From contig NIVC01000393.1 of assembly GCA_002269645.1 (NCBI GenBank), forward strand, positions 310,001-374,000: a stretch of 64,000 nucleotides of DNA. Direction: 5' to 3'. The notes under the pieces were generated by a model. It was given only the letters and a program-made list of their open reading frames with translations, had not been told where the DNA came from and searched no databases. Below, one piece after another: positions 1-64,000 of the stretch (the stretch's first letter is position 1; each line of letters starts with the position of its first letter). Source of the stretch: Macrostomum lignano. Its lineage: Eukaryota. The position numbers and the translations under genes are program-made.

Positions 1-457
1 AGCTCGCGGGCGCCGAGCGCTGTCAGGCGCGGACAGGCGCGAAACGCGGCTCGCTGGAGACGCGGGCACCGGGAGCCAAGCAAGCTGAGCGCCCTGTCGG
101 TCAGGGTGATGGAATTCGCCACGCTGACTCGAAGCAGGCCCAAGCAGTGCGGGTAGCTGGCGTAGCTGAGAATCTTCGTCACGCTGTCGATGGCCGCGTT
201 GGCATCCAGGCGAGGATCGTGCAGCTCCAGGCCGGTCCACAGAGCCGGGTGCCAGGCGAGGCGGTACCAGGAGCGGCAGACGGCGGCGCAGCGGCACAGC
301 TGAGGCGAGTCCAGGTAGCTGAAAGCCAGCAGGAGGACTCGGTCTGGCAGCTGCGGCTGCGCTGGCTCCTTCCGCTGCTGTTCCCGGAGCCAGCGCATGC
401 ACTTTCCCGACGGGTTCAGCGCTGTCGCTTGGCAGTCCTTGACGTTCGCCTGTGGCT
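1..457 (-). CDS. FBXL7: F-box/LRR-repeat protein, FBXL7-like; F-box exon, open at the window's left edge
   Basis: Manual minus-strand translation (absent from the ORF track): MRWLREQQRKEPAQPQLPDRVLLLAFSYLDSPQLCRCAAVCRSWYRLAWHPALWTGLEL...LTDRALSLLGSRCPRLQRAAFRACPRLT. This is an F-box followed by LRRs, and the QLCRCAxVCRxWYxLAWxPxLW pattern matches FBXL7. In-frame ATG at 398; possible acceptor AG at 459-458. Confidence 0.8.
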
Positions 458-885
458 CTGCTCATGACATATGGTTTGGCAACTTTTTTGTTACTTTGTA
501 GCTATTAAAAGAATTCCTTATAAAATTTACTAAAAGCATAAGTGAGACTTGTCAAAATCAAGGGAGCTGAAGTACGTACCTAAGCTTATACTGCCTAATT
601 GCATTTTCATGATTTAACTCCTACCCTTCAAGTGACTAGATAAGACGGGCGCTAGTCAGTCGGGTGATGTATATCTATTGTGGTCCTGAATGTACGATGA
701 ATACCTACAACCACCAAGAAAGCTTTTGTGTGGCTGTTTGTGCATTTATCGTATCACTTATCTGAATAGTTTGAGAATGGAGTCAGTTGAGGGCAACAGA
801 TACACATGCGCATATTCAGCCCTCCCCACAGATTCTATATTACCGACATGTCCCTAATGTACTTGGCAGCCGTCTCCGAGGCCCC

Positions 886-979
886 GAAAACCCAGGGGTT
901 TCGGCCATAGACACCAGCTGCTGCTAATGTCTTAAGAGCGGCAGAAGCAACAGTCTATGGTCAAAACCCCGGGGTTTTC
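886..979. repeat. Short inverted repeat (27-bp arms, 40-bp spacer); each arm is itself palindromic
   Basis: 886-912 GAAAACCCAGGGGTTTCGGCCATAGAC is the reverse complement of 953-979 with 3 mismatches. Confidence 0.8.
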
Positions 980-1089
980 GCGCTGCCACCAGTCTGCTGA
1001 AGTGGGCAATTTAGGTAATATAATCTGAGGCTTAACCACTAGAGTAACTAACTAAACTAACTAATCCGAAGCCAAGGGAAGCAAGTATC

Positions 1090-1856
1090 GCTTTTGTCGA
1101 TCTAAATGGGAATTTGGACAATCAAAGCGGGACGCCATAGACATTCAAGCCAGGCCACAGCTCACACTCTAGTCATGGACTCAAGCAGTTTAGCAAAGTC
1201 TACTGAGGGAGCCTTGGCCATAGACTATAACTTTGGACATTCAATAGGGGAAAAAGCCATTCAAAACGGGAATCGGACTGAGATTTCATCATAGCTCTCT
1301 GTCCCTCTCTCCCCTGTTTGCTCGTCTTTGGCCTGAAAGCGACCCCCATTCAATGGCGCCACCAATTCTTGCAGCAGATTGCCAGCGGCTGATTGATGCG
1401 ATTGAACAAAGGTCATCCATCGCATGAGCTGCAAGAATCGTGCAAACAACCGAATTCTGAATCGCTGCCAACTTTCGACTCGATGGCAGAGTGCAGAATC
1501 CCTTCCACGCGGTGGTCGGAAAGAAGGATTGTGCAAGGCCGGTCAGGAAATGAGAGAATTCTTCGTTGAGAAACTCGATGAAATTCCTTTCCTGACGCTC
1601 AAGGAGTTCTGACTTAATTTTGTTTTGCTTTCTGTAACGAACACTTTGTTCACTTTTAAATATTTCAGTGGCCCAGAGATATAAAGAGTACATCAAGTTG
1701 GGTGAATTCCAGTTTTAAATGGCTTTTTCCCATTTCGATTGTCCATTCCACAATCTATGGTTGTGTATTCCCAAGCAGCCCAAGTCTGTGGCCTGGCTTG
1801 AATGTCTATGGCGTCCCGTCTTGATTGTCCGAATTCCAATTTAGATCGTCAAAAGC
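1090..1856. mobile_element. Non-autonomous TIR element (MITE/foldback-like), 767 bp, 71-bp TIRs
   Basis: 1090-1160 and 1786-1856 are inverted with 66/71 identity. Flanks AAGTATC / AAGTAGT may be a decayed TSD. No recognisable transposase inside. Confidence 0.7.
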
Positions 1857-1889
1857 AAGTAGTGCCCCCGCTAGACCAAGTGAGCTAAC

Positions 1890-2577
1890 CTTGCGCTGTC
1901 GGAGCTGTTCCGACGCCTCTGCAGCTGCTGCCGCTGGCACTGGCGCTGTCCAAATTGTAGCACAGCCGGTAGAATCGCCGACCTGCCTCTGAGTTGCTAA
2001 TCACTCTCTGCGCCAAACTCTGAGCTAAGACAGGCTCAGCCTCAGCCTCGTTGTCGTCAGCAACCGCGTCAATGTCTATGTCAACAAACCGCGGCTTGGT
2101 AATGCGTTCAGTCTCCGTTCTGTCAATGGCTTCGCCCTCTTCGAAGACGACCGCACCGTCATCGTCGCTGCGGTTGTCCTCGTCGGAGCCGCAGCTGCTC
2201 CAGGAGTTTTTAGAGTCCTCAGAGACGTCCGACCGGGACGGGATGAGATGGACGAACGTGTCTCCGAAACGAACTGACGGCCCTGAGCCACCGACGTCTC
2301 TGGCCGGGGCGGAAGCGGCTGCCGAGGCCACCACGGAGCAGCTCTCGTCGCTGACTATACCGGAGGTCAGGGAGTCGTCTCGATGCGACGGCAGCGTTGC
2401 GAAACACAGGTGCAGCGGCGCCGGCGGCTGAAGCACCTGTCTTGGCGGAGGCGGAGGCGGCTGCGACGCTGGGTTTCGTCTTCTCAGCACTCGATGCTGC
2501 TGTGGAGGTCGCTGCTGCTGCTGTTGCTGATCTTGTTGTTGCTGCTGTCTTAGTCGATCAATCGCCATGCGACTCAT
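1890..2577 (-). CDS. Low-complexity Q/P/S/D-rich coding exon, probably the N-terminal exon of the FBXL7-like gene
   Basis: 233-codon GC-rich ORF (first ATG 2577) with a poly-Q tract. It ends at a donor-like CAAG|GTTAGC (phase 1), compatible with the phase-1 acceptor at 459/458. The join is inferred and the pyrimidine tract is weak. Confidence 0.55.
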
Positions 2578-2888
2578 ACTGCTCAATTGTTGATCCCTGG
2601 ACTGCGCTGTTCGGTCGGGCGCTACTGCAGGAGGTCCGGGCGACCCGGTCCAGCTTTGAAAGAGGCAATCGGAGAGCGGGGAGAGCAGATAGAAATGCGT
2701 TTTTGAAAGTCACCTGGTGTTGGCTTTTTAAGTTAAGGCAAGGCTGCCACGCGCAAAAGCAGACGCGCTGTGCTGCTACCCCCCCGCCCCAACCAGTAGA
2801 GTTTGTGTGCCAACCGAATGCTGCAGCTCAAATATTGGCTTAGAAAAAGAGCGGCACATTTTTTCATATTCCATATTTTCGTCTGCAG

Positions 2889-2902
2889 AAGCGCATGCGC
2901 TT
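2889..2902. promoter_or_regulatory. NRF1/Erect-wing-type palindrome AAGCGCATGCGCTT, about 310 bp upstream of the 2577 ATG
   Basis: Perfect GCGCATGCGC core matching the known NRF1 consensus, positioned 5' of a minus-strand ORF. Confidence 0.4.
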
Positions 2903-3216
2903 TTAGAATATTTTTTAGAAAAATATTCGCTTTTATTTGCTCTGCTACCTAAGCCAGGAGCCCCGTATCTTGTCATTCTCTGCACACCTTTGCGCCCTGT
3001 GGCACTCTTGTCATTCTCTGATGGGTCCTTTGTTGTTGCCGTCTAAGGAATTAACGAGAGCGTCATCTGCTCCTATTACAACACATATTCCAAGATCAGA
3101 AGTCTTAAAGATCCTTACAGAAGTCTGTATGTTAAGTGGATGAACGAAGTTCAATTAGTAATTAGTAGTTCAAACAACCTTGAATTCGGTCTTTAAATCA
3201 TAGGATCCGACCTTGA

Positions 3217-4915
3217 GAACTCGGAACTTAAGCTACAGGATCTCTCCAGAACAATGTACTTAAGCTACAGGATCTCTCCAGAACTCTCTAATTAAGCTAC
3301 AGGATCTCTCCAGAACTATGTACTTAAGCTACAGGATCTCTCCAGAACTCGGTAGTTAAGCTACAGGATCTCTCCAGAACTCGGTACTTAAGCTACAGGA
3401 TTCTCCAGAATTCGGTAGTTAAGCCACAGGATCTCTCCAGAACTCGGCTCGGTACTTAAGCTACAGGATCTCTCCAGAACTCGGTAGTTAAGCTACAGGA
3501 TCTCTCCAGAACTCGGTACTTAAGCTACAGGATTCTCCAGAATTCGGTAGTTAAGCCACAGGATCTCTCCAGAACTCGGCTCGGTACTTAAGCTACAGGA
3601 TCTCTCCAGAACTCGGTAGTTAAGCTACAGGATCTCTCCAGAACTCGGTAGTTAAGCCACAGGATCTCTCCAGAACTCGGCTCGGTACTTAAGCTACAGG
3701 ATCTCTCCAGAACTCGGCTCGGTACTTAAGCTACAGGATCTCTCCAGAACTCGGTACTTAAGCTACAGGATCTCTCCAGAACTCGGTAGTTAAGCTACAG
3801 GATCTCTCCAGAACTCGGTACTTAAGCTACAGGATCTCTCCAGAACTCGGTAGTTAAGCTAAAGGATCTCTCCAGAACTCTGTACTTAAGCTACAGGATC
3901 TCTCCAGAACAATGTACTTAAGCTACAGGATCTCTCCAGAACTCGGTACTTAAGCTACAGGATCTCTCCAGAACAATGTACTTAAGCTACAGCATCTCTC
4001 CAGAACTCGGTACTTAAGCTACAGGATCTCTCCAGAACTCGGTACTTAAGCTACAGGATCTCTCCAGAACTCGGTACTTAAGCTACAGGATCTCTCCAGA
4101 ACTATGTACTTAAGCTACAGGATCTCTCCAGAACTCTGTACTTAAGCTACAGGATCTCTCCAGAACAATGTACTTAAGCTACAGGATCTCTCCAGAACTC
4201 GGTCCTTAAGCTACAGGATCTCTCCAGAACAATGTACTTAAGCTACAGCATCTCTCCAGAACTCTGTACTTAAGCTACAGGATCTCTCCAGAACTCGGTA
4301 CTTAAGCTACAGGATCTCTCCAGAACTATGTACTTAAGCTACAGCATCTCTCCAGAACTCTCTAATTAAGCTACAGGATCTCTCCAGAACTATGTACTTA
4401 AGCTACAGGATCTCTCCAGAACTCGGTCCTTAAGCTACAGGATCTCTCCAGAACTCGGCTCGGTACTTAAGCTACAGGATCTCTCCAGAACTCGGTACTT
4501 AAGCTACAGGATCTCTCCAGAACAATGTACTTAAGCTACAGGATCTCTCCAGAACTCGGTACTTAAGCTACAGGATCTCTTCAGAACTCGGTACTTAAGC
4601 TACAGCATCTCTCCAGAACTCGGTACTTAAGCTACAGCATCTCTCCAGAACTCGGTACTTAAGCTACAGCATCTCTCCAGAACTATGTACTTAAGCTACA
4701 GCATCTCTCCAGAACTATGTACTTAAGCTACAGCATCTCTCCAGAACTCTGTACTTAAGCTACAGCATCTCTCCAGAACTCTGTACTTAAGCTACAGGAT
4801 CTCTCCAGAACTATGTACTTAAGCTACAGGATCTCTCCAGAACTCGGTACTTAAGCTACAGGGTCTCTCCAGAACTCGTTCCTTAAGCTACAGGATGTCT
4901 CCAGAACTCAGTCCT
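3217..4915. repeat. 32-bp minisatellite CTTAAGCTACAGGATCTCTCCAGAACTCGGTA, about 52 copies
   Basis: Direct tandem periodicity visible, with variant units (AACAATGTA, AACTATGTA, AACTCGGCTCGGTA). Confidence 0.95.
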
Positions 4916-5437
4916 TTAATTCCTAGTCATCTAACAACAAGTCTATCAACCGGAAAAGTCCATTAGGCATAAATATTTACATATTAGCTCAGTTTTTCAC
5001 TCTATCATTCAGAAACCCCGCTGTTCTGCCACTCTCCTGAGCTCAGTAAGTTCTCAAGCGTTTGGACATTGTCTTGAGTGCGCCGTGCATGCAGTATTGC
5101 TGCTGCCATTTTTCTGGCGCAGCGGGCTGCGGACCTCCTGCGGCTGAGCCGACCCCGAGAGAAACCCGCATCGCCTGTGCAGTGTCTTCTGCCAATCATT
5201 TCTTCACTTGGGCCACTCTGTGGTTATTGGTGCTCTTCTGTGAGCACAGGCTTAATTATTAACAGAAGCTGCTCATTTAGAGAGGAGAATGCAGCTCGGA
5301 ACTTCGTGAGCTCAACTCTCCCACGAAGCTTTTAAACGTTTTTGGGCATAACTGCCCACATTCCTGCCTGTGTGTCTCATTGTGAGGCTTGAAATGCAAA
5401 AAAAACATTGGAAACATGGTCAAAGACTATAAATTTT

Positions 5438-5454
5438 GTCTGTCTGTCTGCCTG

Positions 5455-5541
<87 letters not shown>

Positions 5542-5542
5542 G

Positions 5543-5577
<35 letters not shown>

Positions 5578-5623
5578 GTCTGTCTGTCCGTCCGTCTGTC
5601 TGTCTGTCTGTCTGTCTGTCTGT
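5438..5623. repeat. (TGTC)n microsatellite
   Basis: Direct reading. Confidence 0.97.
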
Positions 5624-6289
5624 GAACCTTCTTCCTCTGTCTATCACTGTAGTCCAACAAGTTCAGTATTGATTTTTTTGAGGCTTCGTGAGCATTGTGA
5701 AAGAAATGATTTTTCATAATCTCTCAAGCATGAGCCTGGCCAGTCAATCAAGATCAGGACAGATTATCTTGATAATCTCTTTCAGTTAAAGCGCATGGCT
5801 TTGGAATCCAGAAGTCGCCCTGTCTCAAGCAGCGCCCGCGCGGATGAAATTAACGTCATCATAGGCTTGAATTTCGCGCACTGCTACCGGGCCCAGCTCA
5901 CTAATGAACAGTTGATTATTAATGAGTTCCATCCAGGAATGAGGGACAAAGGAGAGGTGGAGAGGAGGATCAGTCATTTATTCCAGAGCTCCGCGGTCTT
6001 AGCTGCAGGATTTGGGGAAGGCTAGCACCTAAATAATTTAACTTCATGCAATGACTGAGTTGGCTCCCAGACTGATCAATAACTGGGAAATTTGAGTACA
6101 CAGTTTCCGCCAGACTGTCCGCATGCTCAGTGCTGTTCATTTTTCAATGCCTCAGTGCGTGTCTGCCTCCCATTTGATGATGGTTGCTACAGCTATGTGG
6201 ATTTAAGCTTGAAGTACATGTAGTTGATACGAGTAAAATGAAGCTTTCGGTTGAGAATGCGACTGTGTGGGGGATAAAAGAAAGAAAGG

Positions 6290-6930
6290 AGAGATGTGAA
6301 AAGAAGAAAAGAGAAGAGAGGCAAAAGAGAGGAGACAACCAAGCGGAGAAAAGAGAGAGGAGAGAAGAGAGAGCAGAGGGGAGAGAGAAAAGAAGGGAGT
6401 GAAGAGAGGAGAGAAAAAAGAGAAGTGGGGAGAGGGGAGAAATGAGAGAGCAGAGAGGAGAGAAAAGAGAAGAGAAGAGAGAGGTGAGCGAAGAGAGGTG
6501 AGAGGAGAGAGGTGAGCGGAGAGAGAAGAGAAGAGAGAGGTGAGCGAAGAGAGGTGAGAGGAGAGAGGTGAGAGGTTGGAGGTGAGAGGAGAGCGATGAT
6601 AAGAGGAGAGGTGAGAGGAGAGAGGTGAGAGGTGAGAGGTTGGAGGTGAGAGGTGAGAGGTTGGAGGTGAGAGGTTGGAGGTGAGAGGAGAGCGATGATA
6701 AGAGGAGAGGTGAGAGGAGAGAGGTGAGAGGTGAGAGGTTGGAGGTGAGAGGTGAGAGGTTGGAGGTGAGAGGTTGGAGGTGAGAGGTGAGAGGTTGGAG
6801 GTGAGAGGTTGGAGGTGAGAGGTGAGAGGTTGGAGGTGAGAGGTTGGAGGTGAGAGGAGAGAGATGAGAGGAGAGGGGTGAGAGGGAAGATGTGAGAGGA
6901 GAGAGAGGAGAGGGGGAGAGAGCAGAAAGT
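6290..6930. repeat. GA-rich polypurine low-complexity tract with GGTGAGAG/GTTGGAG units and local duplications
   Basis: Direct reading. Confidence 0.9.
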
Positions 6931-7756
6931 AGCTAGATAAAAGATAGCAGAAATTAAAGTTCCAGCAACTGAATCATACGGGGCGAGCTGTCAATCCTAA
7001 TTCAACCTACTGGCCAAGCTCTCCACCTGTTCGGCCATTCGCGCACTTCACTCACCTCTGCCACTGTTGATGCCGGAATCCGCTCATTCTTGTTAGGAAA
7101 ACTGCAGACTCTCGCCTATCTGACTTTGCTCGGACTGGTAGAAGGACAAGAATTGCTTTTGCGTCATGCTTTATATCTCTAGAAAACGGTCTCGGCCTCC
7201 GTCCGCTCTAGCAAGCATGCAAACTCGACTCAATCATCTTTCTCTCACCTTTATTGTTGGTTGGTTGGTTTGCTTCTCTGCCAGTGGATGCGTGGGGTTG
7301 GGTAGATGGTATCTCGCTAAAGCAGAGAGTGTTGGGTCAGTGTGGCCTGCTATTGCGTGTAATTAAAACTGTTAAAGCAGCTATGAGTTTCTTGTTGCAC
7401 AGAACCCTAGCGGTTAAGTGTGACGCTTTTTTACAACACAATGCAGTTTCACAGGGAATGCAGTTCTTTGCTAAAAGTACACCCAGTAGCTAAAGCAGAG
7501 AGCTGGTATGTAAAATTCGTCAATGCCGCTTTGTTACTATGAGGAGCTGTCAGTGGGAGGACACGGTAATCCTGTTAATCTGACTGTGCGACCTCTTGCA
7601 TTGTTTCTCTTGTAAAAGAAGATCGGATTTTTGATTTTGTGATTTTGCCGCTTTCCTCGGGCTTCTTGTGCGCTCTGGTAATGCATGTCAACTGTGACTG
7701 TCCCAGTGTCTGCATCTGCCTTATAGTCAATCTGTTTCAGTGTGTCCGTCTTAGCG

Positions 7757-9075
7757 TTTTAGTGTCTTAGTGTCTTAGTGTCTTAGTGTCTTAGTGTCTT
7801 AGTGTCTTAGTGTCTTAGTGTCTTAGTGTCTTAGTGTCTTAGTGTCTTAGTGTCTTAGTGTATTTAGTGTCTTAGTGTCTTAGTGTCTTAGTGTATTTAG
7901 TGTCTTAGTGTCTTAGTGTATTTAGTGTCTTAGTGTCTTAGTGTCTTAGTGTCTTAGTGTCTTAGTGTCTTAGTGTCTTAGTGTCTTAGTGTATTTAGTG
8001 TCTTAGTGTCTTAGTGTCTTAGTGTCTTAGTGTCTTAGTGTCTTAGTGTATTTAGTGTCTTAGTGTCTTAGTGTCTTAGTGTATTTAGTGTCTTAGTGTC
8101 TTAGTGTATTTAGTGTCTTAGTGTCTTAGTGTCTTAGTGTCTTAGTGTCTTAGTGTCTTAGTGTCTTAGTGTCTTAGTGTATTTAGTGTCTTAGTGTCTT
8201 AGTGTCTTAGTGTCTTAGTGTCTTAGTGTCTTAGTGTATTTAGTGTCTTAGTGTCTTAGTGTCTTAGTGTCTTAGTGTCTTAGTGTCTTAGTGTCTTAGT
8301 GTATTTAGTGTCTTAGTGTCTTAGTGTCTTAGTGTCTTAGTGTATTTAGTGTCTTAGTGTCTTAGTGTCTTAGTGTATTTAGTGTATTTAGTGTCTTAGT
8401 GTCTTAGTGTCTTAGTGTCTTAGTGTCTTAGTGTCTTAGTGTCTTAGTGTATTTAGTGTCTTAGTGTCTTAGTGTCTTAGTGTCTTAGTGTCTTAGTGTC
8501 TTAGTGTCTTAGTGTCTTAGTGTATTTAGTGTCTTAGTGTCTTAGTGTCTTAGTGTCTTAGTGTATTTAGTGTCTTAGTGTCTTAGTGTCTTAGTGTCTT
8601 AGTGTCTTAGTGTATTTAGTGTCTTAGTGTCTTAGTGTCTGTGTCTTAGTGTCTTAGTGTATTTAGTGTCTTAGTGTCTTAGTGTATTTAGTTTCTTAGG
8701 GTCATAGTGTCTTAGTGTCTTAGTGTATTTAGTGTCTTAGTGTCTTAGTGTCTTTGTGTCTTAGTGTCTTAGTGTATTTAGTGTCTTAGTGTCTTAGTGT
8801 CTTTGTGTCTTAGTGTCTTAGTGTATTTAGTGTCTTAGTGTCTTAGTGTCTTTGTGTCTTAGTGTCTTAGTGTCTTGTGTCTTAGTGTCTTAGTGTCTTA
8901 GTGTCTTAGTGTCTTAGTTTCTTAGGGTCATAGTGTCTTTGTGTCTTAGTGTCTTAGTTTCTTAGGGTCATAGTGTCTTTGTGTCTTAGGGTCTTAGTTT
9001 CTTAGGGTCATAGTGTCTTTGTGTCTTAGGGTCATAGTGTCTTAGTGTCGTAGTGTCTTAGCGTCATAGTGTCTT
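7757..9075. repeat. 8-bp satellite (TTAGTGTC)n with TTAGTGTA and TTAGGGTC variants, about 165 copies
   Basis: Direct reading. Confidence 0.97.
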
Positions 9076-9076
9076 A

Positions 9077-9368
<292 letters not shown>

Positions 9369-10380
9369 CTGCCTCCGCAGCGCCTCCCTTGCGGTCCCTA
9401 CCAGTCTGTCTACTTCCGTTGCGGAAAGCCTCCCAGCTGTGTTTACTGGCCTCAACCATTCACAGAATAAAAACGAGACAGACCTCACTGCAGACCTGTC
9501 GCGCACAGCTTGGCGCTCAAATTGCTAATGGAGTTTACAGATTTTTTCGCGCTCAATCTTAGCTTGGCCTGCATGGCTGGATAGAACATTTGCCTTGAGC
9601 CTCAAGAGAAAGATAATAAAGGCGGCAACGATTCAAGTTCGCACCTGGCTCGGAAGCCTGAGCTGCCCAGCTACCCGGGAGGGTGTGGCTCTGCCAATTA
9701 AATTCATTAAAAAGAAACAGCCAACAAGTAAAGGTCAGCACAGTTTGAAAAGCAGAACCTAAAGTACAAACAGGTAAACCTCACCTGGTCTAATGACACG
9801 AAGCAATTAGCAATCAATTCCAACAGATGCGGATGAGATAATCCAGAGCTTCGATCTGGTCAGCTTTTAACTCTTGTCGGTGTTCGCCATGCGCTGTGTC
9901 AGAACTGAGCCAATGGCAACTGGTGAGAACCAGTCATCCCTACCCCCCAGATTCATGAATGCATACACTTCATGACGCGTGTCTGAAGTTATTACAATTT
10001 TTCTACAGCTAAATAACTGCCAGTTTCCTTCGCTAAGTTTCTTTTATTGCTTTATGAGAGCTGGCAGTAACAGCTTTGAGAATACAGACTTGAGTGACTG
10101 GGTGGGGGAGACTGGGGTAGCAACTGTTCACACTTGCATCAGAAAGATTCCCGTAACTAGAAGCCTGACATGTGCCAACAGAGCAGCAAAACAGTTCTGC
10201 ATTTCAGCTTTACTTTGGGAATTAATCATCTGCTTTTGCCAGGGCATTGGTAGAGCCTTTGCGGTTAATTAACAATCCATATTTCTTCACCTGGGAACCT
10301 AAAAAAAATTATATCCTCATATTCTGCTCTTGAGAGTAGACTAGTAAGGACTTTTGTCAAGGAAAAGAATTCGAAATCGT

Positions 10381-11600
10381 ATCTGGGATCTAGGATCTGG
10401 GATCTAGGATCTGGGATCTAGGATCTGGGATCTAGGATCTGGGATCTAGGATCTGGGATCTAGGATCTGGGATCTAGGATCTGGGATCTAGGATCTGGGA
10501 TCTAGGATCTGGGATCTAGGATCTGGGATCTAGGATCTGGGATCTAGGATCTGGGATCTAGGATCTGGGATCTAGGATCTGGGATCTAGGATCTGGGATC
10601 TAGGATCTGGGATCTAGGATCTGGGATCTAGGATCTGGGATCTAGGATCTGGGATCTAGGATCTGGGATCTAGGATCTGGGATCTAGGATCTGGGATCTA
10701 GGATCTGGGATCTAGGATCTGGGATCTAGGATCTGGGATCTAGGATCTGGGATCTAGGATCTGGGATCTAGGATCTGGGATCTAGGATCTGGGATCTAGG
10801 ATCTGGGATCTAGGATCTGGGATCTAGGATCTGGGATCTAGGATCTGGGATCTAGGATCTGGGATCTAGGATCTGGGATCTAGGATCTGGGATCTAGGAT
10901 CTGGGATCTAGGATCTGGGATCTAGGATCTGGGATCTAGGATCTGGGATCTAGGATCTGGGATCTAGGATCTGGGATCTAGGATCTGGGATCTAGGATCT
11001 GGGATCTAGGATCTGGGATCTAGGATCTGGGATCTAGGATCTGGGATCTAGGATCTGGGATCTAGGATCTGGGATCTAGGATCTGGGATCTAGGATCTGG
11101 GATCTAGGATCTGGGATCTAGGATCTGGGATCTAGGATCTGGGATCTAGGATCTGGGATCTAGGATCTGGGATCTAGGATCTGGGATCTAGGATCTGGGA
11201 TCTAGGATCTGGGATCTAGGATCTGGGATCTAGGATCTGGGATCTAGGATCTGGGATCTAGGATCTGGGATCTAGGATCTGGGATCTAGGATCTGGGATC
11301 TAGGATCTGGGATCTAGGATCTGGGATCTAGGATCTGGGATCTAGGATCTGGGATCTAGGATCTGGGATCTAGGATCTGGGATCTAGGATCTGGGATCTA
11401 GGATCTGGGATCTAGGATCTGGGATCTAGGATCTGGGATCTAGGATCTGGGATCTAGGATCTGGGATCTAGGATCTGGGATCTAGGATCTGGGATCTAGG
11501 ATCTGGGATCTAGGATCTGGGATCTAGGATCTGGGATCTAGGATCTGGGATCTAGGATCTGGGATCTAGGATCTGGGATCTAGGATCTGGGATCTAGGAT
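10381..11600 (+). repeat. 14-bp satellite (GGATCTAGGATCTG)n, about 87 copies with no variant unit seen
   Basis: Alternating 7-mers GGATCTA/GGATCTG. Confidence 0.98.
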
Positions 11601-12108
11601 GGCAAAACATTTTTAATTTTCAGCTTCCAAAGCTCTTTCAAAGCCGTAGACCATCAGATAAAACTCAAAATGTTGCGATATGCATAGCAGAAGTTAATAA
11701 AAATGATTTACTCAGAAGATTTATGACAAAACAAGCTAACAGAACATTTTTACTACGCTCGTAATTAGTTAAGAGCTATTGATGCTCTCACTCGGAGACA
11801 AAAAAGGCATTGCGAAACGGGACAGACCACTGACTGCCTCCGTATTAGTGCAATAATATTATAGGAGCAAGAGCATAGCTCTTTGTTGCTTAGTCTCGTG
11901 CGACATCTGAATGGCGGCGGCGACGACAGGCAACTAGAGAGCGTGATAAACTGTAATCTCAGAGAAAATAAAATGCCTTGCGTCTGCTAGTATTAGCAGA
12001 GGCAGGCGGCATCCTTTTATGGCATCACTCTTGGTAAGTTGAAAAACAATGGCTTGTAATGTCATGCTATTTTTATCCTCAGAGATGCATCAAGAATTCA
12101 CCATTTTT

Positions 12109-12231
12109 AATCCTAGATCCTAGATCCTAGATCCTAGATCCCAGATCCTAGATCCCAGATCCTAGATCCCAGATCCTAGATCCCAGCTCCCAGATCCCAG
12201 ATCCTAGATCCCAGGTCCTAGATCCCAGATC
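12109..12231 (-). repeat. Short inverted copy of the GGATCT(A/G) satellite
   Basis: (ATCCTAG/ATCCCAG)n is the reverse complement of the 10381-11600 array. Confidence 0.95.
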
Positions 12232-13289
12232 AAAAAGGTGCAAGAACAGGCTCTGTCTATTTTCTAAGCGCTAAACTAGCCTTCTAGATATGAGCATATG
12301 AGCAGCCTTAGGGGCAGTGCGCTAGGATCTGAGAAACAAGATGTATTTCTACAAAAACTATGCTTTGCTTCAACAGAAACCAAACAGAATATCCTAAAGC
12401 AAATATTGCTTTCAATATCTTTCAGCCTACGAAGACGGAGATAGCGACAAACCAGAATGATCTTATCATAGCTTGCAAGGCGCCCCAGAGCCAGGACTTA
12501 GCAGCAGTTCTTCCCCAATCCACTAAAATTTGTTACAAAACTGTCTGTTCAATGAAGCCGAAGTGGCTCAAAGCCCTGCATCCAGGTCGCCAAAAATAAT
12601 CCTTATTGGTAATCTCTTACCGGGTTCAGCTCTTCCCTGCGACATCCGCAGAAACTGTTTCACGTACTTTTAACGGAGTGCGGGCTGGCTACAAAACATG
12701 AGAGTAGTCTCCACACCCGCTATAAGGACACCCGCACCAGAGCATGGAAGGCCAACCGGTTGCTCTTGCAAATTGTGATTTACAAAAATCCCGTGCTATA
12801 TAATTTCTAGGAAATGGAAAATCTACCTGCTTTGATCCGGCTGCTCAGTTCTTTAATTGAAAAGCAAAACTGACAGACTCGATAACTAATAGTAGGACAG
12901 GTCGAACTCTGCATTGTTGAAGATGGCGATAATTTCTTCTGCTTGCTGGTTTTCACTTTTTAGACTCTTGTTCTACAGTTAAAAGGAAGTATTCGATTTA
13001 CAAAAAAGGTATCAACGATTCACTTCAATTAGGCCGAGTTCGGTTCGGGTTAATTATTAGGATCACGGACACGGACTACTAGGATCACGGATAAATCTAT
13101 AGCTGTGATGATTCTGATGAAGCTGTCTGAGCCTTTTATTATTGTTACCTGTGCCTCTTCAATTCCGTTAACTCGTACAAGCGTAACTCCGAATCCTGAG
13201 CCGTCTTTCTGTGTCCACACCGAAATTCGACTAATCCAACCCTAATCCATGCATAATACACCCCCAATTCACTCCTAATCTACACCTAA

Positions 13290-13610
13290 TACGCGCCTAA
13301 TCAACCGTAATCCACCCTTAATCCACCTCTAATCCACCCCTAATCCACCCTAATTCATCCCTAATCCACCCCTAATCCACCCCTAATTTACCTCTAATCC
13401 AACCCTAAACCACCTCTAATTAACCCCTAATCCAACCATAATCCACCTCTCCACCCCTAATTAATCCCTAATCATCCCCTAATCCACCTCTAATTCACCC
13501 ATTATTCACCACTAATCCATCCCTAATCCGCCCCTAATCAACCCGTAATCCTACCTAAACCACCTCTACGACGTAATGCACCCCTAAATCACCCTAATCC
13601 ACCCAAATCT
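13290..13610. repeat. Degenerate 10-11-bp telomere-like repeat (CCACCCCTAAT)n; G-rich on the minus strand
   Basis: Repeated CTAATCCACC / CCCTAAT units. Confidence 0.75.
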
Positions 13611-14110
13611 CCTTTAAGCCATCTGAGCATCTGCAGGAGACAACAAAACAAGCTTCTAGTCCAGTCGTGAGTTTCTTTTGATTGACAGCTAGTGTTTAAA
13701 GAAAAGGCGAACCAACAGCAGCAGACGATATGTAAAAGTACAGAGTGAAATTTGATTTAATATCCGACGGCGCCGTCTAAACTCTGCTCTGCCCAGGAAA
13801 AAAGAAAAAGTTCGATCCAAAAAGACGAGTTCGCGTCTCTCACGAAACTGAGGATTAAGTGCACCGGGTGCTGTTTAACATGCTGGGTTAATTTTAGACG
13901 CAGTGCCTCTGAGTTTGATTCAGCCATCAAATCCACTGGGGAGATATTCAGTTAGGATGCCTTGATAAATCATCTTTTGCTCAGGCAAGGTCTGGGAACC
14001 TTGTCGTGGTACGTTAGGTTCAAAAAGCTCCTTAATGTCGGGCAGTCATAAAAACAAAACTCTAGAAGCTCCTCGAATCCCTAAACAATTATTAAGCCCA
14101 TGAGGATATC

Positions 14111-16097
14111 AGATCTAGGATCTGGAATCTAGGATCTGGGATCTAGGATCTGGGATCTAGGATCTGGGATCTAGGATCTGGGATCTAGGATCTGGGATCT
14201 AGGATCTGGGATCTAGGATCTGGGATCTAGGATCTGGGATCTAGGATCTGGGATCTAGGATCTGGGATCTAGGATCTGGGATCTAGGATCTGGGATCTAG
14301 GATCTGGGATCTAGGATCTGGGATCTAGGATCTGGGATCTAGGATCTGGGATCTAGGATCTGGGATCTAGGATCTGGGATCTAGGATCTGGGATCTAGGA
14401 TCTGGGATCTAGGATCTGGGATCTAGGATCTGGGATCTAGGATCTGGGATCTAGGATCTGGGATCTAGGATCTGGGATCTAGGATCTGGGATCTAGGATC
14501 TGGGATCTAGGATCTGGGATCTAGGATCTGGGATCTAGGATCTGGGATCTAGGATCTGGGATCTAGGATCTGGGATCTAGGATCTGGGATCTAGGATCTG
14601 GGATCTAGGATCTGGGATCTAGGATCTGGGATCTAGGATCTGGGATCTAGGATCTGGGATCTAGGATCTGGGATCTAGGATCTGGGATCTAGGATCTGGG
14701 ATCTAGGATCTGGGATCTAGGATCTGGGATCTAGGATCTGGGATCTAGGATCTGGGATCTAGGATCTGGGATCTAGGATCTGGGATCTAGGATCTGGGAT
14801 CTAGGATCTGGGATCTAGGATCTGGGATCTAGGATCTGGGATCTAGGATCTGGGATCTAGGATCTGGGATCTAGGATCTGGGATCTAGGATCTGGGATCT
14901 AGGATCTGGGATCTAGGATCTGGGATCTAGGATCTGGGATCTAGGATCTGGGATCTAGGATCTGGGATCTAGGATCTGGGATCTAGGATCTGGGATCTAG
15001 GATCTGGGATCTAGGATCTGGGATCTAGGATCTGGGATCTAGGATCTGGGATCTAGGATCTGGGATCTAGGATCTGGGATCTAGGATCTGGGATCTAGGA
15101 TCTGGGATCTAGGATCTGGGATCTAGGATCTGGGATCTAGGATCTGGGATCTAGGATCTGGGATCTAGGATCTGGGATCTAGGATCTGGGATCTAGGATC
15201 TGGGATCTAGGATCTGGGATCTAGGATCTGGGATCTAGGATCTGGGATCTAGGATCTGGGATCTAGGATCTGGGATCTAGGATCTGGGATCTAGGATCTG
15301 GGATCTAGGATCTGGGATCTAGGATCTGGGATCTAGGATCTGGGATCTAGGATCTGGGATCTAGGATCTGGGATCTAGGATCTGGGATCTAGGATCTGGG
15401 ATCTAGGATCTGGGATCTAGGATCTGGGATCTAGGATCTGGGATCTAGGATCTGGGATCTAGGATCTGGGATCTAGGATCTGGGATCTAGGATCTGGGAT
15501 CTAGGATCTGGGATCTAGGATCTGGGATCTAGGATCTGGGATCTAGGATCTGGGATCTAGGATCTGGGATCTAGGATCTGGGATCTAGGATCTGGGATCT
15601 AGGATCTGGGATCTAGGATCTGGGATCTAGGATCTGGGATCTAGGATCTGGGATCTAGGATCTGGGATCTAGGATCTGGGATCTAGGATCTGGGATCTAG
15701 GATCTGGGATCTAGGATCTGGGATCTAGGATCTGGGATCTAGGATCTGGGATCTAGGATCTGGGATCTAGGATCTGGGATCTAGGATCTGGGATCTAGGA
15801 TCTGGGATCTAGGATCTGGGATCTAGGATCTGGGATCTAGGATCTGGGATCTAGGATCTGGGATCTAGGATCTGGGATCTAGGATCTAGGATCTGGGATC
15901 TAGGATCTAGGATCTGGGATCTAGGATCTGGGATCTAGGATCTGGGATCTAGGATCTGGGATCTAGGATCTGGGATCTAGGATCTGGGATCTAGGATCTG
16001 GGATCTAGGATCTAGGATCTGGGATCTAGGATCTGGGATCTAGGATCTGGGATCTAGGATCTGGGATCTAGGATCTAGGATCTGGGATCTAGGATCT
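14111..16097 (+). repeat. Second large (GGATCTAGGATCTG)n array, about 140 copies
   Basis: Same unit as 10381-11600; a few single-7-mer slips only near the 3' end. Confidence 0.98.
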
Positions 16098-16576
16098 ATC
16101 TGTGTAGTTGTGCACATACGACCCCGTATATTTTTTTCTGAATCTGCACTTATCCAACCACAACACGTATATGCATTGGCATCCGTCTACAGTTGGATCA
16201 CCAGTTTAAAAATTCGTACTCAAAGTTAAAAGAGTTGCATCAGCAAATCGCAAAAACCTTTCCATTTGATGAAACGTGATTAAAAGCTAAAAATGTCCTC
16301 TTTATCGACGAAATTGTCAAGAGGACTGGTGAATCAATGTACCAATAATTGGTGCTCTCGTCCTGCAGGTAAGGAACCTGAGCCATACTGTCATTTCCTG
16401 GCTAGACTGGGTCCTGAAAAATAAGTCTTTACTCCCTATGAGTGCGCGCACTTTAAAGCAGCAAAAACAGATTTCCGAGCTTGCCTGTTCTGTAATGTTT
16501 CAGTAGTGAGGAAGATGTGATATTTATCGAATGCATGTTTTTCTTTCGTACTCAGATAATTGAGGTCAATAGGAGT

Positions 16577-17713
16577 CTGCCTGTTTTAGTGTCTGTCTGC
16601 CTGTCTTAGTGTCTGTCTGCCTGTCTTAGTGTCTGTCTGCCTGTTTTAGTGTCTGCCTGTCTCAGTGTCTGTCTGCCTGTTTTAGTGCATGCCTGTCTTA
16701 GTGTCTGTCTGCCTGTTTTAGTGTCTTAGTGTCTGTCTGCCTGTTTTAGTGCATGCCTGTCTTAGTGTCTGTCTGCCTGTTTTAGTGTCTGTCTGCCTGT
16801 TTTAGTGCATACCTGTCTTAGTGTCTGTCTGCCTGTCTTAGTGTCTGTCTGCCTGTTTTAGTGTCTGCCTGTCTCAGTGTCTGTCTGCCTGTTTTAGTGC
16901 ATGCCTGTCTCAGTGTCTGTCTGCCTGTTTTAGTGCATGCCTGTCTTAGTGTCTGTCTGCCTGTGTTTAGTGCATGCCTGTCTTAGTGTCTGTCTGCCTG
17001 TTTTAGTGCATGCCTGTCTTAGTGTCTGTCTGCCTGTTTTAGTGCATGCCTGTCTTAGTGTCTGTCTGCCTGTGTTTAGTGCATGCCTGTCTTAGTGTCT
17101 GTCTGCCTGTTTTAGTGCATGCCTGTCTTAGTGTCTGTCTGCCTGTTTTAGTGCATGCCTGTCTCAGTGTCTGTCTGCCTGTGTTTAGTGCATGCCTGTC
17201 TCAGTGTCTGTCTGCCTGTTTTAGAGCGTGCCTGTCTCAGTGTCTGTCTGCCTGTTTTAGTGCATGCCTGTCTCAGTGTCTGTCTGCCTGTTTTAGTGCA
17301 TGCCTGTCTTAGTGTCTGTCTGCCTGTGTTTAGTGCATGCCTGTCTTAGTGTCTGTCTGCCTGTTTTAGTGCATGCCTGTCTTAGTGTCTGTCTGCCTGT
17401 TTTAGTGCATGCCTGTCTTAGTGTCTGTCTGCCTGTGTTTAGTGCATGCCTGTCTTAGTGTCTGTCTGCCTGTTTTAGTGCATGCCTGTCTTAGTGTCTG
17501 TCTGCCTGTGTTTAGTGCATGCCTGTCTTAGTGTCTGTCTGCCTGTTTTAGTGCATGCCTGTCTTAGTGTCTGTCTGCCTGTTTTAGTGCATGCCTGTCT
17601 CAGTGTCTGTCTGCCTGTGTTTAGTGCATGCCTGTCTCAGTGTCTGTCTGCCTGTTTTAGAGCGTGCCTGTCTCAGTGTCTGTCTGCCTGTTTTAGTGCA
17701 TGCCTGTCTCAGT
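16577..17713. repeat. About 36-bp minisatellite GTCTTAGTGTCTGTCTGCCTGTTTTAGTGCATGCCT, about 31 copies
   Basis: Direct tandem periodicity. Confidence 0.93.
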
Positions 17714-17993
17714 GGGCCGTATGCAGAAAGCTTAGTCCAGACTAGCTAGTCCGGACTGGGTAGTTCTGTCTATGGTCTTAAAATCGGTATGCACAAAAGC
17801 TAGTGGCGACTATCGAGATTCGTCTAGGCTAGACTAGTTTAAGCTAGACAGAGCGCCCAACTTTAGCGCTTAGTTTTAATGATTTTTTTAGTTCTATGGC
17901 CCAAACCCCTGTAAATGCTTTCTGTTTATATACTGGGTCGCTAACTTAACCGTTCCTATACTGGTTCTCTGTGCATATGCTTATACTTCTGAA

Positions 17994-18407
17994 ATGTCAG
18001 CGACAACAGACTACGAAACAGTTCTTCTTGACATTCTACAAAGACATTCGGCTTCAATTTTGTCGAAGGGCCAAACGCCTGCATGCAGGCGAAGAAGGGC
18101 AAACGCTTGGGAAGACGTAACATCTCAAGTAAACGACCACTTCAAGACCAATTACATGGTCGACCAGGTGCAGAAAAAATGGAAAAACATCTTGCAACGA
18201 GTTAAGGAAAAAACTACGAAGAAGACTGGAGGCGGGCCAGCTTCAAAAATGTCCTCTAATGACTTCAAGGTGTTGGAGGTAATTGGTGAGGAAGATCATC
18301 ATGAGGATCGTTCTGGGTGCGAGCGAAATTGTGTAGCGTACAACAGGTCACAATTAATGTTGGTACACGGCCTAGTGGTACGCGTAGGATGCTACCAACG
18401 CAGTTGA
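17994..18407 (+). CDS. Harbinger Myb/SANT-like DNA-binding protein (probably C-terminally truncated)
   Basis: ANAWEDVTSQVN...QVQKKWKNILQRVKEK...KTGGGP is the typical MSANTD/trihelix signature. Confidence 0.85.
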   Translation: MSATTDYETVLLDILQRHSASILSKGQTPACRRRRANAWEDVTSQVNDHFKTNYMVDQVQKKWKNILQRVKEKTTKKTGGGPASKMSSNDFKVLEVIGEEDHHEDRSGCERNCVAYNRSQLMLVHGLVVRVGCYQRS

Positions 18408-19215
18408 AACGGCGCTTTAAAATTCCGAATGTCTGCTCGATTCGAACTCTCGCTCGGCTGAGTTCGCGATTGAATATTCTCTGCCGGCCATCTGGGTTTT
18501 AATATGGAGTGAGTAGAAAATCGCAGAGTCGGTATCCAGAATCTCCGACAAGATAGCCCTCCCATTGGACGTCTAGAAGCGATCCAAAAAGAAAACTGTT
18601 GCGAAATATTCTCGAGTCATGGACTGAACCAGGCCATTGAGCAGTTATTTCGAGAAAGAAGTATCTCGCATCGCAGACTGCTTGGACGTTAATAGAGTGG
18701 TAGTTTTTACGATTAATGAATTCATCTGGAAAGTTCTCATTAGATGGCCTTTGAATTCGTACATGCGTACAGTCGATAGCACCGATTACATCTGCCAGTT
18801 GACCAATTTGATTAAACCCCGTTGACACTCGCGTCCGCTCAACACCTGGCTCTGGATAGCGGATGTTATTCAAGCGGAGATTCAGTATCCTGACCACTCC
18901 CCAGTAGCAGCGGGACATGGTGCTTTGGTCGATACCTCCAAGAGCAGACAGGTTCTGCTGAAAGCTTCCAGTGCCGAGATAAGAGAGTGTCAGGCACAGC
19001 TGTAGCATGGGAGTCAGGCTTCTGTTACGCATTGTCGTCCGTTCGAGATCTGTCTCGACAAGCTCCACAAGTGATAGAAGTGATCTAGGTTTGAACCGAA
19101 ACAGTCTTTTAATTTCAACCTCCGAGAATTGTTGAAGTGGCTCCAAACGATCACGAAATATGCGTTGTCGATGGAGGTCTCGCTGAACTAAATCTATCGC
19201 AACCAAAATATTCAT
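18265..19215 (-). pseudogene. HARBI1-like DDE transposase with one in-frame premature stop (TAA at 18501-18499)
   Basis: GAIDCTHV, NRKNYHSINVQAVCD, WPGSVHDSRIF and GDSGY motifs. Beyond the stop the same frame continues NPDGRQRIFNRELSRARVRIEQTFGILKRRF...CCTLHNF to TGA at 18267-18265. Confidence 0.92.
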
Positions 19216-19484
19216 TTCTTTCAATCGTCTAAGGGCGAAGGCAATGCAACACTAGCTATCAAGACAGCTCTAGAGCAGGTTAGGTTTTGTCTAGTCCAGA
19301 CTAACTAGTCAAAGCTTTTATGCATACCAAAGTAAGACTAAACTACCATAGACAGAACTAGGGTAGTTTTGTCTATGCTACACCGGTCTAAATTTGCGTT
19401 TCTGCATACCAAATCCAAGTCTAGACTAGCTTTTCAAGACCGGACTACCCTAGACAGAGCTTTCTGCATGCGGCCTATTGGGAC

Positions 19485-19875
<391 letters not shown>

Positions 19876-20201
19876 TCTGCCGGCCTCTCTAAAAATATTT
19901 GAGGGCAGCAAGGACGCCTGTTTCGCACCTGTTCAAACCGGCTCTGGCCGATTCTCACCTGGATTGCAAAGTTACCCCACATACGTTCAAATTTACAATT
20001 TTACTCAAAGAGACCAGGAAACGTTTAAAAGGCAGCTCAAAGAAACAAAATAAGAAAGCAAAATGTTTTTTCCAGACACAGGCCTCAGCAGCGGTGGAAC
20101 AAACAGCTCTTAGTGCTGTAACCTGATTGATACCTAGGGGAGTGGTGAATTTGCCTAATTGCATTGGTAGCCATGGGTGTATTCTTTCACTGAAGTAAAC
20201 A

Positions 20202-20288
20202 AAGAAGAGGTTGCTGAAGAGGAGCAACCTCTTCTTTTTAGATTTTGAGCAACCTCTTTCACTGAAGAGGTTGCTCAAAATCTAAAAA
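20202..20288. repeat. Two overlapping perfect hairpins sharing AGAGGTTGCT
   Basis: 14-bp arms at 20202-20236; 24-bp perfect arms at 20235-20258 and 20265-20288 with a 6-nt loop. Confidence 0.85.
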
Positions 20289-20324
20289 TAATCTCCCTCC
20301 TATCTACTTTGAACTTTACTCTCC

Positions 20325-20750
20325 CTTTTCTCCTCTCCTCTCGTCTCACTTCTCTCTCCTCTCCTCTCTCCTCTCCTCTCGTCTCACTTCTCTCTCCTCT
20401 CCTCTCGTCTCACTTCTCTCTCCTCTCCTCTCGTCTCACTTCTCTCTCCTCTCCTCTCGTCTCACTTCTCTCTCCTCTCCTCTCTCCTCTCCTCTCGTCT
20501 CACTTCTCTCTCCTCTCCTCTCGTCTCACTTCTCTCTCCTCTCCTCTCGTCTCACTTCTCTCTCCTCTCCTCTCGGCTCACTTCTCTCTCCTCTCCTCTC
20601 GGCTCACTTCTCTCTCCTCTCCTCTCGGCTCACTTCTCTCTCCTCTCCTCTCGTCTCACTTCTCTCTCCCCCTCTCCCCCTGCCTTCTCTTCTCTCCCCC
20701 TCTCCTCTCTCCCTCTCTTCCACTCTCCTCTTTCCGCTCCTCTCTCTAAT
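20325..20750. repeat. CT-rich about 26-bp minisatellite CTCCTCTCGTCTCACTTCTCTCTCCT
   Basis: Direct reading. Confidence 0.9.
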
Positions 20751-21261
20751 CTCATTCTCCTCTATCCTCTCTCCTCTCTGCTTCTCAGAGAGCATTTCTA
20801 CTTTCCTTCCCCATTCTCTGCCTGTCTGTCCTGTGCCTCTCTCCCCTAATCGCGTGGATGTGGTAGCCTGCAGGCTATTACAGGTATTAATTTAATATTC
20901 GGAAATGCACAACTTAAGACCCTCAATCAACCGAGTGAGTCTTTCATGCGTGCAGGCCTCGATCTGGAGATCATTCAGCCGACAATGAGCAGATGGCGAA
21001 ATCGGAGACTCTAGCAGGAGATGTTCTCTTCTGCCTTGTCAAGCTTGAGCGAAATGGCAAGTGTTAGCTGGTTGAGTAAGTTTTCAGTTGAATGCCTCAT
21101 GAGATGAGTTCCTCATGCCAACTAAAAAGGCCTGTGTCTCAGTGCCACAAGCCATTGCTGGCTAAAGTATAAACCTTAAAAGTGTAGTGATCGAAAATGT
21201 TCCCCGAACCCAGTTTAAACGTTCGATTCTTCCCAAATTCAAAATTCTCATTTGAAAACTT

Positions 21262-22550
21262 TAAATTCCAATCACAAAGCTCCAAATTCCAATCAAAAAG
21301 CTCCAAATTCCAATCATAAAGCTCCAAATTCCAATCATAAAACTCTTCAAATTCCAATCATAAAGCTCCAAATTCCAAGCACAAAGCTCCAAATTCCAAG
21401 CACAAAGCTCCAAATTCCAATCACAAAGCTCCAAACTCCAATCACAAAGCTCTCCAAATTCCAATCACAAAGCTCTTCAAATTCCAATCACAAAGCTCCA
21501 AATTCCAATCACAAAGCTCCAAACTCCAATCACAAAGCTCTCCAAATTCCAATCAAAAAGCTCCAAATTCCAATCATAAAGCTCCAAATTCCAATCATAA
21601 AACTCTTCAAATTCCAATCATAAAGCTCCAAATTCCAAGCACAAAGCTCCAAATTCCAAGCACAAAGCTCCAAATTCCAATCACAAAGCTCCAAACTCCA
21701 ATCACAAAGCTCTCCAAATTCCAATCACAAAGCTCTTCAAATTCCAATCACAAAGCTCCAAATTCCAATCACAAAGCTCCAAACTCCAATCACAAAGCTC
21801 TCCAAATTCCAATCACAAAGCTCTTCAAATTCCAATCACTAAACTCCAAATTCCAATCACAAAACTCTTCAAATTCCAATCATAAAGCTCCAAATTCCAA
21901 TCATAAAGCTCCAAATTCCAATCATAAAGCTCCAAATTCCAATCATAAAACTCTTCAAATTCCAAGCACAAAGCTCCAAATTCCAAGCACAAAGCTCCAA
22001 ATTCCAAGCACAAAGCTCCAAATTCCAAGCACAAAGCTCCAAATTCCAAGCACAAAGCTCCAAATTCCAATCATAAAGCTCCAAATTCCAATCATAAAAC
22101 TCTTCAAATTCCAATCATAAAGCTTCAAATTCCAAGCACAAAGCTCCAAATTCCAAGCACAAAGCTCCAAATTCCAAGCACAAAGCTCCAAATTCCAAGC
22201 ACAAAGCTCCAAATTCCAATCATAAAGCTCCAAATTCCAATCATAAAACTCTTCAAATTCCAAGCACAAAGCTCCAAATTCCAAGCACAAAGCTCCAAAT
22301 TCCAAGCACAAAGCTCCAAATTCCAAGCACAAAGCTCCAAATTCCAAGCACAAAGCTCCAAATTCCAATCATAAAGCTCCAAATTCCAATCATAAAACTC
22401 TTCAAATTCCAATCATAAAGCTTCAAATTCCAAGCACAAAGCTCCAAATTCCAAGCACAAAGCTCCAAATTCCAAGCACAAAGCTCCAAATTCCAAGCAC
22501 AAAGCTCCAAATTCCAAGCACAAAGCTCCAAATTCCAAGCACAAAGCTCT
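21262..22550. repeat. 21-bp minisatellite AAATTCCAATCACAAAGCTCC with variant blocks, about 60 copies
   Basis: Direct periodicity; it explains the 7-aa-repeat ORFs. Confidence 0.95.
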
Positions 22551-23050
22551 AAAATTATCCCAAAGCTTCCTAATTCCAACTAAAACGGTTGAAGTCTTAT
22601 CCGAACTCTATAAATGCCTATCCTCAGTCCAGGTGCAAAAGGTAGTATGTACTTATCTAATTCCGCGCTCGATAAAGCGCAGTTCGGACCGAAAGAAATT
22701 CTGCTGCTTGGTAAATTAGAAACGCGTCTTCATCAGTGCTGCACAACATTTTATAGTCCAGCACAGGGACCGCAGCAGCCTTGCATGTGGTATGTCAGAC
22801 AATATTTACACAACTCCCAGTGAAAGCGAGAGGAGAGTGAACTATTATTAAACGAATGGTTCGCAGGCTGAGGCGAGCTGCTTAGTGCGTTTCAACACCA
22901 AAACACCAGGCGGCGTTAACTGAGACAAAAGTACTTTAACAGGAAACAGGCATCAAGCCTTGTGGGTCGAGAATGAAGGTGACAGTCAGATATTCTGTGG
23001 CGGCATCGTCGCTTCAAAGCAATGGGCTGGCCCCAGCTTTCCTGATCTAA

Positions 23051-23381
23051 CTCTCTGCCGGCTTAGCGACTGCTTGTGTCTCTGCCGGCTTAGCGACTGC
23101 TTGTGTCTCTGCCGGCTTAGCGACTGCTTGTGTCTCTGCCGGCTTAGCGACTGCTTGTGTCTCTGCCGGCTTAGCGACTGCTTGTGTCTCTGCCGGCTTA
23201 GCGACTGCTTGTGTCTCTGCCGGCTTAGCGACTGCTTGTGTCTCTGCCGGCTTAGCGACTGCTTGTGTCTCTGCCGGCTTAGCGACTGCTTGTGTCTCTG
23301 CCGGCTTAGCGACTGCTTGTGTCTCTGCCGGCTTAGCGACTGCTTGTGTCTCTGCCGGCTTAGCGACTGCTTGTGTCTCTG
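23051..23381. repeat. 27-bp minisatellite CTCTGCCGGCTTAGCGACTGCTTGTGT, 12 identical copies
   Basis: Direct reading. Confidence 0.97.
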
Positions 23382-23895
23382 TCTCTTCTCTGCCTCTTCT
23401 CTGCCTCTTCTCTGCCTCTTCTCTGTCTCTCCTCTGCCTCTTCTCTGCCGCTTCTCTGCCTCTTCTTTGCCTCTTCTCTGCCTCTTCTCTGCCTCTTCTC
23501 TGTCACTTCTCTCTCACTTCTCTGCCGCTTCTCTGCCTCTTCTCTGCCTTTTCTCTGTCACATCTCTGCCGCTTCTCTGCCTCTTCTCTGCCTTTTCTCT
23601 GTCTCTTCTCTGCCTCCTCTCTGCCTCTTCTCTGCCTCTTCTCTGCCACTTCTCTGCCTATTTTCTGCCTCTTCTCTGCCGCTTTTCTGCCGCTTCTCTG
23701 CCTCTTCTCTGCCGCTTCTCTGCCTTTTCTCTGTCGCTTCTCTGCCTTTTTTCTGCCTCTTCTCTGCCTATTTTCTGCCTCTTCTTTGCCTCTTTTCTGA
23801 CTCTTCTCTGCCTCTTCTCTGCCGCTTCTCTGCCTCTTCTCTGCCTCTTCTCTGTCGCTTCTCTGCCTCTTCTTTGCCGCTTCTCTGCCTCTTCA
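23382..23895. repeat. Degenerate CT-rich repeat (CTCTGCCTCTT-type units)
   Basis: Direct reading. Confidence 0.88.
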
Positions 23896-24471
23896 GCTAG
23901 TGCTAGTGCTCAAGTACGCACACGGGTACCCTGAGACCCCAGAGCGGCCCTGCTGTGCGCCCAAGTGAATCAGAGCCAGGCACTGGCAGCGAACTTGGCT
24001 GTTTCAATGAATTAAAGACAAAATGCGTGACGGGTCAGATCAGCTGAAGCAGACGCATGCTGTCACGCCATAGTCAACAACTTGAATAAATCAGTTTTCA
24101 AGATAATCTGGATAACGGACAACCCACAGGCTTAGCCTCAGCTCCTTGATCGTGAGAAGCGAAAATGAGAGCGCTAAACACAAATTCAACTCTTTGTCGC
24201 CGCTCGGATCAGACCCGTTATCTATCCAATCACGAACTTTATAATCCTTCAATTGAGCGAGAAATCTGTATTTTAATCCCCCAGGAGTGGCGTCACGCCG
24301 TCGCGAAAGGCGGGGTCTTCGAATAGGGATTTTCTAGTCACGTGGAATTATTCCAGCTTGGTCTGGGCGGGGCGGCCTGACGATTTTTGACCGCGCCCAA
24401 ACCACTCTCAACCTCTGCAAGCTTTTTGTTCTGAGTTGCTAATCACCACGGTGTGGGGGATTATGGATAGA

Positions 24472-25106
24472 ATTGGATGGGATGAGATAGGATGGGATGG
24501 GATGGGATGGGATGGGATGAGATGGGATGGGATGGGATGGAATGGGATGGGATGGGATGGGATGGAATGAAATAGGGTGGGATGGGATGAGGTGGGATGG
24601 AATGAGATGGGATGGAATGGGATGAAATAGGGTGGGATGGGATGGAATGGGATGGGATGGGATGAGATGGGATGGGATGGGATGGGATGGGATGGGATAA
24701 GATGGGATGGGATGGAATGGGATGAGATGGGATGGGATGAGATGAGATGGGATGGGATGAGATGGGATGGGATGGAATGAAATAGGGTGGGATGGGATGG
24801 GATGGGATGGGATGGGATGGGATGAGATGGGATGGGATGGGATGGGATGGGATGGGATGGGATGAGATAGGATGGGATGGGATGGGATGGGATGGGATAG
24901 GATGGGATGGGATGGGATGGAATGGGATGGGATAGGATGGGATGGGATGGGATGAGATAGGATGGGATGGGATGGGATGGGATGGGATGGGATAGGATGG
25001 GATGGGATGGGATGGAATGGGATGGGATAGGATGGGATGGGATGGGATGGAATGGGATGGGATAGGATGGGATGGGATGGGATGAGATGGGATGGAATGG
25101 GATGGG
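24472..25106. repeat. (GGATG)n pentanucleotide microsatellite
   Basis: Direct reading. Confidence 0.97.
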
Positions 25107-25768
25107 GCTGTTTTTGCACAGCAGGCTGCCCAGTGTCCCTGAATCCAGCCCAGTCAGCAGCCAATTTCCCAAGATGTCGCAGTCAGTCGGCAGCTGTTCG
25201 AATCCCATGCAGTTTTTTTTTTCAAATTTCGTTCGCAAAACATTTTGAGTCGAATATTTTATCGCCGTCGGATGTTTTTGCTACCCCCGTCGATGGCAAC
25301 AGATTCTGTCGCTATTGAGGCACGGATGCGAGACACGTAAAAATCCCTGATCCCAAATTTTCCCCATTCCTGACAGGCGGGCAGCGGTCGCTTCGATACA
25401 GTGCCGGCTGGAGCCTCGGGGAGGAAAAAGATGGAAATTTGATTTCCAACCGCCAGATGGGATGTCAAGCCGCAGACAGGGGGAAAATTATCCTCACTAA
25501 CTATATACGCATTGCTTGTTTCCGCGAAATAGCTTTCTTCCTTGCTGGCGAGCGCATAAATGCCGAAGCGCCTTCCGTGGCAACTGTGAAAAAGCAGAAA
25601 TTAAGGCTGTGCAGAATCTGCGAACATCTTCGAAGATTTGAAGATTCGAAAATTTTCTTCTTTTAGCTAGCAGGCAATGCCTGCCGGTTCTCACGCTTGT
25701 CTGGGAAGCAGGGACTGCTAAAAATACGAGTCAGTGGACTGGAAGGCGGGATACCGTCATTTGACTGT

Positions 25769-25815
25769 GGGTTAGGGTTGGGGTTAGGGTTAGGGTTAGG
25801 GTTAGGGTTAGGGTT
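25769..25815 (+). repeat. Interstitial telomeric repeat (TTAGGG)n, about 7 units
   Basis: GGGTTAGGGTTGGGGTTAGGGTTAGGGTTAGGGTTAGGGTTAGGGTT. Confidence 0.9.
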
Positions 25816-26055
25816 GTTTTAAATTAAAATTAAATGTTTTAAATCCCTCCTTATTTTAAATTCTTGCTTCAAGTTTCCAATCCACCGACGCTATCTCCAG
25901 GAGTCCCTGTCTGAAGGCTCCGGTCTCTGATTGGCTGCCTGCCTGAGTGGTTGGCTCTCCAAAGATTTGCAGTTTCTGAATAAAAGAAATCAGCCCACGG
26001 CCCAGGCAGCTGCCACCCACCCTGTGAGCTCTGCTTTCACCAGAACTCTACAGCC

Positions 26056-26122
26056 ATGCCTAACCAAGAGAACTTCAGCTACGAGGACACAAGTCCGCAA
26101 GATGTTCCCGAGTTCCAGCTGG
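26056..26122 (+). CDS. Galanin/allatostatin-A-like GPCR, predicted coding exon 1 (MPNQENFSYEDTSPQDVPEFQL)
   Basis: ATG in GCCATG context and a perfect GTGAGT donor at 26123. Phase 1 matches the phase-1 acceptor at 30374, and the exon adds an N-glycosylation sequon (NFS). Confidence 0.65.
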
Positions 26123-26409
26123 GTGAGTCCGGTGGCAAGTCTCAATAATTGCACTTTTCTCTGCTCTAGATCATCTGGATGACTTGAATAATAGAAATGC
26201 CTGTCAAATCTATCTATGTGCATGCGGGCACACTGCCAACTAAATTCACAGTGATTAAAACTCGGATTGCTGGTTTCGGCTTAGTGCGCGTGTACTTTCT
26301 ATTTTTGTGTTGGATTGATGGCGTTTAAATAATTCATTAATTTCACCATTCTTGGGGTCCAAGTGGGTCAGGGGCTGCCACTTTTCGTGACATGGAGAAA
26401 TTTGACTCA

Positions 26410-28082
26410 GCACTCCCCTGACACCGGGATGGGATCGGGCACTCTGATGACACTGAGATTGCGCACTCTTTTGACACTGGGATTGGGCACTCTGTTGACA
26501 CTGGAATTGGGTACTCTGTTGACACTGGGATTGGGCACTCTGGTGACACTGGGATTGGGAACTCCCCTGACACTGGGATTGGGCACTCTGTTGACACTGG
26601 GGTTGGGTACTCTGTTGACACTGGGATTGGGTACTCTGTTGACACTGGGATTGGGCACTCTGGTGACACTGGGATTGGGAACTCCCCTGACACTGGGATT
26701 GGGCACTCTGTTGACACTGGGGTTGGGCACTCTGTTGACACTGAGATTGGGCACTCTGTTGACACTGGGATTGGGCACTCTGGTGACACTGAGATTGGGC
26801 ACTCTGGTGACACTGAGATTGGGGCACTCGGTTGACACTGGGATTGGACACTCTGGTGACACTGGGATTGGACACTCTGGTGACACTGAGATTGGGCACT
26901 CTGGTGACACTGGGATTGGACACTCTGGTGACACTGGGATTGGGCTCTCTGGTGACACTGGGATTGGACACTCTGGTGACACTGAGATTGGGCACTCTGG
27001 TGACACTGGGATAGGGCACTCTGTTGACACTGGGATTGGGCACTCTGTTGAAACTGAGATTGGGCACTCTGTTGACACTGGGATTGGACACTCTGGTTAC
27101 ACTGAGATTGGGCACTCGGTTGACACTGGGATTGGGAACTCCCCTGACACTGAGATTGGGCACTCTGGTGACACTGGGATTGGACACTCTGGTGACACTG
27201 GGATTGGGCTCTCTGGTGACACTGGGATTGGACACTCTGGTGACACTGAGATTGGGCACTCTGGTGACACTGGGATTGGACACTCTGGTGACACTGGGAT
27301 TGGACACTCTGGTGACACTGAGATTGGGCACTCTGGTGACACTGGGATAGGGCACTCTGGTGACACTGGGATTGGACACTCTGGTGACACTGAGATTGCG
27401 CACTCTTTTGACACTGGGATTGGACACTCTGGTGACACTGGGATTGGGCTCTCTGGTGACACTGGGATTGGACACTCTGGTGACACTGAGATTGGGCACT
27501 CGGTTGACACTGGGATTGGACACTCTGGTGACACTGGGATTGGACACTCTGGTGACACTGAGATTGGGCACTCTGGTGACACTGGGATTGGACACTCTGG
27601 TGACACTGGGATTGGGCTCTCTGGTGACACTGGGATTGGACACTCTGGTGACACTGGGATTGGGCTCTCTGGTGACACTGGGATTGGACACTCTGGTGAC
27701 ACTGAGATTGGGCACTCTGGTGACACTGGGATAGGGCACTCTGTTGACACTGGGATTGGACACTCTGGTGACACTGAGATTGCGCACTCTTTTGACACTG
27801 GGATTGGACACTCTGGTGACACTGGGATTGGGCTCTCTGGTGACACTGGGATTGGACACTCTGGTGACACTGAGATTGGGCACTCGGTTGACACTGGGAT
27901 TGGGCACTCTGGTGACACTGGGATTGGGCACTCTGCTGACCCTGAGATTGGGCACTCTGGCGACACTGGGATTGGACACTGTTGACACTGAGATTGGGCA
28001 CTCTGTTGACACTGGGATTGGGCACTCTGGTGACACTGAGATTGGGCACTCTGTTGACACTGGGATTGGGCACTCTGGTGAC
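26410..28082. repeat. 24-bp minisatellite GACACTGGGATTGGGCACTCTGGT, about 70 copies (in GPCR intron 1)
   Basis: Direct periodicity; source of the 500-600-aa pseudo-ORFs. Confidence 0.96.
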
Positions 28083-29146
28083 AGGAATCGGGTTTGCCCT
28101 AATTGGCACTGGAACTGGGCACTCTCTTTAACACCAGGAACAGAAATTAAGCACTTCCCCACAACTGTCAAAGCTTGTACTTCCCACGGAGGAAGCGGCC
28201 ATCTGGGTCAGGCAAAAGGCCATGCTGCATCATAGGAAGCAGACGACAGGACCCCAGCAGAGATCTCGGAGGTCGATAAAAAGGCAGAGCAGGCCATGTT
28301 AGTTACCAGAACCCAGCAGAGAAATGCTGCTCAGAATCTGCTTCACTCTTCTCTGTCCCCTCCGTCTCCCGCTTCCCTCAACCCCAAACGTCTGTCTGTA
28401 TCAGGAAACCAGAGGTCTGGGCTGCAATCCACTCTACATACTATTATAGTTCCGTGAATCTGGAAAAGTACCCCCCTCCCCTAAACGTTAATCGGACATC
28501 TTGCACTTGAAAAACTTCTTCCAAAAGAAAAAGATTTTTAAGGAAAAACATTAAGTAAAATAAAGAATAAGAACGCAGCGCCGCCCACGCGAAGACTTCC
28601 ACCCCATGGAAGAGGCGCGAGAGGCGGTGTACATGCCAGCTCGCGGCTCTTGAGGCTGTTGAGAGGGACATTGGGCAGCAGCAGGGAAGAGAAGAACTGG
28701 GGTTGGAGACAGAGCTTAGGCCACTGCTCTGCAACTGCTGCATTGCTAGTAGCATTAGTCGCAGACACAGGAAGACACAGACTGGGCTTAACTGAAGTGT
28801 TTAACTTTCCTTAAGCTTGCATTGTTGCTTTGCTGATGGGAAATGATGAAATTTTGTTCTTCAGCCAGTAGGCAGCAGTGAGCCTGGCTGAGCAAATACT
28901 GCATGGGCTGTAGGGAGCTGCAGAGCAGCAGGAGTTCATTAGGGATGCGCCAAGCTTTTTGTACCGTCCTCTTTATTCCCTGTGTAGTCTCAGTCATCGA
29001 TTGGCACCGTGCTGGAGAAAGCCCAGCGTTGGGTTCTTTCTTGATGCACACAGTGGCAGAATAGAATTGATAGAATAGAATAAATTAGCGTAGAGAGTAG
29101 AGTTTGATTAAAGCAGCATAGATGAGAATAATATATGATAGACTTC

Positions 29147-29353
29147 CAGTGACACTACAGACAGTCTCAGTGACACTACAGACAGTCTCAGTGACACTAC
29201 AGACAGTCTCAGTGACACTACAGACAGTCTCAGTGACACTACAGACAGTCTCAGTGACACTACAGACAGTCTCAGTGACACTACAGACAGTCTCAGTGAC
29301 ACTACAGACAGTCTCAGTGACACTACAGACAGTCTCAGTGACACTACAGACAG
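29147..29353. repeat. 21-bp minisatellite CAGTGACACTACAGACAGTCT, about 10 copies
   Basis: Direct reading. Confidence 0.95.
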
Positions 29354-29889
29354 CTCACGTATATTTATGCCTTGGGATCTCAACCCCTACCACTCGTAAT
29401 CTAGCTCTTTCCCTCTATCTGTGCCTCCATATTTCTGTCTGAGATTACCGTAGTTGCCCTCAAGACACACCGAGTCTGCCGCTTGAGTTCAGACAATTTC
29501 GCACCGATGCCGCCTCAGGGCTTCAGCCGCTCCCCCTCTGTCGGCTAATTATCCTGCGAGATCCTTGACCTTCAATTCAAGTAGGCCCCAGTCTGCATGC
29601 AGTTGAAAATAAATGTTAATGGATTCGAATATTCGCGAGTGCGAGCACCAATTACATCCCGCGCATCGATTCTCGGAGTTAATCCCCATTCTCAAAGTAG
29701 GGGATTAGAACGAATTTCAGTAAAAAGGGGGGTTTTTTAAACTAGCAGACACGCATTTCTGTTTTGACAGTTTTCTAGCACGAATGCACTCGGAACTGCT
29801 TTGAAGATCAAAAAACCTCTGTTTGAGTCTAATGTTTTGGCTATATAAAGATACGAATTCACTTACTGCCAGGGCAAAATGGAAGCTTT

Positions 29890-30245
29890 AGATCAGGGAA
29901 TTACGATCAGAAAATAGGGATCAGAAAATGGGATTAGGGAATCAGAAATAGGAGATCAGAAAATGGGATCAGGAAATGGGGATCAGGAAACGGGGATCAG
30001 GAAATGGGGATCAGAAAATGGGATCAGGAAATGGGGATCAGAAAATGGGATCAGGAAATGGGGATCAGAAAATGGGGATCAGGAAACGGGGATCAGAAAA
30101 TGGGGATCAGGAAATGGGGATCAGAAAATGGGGATCAGGAAATGGGGATCAGAAAATGGGGATCAGAAAATGGGGATCAGGAAATGGGGATCAGGAAACG
30201 GGGATCAGAAAATGAGGATCAGGAAACGGGGATCAGAAAATCGGG
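29890..30245. repeat. 14-15-bp minisatellite GGGGATCAG(G/A)AAAT
   Basis: Direct reading. Confidence 0.9.
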
Positions 30246-30374
30246 ATCTACGAAAAGGTCTGCGAAAAAGAACTAAGATGCCAAGGCGCAAGTAGTGTAA
30301 ATCTACAAGATTTTTTATGATGCAACTCAAGCTTTTTACCATGCTCCTGGCAATTCTATGATGTACTCTTCCAG

Positions 30375-30784
30375 TCTGCGGCAGCAACCTGTCAGGCGTG
30401 TCCGATATGCACCCGGCTCTCGGCCAGCGGGTTTTCACGATCGTCTGCTACTTGCTTATCTTTCTGGTCGGCCTCATCGGGAACAGCCTGGTGCTGCTGG
30501 TCAGCATTCGCGCTAAGCACTATCGCAGGTCTACCGTGCACGCGTACATCCTGCACCTGGCCGTGGCCGACATGCTGTTCCTCCTGTTCTGCGTGCCCGT
30601 GCACACCATCGTCTACGTCTTCGACGCCTACTGGCCGCTTGGCGACTTCGGCTGCCGCTTGGTGCACTTCGTGCAGTACCTCAACATGCAGGCGTCCGCC
30701 TCCTTTCTCGTTGCCATGTCGCTCGATCGGTACCTGGCCATCTCCGACCCCATGAGCAACCGACGACGAAGGGCCAATGCTCAG
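30375..30784 (+). CDS. Rhodopsin-class neuropeptide GPCR (galanin/allatostatin-A receptor-like), exon 2 (TM1-TM3, DRY)
   Basis: GLIGNSLV, LAVADMLF, WPLGDFGC and MSLDRYLAI motifs; acceptor TCTTCCAG| at 30374 and donor CAG|GTGAGA at 30785. Confidence 0.93.
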
Positions 30785-30889
30785 GTGAGAGCTTCAAATG
30801 ATTAACTCGTACTCTTTTTTGACTATCAGCTACCTGTGCCATAAATTTAACATTCCGGTGAACTCATCACGTGCGAAGTTATTAATTGT

Positions 30890-31300
30890 GTCTCTGTGAC
30901 GCCATCGAAAAAAATCATCGATAGATTGTTTCCTGTGGCGTCATTTAGACATCGTGGATCGGATTGCATGCTTCTTGTGACGTCAATTGAGACATTGTAG
31001 AAGGATGGATTTTTCGTGACGTCACGATCGTTTTTGACAAACGATCGTACGTGATGTCACGGAGATCGTTCGTTTTTGTGACGTCATAGAGACATCGTAG
31101 ATTGATCGTTTTTGTGACATCATTGAGACATCGTAGATCGATCGTTTCTGTGACGTCATTGAGACATCGTCGATCGATTGTCTCACTGCGTCGTTATCGC
31201 TTAGTACTCAATTGTCTTAGTCATCAGCCCTTAGAGTGACGTTCTCGATTATCCTTATATCCAGGCTCATAAAGTTAATTTCCTGAAGTGACGTCACAAA
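30890..31300. promoter_or_regulatory. Degenerate tandem repeat carrying five perfect CRE palindromes (TGACGTCA) plus near-matches, in GPCR intron 2
   Basis: TGACGTCA at 30978, 31017, 31079, 31151 and 31289; variants TGACGCCA, TGGCGTCA, TGATGTCA, TGACATCA. Confidence 0.45.
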
Positions 31301-31385
31301 TTGGTTTTAAAACGACGTCTTTCAAGTTCTAATCCTTTCGCAGCTTGTAGAATTGAGTCATTTATGGAAATTAATTTCATTCTAG

Positions 31386-32174
31386 GCGGTGGCGGCCTCT
31401 CTGTGGCTGATATCCGGCCTCATCTCCCTGCCCTGGTTCCTCACCTACCAGCAAGAGACTGCCGGCGGTGAGAAGATCTGCAGCTACAAAATCATCGACG
31501 AACGGCTGAAGCTGACGCTGTTCATTGGCCGGGCCCTGCTGGGCTACGTCATTCCCCTGCTGCTCATCGGCTACTTCTCCGGCAGCATGCTGTACCGGCT
31601 GTGGATCTTTCGCCGGCCGGAATCCAGCACGCAGACGCTGCGCACCAAACGGAAGGTGACGATCCTAGTAGTGACCCTGGTGGCCTCCTTCCTGGCCTGC
31701 TGGCTGCCGTTCCATTTCGTCGATCTGGCCAGCGTCCTGTTCCCCTGCTTGCTGCTGGGTCAGCCGCCCGACGCCGACAGCATCTCGATGTACCTGTCCA
31801 TATCGCAGTGCTGCCTGATCCTCGGCTACGTGAGCTCTTGCGTCAATCCGATCATCTACAACTTCCTGTCCGAGAATTTCCGTCGCGGATTCCGTCAGGT
31901 CCTGTCGCGTCTCTGCCGCAGGCGCGTCCGAAACAGTCAGCAGGTCGCCCTGCCGATGATCCACCTGGGCGAGGCGCGGCACCAGCGGCTGACCAACACG
32001 CTGCGCACGCACCAGCCACCAACCGGCAACAACAGCATGAAGAGGAGCAGCAAGGATCGCAGCGGCAGCAGCAGCGGCACGAAGCGCAATAACAATTTTG
32101 TGGGATTCCAGCGAGTGAACTGCAGCACGGTGGGCTCGACTCAGGCCGGGAGCAGTCAGACCCCGACACCGTGA
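31386..32174 (+). CDS. Same GPCR, exon 3 (TM4-TM7 and C-tail)
   Basis: Acceptor TTCATTCTAG| in phase 0; GYVIPL, FLACWLPFH and SCVNPIIYNFLSENFRRGF, closely resembling the galanin-receptor NPIIYAFLSENFR. Confidence 0.95.
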   Translation, partial: AVAASLWLISGLISLPWFLTYQQETAGGEKICSYKIIDERLKLTLFIGRALLGYVIPLLLIGYFSGSMLYRLWIFRRPESSTQTLRTKRKVTILVVTLVASFLACWLPFHFVDLASVLFPCLLLGQPPDADSISMYLSISQCCLILGYVSSCVNPIIYNFLSENFRRGFRQVLSRLCRRRVRNSQQVALPMIHLGEARHQRLTNTLRTHQPPTGNNSMKRSSKDRSGSSSGTKRNNNFVGFQRVNCSTVGSTQAGSSQTPTP

Positions 32175-32914
32175 GCTACGGAACGGAGGTGAAATATTGG
32201 GAATTCAACACCAGTTTGACTGGCCGTTGTCCGACACTAATTAAAGTTTTGTTTTCGAAAAGAATAAAAAAATTACATTAGATGTTTTTATGCATGTTGT
32301 TTTTCACACCTGATGAGAAGTCAATGAATACTCGAAATACTGTACATGAGTAGATATTTTACTGCAGTATTCTGCCACTCTCTGTCTCATTTTTGCCATT
32401 ATGCAGCATCGAAACGGTTGCGAGTTTCTTTGACCAGAAGCGCGTTTTTGTTCGCAATATAACTTTTGACCAGTTTACGAGCTAACACTGCGTTTGCGTT
32501 GGCACAGATGTTATTTAGATTTTTGACTGTACAAGTAGCTTTTGTCTTGTGCCACTCTGTGTACAAACGTCATGTTTGTTAGCTGGTAGAAAAATCGCTA
32601 AGATTACTAATTTAGTTTGATGTGAATTGCTATAATTTCGTGAATTTTTTGTCCTTGTCCCTGTTAGCTACCACAAATATTATTCACTTTGCGTAGATTT
32701 TTATTGAGCAGTCAACGAAAACAATAAGAAACTGCTTGCTTATAATTGTTGTTCGTGTTGCAAAGCTTTGACGTTTAGAACTGGACAACAGCAAAGTAGC
32801 AAAATAAATTTTGTGTCTCAGTTGCGAAATTAAAACGGGAGCTTTGGATCGTGAAAATTGTTGACTTCTGGAGTATTAATGCCGCTTTGGACTGCCGTTA
32901 GTAACTCTTCAGCG

Positions 32915-32974
32915 AACTAGCTAAGAAACTAACTCACTAACTAACTAACTAACTAACTCACTAACTAACTAACT

Positions 32975-33005
<31 letters not shown>

Positions 33006-33006
33006 C

Positions 33007-33042
<36 letters not shown>

Positions 33043-33105
33043 CTAACTAACTAACTAAAAAACTAACTCACTAACTAACTAACTAACTAACTCACTAACT
33101 AACTC

Positions 33106-33148
<43 letters not shown>

Positions 33149-33293
33149 CACTAACTAACTCACTAACTAACTCACTAACTCACTAACTAACTAACTAACT
33201 CACTAACTAACTAACTCACTAACTAACTAACTCACTAACTAACTAACTAACTCACTAACTAACTAACTCACTAACTAACTCACAACCTCACTA
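32915..33293. repeat. (CTAA)n microsatellite with CTCA variants
   Basis: Direct reading. Confidence 0.95.
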
Positions 33294-34576
33294 ACGAAAT
33301 AATTAATCGAATGGCTGCCCAACGAAGTAACTAACACAAATAAAAGTAAAAAACGAAGTACCCAGCTACTTTACTTGTATTGTACTTTGTCCTTTTAGTG
33401 ACCTTAATTCCGGAACCCGCCGGGAAGAGCCCGTGCGCAGTCGTGCAGAAGCGGCACTTAGTGATGCAACTTGTAAGACGTCAAAGCGAGCTCCGCCCTG
33501 TGCTGTGTAAATAGCTGACAAAGCTTTGAATTTTGACACGGGTCAAGCGGAAACAAAGCAGTTCGCCCGAGTGCAACAGACCTAGCAGGCTAATAAGTAA
33601 GTGACTGAATTTTGGGGAAAATTTCGGAAATTGTTTCGGAAGCCACATGGAGAACGGCAGCTACACAAGTCCATGGGTAGAAGGACACAAGTCCGGGACA
33701 GGATTAACACTAGTGCAGCATTAGCCGCAGCAACAATAACAAAACAAGCTAATCAGGATTAACAGAAAAATAACAAGTCCAGGCGAGTGCCGTGCAGGTG
33801 AATGCACACCTGCGGCTGAGCCAGACAAGCGTGTCTACATGGGAGATACCGAACTCCCCATGAGAATAATGATAAGATAATTAGAGATTCTTTATACAGA
33901 ATTCTGTATTAGGTCGAGTCCAACAATAAGTTGAGACCTTTCTAAGAAAGCCGATCTACAGATAATTCTCAGAAAATTATTCAGAGATGCTTTTTTAAAG
34001 TAAGAAAACTTAAAGACGATTCTTAGAAAGTTGAAGTTGTAGAAATGATCCTAGCTCGTATAAAGTCTGTTTTGGAGCATTAGAAAATGATTCTTAGAAA
34101 GCAAACTTAAAAATAATTCCTAGGCGACTATGACAAGCCATTTTCAGGTTTTCGACATGATTCTTAGAAATCAATTTACAATTTACAAACTTGAAGGCTA
34201 AAGGACACTACAGGAAAGGAAAGGATTCTACAGGAAAGGATTCTAAGAATCTAACAAAAGTCTCCATTTCAACCATTACGAACGAGAGCTAAAGAATACT
34301 TTCGACCAGATATTTAAAAGCAAATTTCTAGGAAATTCAAAGCGATTTAGTTTCAAACAATCGGATTTGAACCTCTTCGCTGAAAATAAAAAATCCTGGA
34401 AAAGAAATCGAATACTGCTGAAACGGCACGGGTCTTACGAGCCAAAAACACAATCAAAGCATCCCCACTGACCACAGTTCCTGATTATAAATAAAATCAA
34501 AATGACGCAGTCAGCAATGGTCTGCACTGGCTTGATGCATGAGACCGGTTCACTGGTGCTTAATGGCGCAGAAATG

Positions 34577-35798
34577 CGGCGCCAGATCACTAACCTACAA
34601 CCTAGCTACAGCGCCAGTTCACTAAACTTCAACCTAGCTCCGGCGCCAGATCACTAAAATACAACCTAGCTACAGCGCCAGATCACTAAACTACAACCTA
34701 GCTACAGCGCCAGATCACTAAACTACAACCTAGCTACAGCGCCAGATCACTAAACTACAACCTAGCTACAGCGCCAGATCACTAAACTACAACCTAGCTA
34801 CAGCGCCAGTTCACAACAGCTCCGGCGCAAGATCACTAAACTACAACCTAGCTACAGCGCCAGTTCACAACAGCTCCGGCGCAAGATCACTAAACTACAA
34901 CCTAGCTACAGCGCCAGTTCACAACAGCTCCGGCGCCAGATCAATAAACTACAACCTAGCTACAGCGCCAGATCACAACAGCTCCGGCGCCAGATCAATA
35001 AACTACAACCTAGCTACAGCGCCAGATCACAACAGCTCCGGCGCCAGATCACTAAACTACAACCTAGCTACAGCGCCAGATCACTAAAATACAACCTAGC
35101 TACAGCGCCAGATCACAACAGCTCCGGCGCCAGATCACTAAACTACAACCTAGCTACAGCGCCAGTTCACAACAGCTCCGGCGCCAGATCACTAAACTAC
35201 AACCTAGCTACAGCGCCAGATCACAACAGCTCCGGCGCCAGATCAATAAACTACAACCTAGCTACAGCGCCAGATCACAACAGCTCCGGCGCCAGATCAC
35301 TAAACTACAACCCAGCTCCGGCGCCAGATCACTAAACTACAATCTAGTTCCGGCGCCAGATCACTTAACTACAATCTAGCTGCGGCGCCAGATCACTAAA
35401 CTACAATCTAGCTGCGGCGCCAGATCACTAAACTACAATCTAGCTGCGGCGCCAGATCACTAAACTACAATCTAGCTGCGGCGCCAGATCACTTAACTAC
35501 AACCTAGCTGCGGCGCCAGATCACTAAACTACAACCTGCGGCGCCAGATCACTAAACTACAACCTAGCTCCGGCGCCAGATCACTAAACTACAACCTAGC
35601 TCCGGCGCCAGATCACTAAACTACAATCTAGCTGCGGCGCCAGATCACTTAACTACAACCTAGCTGCGGCGCCAGATCACTAAACTACAACCTGCGGCGC
35701 CAGATCACTAAACTACAATCTAGCTGCGGCGCCAGATCACTAAACTACAATCTAGCTCCGGCGCCAGATCACTAAACTACAATCTAGCTGCGGCGCCA
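34577..35798. repeat. About 32-bp minisatellite GCGCCAGATCACTAAACTACAACCTAGCTACA with shorter 21-22-bp variant units
   Basis: Direct periodicity. Confidence 0.93.
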
Positions 35799-36284
35799 AA
35801 GTGAGTGCTTCGTTCGAGCGGATCTCAAAACTTTTAGCGTACGACTTGTAGCTTTGCATTCAGTTTTTGTTAATAAAGACTGCGGCCCCACAGCAAGGTA
35901 AAGCTCGTGTTTTACTAAGGAAGCATACACTGTCATTAACTGCAAGACCTATAGCTGCTGTAGATGCATAGGCCAGATATCGTCTATCCGGCAATTACCT
36001 CAGCAGCCAGCATGCGTCTCATGCAGCTCTGAAGTCAAACCAGCTGACTTTAGCAGACAGCAAGCACATGAGTTCTGTAGCCTATTAATCTTATTTTTCA
36101 TTCTTGCGCACGAGAATTGATTTCAGTCTGTCTCTACAGGATTACTTGTATTCCTATTACGGAATTAAAAGTGCTTACGATGGCTATAAGCTGCTAGAGG
36201 AATGTCAGAGATCTTTGACTTGAAAATGACTCCCTGCGTGTCAGTGTTAAGAGTGCTATTATCAGGGATTCTGTTATATTATAC

Positions 36285-37080
36285 AGAGGATAGAGGGCCA
36301 TTCTGCAAGTGAATACAGACTGATTTTCCATGTGGATAGATGGCCATTCTGCATGTGAATACAGACTGATTTTCCATGTGGATAGATGGCCATTCTGCAT
36401 GTGAATACAGACTGATTTTCCATGTGGATAGATGGCCATTCTGCAAGTGAATACAGACTGATTTTCCATGTGGATAGATGGCCATTCTGCAAGTGAATAC
36501 AGACTGATTTTCCATGTGGATAGATGGCCATTCTGCATGTGGATAGATGGCCATTCTGCATGTGGATAGATGGCCATTCTGCATGTGGATAGATGGCCAT
36601 TCTGCATGTGGATAGATGGCCATTCTGCATGTGGATAGATGGCCATTCTGCATGTGGATAGATGGCCATTCTGCATGTGGATAGAAGGCCATTCTGCATG
36701 TGGATAGATGGCCATTCTGCATGTGGATAGATGGCCATTTATCATGTGGATAGATGGCCATTCTGCATGTGAATAGAAGGCCATTCTGCATGTGGATAGA
36801 AGGCCATTCTGCATGTGGATAGATGGCCATTCTGCATGTGGATAGATGGCCATTCTCCATGTGGATAGATGGCCATTCTGCATGTGGATAGAAGGCCATT
36901 CTGCATGTGGATAGATGGCCATTCTGCATGTGGATAGAAGGCCATTCTGCATGTGGATAGAAGGCCATTCTGCATGTGGATATATGGCCATTCTGCATGT
37001 GGATAGATGGCCATTCTACATGTGGATAGAAGGCCATTCTGCATGTGGATAGATGGCCATTCTGCATGTGGATAGAGGGC
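36285..37080. repeat. 23-bp minisatellite TGGATAGATGGCCATTCTGCATG (46-bp dimer variant at the 5' end)
   Basis: Direct periodicity; 23-aa repeat in the ORF track. Confidence 0.95.
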
Positions 37081-37739
37081 CACTCTGAATGTGACAAATT
37101 CTTGATGTATGTTCATGTGGATACCTCGTACTGCAGTTACGAGGTAAAGCCTAATTATCAGGTGAAAGCCTGCGGCAACCCCACACCAGCAATTCTTGGC
37201 GGCATTCTAAATGGAATTGACCCCACAAGCACTGCAATTATAATTCTTGACAGGCATTTGGGCACTTTACAGGCAATTAAATTTGCAGACTATAGAATTG
37301 AGGTAAAGAACATCTGGGTGAACTTCAGTGGGAAACAATGCACCTTGACAGGTAACAAAGATGGCAGGAAGGATCCTGGATGCTACACAATGGATCCACA
37401 TCCAGGGGCTATTATTTTTAATAGTGACGTGAGTCGGAAGTCGGTAGATTTTTTTAAACTGCAGACCCAATCCCTTTCATTGGCTCCTTTGTACTTAGCT
37501 GAACTTTGTACCCACCCGATAACCGCCAAACAAAGTAGAGTTTCAGGCCTTTGAAGTGTGGTGAGTGAGTCAATCTGAGATCTGCTGGCTGTCCAGCTAA
37601 CAGGGCATTTTCGTAATTAACTGCATGGGACGGCCTTGCGATTACGATAGTGATGACGTAAGCCATGCTCAGTGACTAGGCTTAAAGAGCTATCGAATAC
37701 ATTTTCTAGACTCGATTACTGAAGAGAGCCACGTGGACT

Positions 37740-38990
37740 CTCCATGTGGATAGAAGGCCATTCTGTATGTGGATAGAGGGCCACTCTGAATGTGACAAAT
37801 TCTTGATGTGGGTTCATGTGGATACCTCGTACTGCAGTTACGAGGTAAAGCCTAATTATCATGTGAAAGCCTGCGGCAACCCCACACCATTCTGTATGTG
37901 GATAGAAGGCCATTCTGCATGTGGATAGAAGGCCATTCTGCATGTGGATAGAAGGCCATTCTGCATGTGGATAGAAGGCCATTTTGTATGTGGATAGAAG
38001 GCCATTCTGCATGTGGATAGAAGGCCATTTTGTATGTGGATAGAGGGCCATTCTGTATGTAAATAGAGGGCCATTCTCCATGTGGATAGAGGGCCATTCT
38101 GTATGTGGATAGAGGGCCATTCTGCATGTGGATAGAGGGCCATTCTGCATGTGGATAGAGGGCCATTCTGCAAGTGGATAGAGGGTTATTCTGCATGTGG
38201 ATAGAAGGCCATTATCCATGTGGATAGAAGGCCATTTTGTATGTGGATAGAGGGCCATTCTGTATGTGGATAGAGGGCCATTCCGCATGTGGATAGAGGG
38301 CCATTCTGCAAGTGGATAGAGGGTTATTCTGTATGTGGATAGAGGGCCATTCTCCATGTGGATAGAGGGCCATTCTGCAAGTGGATAGAGGGCCATTCTG
38401 CATGTGGATAGAGGGCCATTCTGCATGTGGATAGAGGGCCATTCTGCATGTGGATAGAGGGCCATTCTGCATGTGGATAGAGGGCCATTCCGCATGTGGA
38501 TAGAAGGCCATTCTGTATGTAAATAGAGGGCCATTCTCCATGTGGATAGAAGGCCATTCTGCATGTGGATAGAGGGCCATTCTGCATGTGGATAGAGGGC
38601 CATTCTGAATGTGGATAGAGGGCCATTCTGCAAGTGGATAGAGGGTTATTCTGCATGTGGATAGAAGGCCATTATCCATGTGGATAGAGGGCCATTCTGC
38701 ATGTGGATAGAAGGCCATTATCCATGTGGATAGAGGGCCATTCTGCATGTGGATAGAGGGCCATTCTGCATGTGGATAGAGGGCCATTCTGCATGTGGAT
38801 AGAGGGCCATTCCGCATGTGGATAGAAGGCCATTCTGTATGTAAATAGAGGGCCATTCTCCATGTGGATAGAGGGCCATTATCCATGTGGATAGAAGGCC
38901 ATTCTGTATGTAAATAGAGGGCCATTATCCATGTGGATAGAGGGCCATTATCCATGTGGATAGAGGGCCATTATCCATGTGGATAGAGGG
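37740..38990. repeat. Second block of the 23-bp minisatellite (TGGATAGAGGGCCATTCTGCATG variant)
   Basis: Direct periodicity. Confidence 0.95.
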
Positions 38991-39286
38991 CGATAAATCA
39001 CCGCAGTTAATACTGCTTCAGCAACAAGACTTTAACAAAAGCAATCGAGGTCATATTCTGAGAAACAAATTTAAAAAACAAACAGAATGATGAAGCAGCA
39101 TAACCATCTGGCAGCTTAGATATTCTTCATAAATCACTGAATATTTTGTATTTGAAACTTAAACATAACTATACAGACGCTCTTTGGCTGGGCAGTCGGA
39201 ATTGAGCAGCGAATGTAACTGAATGAATAATTATCGATAAAATTTCCATTCTACAGCAGCTTCCATTACACTCATCTAGAGATTGA

Positions 39287-39665
39287 ATGGCGACTCTCAT
39301 AGAGATTGTAGGGCGATTCTCATAGAGATTGTAGGGCGACTCTCATAGAGATTGTAGGGCGACTCTCATAGAGATTGTAGGGCGACTCTCATAGAGATTG
39401 TAGGGCGATTCTCATAGAGATTGTAGGGCGACTCTCATAGAGATTGTAGGGCGACTCTCATAGAGATTGTAGGGCGATTCTCATAGGGATTGTAGGCCGA
39501 TTCTCATAGAGATTGTAGGGCGATTCTCATAGGGATTGTTGGGCGATTCTCATAGAGATTTCAGGGTGATTCTCATAGAGATTGTTGGGCGACTCTCATA
39601 GAGATTTCAGGGTGATTCTCATAGAGATTTTAGGGCGATTCTCATAGAGATTGCAGGGCGATTTT
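39287..39665. repeat. 23-bp minisatellite GGGCGACTCTCATAGAGATTGTA, about 16 copies, just 3' of the ADAR stop
   Basis: Direct reading. Confidence 0.93.
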
Positions 39666-39766
39666 CTCGATTCAGCAAGACTTGAGTGAAAGAAGTCATC
39701 AAACCGAATCATACTTCAAGTAAACCAGCAATAAGTGAGGCTAAAAACCGGGTAAAAGCAGATCAA

Positions 39767-40651
39767 TCACAAAGTGAACTCCTGCAGCTCCCACGGCTTG
39801 GCCGCCCACAGGCCTTTGCCATTCTGCCGCAGGAAGCCAATCATGGCCGACTTCGCCGATCGGTATTCTGTGCAAGCCTCCTTGGCCTCGCGGTAGGTGA
39901 TGCCGGATGACCCGGTCTTTGGCACCGGGGGCAGCCTCAGCTGCTGCTGGGGCCTCCTGCTCTGAGCCTGGTGCTGCCGCCTCAGCAGGTGCACCAGCCT
40001 GGCATAGTTGGCAAACAGGGCTCGCTTAGACAGTCGCGACGCATTGTCCGAGGCATCAGTGACAGTTTCGGGCACCAGCCGGCCAGTGGACGAGTTCACC
40101 AACTCGGGCTGGACACCGTCCAGGCAGTACCAGTTCAGCGAGCAGTCTGGCGCGGCCCGGGCCTGCCGGGGGTCCCGCTCGGTGACGCCCAGCAGAGCCG
40201 GCTCGGCCACGGGCAGGCCCGGGGCCGGCCGCTGCAGCCGGCCAATCAGAGCGCGCCGGCAGTGCGACCGGTTGAACGACGAGCCAATCACAATCGAGCG
40301 AAGGTACACCGGCTCAACTAGGCGGCTAAGCAGGCAGCCTTGAAGTCGAGAAGGCACCAGGAGGCCACCTTGTCCGAGCAGGACATTGTGAGCAGCCGTT
40401 CGCCGCCGAGGATGCCGTCCCAGGTCTGCGCGACCAGGGTGGCGGGCACCGGGATGGTGCCTTCGCCGCACTCGATCTTGGTGCGCAACAGGCCGCGCGA
40501 CGCTCTGGTCGGGTGCTCGTCCTCGTTGGCCGCTTCGGTGGCGTCGCCAGAAGCGTCGGCCGCGGCGCCGGGGTCCGTGGGCGCGAAGACTCGGGCGTCG
40601 CCGCAGGGCGAAGTGCTGATGTACAGGTGCAGGGACACCTCGGGTCGTAGG
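39767..40651 (-). CDS. ADARB1: ADAR2-like deaminase, last exon (C-terminal part of the catalytic domain), with a 1-nt deletion at about 40347
   Basis: [60 protein letters not shown], then in a shifted frame [22 protein letters not shown]...SRLSKRALF...[11 protein letters not shown]. Acceptor AG at 40653-40652. Confidence 0.92.
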
Positions 40652-40717
40652 CTTTAGAGGCGACAAATGGGGAGATTATAAGCATTTTTGAAACTTTATT
40701 GTAAGAGTTTGGTTGCC

Positions 40718-41146
40718 CCGTGTATTGAATAGGGTTGCCAGTGTGTATTGAATAGGGTTGCTAGTGTGTATTGAATAGGGTTGCCAGTGTATTGAATAGG
40801 GTTGCCACTGTATTGAATAGGGTTGCCAGTGTGTATTGAATAGGGTTGCCAGTGTGTATTGAATAGGGTTGCCAGTGTGTATTGAATAGGGTTGTCACTG
40901 TATTGAATAGGGTTGTCAGTGTGTATTGAATAGGGTTGCCACTGTATTGAATAGGGTTGTCACTGTATTGAATAGGGTTGCCAGTGTGTATTGAATAGGG
41001 TTGCCAGTGTGTATTGAAAAGGGTTGCCAGTGTGTATTGAATAGGGTTGCCAGTGTGTATTGAATAGGGTTGCCAGTGTGTATTGAAAAGGGTTGCCAGT
41101 GTGTATTGAATAGGGTTGCCAGTGTGTATTGAATAGGGCTGCCACC
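40718..41146. repeat. 21/23-bp minisatellite GTGTGTATTGAATAGGGTTGCCA (ADAR intron 3)
   Basis: Direct reading. Confidence 0.94.
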
Positions 41147-41449
41147 ATTCATCAGTGTCAGGTGTTAGGTGTCAGGTAGTTTGCTCATACCTGACAGTTC
41201 ACAGTGGATTCCTACAGCCAGGTAAACAGCTACCTTGCAATCATTCAGACGCATGTTACACAACCGACATTTGATCTGTCACCCGAGAACTGAGCAAGCA
41301 GCAAAATGTTTTAAACTATGAATTTGATGGAAAAGCTGTCTCTGCATTATAATGTACCTGTGCCTGAGCAGAGTTCTGCTAAGTTGTATATATTTCTACA
41401 CTGCATTGTTATAGTCGCGTGCAGGGTTGTTCTCTTGTCAAGCATTCTG

Positions 41450-42445
41450 GCATGTCTGAGTAATCTGTGAGTCTAATGAGAGTAAAATCGGGTAACATCT
41501 GAGTCTCATGACAGTCAAAGCGAGTAATCTCTGAGTCTTATGAAAGTCAAATTGGGTAATCTCTGAGTCTCATCGGAGTCAAATTGGGTAATCTCTGAGT
41601 CTCATGAGAGTCAAGGCGGATAGCCTTTGAGTCTCATTGGAGTCAAATTGGATAATCTCTGAGTCGCATGAGGGTCAAATGAGGTAACCTCTGAGTCTCA
41701 TTGGAGTCAAAGCGGGTAACCTCAAGAGTCTCATGAGATTCAAAGCGGGTAACTTCAAGAGTCTCATGAGAGTCAAAGCGGGTAACCTCAAGAGTCTCAT
41801 GAGATTCAAAGCGGGTAACCTCAAGAGTCTCATGAGAGTCAAAGCGGGTAACCTCAAGAGTCTCATGAGATTCAAAGCGGGTAACCACTGAGTCTAATGA
41901 AAGTCAAAGCGGGTAACGTCAAGAGTCTCATGAGAGTCAAAGCGGGTAACCTCAAGAGTCTCATGAGATTCAAAGCGGGTAACCTCAAGAGTCTCATGAG
42001 AGTCAAAGCGGGTAACCTCAAGAGTCTCATGAGAGTCAAAGCGGGTAACCTCAAGAGTCTCATGAGATTCAAAGCGGGTAACCTCAAGAGTCTCATGAGA
42101 GTCAAAGCGGGTAACTTTAAGAGTCTCATGAGAGTCAAAGCGGGTAACCTCAAGAGTCTCATGAGATTCAAAGCGGGTAACCTCAAGTCTCATGAGAGTC
42201 AAAGCGGGTAACCTCAAGAGTCTCATGAGATTCAAAGCGGGTAACCACTGAGTCTAATGAAAGTCAAAGCGGGTAACGTCAAGAGTCTCATGAGAGTCAA
42301 AGCGGGTAACCTCAAGAGTCTCATGAGATTCAAAGCGGGTAACCTCAAGAGTCTCATGAGAGTCAAAGCGGGTAACCTCAAGAGTCTCATGAGAGTCAAA
42401 GCGGGTAACCTCTGAGTTTCATGAGAGTCAAGGCGGGTAACTTCT
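41450..42445. repeat. 33-bp minisatellite GAGTCTCATGAGAGTCAAAGCGGGTAACCTCAA with a palindromic core (ADAR intron 3)
   Basis: Direct periodicity; 11-aa repeats in the ORF track; degenerate units at the left end. Confidence 0.94.
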
Positions 42446-42495
42446 CAGTATGGAAGCGGCAACCCCCCAGTTTCTAAGAAACTGCTCTCGCTCAC

Positions 42496-42895
42496 CAAAA
42501 CTTGGAACCGTTGGTCGCCAGTTGAAAAATTGATTCGGAGTTGCTCTTGATGGCGGTGGCCAGCTGGTGATGAAAAAATTGCAGCAGGCATCTCCGGCTG
42601 AGAACCTCGGCGTGACAGTCGAGGAGGCAGGAACCGCTGGCGTCCAGGTGCTGGCCGGAGAGGCACTTGGTCCCGGTGGTCACGCACACGACGGTCAGGT
42701 CTGCGCTGGGGTCCAGGTCGGGTCCGCGGCTCATGACGATGCCGGCCAAGACTTTGCGGCGGGCCAGGCGCTCCGACAGGCCGGAGGCGAGCTGCTCGAA
42801 CTGGTCTCGAACCAGGCGCTGCACCGAGTCGGCGAACGACTGCTCGGTCGGGGTGGCGGCCGGCGCTTGGCAGGGCGAGGCCGAGTCGCCGCTGC
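42496..42895 (-). CDS. ADARB1: ADAR2-like deaminase, exon 3 (N-terminal part of the catalytic domain, CHAE motif)
   Basis: TPTEQSFADSVQRLV...RKVLAGIVM...VTTGTKCLSG...LLDCHAEVLSRRCL. Acceptor AG at 42897-42896 (phase 1); donor GTGAGC at 42495 (phase 2). Confidence 0.94.
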
Positions 42896-42974
42896 CTGCG
42901 AATATTGGCGACGGCGAGAATGAGGATTGAGGCGATTGACTGACCGAGTTGTACGAGGGGGAGTGCGGGTTTTA

Positions 42975-43640
42975 AAGGCAGAGGGCGGATTTTGATGGAG
43001 AGAGCGAATTTTGGAGAGGGCGGATTTGAAAGATGGGACGGCGGATTTTGATGGGGATGGCGGATTTGAAAGATGGGACGGCGGATTTTGATGGGGATGG
43101 CGGATTTGAAAGATGGGACGGCGGATTTTGATGGAGAGGGCGGATTTTGATGGAGAGGGCGGATTTTGAAAGATGAGACGGTGGATTTTGATGGCGAGAG
43201 CAGATCTTGATGGTGAAGGCGGATTTTGATGGGGATGGCGGATTTGAAAGATGGGACGGCAGATTTTGATGGGGAGGGCGGATTTTGATGGTGAGGGCGG
43301 ATTTTGATGGAGAGGGCGGATTTTGATGGAGAGGGCGGATTTTGATGGAGAGGGCGGATTTTGAAAGATGGGGCGGCAGATTTTGATGGGGAGGGCGGAT
43401 TTTGATGGTGAGGGTGGATTTTGATGGAGAGGGCGGATCTTGATGGTGAGGGTGGATTTTGATGGAGAGGGCGGATTTTGAAAGATGAGACGGTGGATTT
43501 TGATGGCGAGAGCAGATCTTGATGGTGAAGGCGGATTTTGATGGGGATGGCGGATTTGAAAGATGGGGCGGCAGATTTTGATGGGGAGGGCGGATTTTGA
43601 TGGTGAGGGTGGATTTTGACGGGGAGGGCGGATTTTAATG
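42975..43640. repeat. About 19-bp minisatellite GGCGGATTTTGATGGAGAG with an internal higher-order duplication
   Basis: Direct reading. Confidence 0.92.
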
Positions 43641-43659
43641 GTGAGAGGGGGGACTGTAA

Positions 43660-46480
43660 GAAAAACGCCACCCTTTGCCCCAGTGAGCAGTTATCTTTCG
43701 ACCAGCGTCTATCACTTAGCCAGCCATTTTGATATTGAAAAATGCTTAAAAAAAACTATGAAAACCGGGCGGAAGCTTCAATCCATCCAATCTTCGCCCT
43801 CCGCTCTTCCCAATCCCTCCTCACCCAGCCCAACTCTGCATCGCGTGGCGCAAGTTGCGTCACTCAAAAGTCAACACTGAGCTAGAATTTACTGAGCACT
43901 CTCAAAGATGGCGACTTTTTAATGTTGTTGAGTATACATATTTATCATCAACTTGATGATATGAACATGATATTTATCATTTAGTTCAACTATTGATTCG
44001 ATAACTAGAATGCATAATGGACTTACTAGGAAAATTCATCAAAGACACAAGCCTTGTCGAAAATAAATTTAACTAAAATATTTTTACCACCAGCATTTTG
44101 TTATTATTCTTTCATTAGTTGTAATAATTAGTTCAATCAAATACGAGTGTAATATCATAAAATATGAAATTCATCACCCTTGCTGTGCGCCTGTAATAAT
44201 AATCAGCAATCTTTAATGTACATTCCTACTTGCTTTCCAGAAGGACGCGTTCTTCTCTTAAAAAGCCCTCGTCTATACAAATTTGTTTGCTATGTAACAA
44301 AATGGCAACACGCTTTACAGAGTAGCTCATTTCTATCTGCGCTCGCTTGATATCTAACTGAATCAGTTCATTTAAATAAATTGATTAAATTTCTGCCCAG
44401 CAATACAGAGAGTCTAACCTTCAGCAGTTCTCCCAAATAAATTTCATATCTTTAGATTTACGCTTGAAATTTCACGGAAAATCAGTCACACTGTTCTTGT
44501 TTCGAGGGACGTTTTGAGGTTAAAAAAGGGCATAGTGATAGCTATTTTTCAGCATCTCGACATTGAATTATACACTGATGTCGCCTATTAAAACAGCCTA
44601 CAATTCTACACACATAGCAATACGATTCCAACAATACTGCGTCATGGTTTGTTTTAAATTTCAGCTTAATTAGCCCATCCTTAACTCTCGCGGCTTTTTT
44701 AAACCCAAAGTGCCTCTGCTTTTTGGGTTTCCAAAAATTGTCTGGAAAACCATATAGGGCCTATGGCACTTTTGCAATTGTCCGAGTAGAGCGTGTAGAG
44801 ATTTGACGAAGTTAAACGTAGTACACAACATTTTCCAACGCCAAAACTGACGTAGCTGAGTTAGGGTTAAGCCATGGCTCTAAGGAAAGGCTTTGATGCC
44901 AAAGCCTAAAGCTGTGCTGATATCTTGAGCTAGATGGCTGGCTTTTAGGGCGGATGCATTTTTGCTTTCAACCTAGCTTTCCTCGAGAAAAGAACAATAG
45001 TGACTGTGCAAGGTGAAAAGCTACAATGTAGTTTCTTTTAAATTAGTATTTTCTTTGTTACCTTCTCAACGGGGGCGCAGGTGGCTAGTCTATTGTATAA
45101 CCAATACCTATTCTATATATACTATATTTTCTCTAGATTTCTATGACTAGACATTAACGCCTGGAATATGGGAGTGGTCCCCTACTCAGACACCTATTTT
45201 TTGCGTTGCACTGTTAATTTTCGAGCTCTGCACATGGTTCATGCCTTGTTTACGAGTAGTCCTAAAGATCAGAGTGCTAATTATGCCATTGAAGAGGAGT
45301 GTCTCCTTTAGTTGCTTTTCTGAACCACTTCTTTGCAGCAATCTTGACGAAACTGGAAAACGACGTCACTGTACAGCAATTGACATTCAATGAGACGCGA
45401 CAATTAGTACCTTTGTATGTTTTAAGGCAACGCTAGAACAGTGTCGGACGCTTAAATTCAGACCGTTCCTGACGCTTAAAAGCCCTCCTGCTAATACGCT
45501 TACATTATTACTGTCTGATGGGAGCTTTTTGCAACTTGTAAATTGTTAGCACTGACAAGTTGCTTGTAAATCACCCAACTACGAGTAATAAATGGATATA
45601 AAATGTATTGCATGCCTCTAAATGACGGCGACAAGAAGTAAAAACCGGAAACATTACGTTAGTTATAATAAGGCCTACATGGATTGCGTGTCCATTTTAA
45701 GTACACATAGTTCGATACATTCATTCTACTCAATCAAGCTAATTAAGGGAGTCCGACAGTGGGAACAAAGTTAATTCTGGATACTCGGATGGCCTTTACA
45801 ATATATAGCCTCATATTTACAACTTGTTTTGCACGAATTTCGCTTGCACTGATGGCTGACGGACTTACAAAGTATTTGACCGTTAACTGAGCTGGCCTTT
45901 TGGGCTGTTTGTTACAGACCCCATGAAGAAGTGCTCATATTGTTTTCCATGCTGTTATTCATGATTAACTGTAAAAATTTGAATCTGGGGATTTTAGCCT
46001 TATGTTAGAGAAGGCGATGAACTAAGCTTTGCGAGCTACAAACACAAACTCACTGATGAAAGACAAAGCTTATGCATTTTATGCACTCATTAAAACACTC
46101 ATTTTGGCGTCGCAGGCGCTATACCTTTAGCGTCCTGAAGCAAAACTGTTTGATTTCCACAACGAGGGTGGGGGACAAAGCATTTTGGCATGCCCCCCAT
46201 CTCTTTTGCCCCCCTCCCAGTGAAAGCCTTTGAGTTGACAGTGCGCAGTAGATTCTAGCTCAGTATTGACTTCTGAGTGACGCAACTTGCGCCACGCGAT
46301 GCAGAGTTGGACTGGGTGAGGAGGGATTGGGAAGAGCGGAGGGCGAATATTGGATGGACTGAAGCTTCCACCCGGTTTTCATTGTTTTTGAAGCATCTTT
46401 TAATATAAAAATGGTTGCCCAGGTGATAGACGCTGGTCAAAAGATAACTGCTCACTGGAACAAAGGGTGGCGAGTTTTCA
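43660..46480. repeat. Pair of about 240-bp inverted repeats (43660-43900 / 46241-46480, about 90% identical) within ADAR intron 2
   Basis: Manual alignment; the core TTCGCCCTCCGCTCTTCCCAATCCCTCCTCACCCAG.CCAACTCTGCATCGCGTGGCGCAAGTTGCGTCACTCA is shared. The two ORF-track peptides containing SSYLxTSVYHL reflect this. Confidence 0.92.
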
Positions 46481-47593
46481 ATGTTGCCGAGTATACTAGT
46501 TTGGCTTATAAGCCTCTGTATAAACTAAGCTCAACAATTTGTATTGGCAAAAGAGATGCTGTAGGACAAAAAGCAAGCTTGGAACTTTTCTCCAGCTAAG
46601 TCGTTAAGTCACCCCAACGGAAGTTTCATCACGTTCGCTTGAATTTTGCATCTATCTACGCTCAAAAGCGGTATCGTTCTGAAGGTTTGCTTTTTTGCAA
46701 AAGAAGATTCCCAGCCCCTTGTGGAAATTGGATGCCTTGTAGGAAACAGAAGAAGCTTTTTTGATAAGCCAAGGGCTTGCAAGCATACTATAGCAAAACT
46801 GAAGCAGCCCAGGGAGAAACTATACTAGGCCTATCCGATACATATAGCCACTATAGCCTAGTTCAGCTGGCACAAATTAAGGAAGCTTAATCTCAGCATA
46901 ACCAACCTGTTCAAGACTGTGCAACGCTACAATTAAAGACTGTATGATTAGTGCTAATATTCGATATTCCGACTCAGTAAAACTGTTAATTAAAGAGTTC
47001 TACGTGTCAATAAGTGTCATACAAGGACGAATTTATGTAATACTGTTGCGATGCTTTGATGCCCTTCTTGAACTTTATTAATAGACACTAAAAAGTCCCT
47101 CTGATCTATATTATTAACTCTAAAACTAAAAGCCAACCTGCACGAAAATGAAGACAGTAACACAACTTAAAACTCAAAAAAAAACATTGGTAAAACAATT
47201 ATATTTCGATGCTCGAACCGGAAAACAAAAAACGAAAAAAATACAAACAAATTCACAAGCAATCAGTTGCTCAATGACGCTTGGTAACCTTTGTTTCGTA
47301 CATGTACTCGTGTGGACGCAAGACTCAAAAGTTTAAGGCTGTCCAATTCTGAGAACATATGCGGAACAAAAGCTTCCACACTTAATTAATAAGCAATTCT
47401 CATCAGCTACAACAGAAAATCGCAAATGAATTTCAGTGTTGCAATTGATGAGAGTTAAAAAATGCGTCACATTTTCAACATGCTACTGACACTGACAGTC
47501 AGTAGCAAAAAAGTAGTACGATAATATCGGAGAGGCTAATTTTTCTAAAAATCTAGAAGCTAGCAAAATAAGGAAAAAATCAGGTCTACCCAC

Positions 47594-47681
47594 CGCAGTA
47601 GGTGCTCATCAGGTGAAATGCTTCGCGTAGAGCCACTTGAGCCGATCTCATTTTTGCCACCTTTTTGTTATTCGCTTCAGC
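47594..47681 (-). CDS. ADARB1: ADAR2-like, exon 2 (end of dsRBD2)
   Basis: AEANNKKVAKMRSAQVALREAF after a 79-bp GT-AG intron (47760-47682); donor GTGGGT at 47593. Confidence 0.85.
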
Positions 47682-47760
47682 CTGAAATGAACAATTTGAA
47701 TCAGATTCTAAAAAAATAGACAAAGTTGAGAAATACATATTCCAGCATAGGCGTAACCAC

Positions 47761-48378
47761 CGTATAAGCGTAGCCATCGACAACGCATTGCATAACGAAT
47801 CTCGGCGTCCTGCCCGGCGCTTCCTTAGTATCCACAAGATGAAAAGTGACCCCGTTCGGCCGCAGCTCGTTAATAATTGACACAGGATTTTTGGTGGCAA
47901 GCTCGGATGCGCTGGGCAGACCTTTCTGCTGCTGCTGGGAGGCTGGCGGAGTGGGAAGAGCGGCCAAGAACGAAAGCTGAGGTCGAGTAGCAGGAGGAGC
48001 AGAAGGAGCATGAGGAGCAGGAAGAGGAGGCGGAGTCCAATGGTCTGTACGCGGCTTCTTGGCTGGAGATGAGCCAGACGTGAACGCATCTGCAGCTGAC
48101 CTCTTGGAGCCGGCGGCAACCCGTGCGGCAGGGGGGGCTGCAGGAGCGGAAGCGGAGTTCAAGAGAGCAGCCACAGCCAGCCTCGCAGCCTCCTGCTTGG
48201 CCTCCTGTTTCGAATGACCATTGGCTCGAAACTCGCGGCCGTCAACTTGGCAGGCCATTTCAAACACGGGACAATGCGGGGGGCCGGACTGGCTAATCAA
48301 GACGTAGGCTACCTGGCCCTGGCGCAGCTCGTTCAGCTGCGTCACGGGCGTCTTCACGGTGAAGCCGCTGTCTGACAT
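47761..48378 (-). CDS. ADARB1: ADAR2-like, coding exon 1 (dsRBD1, linker with KKPR, most of dsRBD2)
   Basis: KTPVTQLNEL...SQSGPPHCPVFEMACQVDGREFRANGHSKQEAKQEAARLAV; KNPVSIINELRP...PRFVMQCVVDG. ATG at 48378 preceded by acceptor AG at 48399-48398. The four exons total 1991 nt, one short of a multiple of 3. Confidence 0.9.
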
Positions 48379-49693
48379 TGCGGTTTCTGAGCTGCAACTG
48401 AGAATGAAGCAGAGCACTTCTCAAATTACTTAGGTTACTGTTAAGCCTCCATGTGCCTATAGTAGAGATGCCTAAATCCCTAAGAGATCCCTAAACAGAG
48501 CACGGGAGGGGGGAAGGTGGGGAAGAAGTTCCATTTCCAATGCCCGTTGAACAGTCGGAGTCTATTGCTGCAGTGAAGTCGAGCCCATCTGGAAGGAGCT
48601 GACAATAGAACCAGCTGCAACAGACTCCGCCATTCAATGCGACAGAAAGTAAGTAAAATAAAATTTACTGCGGCAAACCTGATGTGTAGAACAGACGAAA
48701 CTCAATGAAAATAAAATCACCACCCTCAGGAGAGCGCGTGAGGCGATTCGAGTCGATTAGTTGAGTCTTATTTATACCTGAGGCGGCAGAGACAAAATTG
48801 GGGGGGGGGGGGACCGCCCGTCCAACCGGAGGGCGCAGCAATCAATAACGCCCTAGCAAAAACTGCAGTAGATTGTAGCGAAGCAGTCTCAAACGAGTTT
48901 TGGACCAGCTAAGCTTTCTTCCTTGACGAAAGCTATTGGGCTCGGGGCCCACCTCCAAAATGAGTCTCTTAGTTGATTGCTCAAAAGGGGGAAAACAGAA
49001 AAGCATTTTTTTGCAAAAAAGAAAACGTGACTGGAGATTGAGCGAGCGATTGAAATTCTACTAAAAAGAATTTTTGGAAAAATTGAAACAATAAATTTCA
49101 AAGCAGAAACTATGAAAAGATTAAAGCAATCGCTGTGTTTTGCAGTTGTTTGTTGAGAGTTTTAAGCAGGTATGAACCAAATTTCGGACACAGACTTCAA
49201 TGGGAGCTAAGCTGAAACAAGACTCCGAAAGAATTCCCGGCGGCCCCGAAGCTTCCCCGTTGCATTCTTTGATAAGAGAAACTGGAGAATGCCAGACAAG
49301 AAAAACTTATCCCAGTATTGAACAGCATGCCACTGGAATGCCTATTTTGCTATGATCAAAGCAGTGAATAAAGAATAAAGCCAGGTAAAACAAGTTGAAC
49401 AAGCTGAGTGATATAACTCACTGAATTAACTACCATGCTTGCAAAAAAGCATTCGACAGATGATCATGACCCATAGCTTGCTGTGCTATGCGAAATTTAT
49501 TGTTTTAAAGAATAATAATTTCGCGCTAAATTTGATAATAAATTGATAGATGCGATAATATTATTTGGTTAAAACACAATTTTGCTTACATAAATTAAAC
49601 AAGACTTAACACATAACTTAGAAAACATAGCAGCATAATGTGTAACGGGCTAAATAAAATAGGAAACTTAACAACAGAGGTTTGCATGCAAGC

Positions 49694-49935
<242 letters not shown>

Positions 49936-50380
49936 TAAGCGAGGCCTACAATAAGAATGGCATACATATAACAATATACAACATTTGTTTTATTAGCTGT
50001 TTACATACATGTATAGTAAAAGCGTACCTAATTACACAACAGAAATTATTGTTGACTGCCGCTAATCAATCAATAAGGAGAACACGAGACGCAACAATGC
50101 ATGCAGTCAGTGTAGGTCAGTTAAACAGCAACTATAATTCACCTGGGACATGGAACAGAAGCTGCCCGCAAAGCCGAACAGCTACTGAGACTATTACTTC
50201 GTATTATTATTATTATTAGTATTCATATATTAAAACACTACGAAAAAATGGACAATGGGGCAGTTGTCTGAGACAGAGACAGACACAGAGAAGAAAACTG
50301 AAAAATATAAAATATAAAAAACACACAGCGAGAGCTGCGCCCACAACTTGAATCATGATTGAGTTTCCAGTCCAGCGGCC

Positions 50381-51219
50381 TCACCAGTTCCCAGTCACGT
50401 CGCTGGTCCAGTCCTGATCGGCGGCCCGGGACTGCTGCTGCTCCCGCCTCTCCCGCTTGAAATCGCCGCAGCCGGGTCCGCCGTCCTGCGCCTTGCGCTT
50501 CATCCCTCGGCCAAAACCGCCGCCACCGCCGCCTCTGAAACCGCCGCCGCCGCCGCCGCCAAATCCTCCGACAGCGCCGCCGCGGCCGCGCCAGCCCCCC
50601 TGGGCACCGCCGTTGTTGCTGAACGGCCGATTGTAGAAGCCGCCGCCGCCGCCACCGCCGCGACCTCCGCGGAAGCCGCCGCCGCCGCCGAATCCGGAGG
50701 CGCCGTAGACAGCGCCGCCGACAGCAGCGGCGCCATAACGCGGGGCGCCGCCGCCGCGAAAACTACCAACGGCGGGGGCGCGGGCGCCGCCCCAATAGCC
50801 GCCGCTGAAACCGCCGCCCCAAGCGGAGTTGGCGGCGCCCCAACCGCCGCTCCAGCCGCCGCCGCCGCCCCAGCGACCGCCGCGGCCACCGCTGCGGAAT
50901 GGCGCTGCGCCGACGCCCGACTGTTGTAGAATCCGCCGGCGGCGCCGCCATCAAACGCGGCGGCGCCAACAGCGGGCGCGCCGCCGCCCCATCGATGCGT
51001 GTGATGCTCCATCTTGCGCTGCTCGCGCTTCTGCTTGACTTTGTCGGACACTGGCCGGGCCAGGCTGACCTCAAGCAACCCCTTGCCAAGGCCTTCGTGG
51101 CCATTCAGAGCTTCCATTGCCTTCAGCGCGTGCTCGCGCTCTTCGAAGTGCACAAACGCGTAGTCTTTCATGCGCTTCACTTTTTCCAACGGGCCGTGCG
51201 AGCCGAACGCTTCGCGTAC
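50381..51219 (-). CDS. SYNCRIP: hnRNP R/Q (Syncrip)-like, last exon: end of RRM3 plus RGG/Gly-rich tail, with a 1-nt deletion at about 50918
   Basis: VREAFGSHGPLEKVKRMKDYAFVHFEEREHAL...LEVSLARP. After the shift: GVGAAPFRSGGRGGRW...GFRGGRGGGGGGFYNRP...GRGMKRKAQDGG...DWTSDVTGNW*, stop at 50383-50381. Confidence 0.9.
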
Positions 51220-52001
51220 CTGATGATGAGCCAGATGTGAAATAATTATTGCAGAAGACTGTTTTTACACGTTTTACACGAATCGCAGATGTCATTAAGA
51301 TCTGCTTTGAAGAAAATCATCATCGCCAATTCAGCAGATGCCACCTGAATGGATCGGTGGGGGCTCACACAGCGCTTCTGCGAGCTGCTGGCGAAATGAT
51401 TGAATCCTTCACCATTTCCTTGCATAATCCCAATGCCCGAATGTAGTGTAAACGCTCTCTACATGTGGGTGTCAAGCAGCAATTTAAGTAGGCCGAGAAA
51501 CAGCTGCGGTTCAAAAAGGCTGCTCCACCGACTGCTTGGGGAGAGAAGAAAAGAATAACTTAAAAAAGAGGCTGTTATTCTTCCCAGGCCAGATGGGGAC
51601 AAAGAAATTGGCGCTACCCACATAGAACAATTATGAGGAACAATCAACAGACAAATCGGATGGACCTGTTGAATGAGCAAGAGGCAGCAACAGCTGTGGA
51701 CAACACAGTGTGTGCTGAGTTCAATATACAAGATCCTGGAGGCTTGAGTGGGTCTCAGATTAACATGTTTGGAGCTGACGGGGAGTCGGTAATTATTTGC
51801 CTACTTAGCCAATTAGGTGTGCAAAAACACGCTCCGCTGTTGTTCCTAGGCGCTATTAAAACGAAAAGTATGCATCTTTTCTGCCATCAATTGGTTTAAT
51901 TCTGAATGTCTACAAATCAATAAATATGCAATAAATCGGAGAGGGCGCATTAAACAGAACTGATGTGACTTCTGTTGCAGAAGTGAACTTAAATAGACGG
52001 A

Positions 52002-52297
52002 TAAATAGATAATAGATATTGTAGATAGATAGATAGACAGATAGATAGATAGATATTGTAGATAGATAGATAGACAGATAGATAGATAGATATTGTAGAT
52101 AGATAGATAGACAGATAGATAGATAGATATTGTAGATAGATAGATAGACAGATAGATAGATAGATATTGTAGATAGATAGATAGACAGATAGATAGATAG
52201 ATATTGTAGATAGATAGATAGACAGATAGATAGATAGATATTGTAGATAGATAGATAGACAGATAGATAGATAGATATTGTAGATAGATAGATAGAC

Positions 52298-52348
<51 letters not shown>

Positions 52349-52645
52349 CAGATAGATAGATAGATATTGTAGATAGATAGATAGACAGATAGATAGATAG
52401 ATATTGTAGATAGATAGATAGACAGATAGATAGATAGATATTGTAGATAGATAGATAGACAGATAGATAGATAGATATTGTAGATAGATAGATAGACAGA
52501 TAGATAGATAGATATTGTAGATAGATAGATAGACAGATAGATAGATAGATATTGTAGATAGATAGATAGACAGATAGATAGATAGATATTGTAGATAGAT
52601 AGATAGACAGATAGATAGATAGATATTGTAGATAGATAGATAGAC

Positions 52646-52696
<51 letters not shown>

Positions 52697-53030
52697 CAGA
52701 TAGATAGATAGATATTGTAGATAGATAGATAGACAGATAGATAGATAGATATTGTAGATAGATAGATAGACAGATAGATAGATAGATATTGTAGATAGAT
52801 AGATAGACAGATAGATAGATAGATATTGTAGATAGATAGATAGACAGATAGATAGATAGATATTGTAGATAGATAGATAGACAGATAGATAGATAGATAT
52901 TGTAGATAGATAGATAGACAGATAGATAGATAGATATTGTAGATAGATAGATAGACAGATAGATAGATAGATATTGTAGATAGATAGATAGACAGATAGA
53001 TAGATAGATATTGTAGATAGATAGATAGAC

Positions 53031-53081
<51 letters not shown>

Positions 53082-53415
53082 CAGATAGATAGATAGATAT
53101 TGTAGATAGATAGATAGACAGATAGATAGATAGATATTGTAGATAGATAGATAGACAGATAGATAGATAGATATTGTAGATAGATAGATAGACAGATAGA
53201 TAGATAGATATTGTAGATAGATAGATAGACAGATAGATAGATAGATATTGTAGATAGATAGATAGACAGATAGATAGATAGATATTGTAGATAGATAGAT
53301 AGACAGATAGATAGATAGATATTGTAGATAGATAGATAGACAGATAGATAGATAGATATTGTAGATAGATAGATAGACAGATAGATAGATAGATATTGTA
53401 GATAGATAGATAGAC

Positions 53416-53466
<51 letters not shown>

Positions 53467-53693
53467 CAGATAGATAGATAGATATTGTAGATAGATAGAT
53501 AGACAGATAGATAGATAGATATTGTAGATAGATAGATAGACAGATAGATAGATAGATATTGTAGATAGATAGATAGACAGATAGATAGATAGATATTGTA
53601 GATAGATAGATAGACAGATAGATAGATAGATATTGTAGATAGATAGATAGACAGATAGATAGATAGATATTGTAGATAGATAGATAGACAGAC

Positions 53694-53736
<43 letters not shown>

Positions 53737-53922
53737 CAGATAGATAGATAGATATTGTAGATAGATAGATAGACAGATAGATAGATAGATATTGTAGATA
53801 GATAGATAGACAGATAGATAGATAGATATTGTAGATAGATAGATAGACAGATAGATAGATAGATATTGTAGATAGATAGATAGACAGATAGATAGATAGA
53901 TATTGTAGATAGATAGATAGAC

Positions 53923-53977
<55 letters not shown>

Positions 53978-54052
53978 CAGATAGATAGATAGATATTGTA
54001 GATAGATAGATAGACAGATAGATAGATAGATATTGTAGATAGATAGATAGAC

Positions 54053-54115
<63 letters not shown>

Positions 54116-54264
54116 CAGATAGATAGATAGATATTGTAGATAGATAGATAGACAGATAGATAGATAGATATTGTAGATAGATAGATAGACAGATAGATAG
54201 ATAGATATTGTAGATAGATAGATAGACAGATAGATAGATAGATATTGTAGATAGATAGATAGAC

Positions 54265-54301
<37 letters not shown>

Positions 54302-54469
54302 TTGTAGATAGATAGATAGACAGATAGATAGATAGATATTGTAGATAGATAGATAGACAGATAGATAGATAGATATTGTAGATAGATAGATAGACAGATA
54401 GATAGATAGATATTGTAGATAGATAGATAGACAGATAGATAGATAGATATTGTAGATAGATAGATAGAC

Positions 54470-54520
<51 letters not shown>

Positions 54521-54669
54521 CAGATAGATAGATAGATATTGTAGATAGATAGATAGACAGATAGATAGATAGATATTGTAGATAGATAGATAGACAGATA
54601 GATAGATAGATATTGTAGATAGATAGATAGACAGATAGATAGATAGATATTGTAGATAGATAGATAGAC

Positions 54670-54706
<37 letters not shown>

Positions 54707-54800
54707 TTGTAGATAGATAGATAGACAGATAGATAGATAGATATTGTAGATAGATAGATAGACAGATAGATAGATAGATATTGTAGATAGATAGATAGAC

Positions 54801-54851
<51 letters not shown>

Positions 54852-55004
54852 CAGACAGATAGATAGATAGATATTGTAGATAGATAGATAGACAGATAGA
54901 TAGATAGATATTGTAGATAGATAGATAGACAGATAGATAGATAGATATTGTAGATAGATAGATAGACAGATAGATAGATAGATATTGTAGATAGATAGAT
55001 AGAC

Positions 55005-55047
<43 letters not shown>

Positions 55048-55196
55048 CAGATAGATAGATAGATATTGTAGATAGATAGATAGACAGATAGATAGATAGA
55101 TATTGTAGATAGATAGATAGACAGATAGATAGATAGATATTGTAGATAGATAGATAGACAGATAGATAGATAGATATTGTAGATAGATAGATAGAC

Positions 55197-55247
<51 letters not shown>

Positions 55248-55415
55248 CAGATAGATAGACAGGCAGACAGATAGACAGACAGATGGATGGATAAATGGAT
55301 AAATATATAATAGAAAGATAGATAGTTAGATAGATAGACAGACAGATAGACAGATAGATATAAAGATGGATAGATAATAGATAGATAGGCAGATAGATAG
55401 AAAGATGGATAATAG
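52002..55415. repeat. 3.4-kb (GATA)n-derived array with a 37-bp higher-order unit GATATTGTAGATAGATAGATAGACAGATAGATAGATA
   Basis: Regular recurrence of ATTGTA and GACA variants; lies in a Syncrip-like intron. Confidence 0.96.
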
Positions 55416-55416
55416 A

Positions 55417-55783
55417 TTTTTTTTATTAGAGGCAGGGGGGTTGTGTGCACCCTGTCGCACTTTAAGCGACATAGGCACACAACCGGCGAGAGGCATTACT
55501 GCCCATTCCGCCGACTCCCCTGAGCAGGCACACATGACAAGCGCGCGGATACGTACGCAGGCACACACTCACACAGGAGTGTACAGCGGCCCTAACTTTA
55601 TATTATCGTTAGGCATGTACACTTCACTGCGCCTTGGGGGGTTGGCTCTCAAGGCCGTTAATTGCACGAGCAGAGCCAAGCCGAGATTCCAATTCAGCCC
55701 CAAATTAATGTGATTGCACTTGGAATCGAGCCTGGGTCGCTGGCACACCAGAGCAGCTGCGCCACCGCTGGGCTACGGCCCCC
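55417..55783 (-). mobile_element. tRNA-derived SINE, about 367 bp
   Basis: The minus strand begins GGGGGCCGTAGCCCAGCGG. A box TAGCCCAGCGG at 55775-55765 and B box GGCTCGATTCC at 55732-55722, 32 nt apart. There is a 3' stem-loop (GTTGTGTGC...GCACACAAC) and an AATAAAAAAAA tail. Confidence 0.7.
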
Positions 55784-55838
55784 TCATGGATAGACAGATA
55801 GACAGACAGATGGGCAGACAGGCAGGCCCAATTCTCAC

Positions 55839-56104
55839 CTGATCCTCAGTGACATCAGAGCTCAAGTTCTTCACATAGAGAATCTTCACATCGGACAGGT
55901 TGACCTCTTCATTGTCGTCAATGGGATCGGCCCAGTCCACGTAGATGTCGCTGTTAAAGATGCGGACTCCGCGCCTGCCCAGCTTCTTCTTGGCGTTGGC
56001 GGCGTCAATGTGCGAGTCGAAGTGCAGAAAGCAGAAGCCGCGGTTCTTGCGCTGGGTGTTGAGGTCGTCGGGCGTCGAATAGACGATGACGTCCTTCAGA
56101 TTCT
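55839..56104 (-). CDS. SYNCRIP: hnRNP R/Q-like exon (RRM2 end and RRM3 start)
   Basis: NLKDVIVYSTPDD...KNRGFCFLHFDSH...YVDWADP...VKILYVKNL; phases match the neighbouring exons; donor GTGAGA. Confidence 0.93.
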
Positions 56105-57101
56105 CTACAAGTTTTGTAGAGTTGATCGCCCAAAGGCGGTTCGTGGGAGAGAATTAAATCGAATTTGAGTTCGAATATGCGGAGTTCAAGTATGAATTTA
56201 ATAACTTTGAATACCCAATTCAGCCTTACTACTTAACTAAATATGACTTCCCAAAAACTTTAACATTTGTTTATATCATTGTTTATAAAAAACTTTTTAT
56301 TGGCAATTTTTACAAAGGAAATTATTTGTGTACTTTAGAAGAGAAAATAATATTTGGCAGATCTGTATGAATCTATCAAAAGTTCGAATTCAAATAAATT
56401 TGTTTGAGAGTACACAATGCGTTTAATACCCAGTTGGCCTGAGCGAATTCAGATTTAAACAAAATTATTGCGCAATGAGCGAATTTGCCTACTTACAAAT
56501 TGACAGTCAAGTAGTAAGGAGTCAATTTTATGCTTATTTATATATAAACCAACAGGTGAGTACGGATATAGGAAAAGTGAAATTGCATACGATGGGGCAC
56601 AGACGCTACAAACCTTGGCGTGTGCTTACAAAAATGCTGAATGAATAATAAATGCAAAAATTCATTAAAAAACTTCTCAATAAGCGAGCACACGGACAGG
56701 CAGTGGACAGCACCACACTTATCAAACTTCAGCATAGTTTATTAAGGCCGTTTACTATGTATTTAAAATACTAATGTTGCTATTAGTAGTAGTAATAGAA
56801 CATAAGATTTTAGGCCCAAATTCTGTACTACAATAATTGACAGCAATATATTTCCAAGCAATTTGGCAAATCAAGCAAATTTTAAAGTTAATAAATTGAA
56901 TATTTTGACAAAACTTGAAAAAGCAAACAGCAATTTGAAGTTAAAATTGAGTAAGCAAAAGTGCTTTTTCCAACCCCCTTCACTCACCCATTTTAATTGA
57001 AAACAAAAATGAGCAAAATTTTGCTTCTATAATTTCCTGAACCACCCGAATTCTTATATTACTAATAGTAGTTAAAACAATAGATTTGAACAATTTTGTA
57101 C

Positions 57102-57237
57102 CTGTCAATTTGGAGAATTCCTCCATAATTTCGTCTCTACTCTTCGTTTTCGGTATATTCCCAACGAATAGGCGCAGGTTAGGAGTGGAAACGTTCACCT
57201 TGATTTTCTTCCCGGGACGAATTTCATAGTCGTTGAG
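57102..57237 (-). CDS. SYNCRIP: hnRNP R/Q-like exon (RRM1 end and RRM2 start)
   Basis: LNDYEIRPGKKIKVNVSTPNLRLFVGNIPKTKSRDEIMEEFSKLT; acceptor TTTTATAG|, donor G|GTACAA. Confidence 0.93.
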
Positions 57238-58039
57238 CTATAAAAATGAGAATTGCGATTTTCAATTGTCTTAATTAGCAATTTTGATAAATAATTTTCC
57301 AGCTCAATTTTATCTAACATGTTACTCGGCCTGTCGCACAAACAATGCTAGTTTTGAGTAAACCAATCCCTCACACAGTCAGACGGCACAATCGCATCAA
57401 TCTGTTGCATCTATCAATCATTCATTAATACGAGCATAATATGCAAAATTAAAAAAACACAACTGCTTGAAACGGAAATGAACAATTACCAAAACATCGT
57501 TTGATTCGGTTTTTAAACTCTGCATCTCTAGTCAGTGCGAGTTCGCATCAAAATCTAATACGCTATGCTTTTGCTTTTGCATTTACTTTTGTCAGTCCTG
57601 TTGCCAACTAAGCCGATCAGTTGTAGTTGCCGGTCACTTTCTCACAGACTAAAAGCCAAGCCAAGCTGTAGACAAAAAATGCGAGTCCTTACCTATGAAA
57701 TAAAACTAGCAAAATCAAGGTAATTTTAGGTGAACGGCAGGAGTATCCTTGACTGTGTTATTCATTCTACATGACTCGTCATCTAATTAGTGCTACATCT
57801 GTATTTTGACACTCGACTTGACAATAAAATCTTGTGGTATTCTTACCTTATAAACGTACGCCCACCATGCTATACTGACTTCTGAACTGCACTGACAGAT
57901 CATATAGAAATCTAGATTTAGATTTTCTAGATTTCTATAGACAGACATTTAAAACCAGCAATAGTTTATTTGTATGTAGGCAGTAAATGAGTACTTATAA
58001 GTACGCTCCAGAATTTCTGCTACTCATAGTAGTACTCAC

Positions 58040-59097
58040 CGTGTCAACAGCAGCTTTAGCCGAGTCCTTATCAACGTAGCGAACAAACGCGTAGCCGCGG
58101 TTAAATCCCGTATTTGGATCCACCATGATGCGCATCTCGTAGATGCTGCCAGACTGCTCACAAAGAGGCACGAGCTCGTCCTCGTACAGATCCTTTGGCA
58201 GCTTGCCAAGGAACACCTCGGATTGGTGCGTTGGCGGCTCGCCGTCCCAGTTCGATGGCGGCCCGTAGTGCCGCTGGCCGCTGGTGACCTCGTGATGAAA
58301 GCCGGTCCGCTCTAGAAGAGCCTTGATGGTGGCCTCGTTCGGCCCGTGGCTCGGCTGCGCGTGGCCGCCAGTCTTGGCCTCGTGCCAGACTCGCAGAATC
58401 GAGACCAGGTGGGCGCTCCGGTCTTTAATCTCGGACAAGTCGGTCTCGCTGAACTCTTTCACCGCGCTATTGATCTGATCCTCCGGGAAGTCTTTCAGAC
58501 AGGCCAGCGCTTCTTGGCTGAGATCGCGATAGCCGATGGCGCCTGTGGCAAACAGATTCTGCACCTCAGTAGCCACAGCCTCGCTAATTCCCTGCTTCAT
58601 CAGCCTAGTGAAGTCGTCAATCGATTCGTCGAATTCTTCTTCAGCCGGAGCAGCTGCAGCTTCGGGGGCATCGGTTGGGGCGGCAGCAGCGGTTTCTTCA
58701 GTAGGCGCAGCGGCAGGTTCTTCAGCAACTGTAGATGCGGCAGTTTCCACTGGTGCTGCCGGATGAATGTTCTCGGTCACTACAGCGGGAGCTTTCTGAG
58801 CTTCCGGTTCAGGTACAGGTTGTGCCACCGGTTCAGGTTCAGCAGCCTGCTCGGGAGCTGGTTGCTCAGGAGCTGCAGGCTGCTCAGGAGCTGGTTGCTC
58901 AGGAGCTGGTTGCTCATGCTCAGGAGCCGGCTGCTTGGGCACTGTGCTAGCCTCCTCTGCAGCCTCTGCAGGCTGCTGCTGCTGCTGCTGCTGCTCAACC
59001 GCATCCCCCTGCTGCTGGCTGGTGGACAATTCCTGGCTGCTGGAGTCGGTGACTTCCTGGCTTTCGTCCGCACCAGCTGACGCTGTCGAGTTGTCAG
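58040..59097 (-). CDS. SYNCRIP: hnRNP R/Q-like exon: P/A/E-rich extension, acidic domain and RRM1 (start codon on an unlocated upstream exon)
   Basis: GPNEATIKALLERTG...VTSGQRHYGPP...EVFLGKLPKDLYEDELVPL...NRGYAFVRY. Acceptor CCTACTAG| at 59098 (phase 1, giving (M)ADNST...); donor GTGAGT at 58039. Confidence 0.92.
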
Positions 59098-60056
59098 CTA
59101 GTAGGAAAGGTTTATAAAAAAGTAAAATCGTGTTACAAACAATGTATAGACAATTATAATGAATACATAATTAAATATTTTAACAGCTAAAGCCGAATGG
59201 TGATTTTTTAACAATAAGCCAACAATGATTGACTAAGTTGTTGTTAGGTTCTTCGGTTACTTCCTAATTTCTAATCTCATTATATCCTAGCATTGACTAC
59301 AAGAAGTATTTGTTAAGATATTCTATCTAATTCAATGTATTCAGATTGCAAAGGATTTAAATTATTATAGTATCTTTATTTATTTATGAAACAAAATTCA
59401 CTTGCACTCGTAGCCACTACAAGTCATGTATAAAACACCCTCTGGTGTCACTTTGAACAGAATGATGTATCATTTGTTGGGCTTCATTTAATGAGCATAA
59501 GATGATAGGCCTTTGTTAAAATCTGTTAAATATTTATTAGCTTTGAATAAAAATGTAAAAATCCCGATCAAGTCAGCTCAGGATAATTAATACTGCTTAA
59601 TGCAATGATATACATATATTCTACTAGTAATAGCGAATCGTTTTCATGGAGAAATTATAGTCAAAACTTGAAGGACATACATAATGTTCCTTTATATACC
59701 CCAGGAGCCCATGCTTAAAATCATGTCATTTGCTTCAAAAATTTCTGGCGCATATTCATAAAAGCTTGCATAAAGCTCCTTGGCAAACAGATTTTAAAAA
59801 AAGTATTGTGGCACATATATGCCTAAACTACATATAGAGCAGGCACTATATAGTGCATATATACTTTTTACTTAAAAAAGGCTACCCTTATGCCACTATA
59901 GTTTGAACAAGCACAAGAAATCATATTTGCAAAAATTCTTGCTTTTTAAATAATTTAATAAGAAAATGTATAATGTGAAGTATAGAAATATATAAATATA
60001 TAAAGGACCAAAGTAAGAAAGAGGGCATGTACACAAAAAAATTTCCAGGGTATACT

Positions 60057-60217
60057 TGTTATGTTATGATAGACTCATAGATCCATTCTCTGTCTGTTTG
60101 ATTTATGTCTATGGACACGACTAATAAACGAGTGTTAAAGAGCACTTATAACTACACAGCTGCTCTATATCCATACAAGCATCTGGAAACATAAGACTTC
60201 TGTGTCGCAACACAACA
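60057..60217 (+). repeat. 5' LTR of the Gypsy element (about 161 bp)
   Basis: TGTTATGTT...AACACAACA imperfect terminal inverted repeat; AATAAA at about 60124; ends immediately before the PBS. Confidence 0.7.
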
Positions 60218-60231
60218 TGGTGTCAGAGGTG
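60218..60231 (+). other. Primer-binding site, tRNA-Leu-like (TGGTGTCAGAGGTG)
   Basis: Follows the LTR-terminal CA; near-complement of the 3' end of a tRNA-Leu (…CACTTCTGACACCA). Confidence 0.75.
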
Positions 60232-60298
60232 CACTTGTGAAGAGCTCTAGATTTGAATTGTCAAACGCAGTACTGTGTTCAACTGGATCTGGATTCAA

Positions 60299-62578
60299 AT
60301 GGATGGCGGGCTCAAACCCCCAAAGCCATTCTGCTTTGATGAGCACAAGGCGGAAAACTGGAGTAAATGGATTTCTGCGTTCGAGCTTTATATGACTGCA
60401 ACCAAGTGTGACAAATCACCGGCTAAAGTGCAAATAGTGACACTGCTAACAGCCATTGGAGAAGAAGGTTGTGAGATTTATTCAACTTTCGAGAAATCGG
60501 AAAGAGACGAAGAGCTGTCAAAAGTGACGAAACTGTTTGAAGAATATTGCAAGCCGAGTGCAAACGAAACTTTCGAGCGCTACAAATTTTGGCAATGCAG
60601 GCAGAATGAGCATGAGAGCATTGACTCATTTGTCAGCGGCCTGAAACAACTTATCAAGACATGCTCATTCGAGAAGCCAGCCTACGAATTGACAATGAAC
60701 GAATCAATAATCAGAGATCAGATTGTCCTCGGAATCAGAGACACAGAGTTGCGAGAACGGCTTCTACGTGAGCAGGAGTTGACGCTAGATAAGGCTATAT
60801 CTATCTGCCGTGCAAGTGAATCATCAAAGACCCAAGTGCGGATCATGACGGGAAACACCTCCGGAGAGATTTCGAAATACATCCAGAGAGAAGTCAATTC
60901 TGTTGTGAAGCCTCGCTCAACAGGCAGACCAGATCTCAAGTACAAGGAGAGACGACCGAACAAAAGGTTTGGGTCCAATGGAAAGCCGATGGTAGGAAAG
61001 TCGGAGGGTTGCTCATTCTGTGGTAAGAAACACAAGAAAGGTTCATGCCCTGCATATGGCAAGACGTGCAAATCTTGCGGAAAGCAAAACCACTTCAGCA
61101 ACGTTTGTCGGAATAAGACCATAAGAGCCTTGGATCAAAATACAAATGAAAGCTCAGAATCTGATTGTCAAGATTCGTGGGTCATGTCAGCATCTCTGCA
61201 ACCGGGTGGCAACGACAGAGACAGTAGAACAACTGTTGGTATCAAAATCGAAGGTCAGCTGGTGAATTGCAAATGCGACACAGGAGCGGACGCAAATGTA
61301 CTCCCTAAACATCTGCTTAGGCGGATTGCACCAAACACGTCGATACAAGCAACGTCTTGCAGACTCTTTTGCTATAAAAGGTCGCGCCTAACAGTCGCAG
61401 GGAAGGTACAATTGAAACTGGAATATGAAGGAGTCAAGCATGAAAATGAATTTATTGTGATTAAAGAGAGGCTCATTCCACTCATCGGATGGAAAACTGC
61501 AGAAGAGATAGGCCTGGTGAAATTCAACTTCGGAGTTTCTGTTCAACCTGAAGGGTTTAAGTCCACGTGGACAGATGAAAGATTTCTTCGAGAGTATCCC
61601 GATGTCTTTGAAGGAACAGGTTGCTTACCTGGGAGTTATCACATCAGCCTGCACGATGACAAAGAATCTTGGATGGATCGCCCTCAAAGAATCCCGTTTG
61701 CAGCAATGCAACCTTTGAAGGCTGAATTAGATCGCCTGGTTTTGGATGGACTCATCACCAAGTGTGATGAGCCCACGAAGTACGTTTCAAATGTGGTCGT
61801 CGTCTGGAAGGCAGACAAGACTATACATCTTTGCCTAGACCCTCAGCATCTGAATGCCAACATAATGAGAGAGCAGTATCAGATACTGTCTTATGACGAA
61901 ATTATTGCAGAAATCGGAAACGCTGCTCTGTTCTCAACTTTTGATGCGACTGCGAGTTTTCACCAGATTGCATTGGATTATGAAAGTTTGTTGATGACGT
62001 GCTTTCACACACCTTTTGGACGATATCGTTGGCTGAGAATGCCCTATGGAATTTGTTCCGCATCGGAAGTCTACCAGAAGCAAGTTCGGGAGGAGATCTC
62101 GGACAAGATCAGAAACTGCAACAATTTTATTGACGACTTCATTGTTTGGGGCAAGACTGTTGAAGAACACGATGAAGCTGTGAAGCAGCTTATGGAAATG
62201 TGCCATGCGAAGAATTTGCGCCTGAATTATAAAAAGCGGAAAGTCAGATTGAAGGAGTTGAAATTCCTTGGCAACATACTTTCGCACACCGGAATTAAAG
62301 TCGACCCAGACAAAGTAAAAGCAATGCGCGATATGTCCCGACCAGATACTCTATCCGGCAATGAGAGAAAGCAGCAACTTATGCGATTTCTAGGATGTGC
62401 AAATTTTTTGTCCAAATTCATTTCAGATCTGTCATCTAAGGCAGCACTGCTATGCACATTGCTGACAAAGAATGCTCAGTGGAACTGGACAAATGAACAC
62501 GAAAAAGCGTACGAATCAATTTTGCAGAGTCTTTGCGACACACCAGTCTTAGCTCGCTATAACCCGAATGCACACTTA
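60299..62578 (+). CDS. Uninterrupted gag-protease-RT part of the Gypsy polyprotein
   Basis: Part of the ORF 60275..62665; homology shifts frame at about 62579. Confidence 0.9.
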
Positions 62579-63984
62579 CTCTGTCAGTCGATGCTAGTCA
62601 ACATGGTCTCGGAGCAACTATCCTGCAAGATGGACACCCGCTGGAATACACTTTGTCATCACTGACACCATCCCAATGAAGTATGCTCAGATCGAAAAGG
62701 AACTTTTGGCTATTGTGTTTGGCTGTAAGCAATTCCACCAGTACGTCTGGGGACACAAGGTAACGGTCGAGAGCGACCACAAGCCACTAGAGAACATCTT
62801 CCGGAAGCCAATTTCAACTCTTACAGCAAGATTGCAGAGACTGATGCTACTAGTTCAGAAGTACAACCTGCACATTATATACGTTCCCAGTAAAGACTTG
62901 CACATTCCAGACACTCTAAGCCGCGCTTTCTTAAAGAACGTACATTCCTCTAAACAACTCGAAGATGACATTGAAGGTCACATGCTCAGTGTTAGAATGT
63001 CGGTTGGATTCCAGAACTGATGCAGAAACTGGAAAATGAAATGGCAAAGGACTCAACACTGCAACAACTTGCTGAGATCATCGGTGTTGGTTGGCCTCAC
63101 CACAGAAGCCAGCTTGTGACTGAGCTTTGTTGTTTCTGGAACGTCAGACATGATCTGACTGCGCATGGCAATCTGATCTGGATGAAGAATCAAATAGTCA
63201 TTCCAAACTCAATGAGAATGGAAGTGCTACAGAAGCTGCATACTGGACACCCTGGAATTGTGAAGGCAAGCTTAAAGGCGTCAGAGAGCGTCTACTGGCC
63301 TGGAATTAGATGTGATATTCAAGAAATGACTTCAGCGTGCATTGCCTGCCAGGAAAGCCAAAGAAAGCCACAGAAGGAACCGATGGGCTCAGTGCTTACC
63401 AGACTACCCATTTCAGGAATGTGGCATAGATATTTTCCATATTGACGGGAAGAATTTCTTGATATATGTTGATAAATACAGTCGGATGATCGAATACGCT
63501 AGGATCAACAATACTTCAGCTGCCTCTGTGATTCCCCAACTAAAGAAGTATTTCCAGACCTATGGAGTTTCGCGAGATTTTAAGATCTGACAATGGACCT
63601 CCATTCTCAGGAAGAGAATTTGGTTGTTTTGCGAAAGAGTATAGCTTAAAACATGCTACATCATCGCCGAAGTACAGCCAGTCAACAGATTAGCGGAAAG
63701 AGGCGTTCAAACGATCAAGAATTTTAAAGAAGGTTCTGAAGAGCAATGAAGGCGAGCACATGGCACTGCTGCATTACAAGAACACTCCTATCGAGCATGG
63801 AATGCCATCACCCGCTGAGCTAGTCTTTGGACACAAACTGCGCTATGATTTGCCAATCCCAAAAGCAGATCTAATTCCTAGACAGGTCATGTCCAGGAAA
63901 GTACTACAGAAGCTAAAGGACCAGCAGAACAAGGCCGAAGAATATTATAACCATGGATCTAAGGAGGAGAGAATTTGGTTGTAG
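62579..63984 (+). pseudogene. RNase H and integrase region broken by at least six small indels
   Basis: Frame changes near 62579, 62676, 63005, 63395, 63575, 63685 and 63722, inferred from motif continuity. Confidence 0.85.
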
Positions 63985-64000
63985 AGAAAAGGTTTGGATG

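Follow-up and report, generated by a model that had tools for sequence, protein, structure and literature searches.

A long inverted repeat in an ADAR2-like intron of Macrostomum lignano is probably a pair of opposed MITE-like copies forming an incidental hairpin

Inverted pairs of Alu elements are very numerous in human introns and are a standard substrate of ADAR (PMC8797187). Transcripts of the editing enzymes can themselves be edited, and rat Adarb1 and Drosophila Adar are the precedents for such self-editing (PMC9479739). In rodent Adarb1, self-editing converts AA to AI, which yields a new 3' splice site and lengthens the transcript by 47 nt, while the event in Drosophila Adar recodes an exon codon (PMC9479739). 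Among flatworms, the ADAR2 of the planarian Schmidtea mediates mRNA editing (PMC8797187), and on this ground an active flatworm ADAR2 is plausible; for Macrostomum itself, a literature search returned no paper dealing with ADAR or with editing. The Mlig_3_7 assembly of M. lignano contains three homeologous subgenomes (S, L1 and L2) of a neopolyploid, with a SNP divergence of about 2.2% (PMC10733133). Here we analysed a long inverted repeat lying inside an ADAR2-like gene of this species, in a window of 64,000 nucleotides (the whole stretch of DNA under analysis, hereafter the 64 kb window). A first-pass annotation of the window had read this repeat as a candidate self-editing, autoregulatory dsRNA.

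The minus strand of the window carries the ADAR2-like gene Mlig022298g1, for which the gene model has four coding exons (Table 1), the first two of them separated by an intron of 79 nt. The deposited protein PAA83948.1 fits this model, also at the junction of exons 2 and 3 (STYCG/SGDSASP, with the slash at the junction). The conceptual protein has the composition of an ADAR2-type enzyme, with two dsRBDs followed by an A_deamin domain that bears the HAE, PCG and SCSDK zinc-ligand motifs. It matched a Macrostomum lignano protein at 98% and shared 36-38% identity with vertebrate ADARB1 across 99% of its length, and the protein of a homeolog (P0001) gave Pfam matches to PF00035 and PF02137. The repeat is located, as had been proposed, in the ADAR intron that parts the dsRBD exons from the catalytic exons. 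We also observed that one G is missing from exon 4 at 40346/40347 on the minus strand, where the window reads CTCGAC and both homeologs read CTCGGAC. This 1-nt deletion leads to a premature stop within the deaminase domain, and PAA83948.1 ends there, at 482 aa. The reading frame of the ADAR2-like copy in the window is therefore not intact, and its frameshift means either that this homeolog has become a pseudogene or that the long-read assembly contains an indel error at this place.

Table 1 Features of the ADAR2-like gene and of the inverted repeat in its second intron (positions in the window; a slash in a sequence marks the exon border)
Feature	Position	Strand	Description
Coding exon 1	48378-47761	-	dsRBD1 and most of dsRBD2
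Coding exon 2	47681-47594	-	C-terminal part of dsRBD2; donor GCG/GTGGGT, phase 1
Intron between exons 2 and 3	47593-42896	-	4.7 kb; dsRBD exons on one side, deaminase exons on the other
Coding exon 3	42895-42496	-	Start of the deaminase domain, HAE motif
Coding exon 4	40651-39768	-	PCG and SCSDK motifs, stop
A1, first-transcribed unit copy	46219-46496	-	Arm proper 46235-46479; from the alignment and the unit profile
A1 5' TIR	46461-46496	-	GTATACTCGGCAACATTGAAAACTCGCCACCCTTTG
Acceptor-like motif in A1	46455-46470	-	CCACCCTTTGTTCCAG, AG at 46456-46455, then TG
Hypothetical frame after the acceptor	46255-46454	-	Phase 1, 66 codons, TAG at 46257-46255
Spacer between the two MITE-like copies	43938-46218	.	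Ordinary AT-rich intron DNA; in 3/3 homeologs, with indels
A2, second-transcribed unit copy	43660-43937	+	Arm proper 43660-43905; from the alignment
A2 3' TIR	43903-43937	+	CAAAGATGGCGACTTTTTAATGTTGTTGAGTATAC; inner end of A2
19-nt minisatellite	42958-43656	.	Adjoins the truncated outer end of A2

A repeat search, blastn self-comparison and gapped alignment agreed on the same two arms (arm proper in Table 1), which are 2329 nt apart. The repeat search returned two collinear inverted pairs, and gapped alignment merged these into a single arm pair with 90% identity (222 of 247 columns), differing by 14 transitions, 8 transversions and 3 gap columns; the core of the arms has one mismatch in 74 nt. 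The first-pass annotation had described two arms of about 240 bp, about 90% identical and differing mostly by transitions, with a near-perfect core of about 70 bp and about 2.3 kb between them, and these measurements bear it out in each respect. The spacer between the arms held no ORF longer than 56 aa. Further copies of the arm were absent from the 64 kb window in searches with blastn and with nhmmer using the unit profile. Other inverted repeats of 122-131 nt occur in the same window, and their source is opposed minisatellite arrays.

The three ADAR2-like genes of M. lignano form one cluster at 90% (loci L001, L002 and L003). L003 is the window copy (GCA_002269645.1, contig NIVC01000393.1) and was 100% identical to it over the intron. 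Both arms and the spacer were present in all three homeologous copies, so the repeat pair is older than the genome duplication. A recent polymorphic insertion, which the first-pass annotation had named as an outcome that would refute its model, is contradicted by the fixation of the repeat in all three subgenomes. L002 has an extra insertion of 9.8 kb upstream in the same intron, about 4.4 kb of which consists of tandem arrays with units of 17 and 23 nt.

In an alignment of six arms, made of both arms and their flanks from all three homeologs, each arm proved to be one copy of a MITE-like unit of 296 nt, bearing terminal inverted repeats (TIRs) of 36 nt and TA/TATA flanks of its own. The complete 296-nt unit was found in L001 at 11843-12138, at the same site as A1, where it begins GTATACTCGTCAACATTGACAACTCGCTACCCTTTG and finishes CAAAGGTAACTTTTTAATGCTGTTGAGTATAT. 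The 3' (inner) TIR of A1 is gone from the window and from L002 by a common deletion of about 43 nt, and the 5' (outer) TIR of A2 lacks its first 17 nt at the minisatellite border in all three homeologs. TIRs at both ends of the unit are supported by two comparisons: the 5' end of A1 (46496-46461) matches the inner end of A2 (43903-43937), once this is reverse-complemented, at 30 of 36 positions, and the two ends of the complete L001 copy align with a score of 13 against 5.8 ± 1.2 for shuffled sequence (maximum 12 in 1000). Furthermore, a degenerate 22-nt TIR motif had two matches in the window, both at these A1 and A2 termini, with 0 expected by chance; the match in A1 is the first 22 nt of its 5' TIR (46475-46496). 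MITEs are understood here as elements under about 800 bp without coding capacity, and the unit, with its 296 nt and a longest ORF of 80 aa across an arm, falls within this description. The flanks read TA/TACTC...GAGTA/TA (slashes at the unit borders), which is compatible with a TA duplication, yet the palindromic TATA could belong to the TIR, so that a target-site duplication is inseparable from the termini. Judged by these borders, the TA flanks would fit the Tc1/mariner superfamily.

We searched for relatives of the unit with blastn and with an nhmmer profile built from the six arms (the latter over the window and the three loci), and found no copy outside this intron in about 130 kb of readable M. 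lignano DNA. From its anatomy alone we infer that the unit belongs to a dispersed family, of which this ~130 kb held no further copy. A translated arm query had no match in the protein database. Rfam (E ≤ 1) and tRNA scans of the whole intron found nothing, leaving a SINE, snoRNA or miRNA origin of the unit unsupported. Several neighbouring repeats were also considered. The PIF/Harbinger element of the window (~17705-19485) was rejected as an autonomous partner because its TIRs are unrelated. Growth of the 19-nt minisatellite from the MITE TIR was rejected as well; the best match of the minisatellite unit was instead to the MITE core (positions 138-182), and this similarity is marginal, with 5 of 500 shuffles equally good. 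Elsewhere in the window, a gypsy-like gag-pol ORF lies at 60275-62665, with a best match that is 44% identical and comes from a species other than M. lignano; the search gave no hit in M. lignano.

When folded as they occur in the ADAR pre-mRNA, the arms give a predicted duplex of 231 pairs, of which 10 are G-U, and the longest unbroken helix spans 96 bp. The predicted duplex energy of -429 kcal/mol is far beyond chance, as compared with -147 ± 5 kcal/mol when one arm was shuffled. Folding of the entire 2.8 kb element to its minimum energy paired 232 of 245 A1 positions with A2. The earlier proposal that the repeat gives a duplex of the ADAR-substrate type is upheld in that the predicted RNA is long and stable enough. 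Promiscuous ADAR substrates are duplexes of tens to hundreds of bp within one transcript, and in silico the two arms, which share one intron, provide such a duplex. It is plausible from this model that the hairpin would suit any dsRNA-binding enzyme, ADAR included, if the intron persists long enough in the nucleus. Such suitability as a dsRNA substrate is a property of every repeat pair of this kind.

Divergence among the three homeologs was then compared between the arms and the surrounding intron. Pairwise values were 4.2-6.5% for A1 and 0-1.8% for A2, against 2.5-5.1% for the intron upstream of A1 and 2.8-3.5% for the spacer. Between the window and L001, the A2 stretch was 99.8% identical in arm and spacer alike. 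Because A2 and the adjoining spacer are both unusually similar, the similarity of A2 across copies suggests gene conversion more than constraint. Forty arm columns varied, and 14 of these are differences between A1 and A2 common to all copies, which are therefore older than the duplication. The remaining 26 are post-duplication changes, of which 21 are confined to A1 and 5 to A2, with no site changed in both arms; the partner arm thus carried a compensatory change for none of the 26, a count of low power given three close homeologs. An autoregulatory element would be expected as a duplex conserved above the neutral level with its pairing kept, and neither feature was seen in this comparison of limited power among three homeologs. 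As far as three recently diverged homeologs can tell, with their little power for weak selection on pairing, the arms are not conserved above the surrounding intron and appear to drift as the rest of it does.

Three other explanations of the locus were weighed, two of which concern the origin of the repeat. The first-pass annotation had allowed for either a TIR element or two opposed repeat copies. Since each arm has its own 36-nt TIRs and TA/TATA flanks, the long inverted repeat is read as two opposed element copies, and the single element with long TIRs gives way. Under the latter, the whole 2.84 kb would be a single-insertion, non-autonomous transposon with TIRs of ~280 nt, either a foldback or a long-TIR Tc1-like element. 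Arms of equal length bracketing a non-coding spacer, the identical arrangement in all three homeologs and the lack of a solo arm in ~130 kb of M. lignano DNA speak for such an element, but we regard it as unlikely, as TIRs are found at the inner as well as the outer arm ends with TA/TATA just beyond the inner ends, and the arms therefore read as self-contained units. A foldback element would have its termini at the outer arm ends only, whereas the inner ends here carry the 36-nt TIR and TA flanks. The 14 arm differences that predate the duplication fit two diverged family members equally well as in-situ decay, and the outer end of A2, the seat of any outer target-site duplication, is truncated. 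Alternatively, about 280 nt of intron DNA could have been locally duplicated in inverted orientation, for example by replication template switching, with no transposon involved. The only two copies known from the ~130 kb of M. lignano DNA are both in this intron, as a local duplication would have it; however, a random segment is not expected to bear 36-nt inverted repeats at its ends bounded by TA, and this origin seems very improbable.

The third explanation is functional and was the one advanced in the first-pass annotation: the duplex would be a self-editing autoregulatory element, in which ADAR binding to, or editing of, the hairpin would control the use of a cryptic acceptor at 46455/46454, and inclusion of the poison exon would leave a product that is dsRBD-only or targeted by NMD, closing a feedback loop. 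Several of its parts are in place. The predicted duplex is long and stable, the repeat is kept in all three homeologs, and rat Adarb1 and Drosophila Adar offer precedents of self-editing (PMC9479739). The cryptic acceptor motif claimed for the first-transcribed arm is present, the 66 codons in phase with the exon 2 donor were confirmed up to an in-frame stop (Table 1), and the nearest consensus-like donors, at 46053 and 45868, would define a cryptic exon of 401 or 586 nt, respectively. Against this, ...TTTGCCCCAG stands at the corresponding place in the other five arms (A1 of the homeologs and every A2 copy), so that the acceptor motif belongs to the transposon consensus. The intron has 63 YAG sites preceded by an AG-free zone, and in a simple ranking of these by their count of upstream pyrimidines, 7 others did as well as the motif or better, among them one in the same arm (46313), so that the motif is one of 8 equally good sites. 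In L001, a 1-nt deletion directly past the acceptor AG shifts the frame. None of five deposited protein models from the three copies contains arm-derived sequence, and they have the canonical junction of exons 2 and 3 only. A search of the protein database with the predicted junction peptide found nothing; the query was a chimera of the exon 2 end, the 66-aa cryptic frame and a second arm frame, 13 word candidates arose with none scored, and the collection seems to be without M. lignano read assemblies. Retention in homeologs 2-5% apart is expected of neutral DNA, the gene copy in the window is frameshifted in its deaminase domain, and the arms neither exceed the intron background in conservation nor contain a compensatory change. 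The dedicated, independently evolved feedback loop is accordingly not borne out, and we hold the autoregulatory reading to be highly unlikely. A related proposal is that the hairpin has been recruited to sense nuclear ADAR activity, with ADAR binding or editing of the duplex, in which the acceptor AG lies, setting how often an exon of about 400 nt with a premature stop (46454-46054) is included; on the same evidence this would be hardly more than a long shot.

The explanation we consider likely is that two opposed 296-nt MITE-like copies entered the ADAR2-like intron before the duplication and have been drifting since, forming an incidental hairpin that may well be edited. Under this explanation, both copies would have settled in the intron in opposite orientation, 2.3 kb apart, before the recent whole-genome duplication, and would have drifted like the surrounding intron after it. 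In the pre-mRNA, the arms are expected to pair as an imperfect duplex of ~231 bp with the spacer looped out. As it would with any inverted pair in an expressed intron, nuclear ADAR probably deaminates this hairpin promiscuously, and the hairpin would leave with the intron when this is spliced out. Nothing in this analysis indicates that the hairpin regulates ADAR, and the functional model is unsupported.

The locus may nevertheless be of practical use, as a defined endogenous hairpin of 245 bp in three homeologs is a possible positive control for the detection of hyper-editing in M. lignano. The analysis further draws attention to a probable MITE family and to an ADAR2-like homeolog with a frameshift. 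If ADAR-dependent use of the cryptic exon were true, it would be a third, independently evolved circuit of ADAR autoregulation beside those of rodents and the fly.

Compared with the described systems, the repeat resembles the inverted Alu pairs of human introns and UTRs, in that a short element occurs twice in opposed orientation within a few kb of one intron and the transcript folds back on itself, here by prediction, into a long but imperfect dsRNA measuring a few hundred bp, without visible selection on pairing. Unlike Alu, the flatworm element is TIR-bearing, MITE-like DNA and no retroposed SINE, and no tRNA or 7SL head was found in it. Its size of 296 nt, TIRs of ~36 nt, non-coding sequence, TA flanks and position within a gene are shared with the Tc1/mariner (Stowaway-like) MITEs, from which it differs in that no autonomous partner or other family members were found in ~130 kb of M. 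lignano DNA. With rat and mouse Adarb1 it has in common an intronic duplex in the pre-mRNA of the editing enzyme itself and an alternative acceptor whose use would lead to a truncated protein. However, Adarb1 has a conserved, site-specific structure, whereas the AG of the flatworm is genome-encoded and lies in a transposon-derived duplex without a conservation signal. As in the S/G self-editing of Drosophila Adar, the enzyme would act on the transcript of its own gene, but nothing comparable to the recoding of an exon codon in the fly was seen in the flatworm. The M. lignano pair is one more case of a well-known pattern, in which opposed mobile elements form dsRNA within an intron.

In exon 4, which encodes part of the deaminase domain, the minus-strand ADAR2-like gene of the window has one G fewer than both homeologs, reading CTCGAC rather than CTCGGAC at 40346-40347. 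This loss shifts the frame and brings the ADAR2-like protein to a premature end, and the terminus of the deposited protein PAA83948.1 (482 aa, labelled 'partial') coincides with the resulting stop. The frameshift reflects either a pseudogenised homeolog or an indel in the long-read assembly.

The homeologs also differ in the ADAR intron between the dsRBD and deaminase exons. Across 44221-43640, which covers A2 (the plus-strand copy of the MITE-like unit) and adjoining spacer, the window shared 99.8% identity with homeolog L001 (13840-14421), whereas divergence between these two homeologs is 5-9% at a distance of a few hundred bases; the stretch has the appearance of a tract left by gene conversion or recombination. 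A 9.8 kb insertion was found in this intron only in homeolog L002 (11246-21051), at a site equivalent to window position ~47112. About 4.4 kb of it consists of 17- and 23-nt tandem arrays, and no ORF >155 aa was found within it.

The truncated outer end of A2 directly adjoins a 19-nt minisatellite, the unit of which weakly resembles positions 138-182 of the MITE core (score 17 versus 10.5 ± 2.2, equalled by 5 of 500 shuffles). A third copy of the MITE-like element may have seeded this array. Minisatellites are also numerous in the remaining ADAR introns and intergenic DNA (39500-42441 and 49600-55500), and a repeat of ~3.5 kb at 51989-55480 holds a single long open frame by chance.

Other features of the window, with positions on the forward strand
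Feature	Position	Strand	Remarks
PIF/Harbinger-like element	17705-19485		DDE transposase ORF 18499-19224 (-)
ORF of a Ty3/gypsy-like LTR retrotransposon	60275-62665		796-aa gag-protease-RT ORF
Rhodopsin-type GPCR gene	30398-32174	+	two exons seen
RRM protein gene, hnRNP-R/Q type	50500-59029	-	upstream of ADAR
19-nt minisatellite	42958-43656		unit GGGGAGGGCGGATTTTGAT; ~35 copies; higher-order period 312
Minisatellites, 23-nt and 33-nt units	40720-41144 and 41469-42441
Example inverted repeat	11472-11602 vs 12101-12231		from opposed minisatellite arrays

The GPCR and RRM protein genes are the neighbours of ADAR, and the RRM gene adjoins ADAR in homeologs L001 and L003 (the window's own contig) too. 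Two further mobile elements were recognized. The transposase ORF of the PIF/Harbinger-like element is flanked by 41-nt inverted repeats (17705-17745 and 19445-19485). The ends of this element and those of the MITE-like element in the ADAR intron are unrelated. The nearest database protein to the Ty3/gypsy-like ORF is just 44% identical, with no M. lignano relatives in the protein collection searched. Opposed minisatellite arrays at 10394-16032 generate additional inverted repeats of 122-131 nt with 93-97% identity, so that sequences with the potential to form long hairpins are not uncommon in the M. lignano genome.
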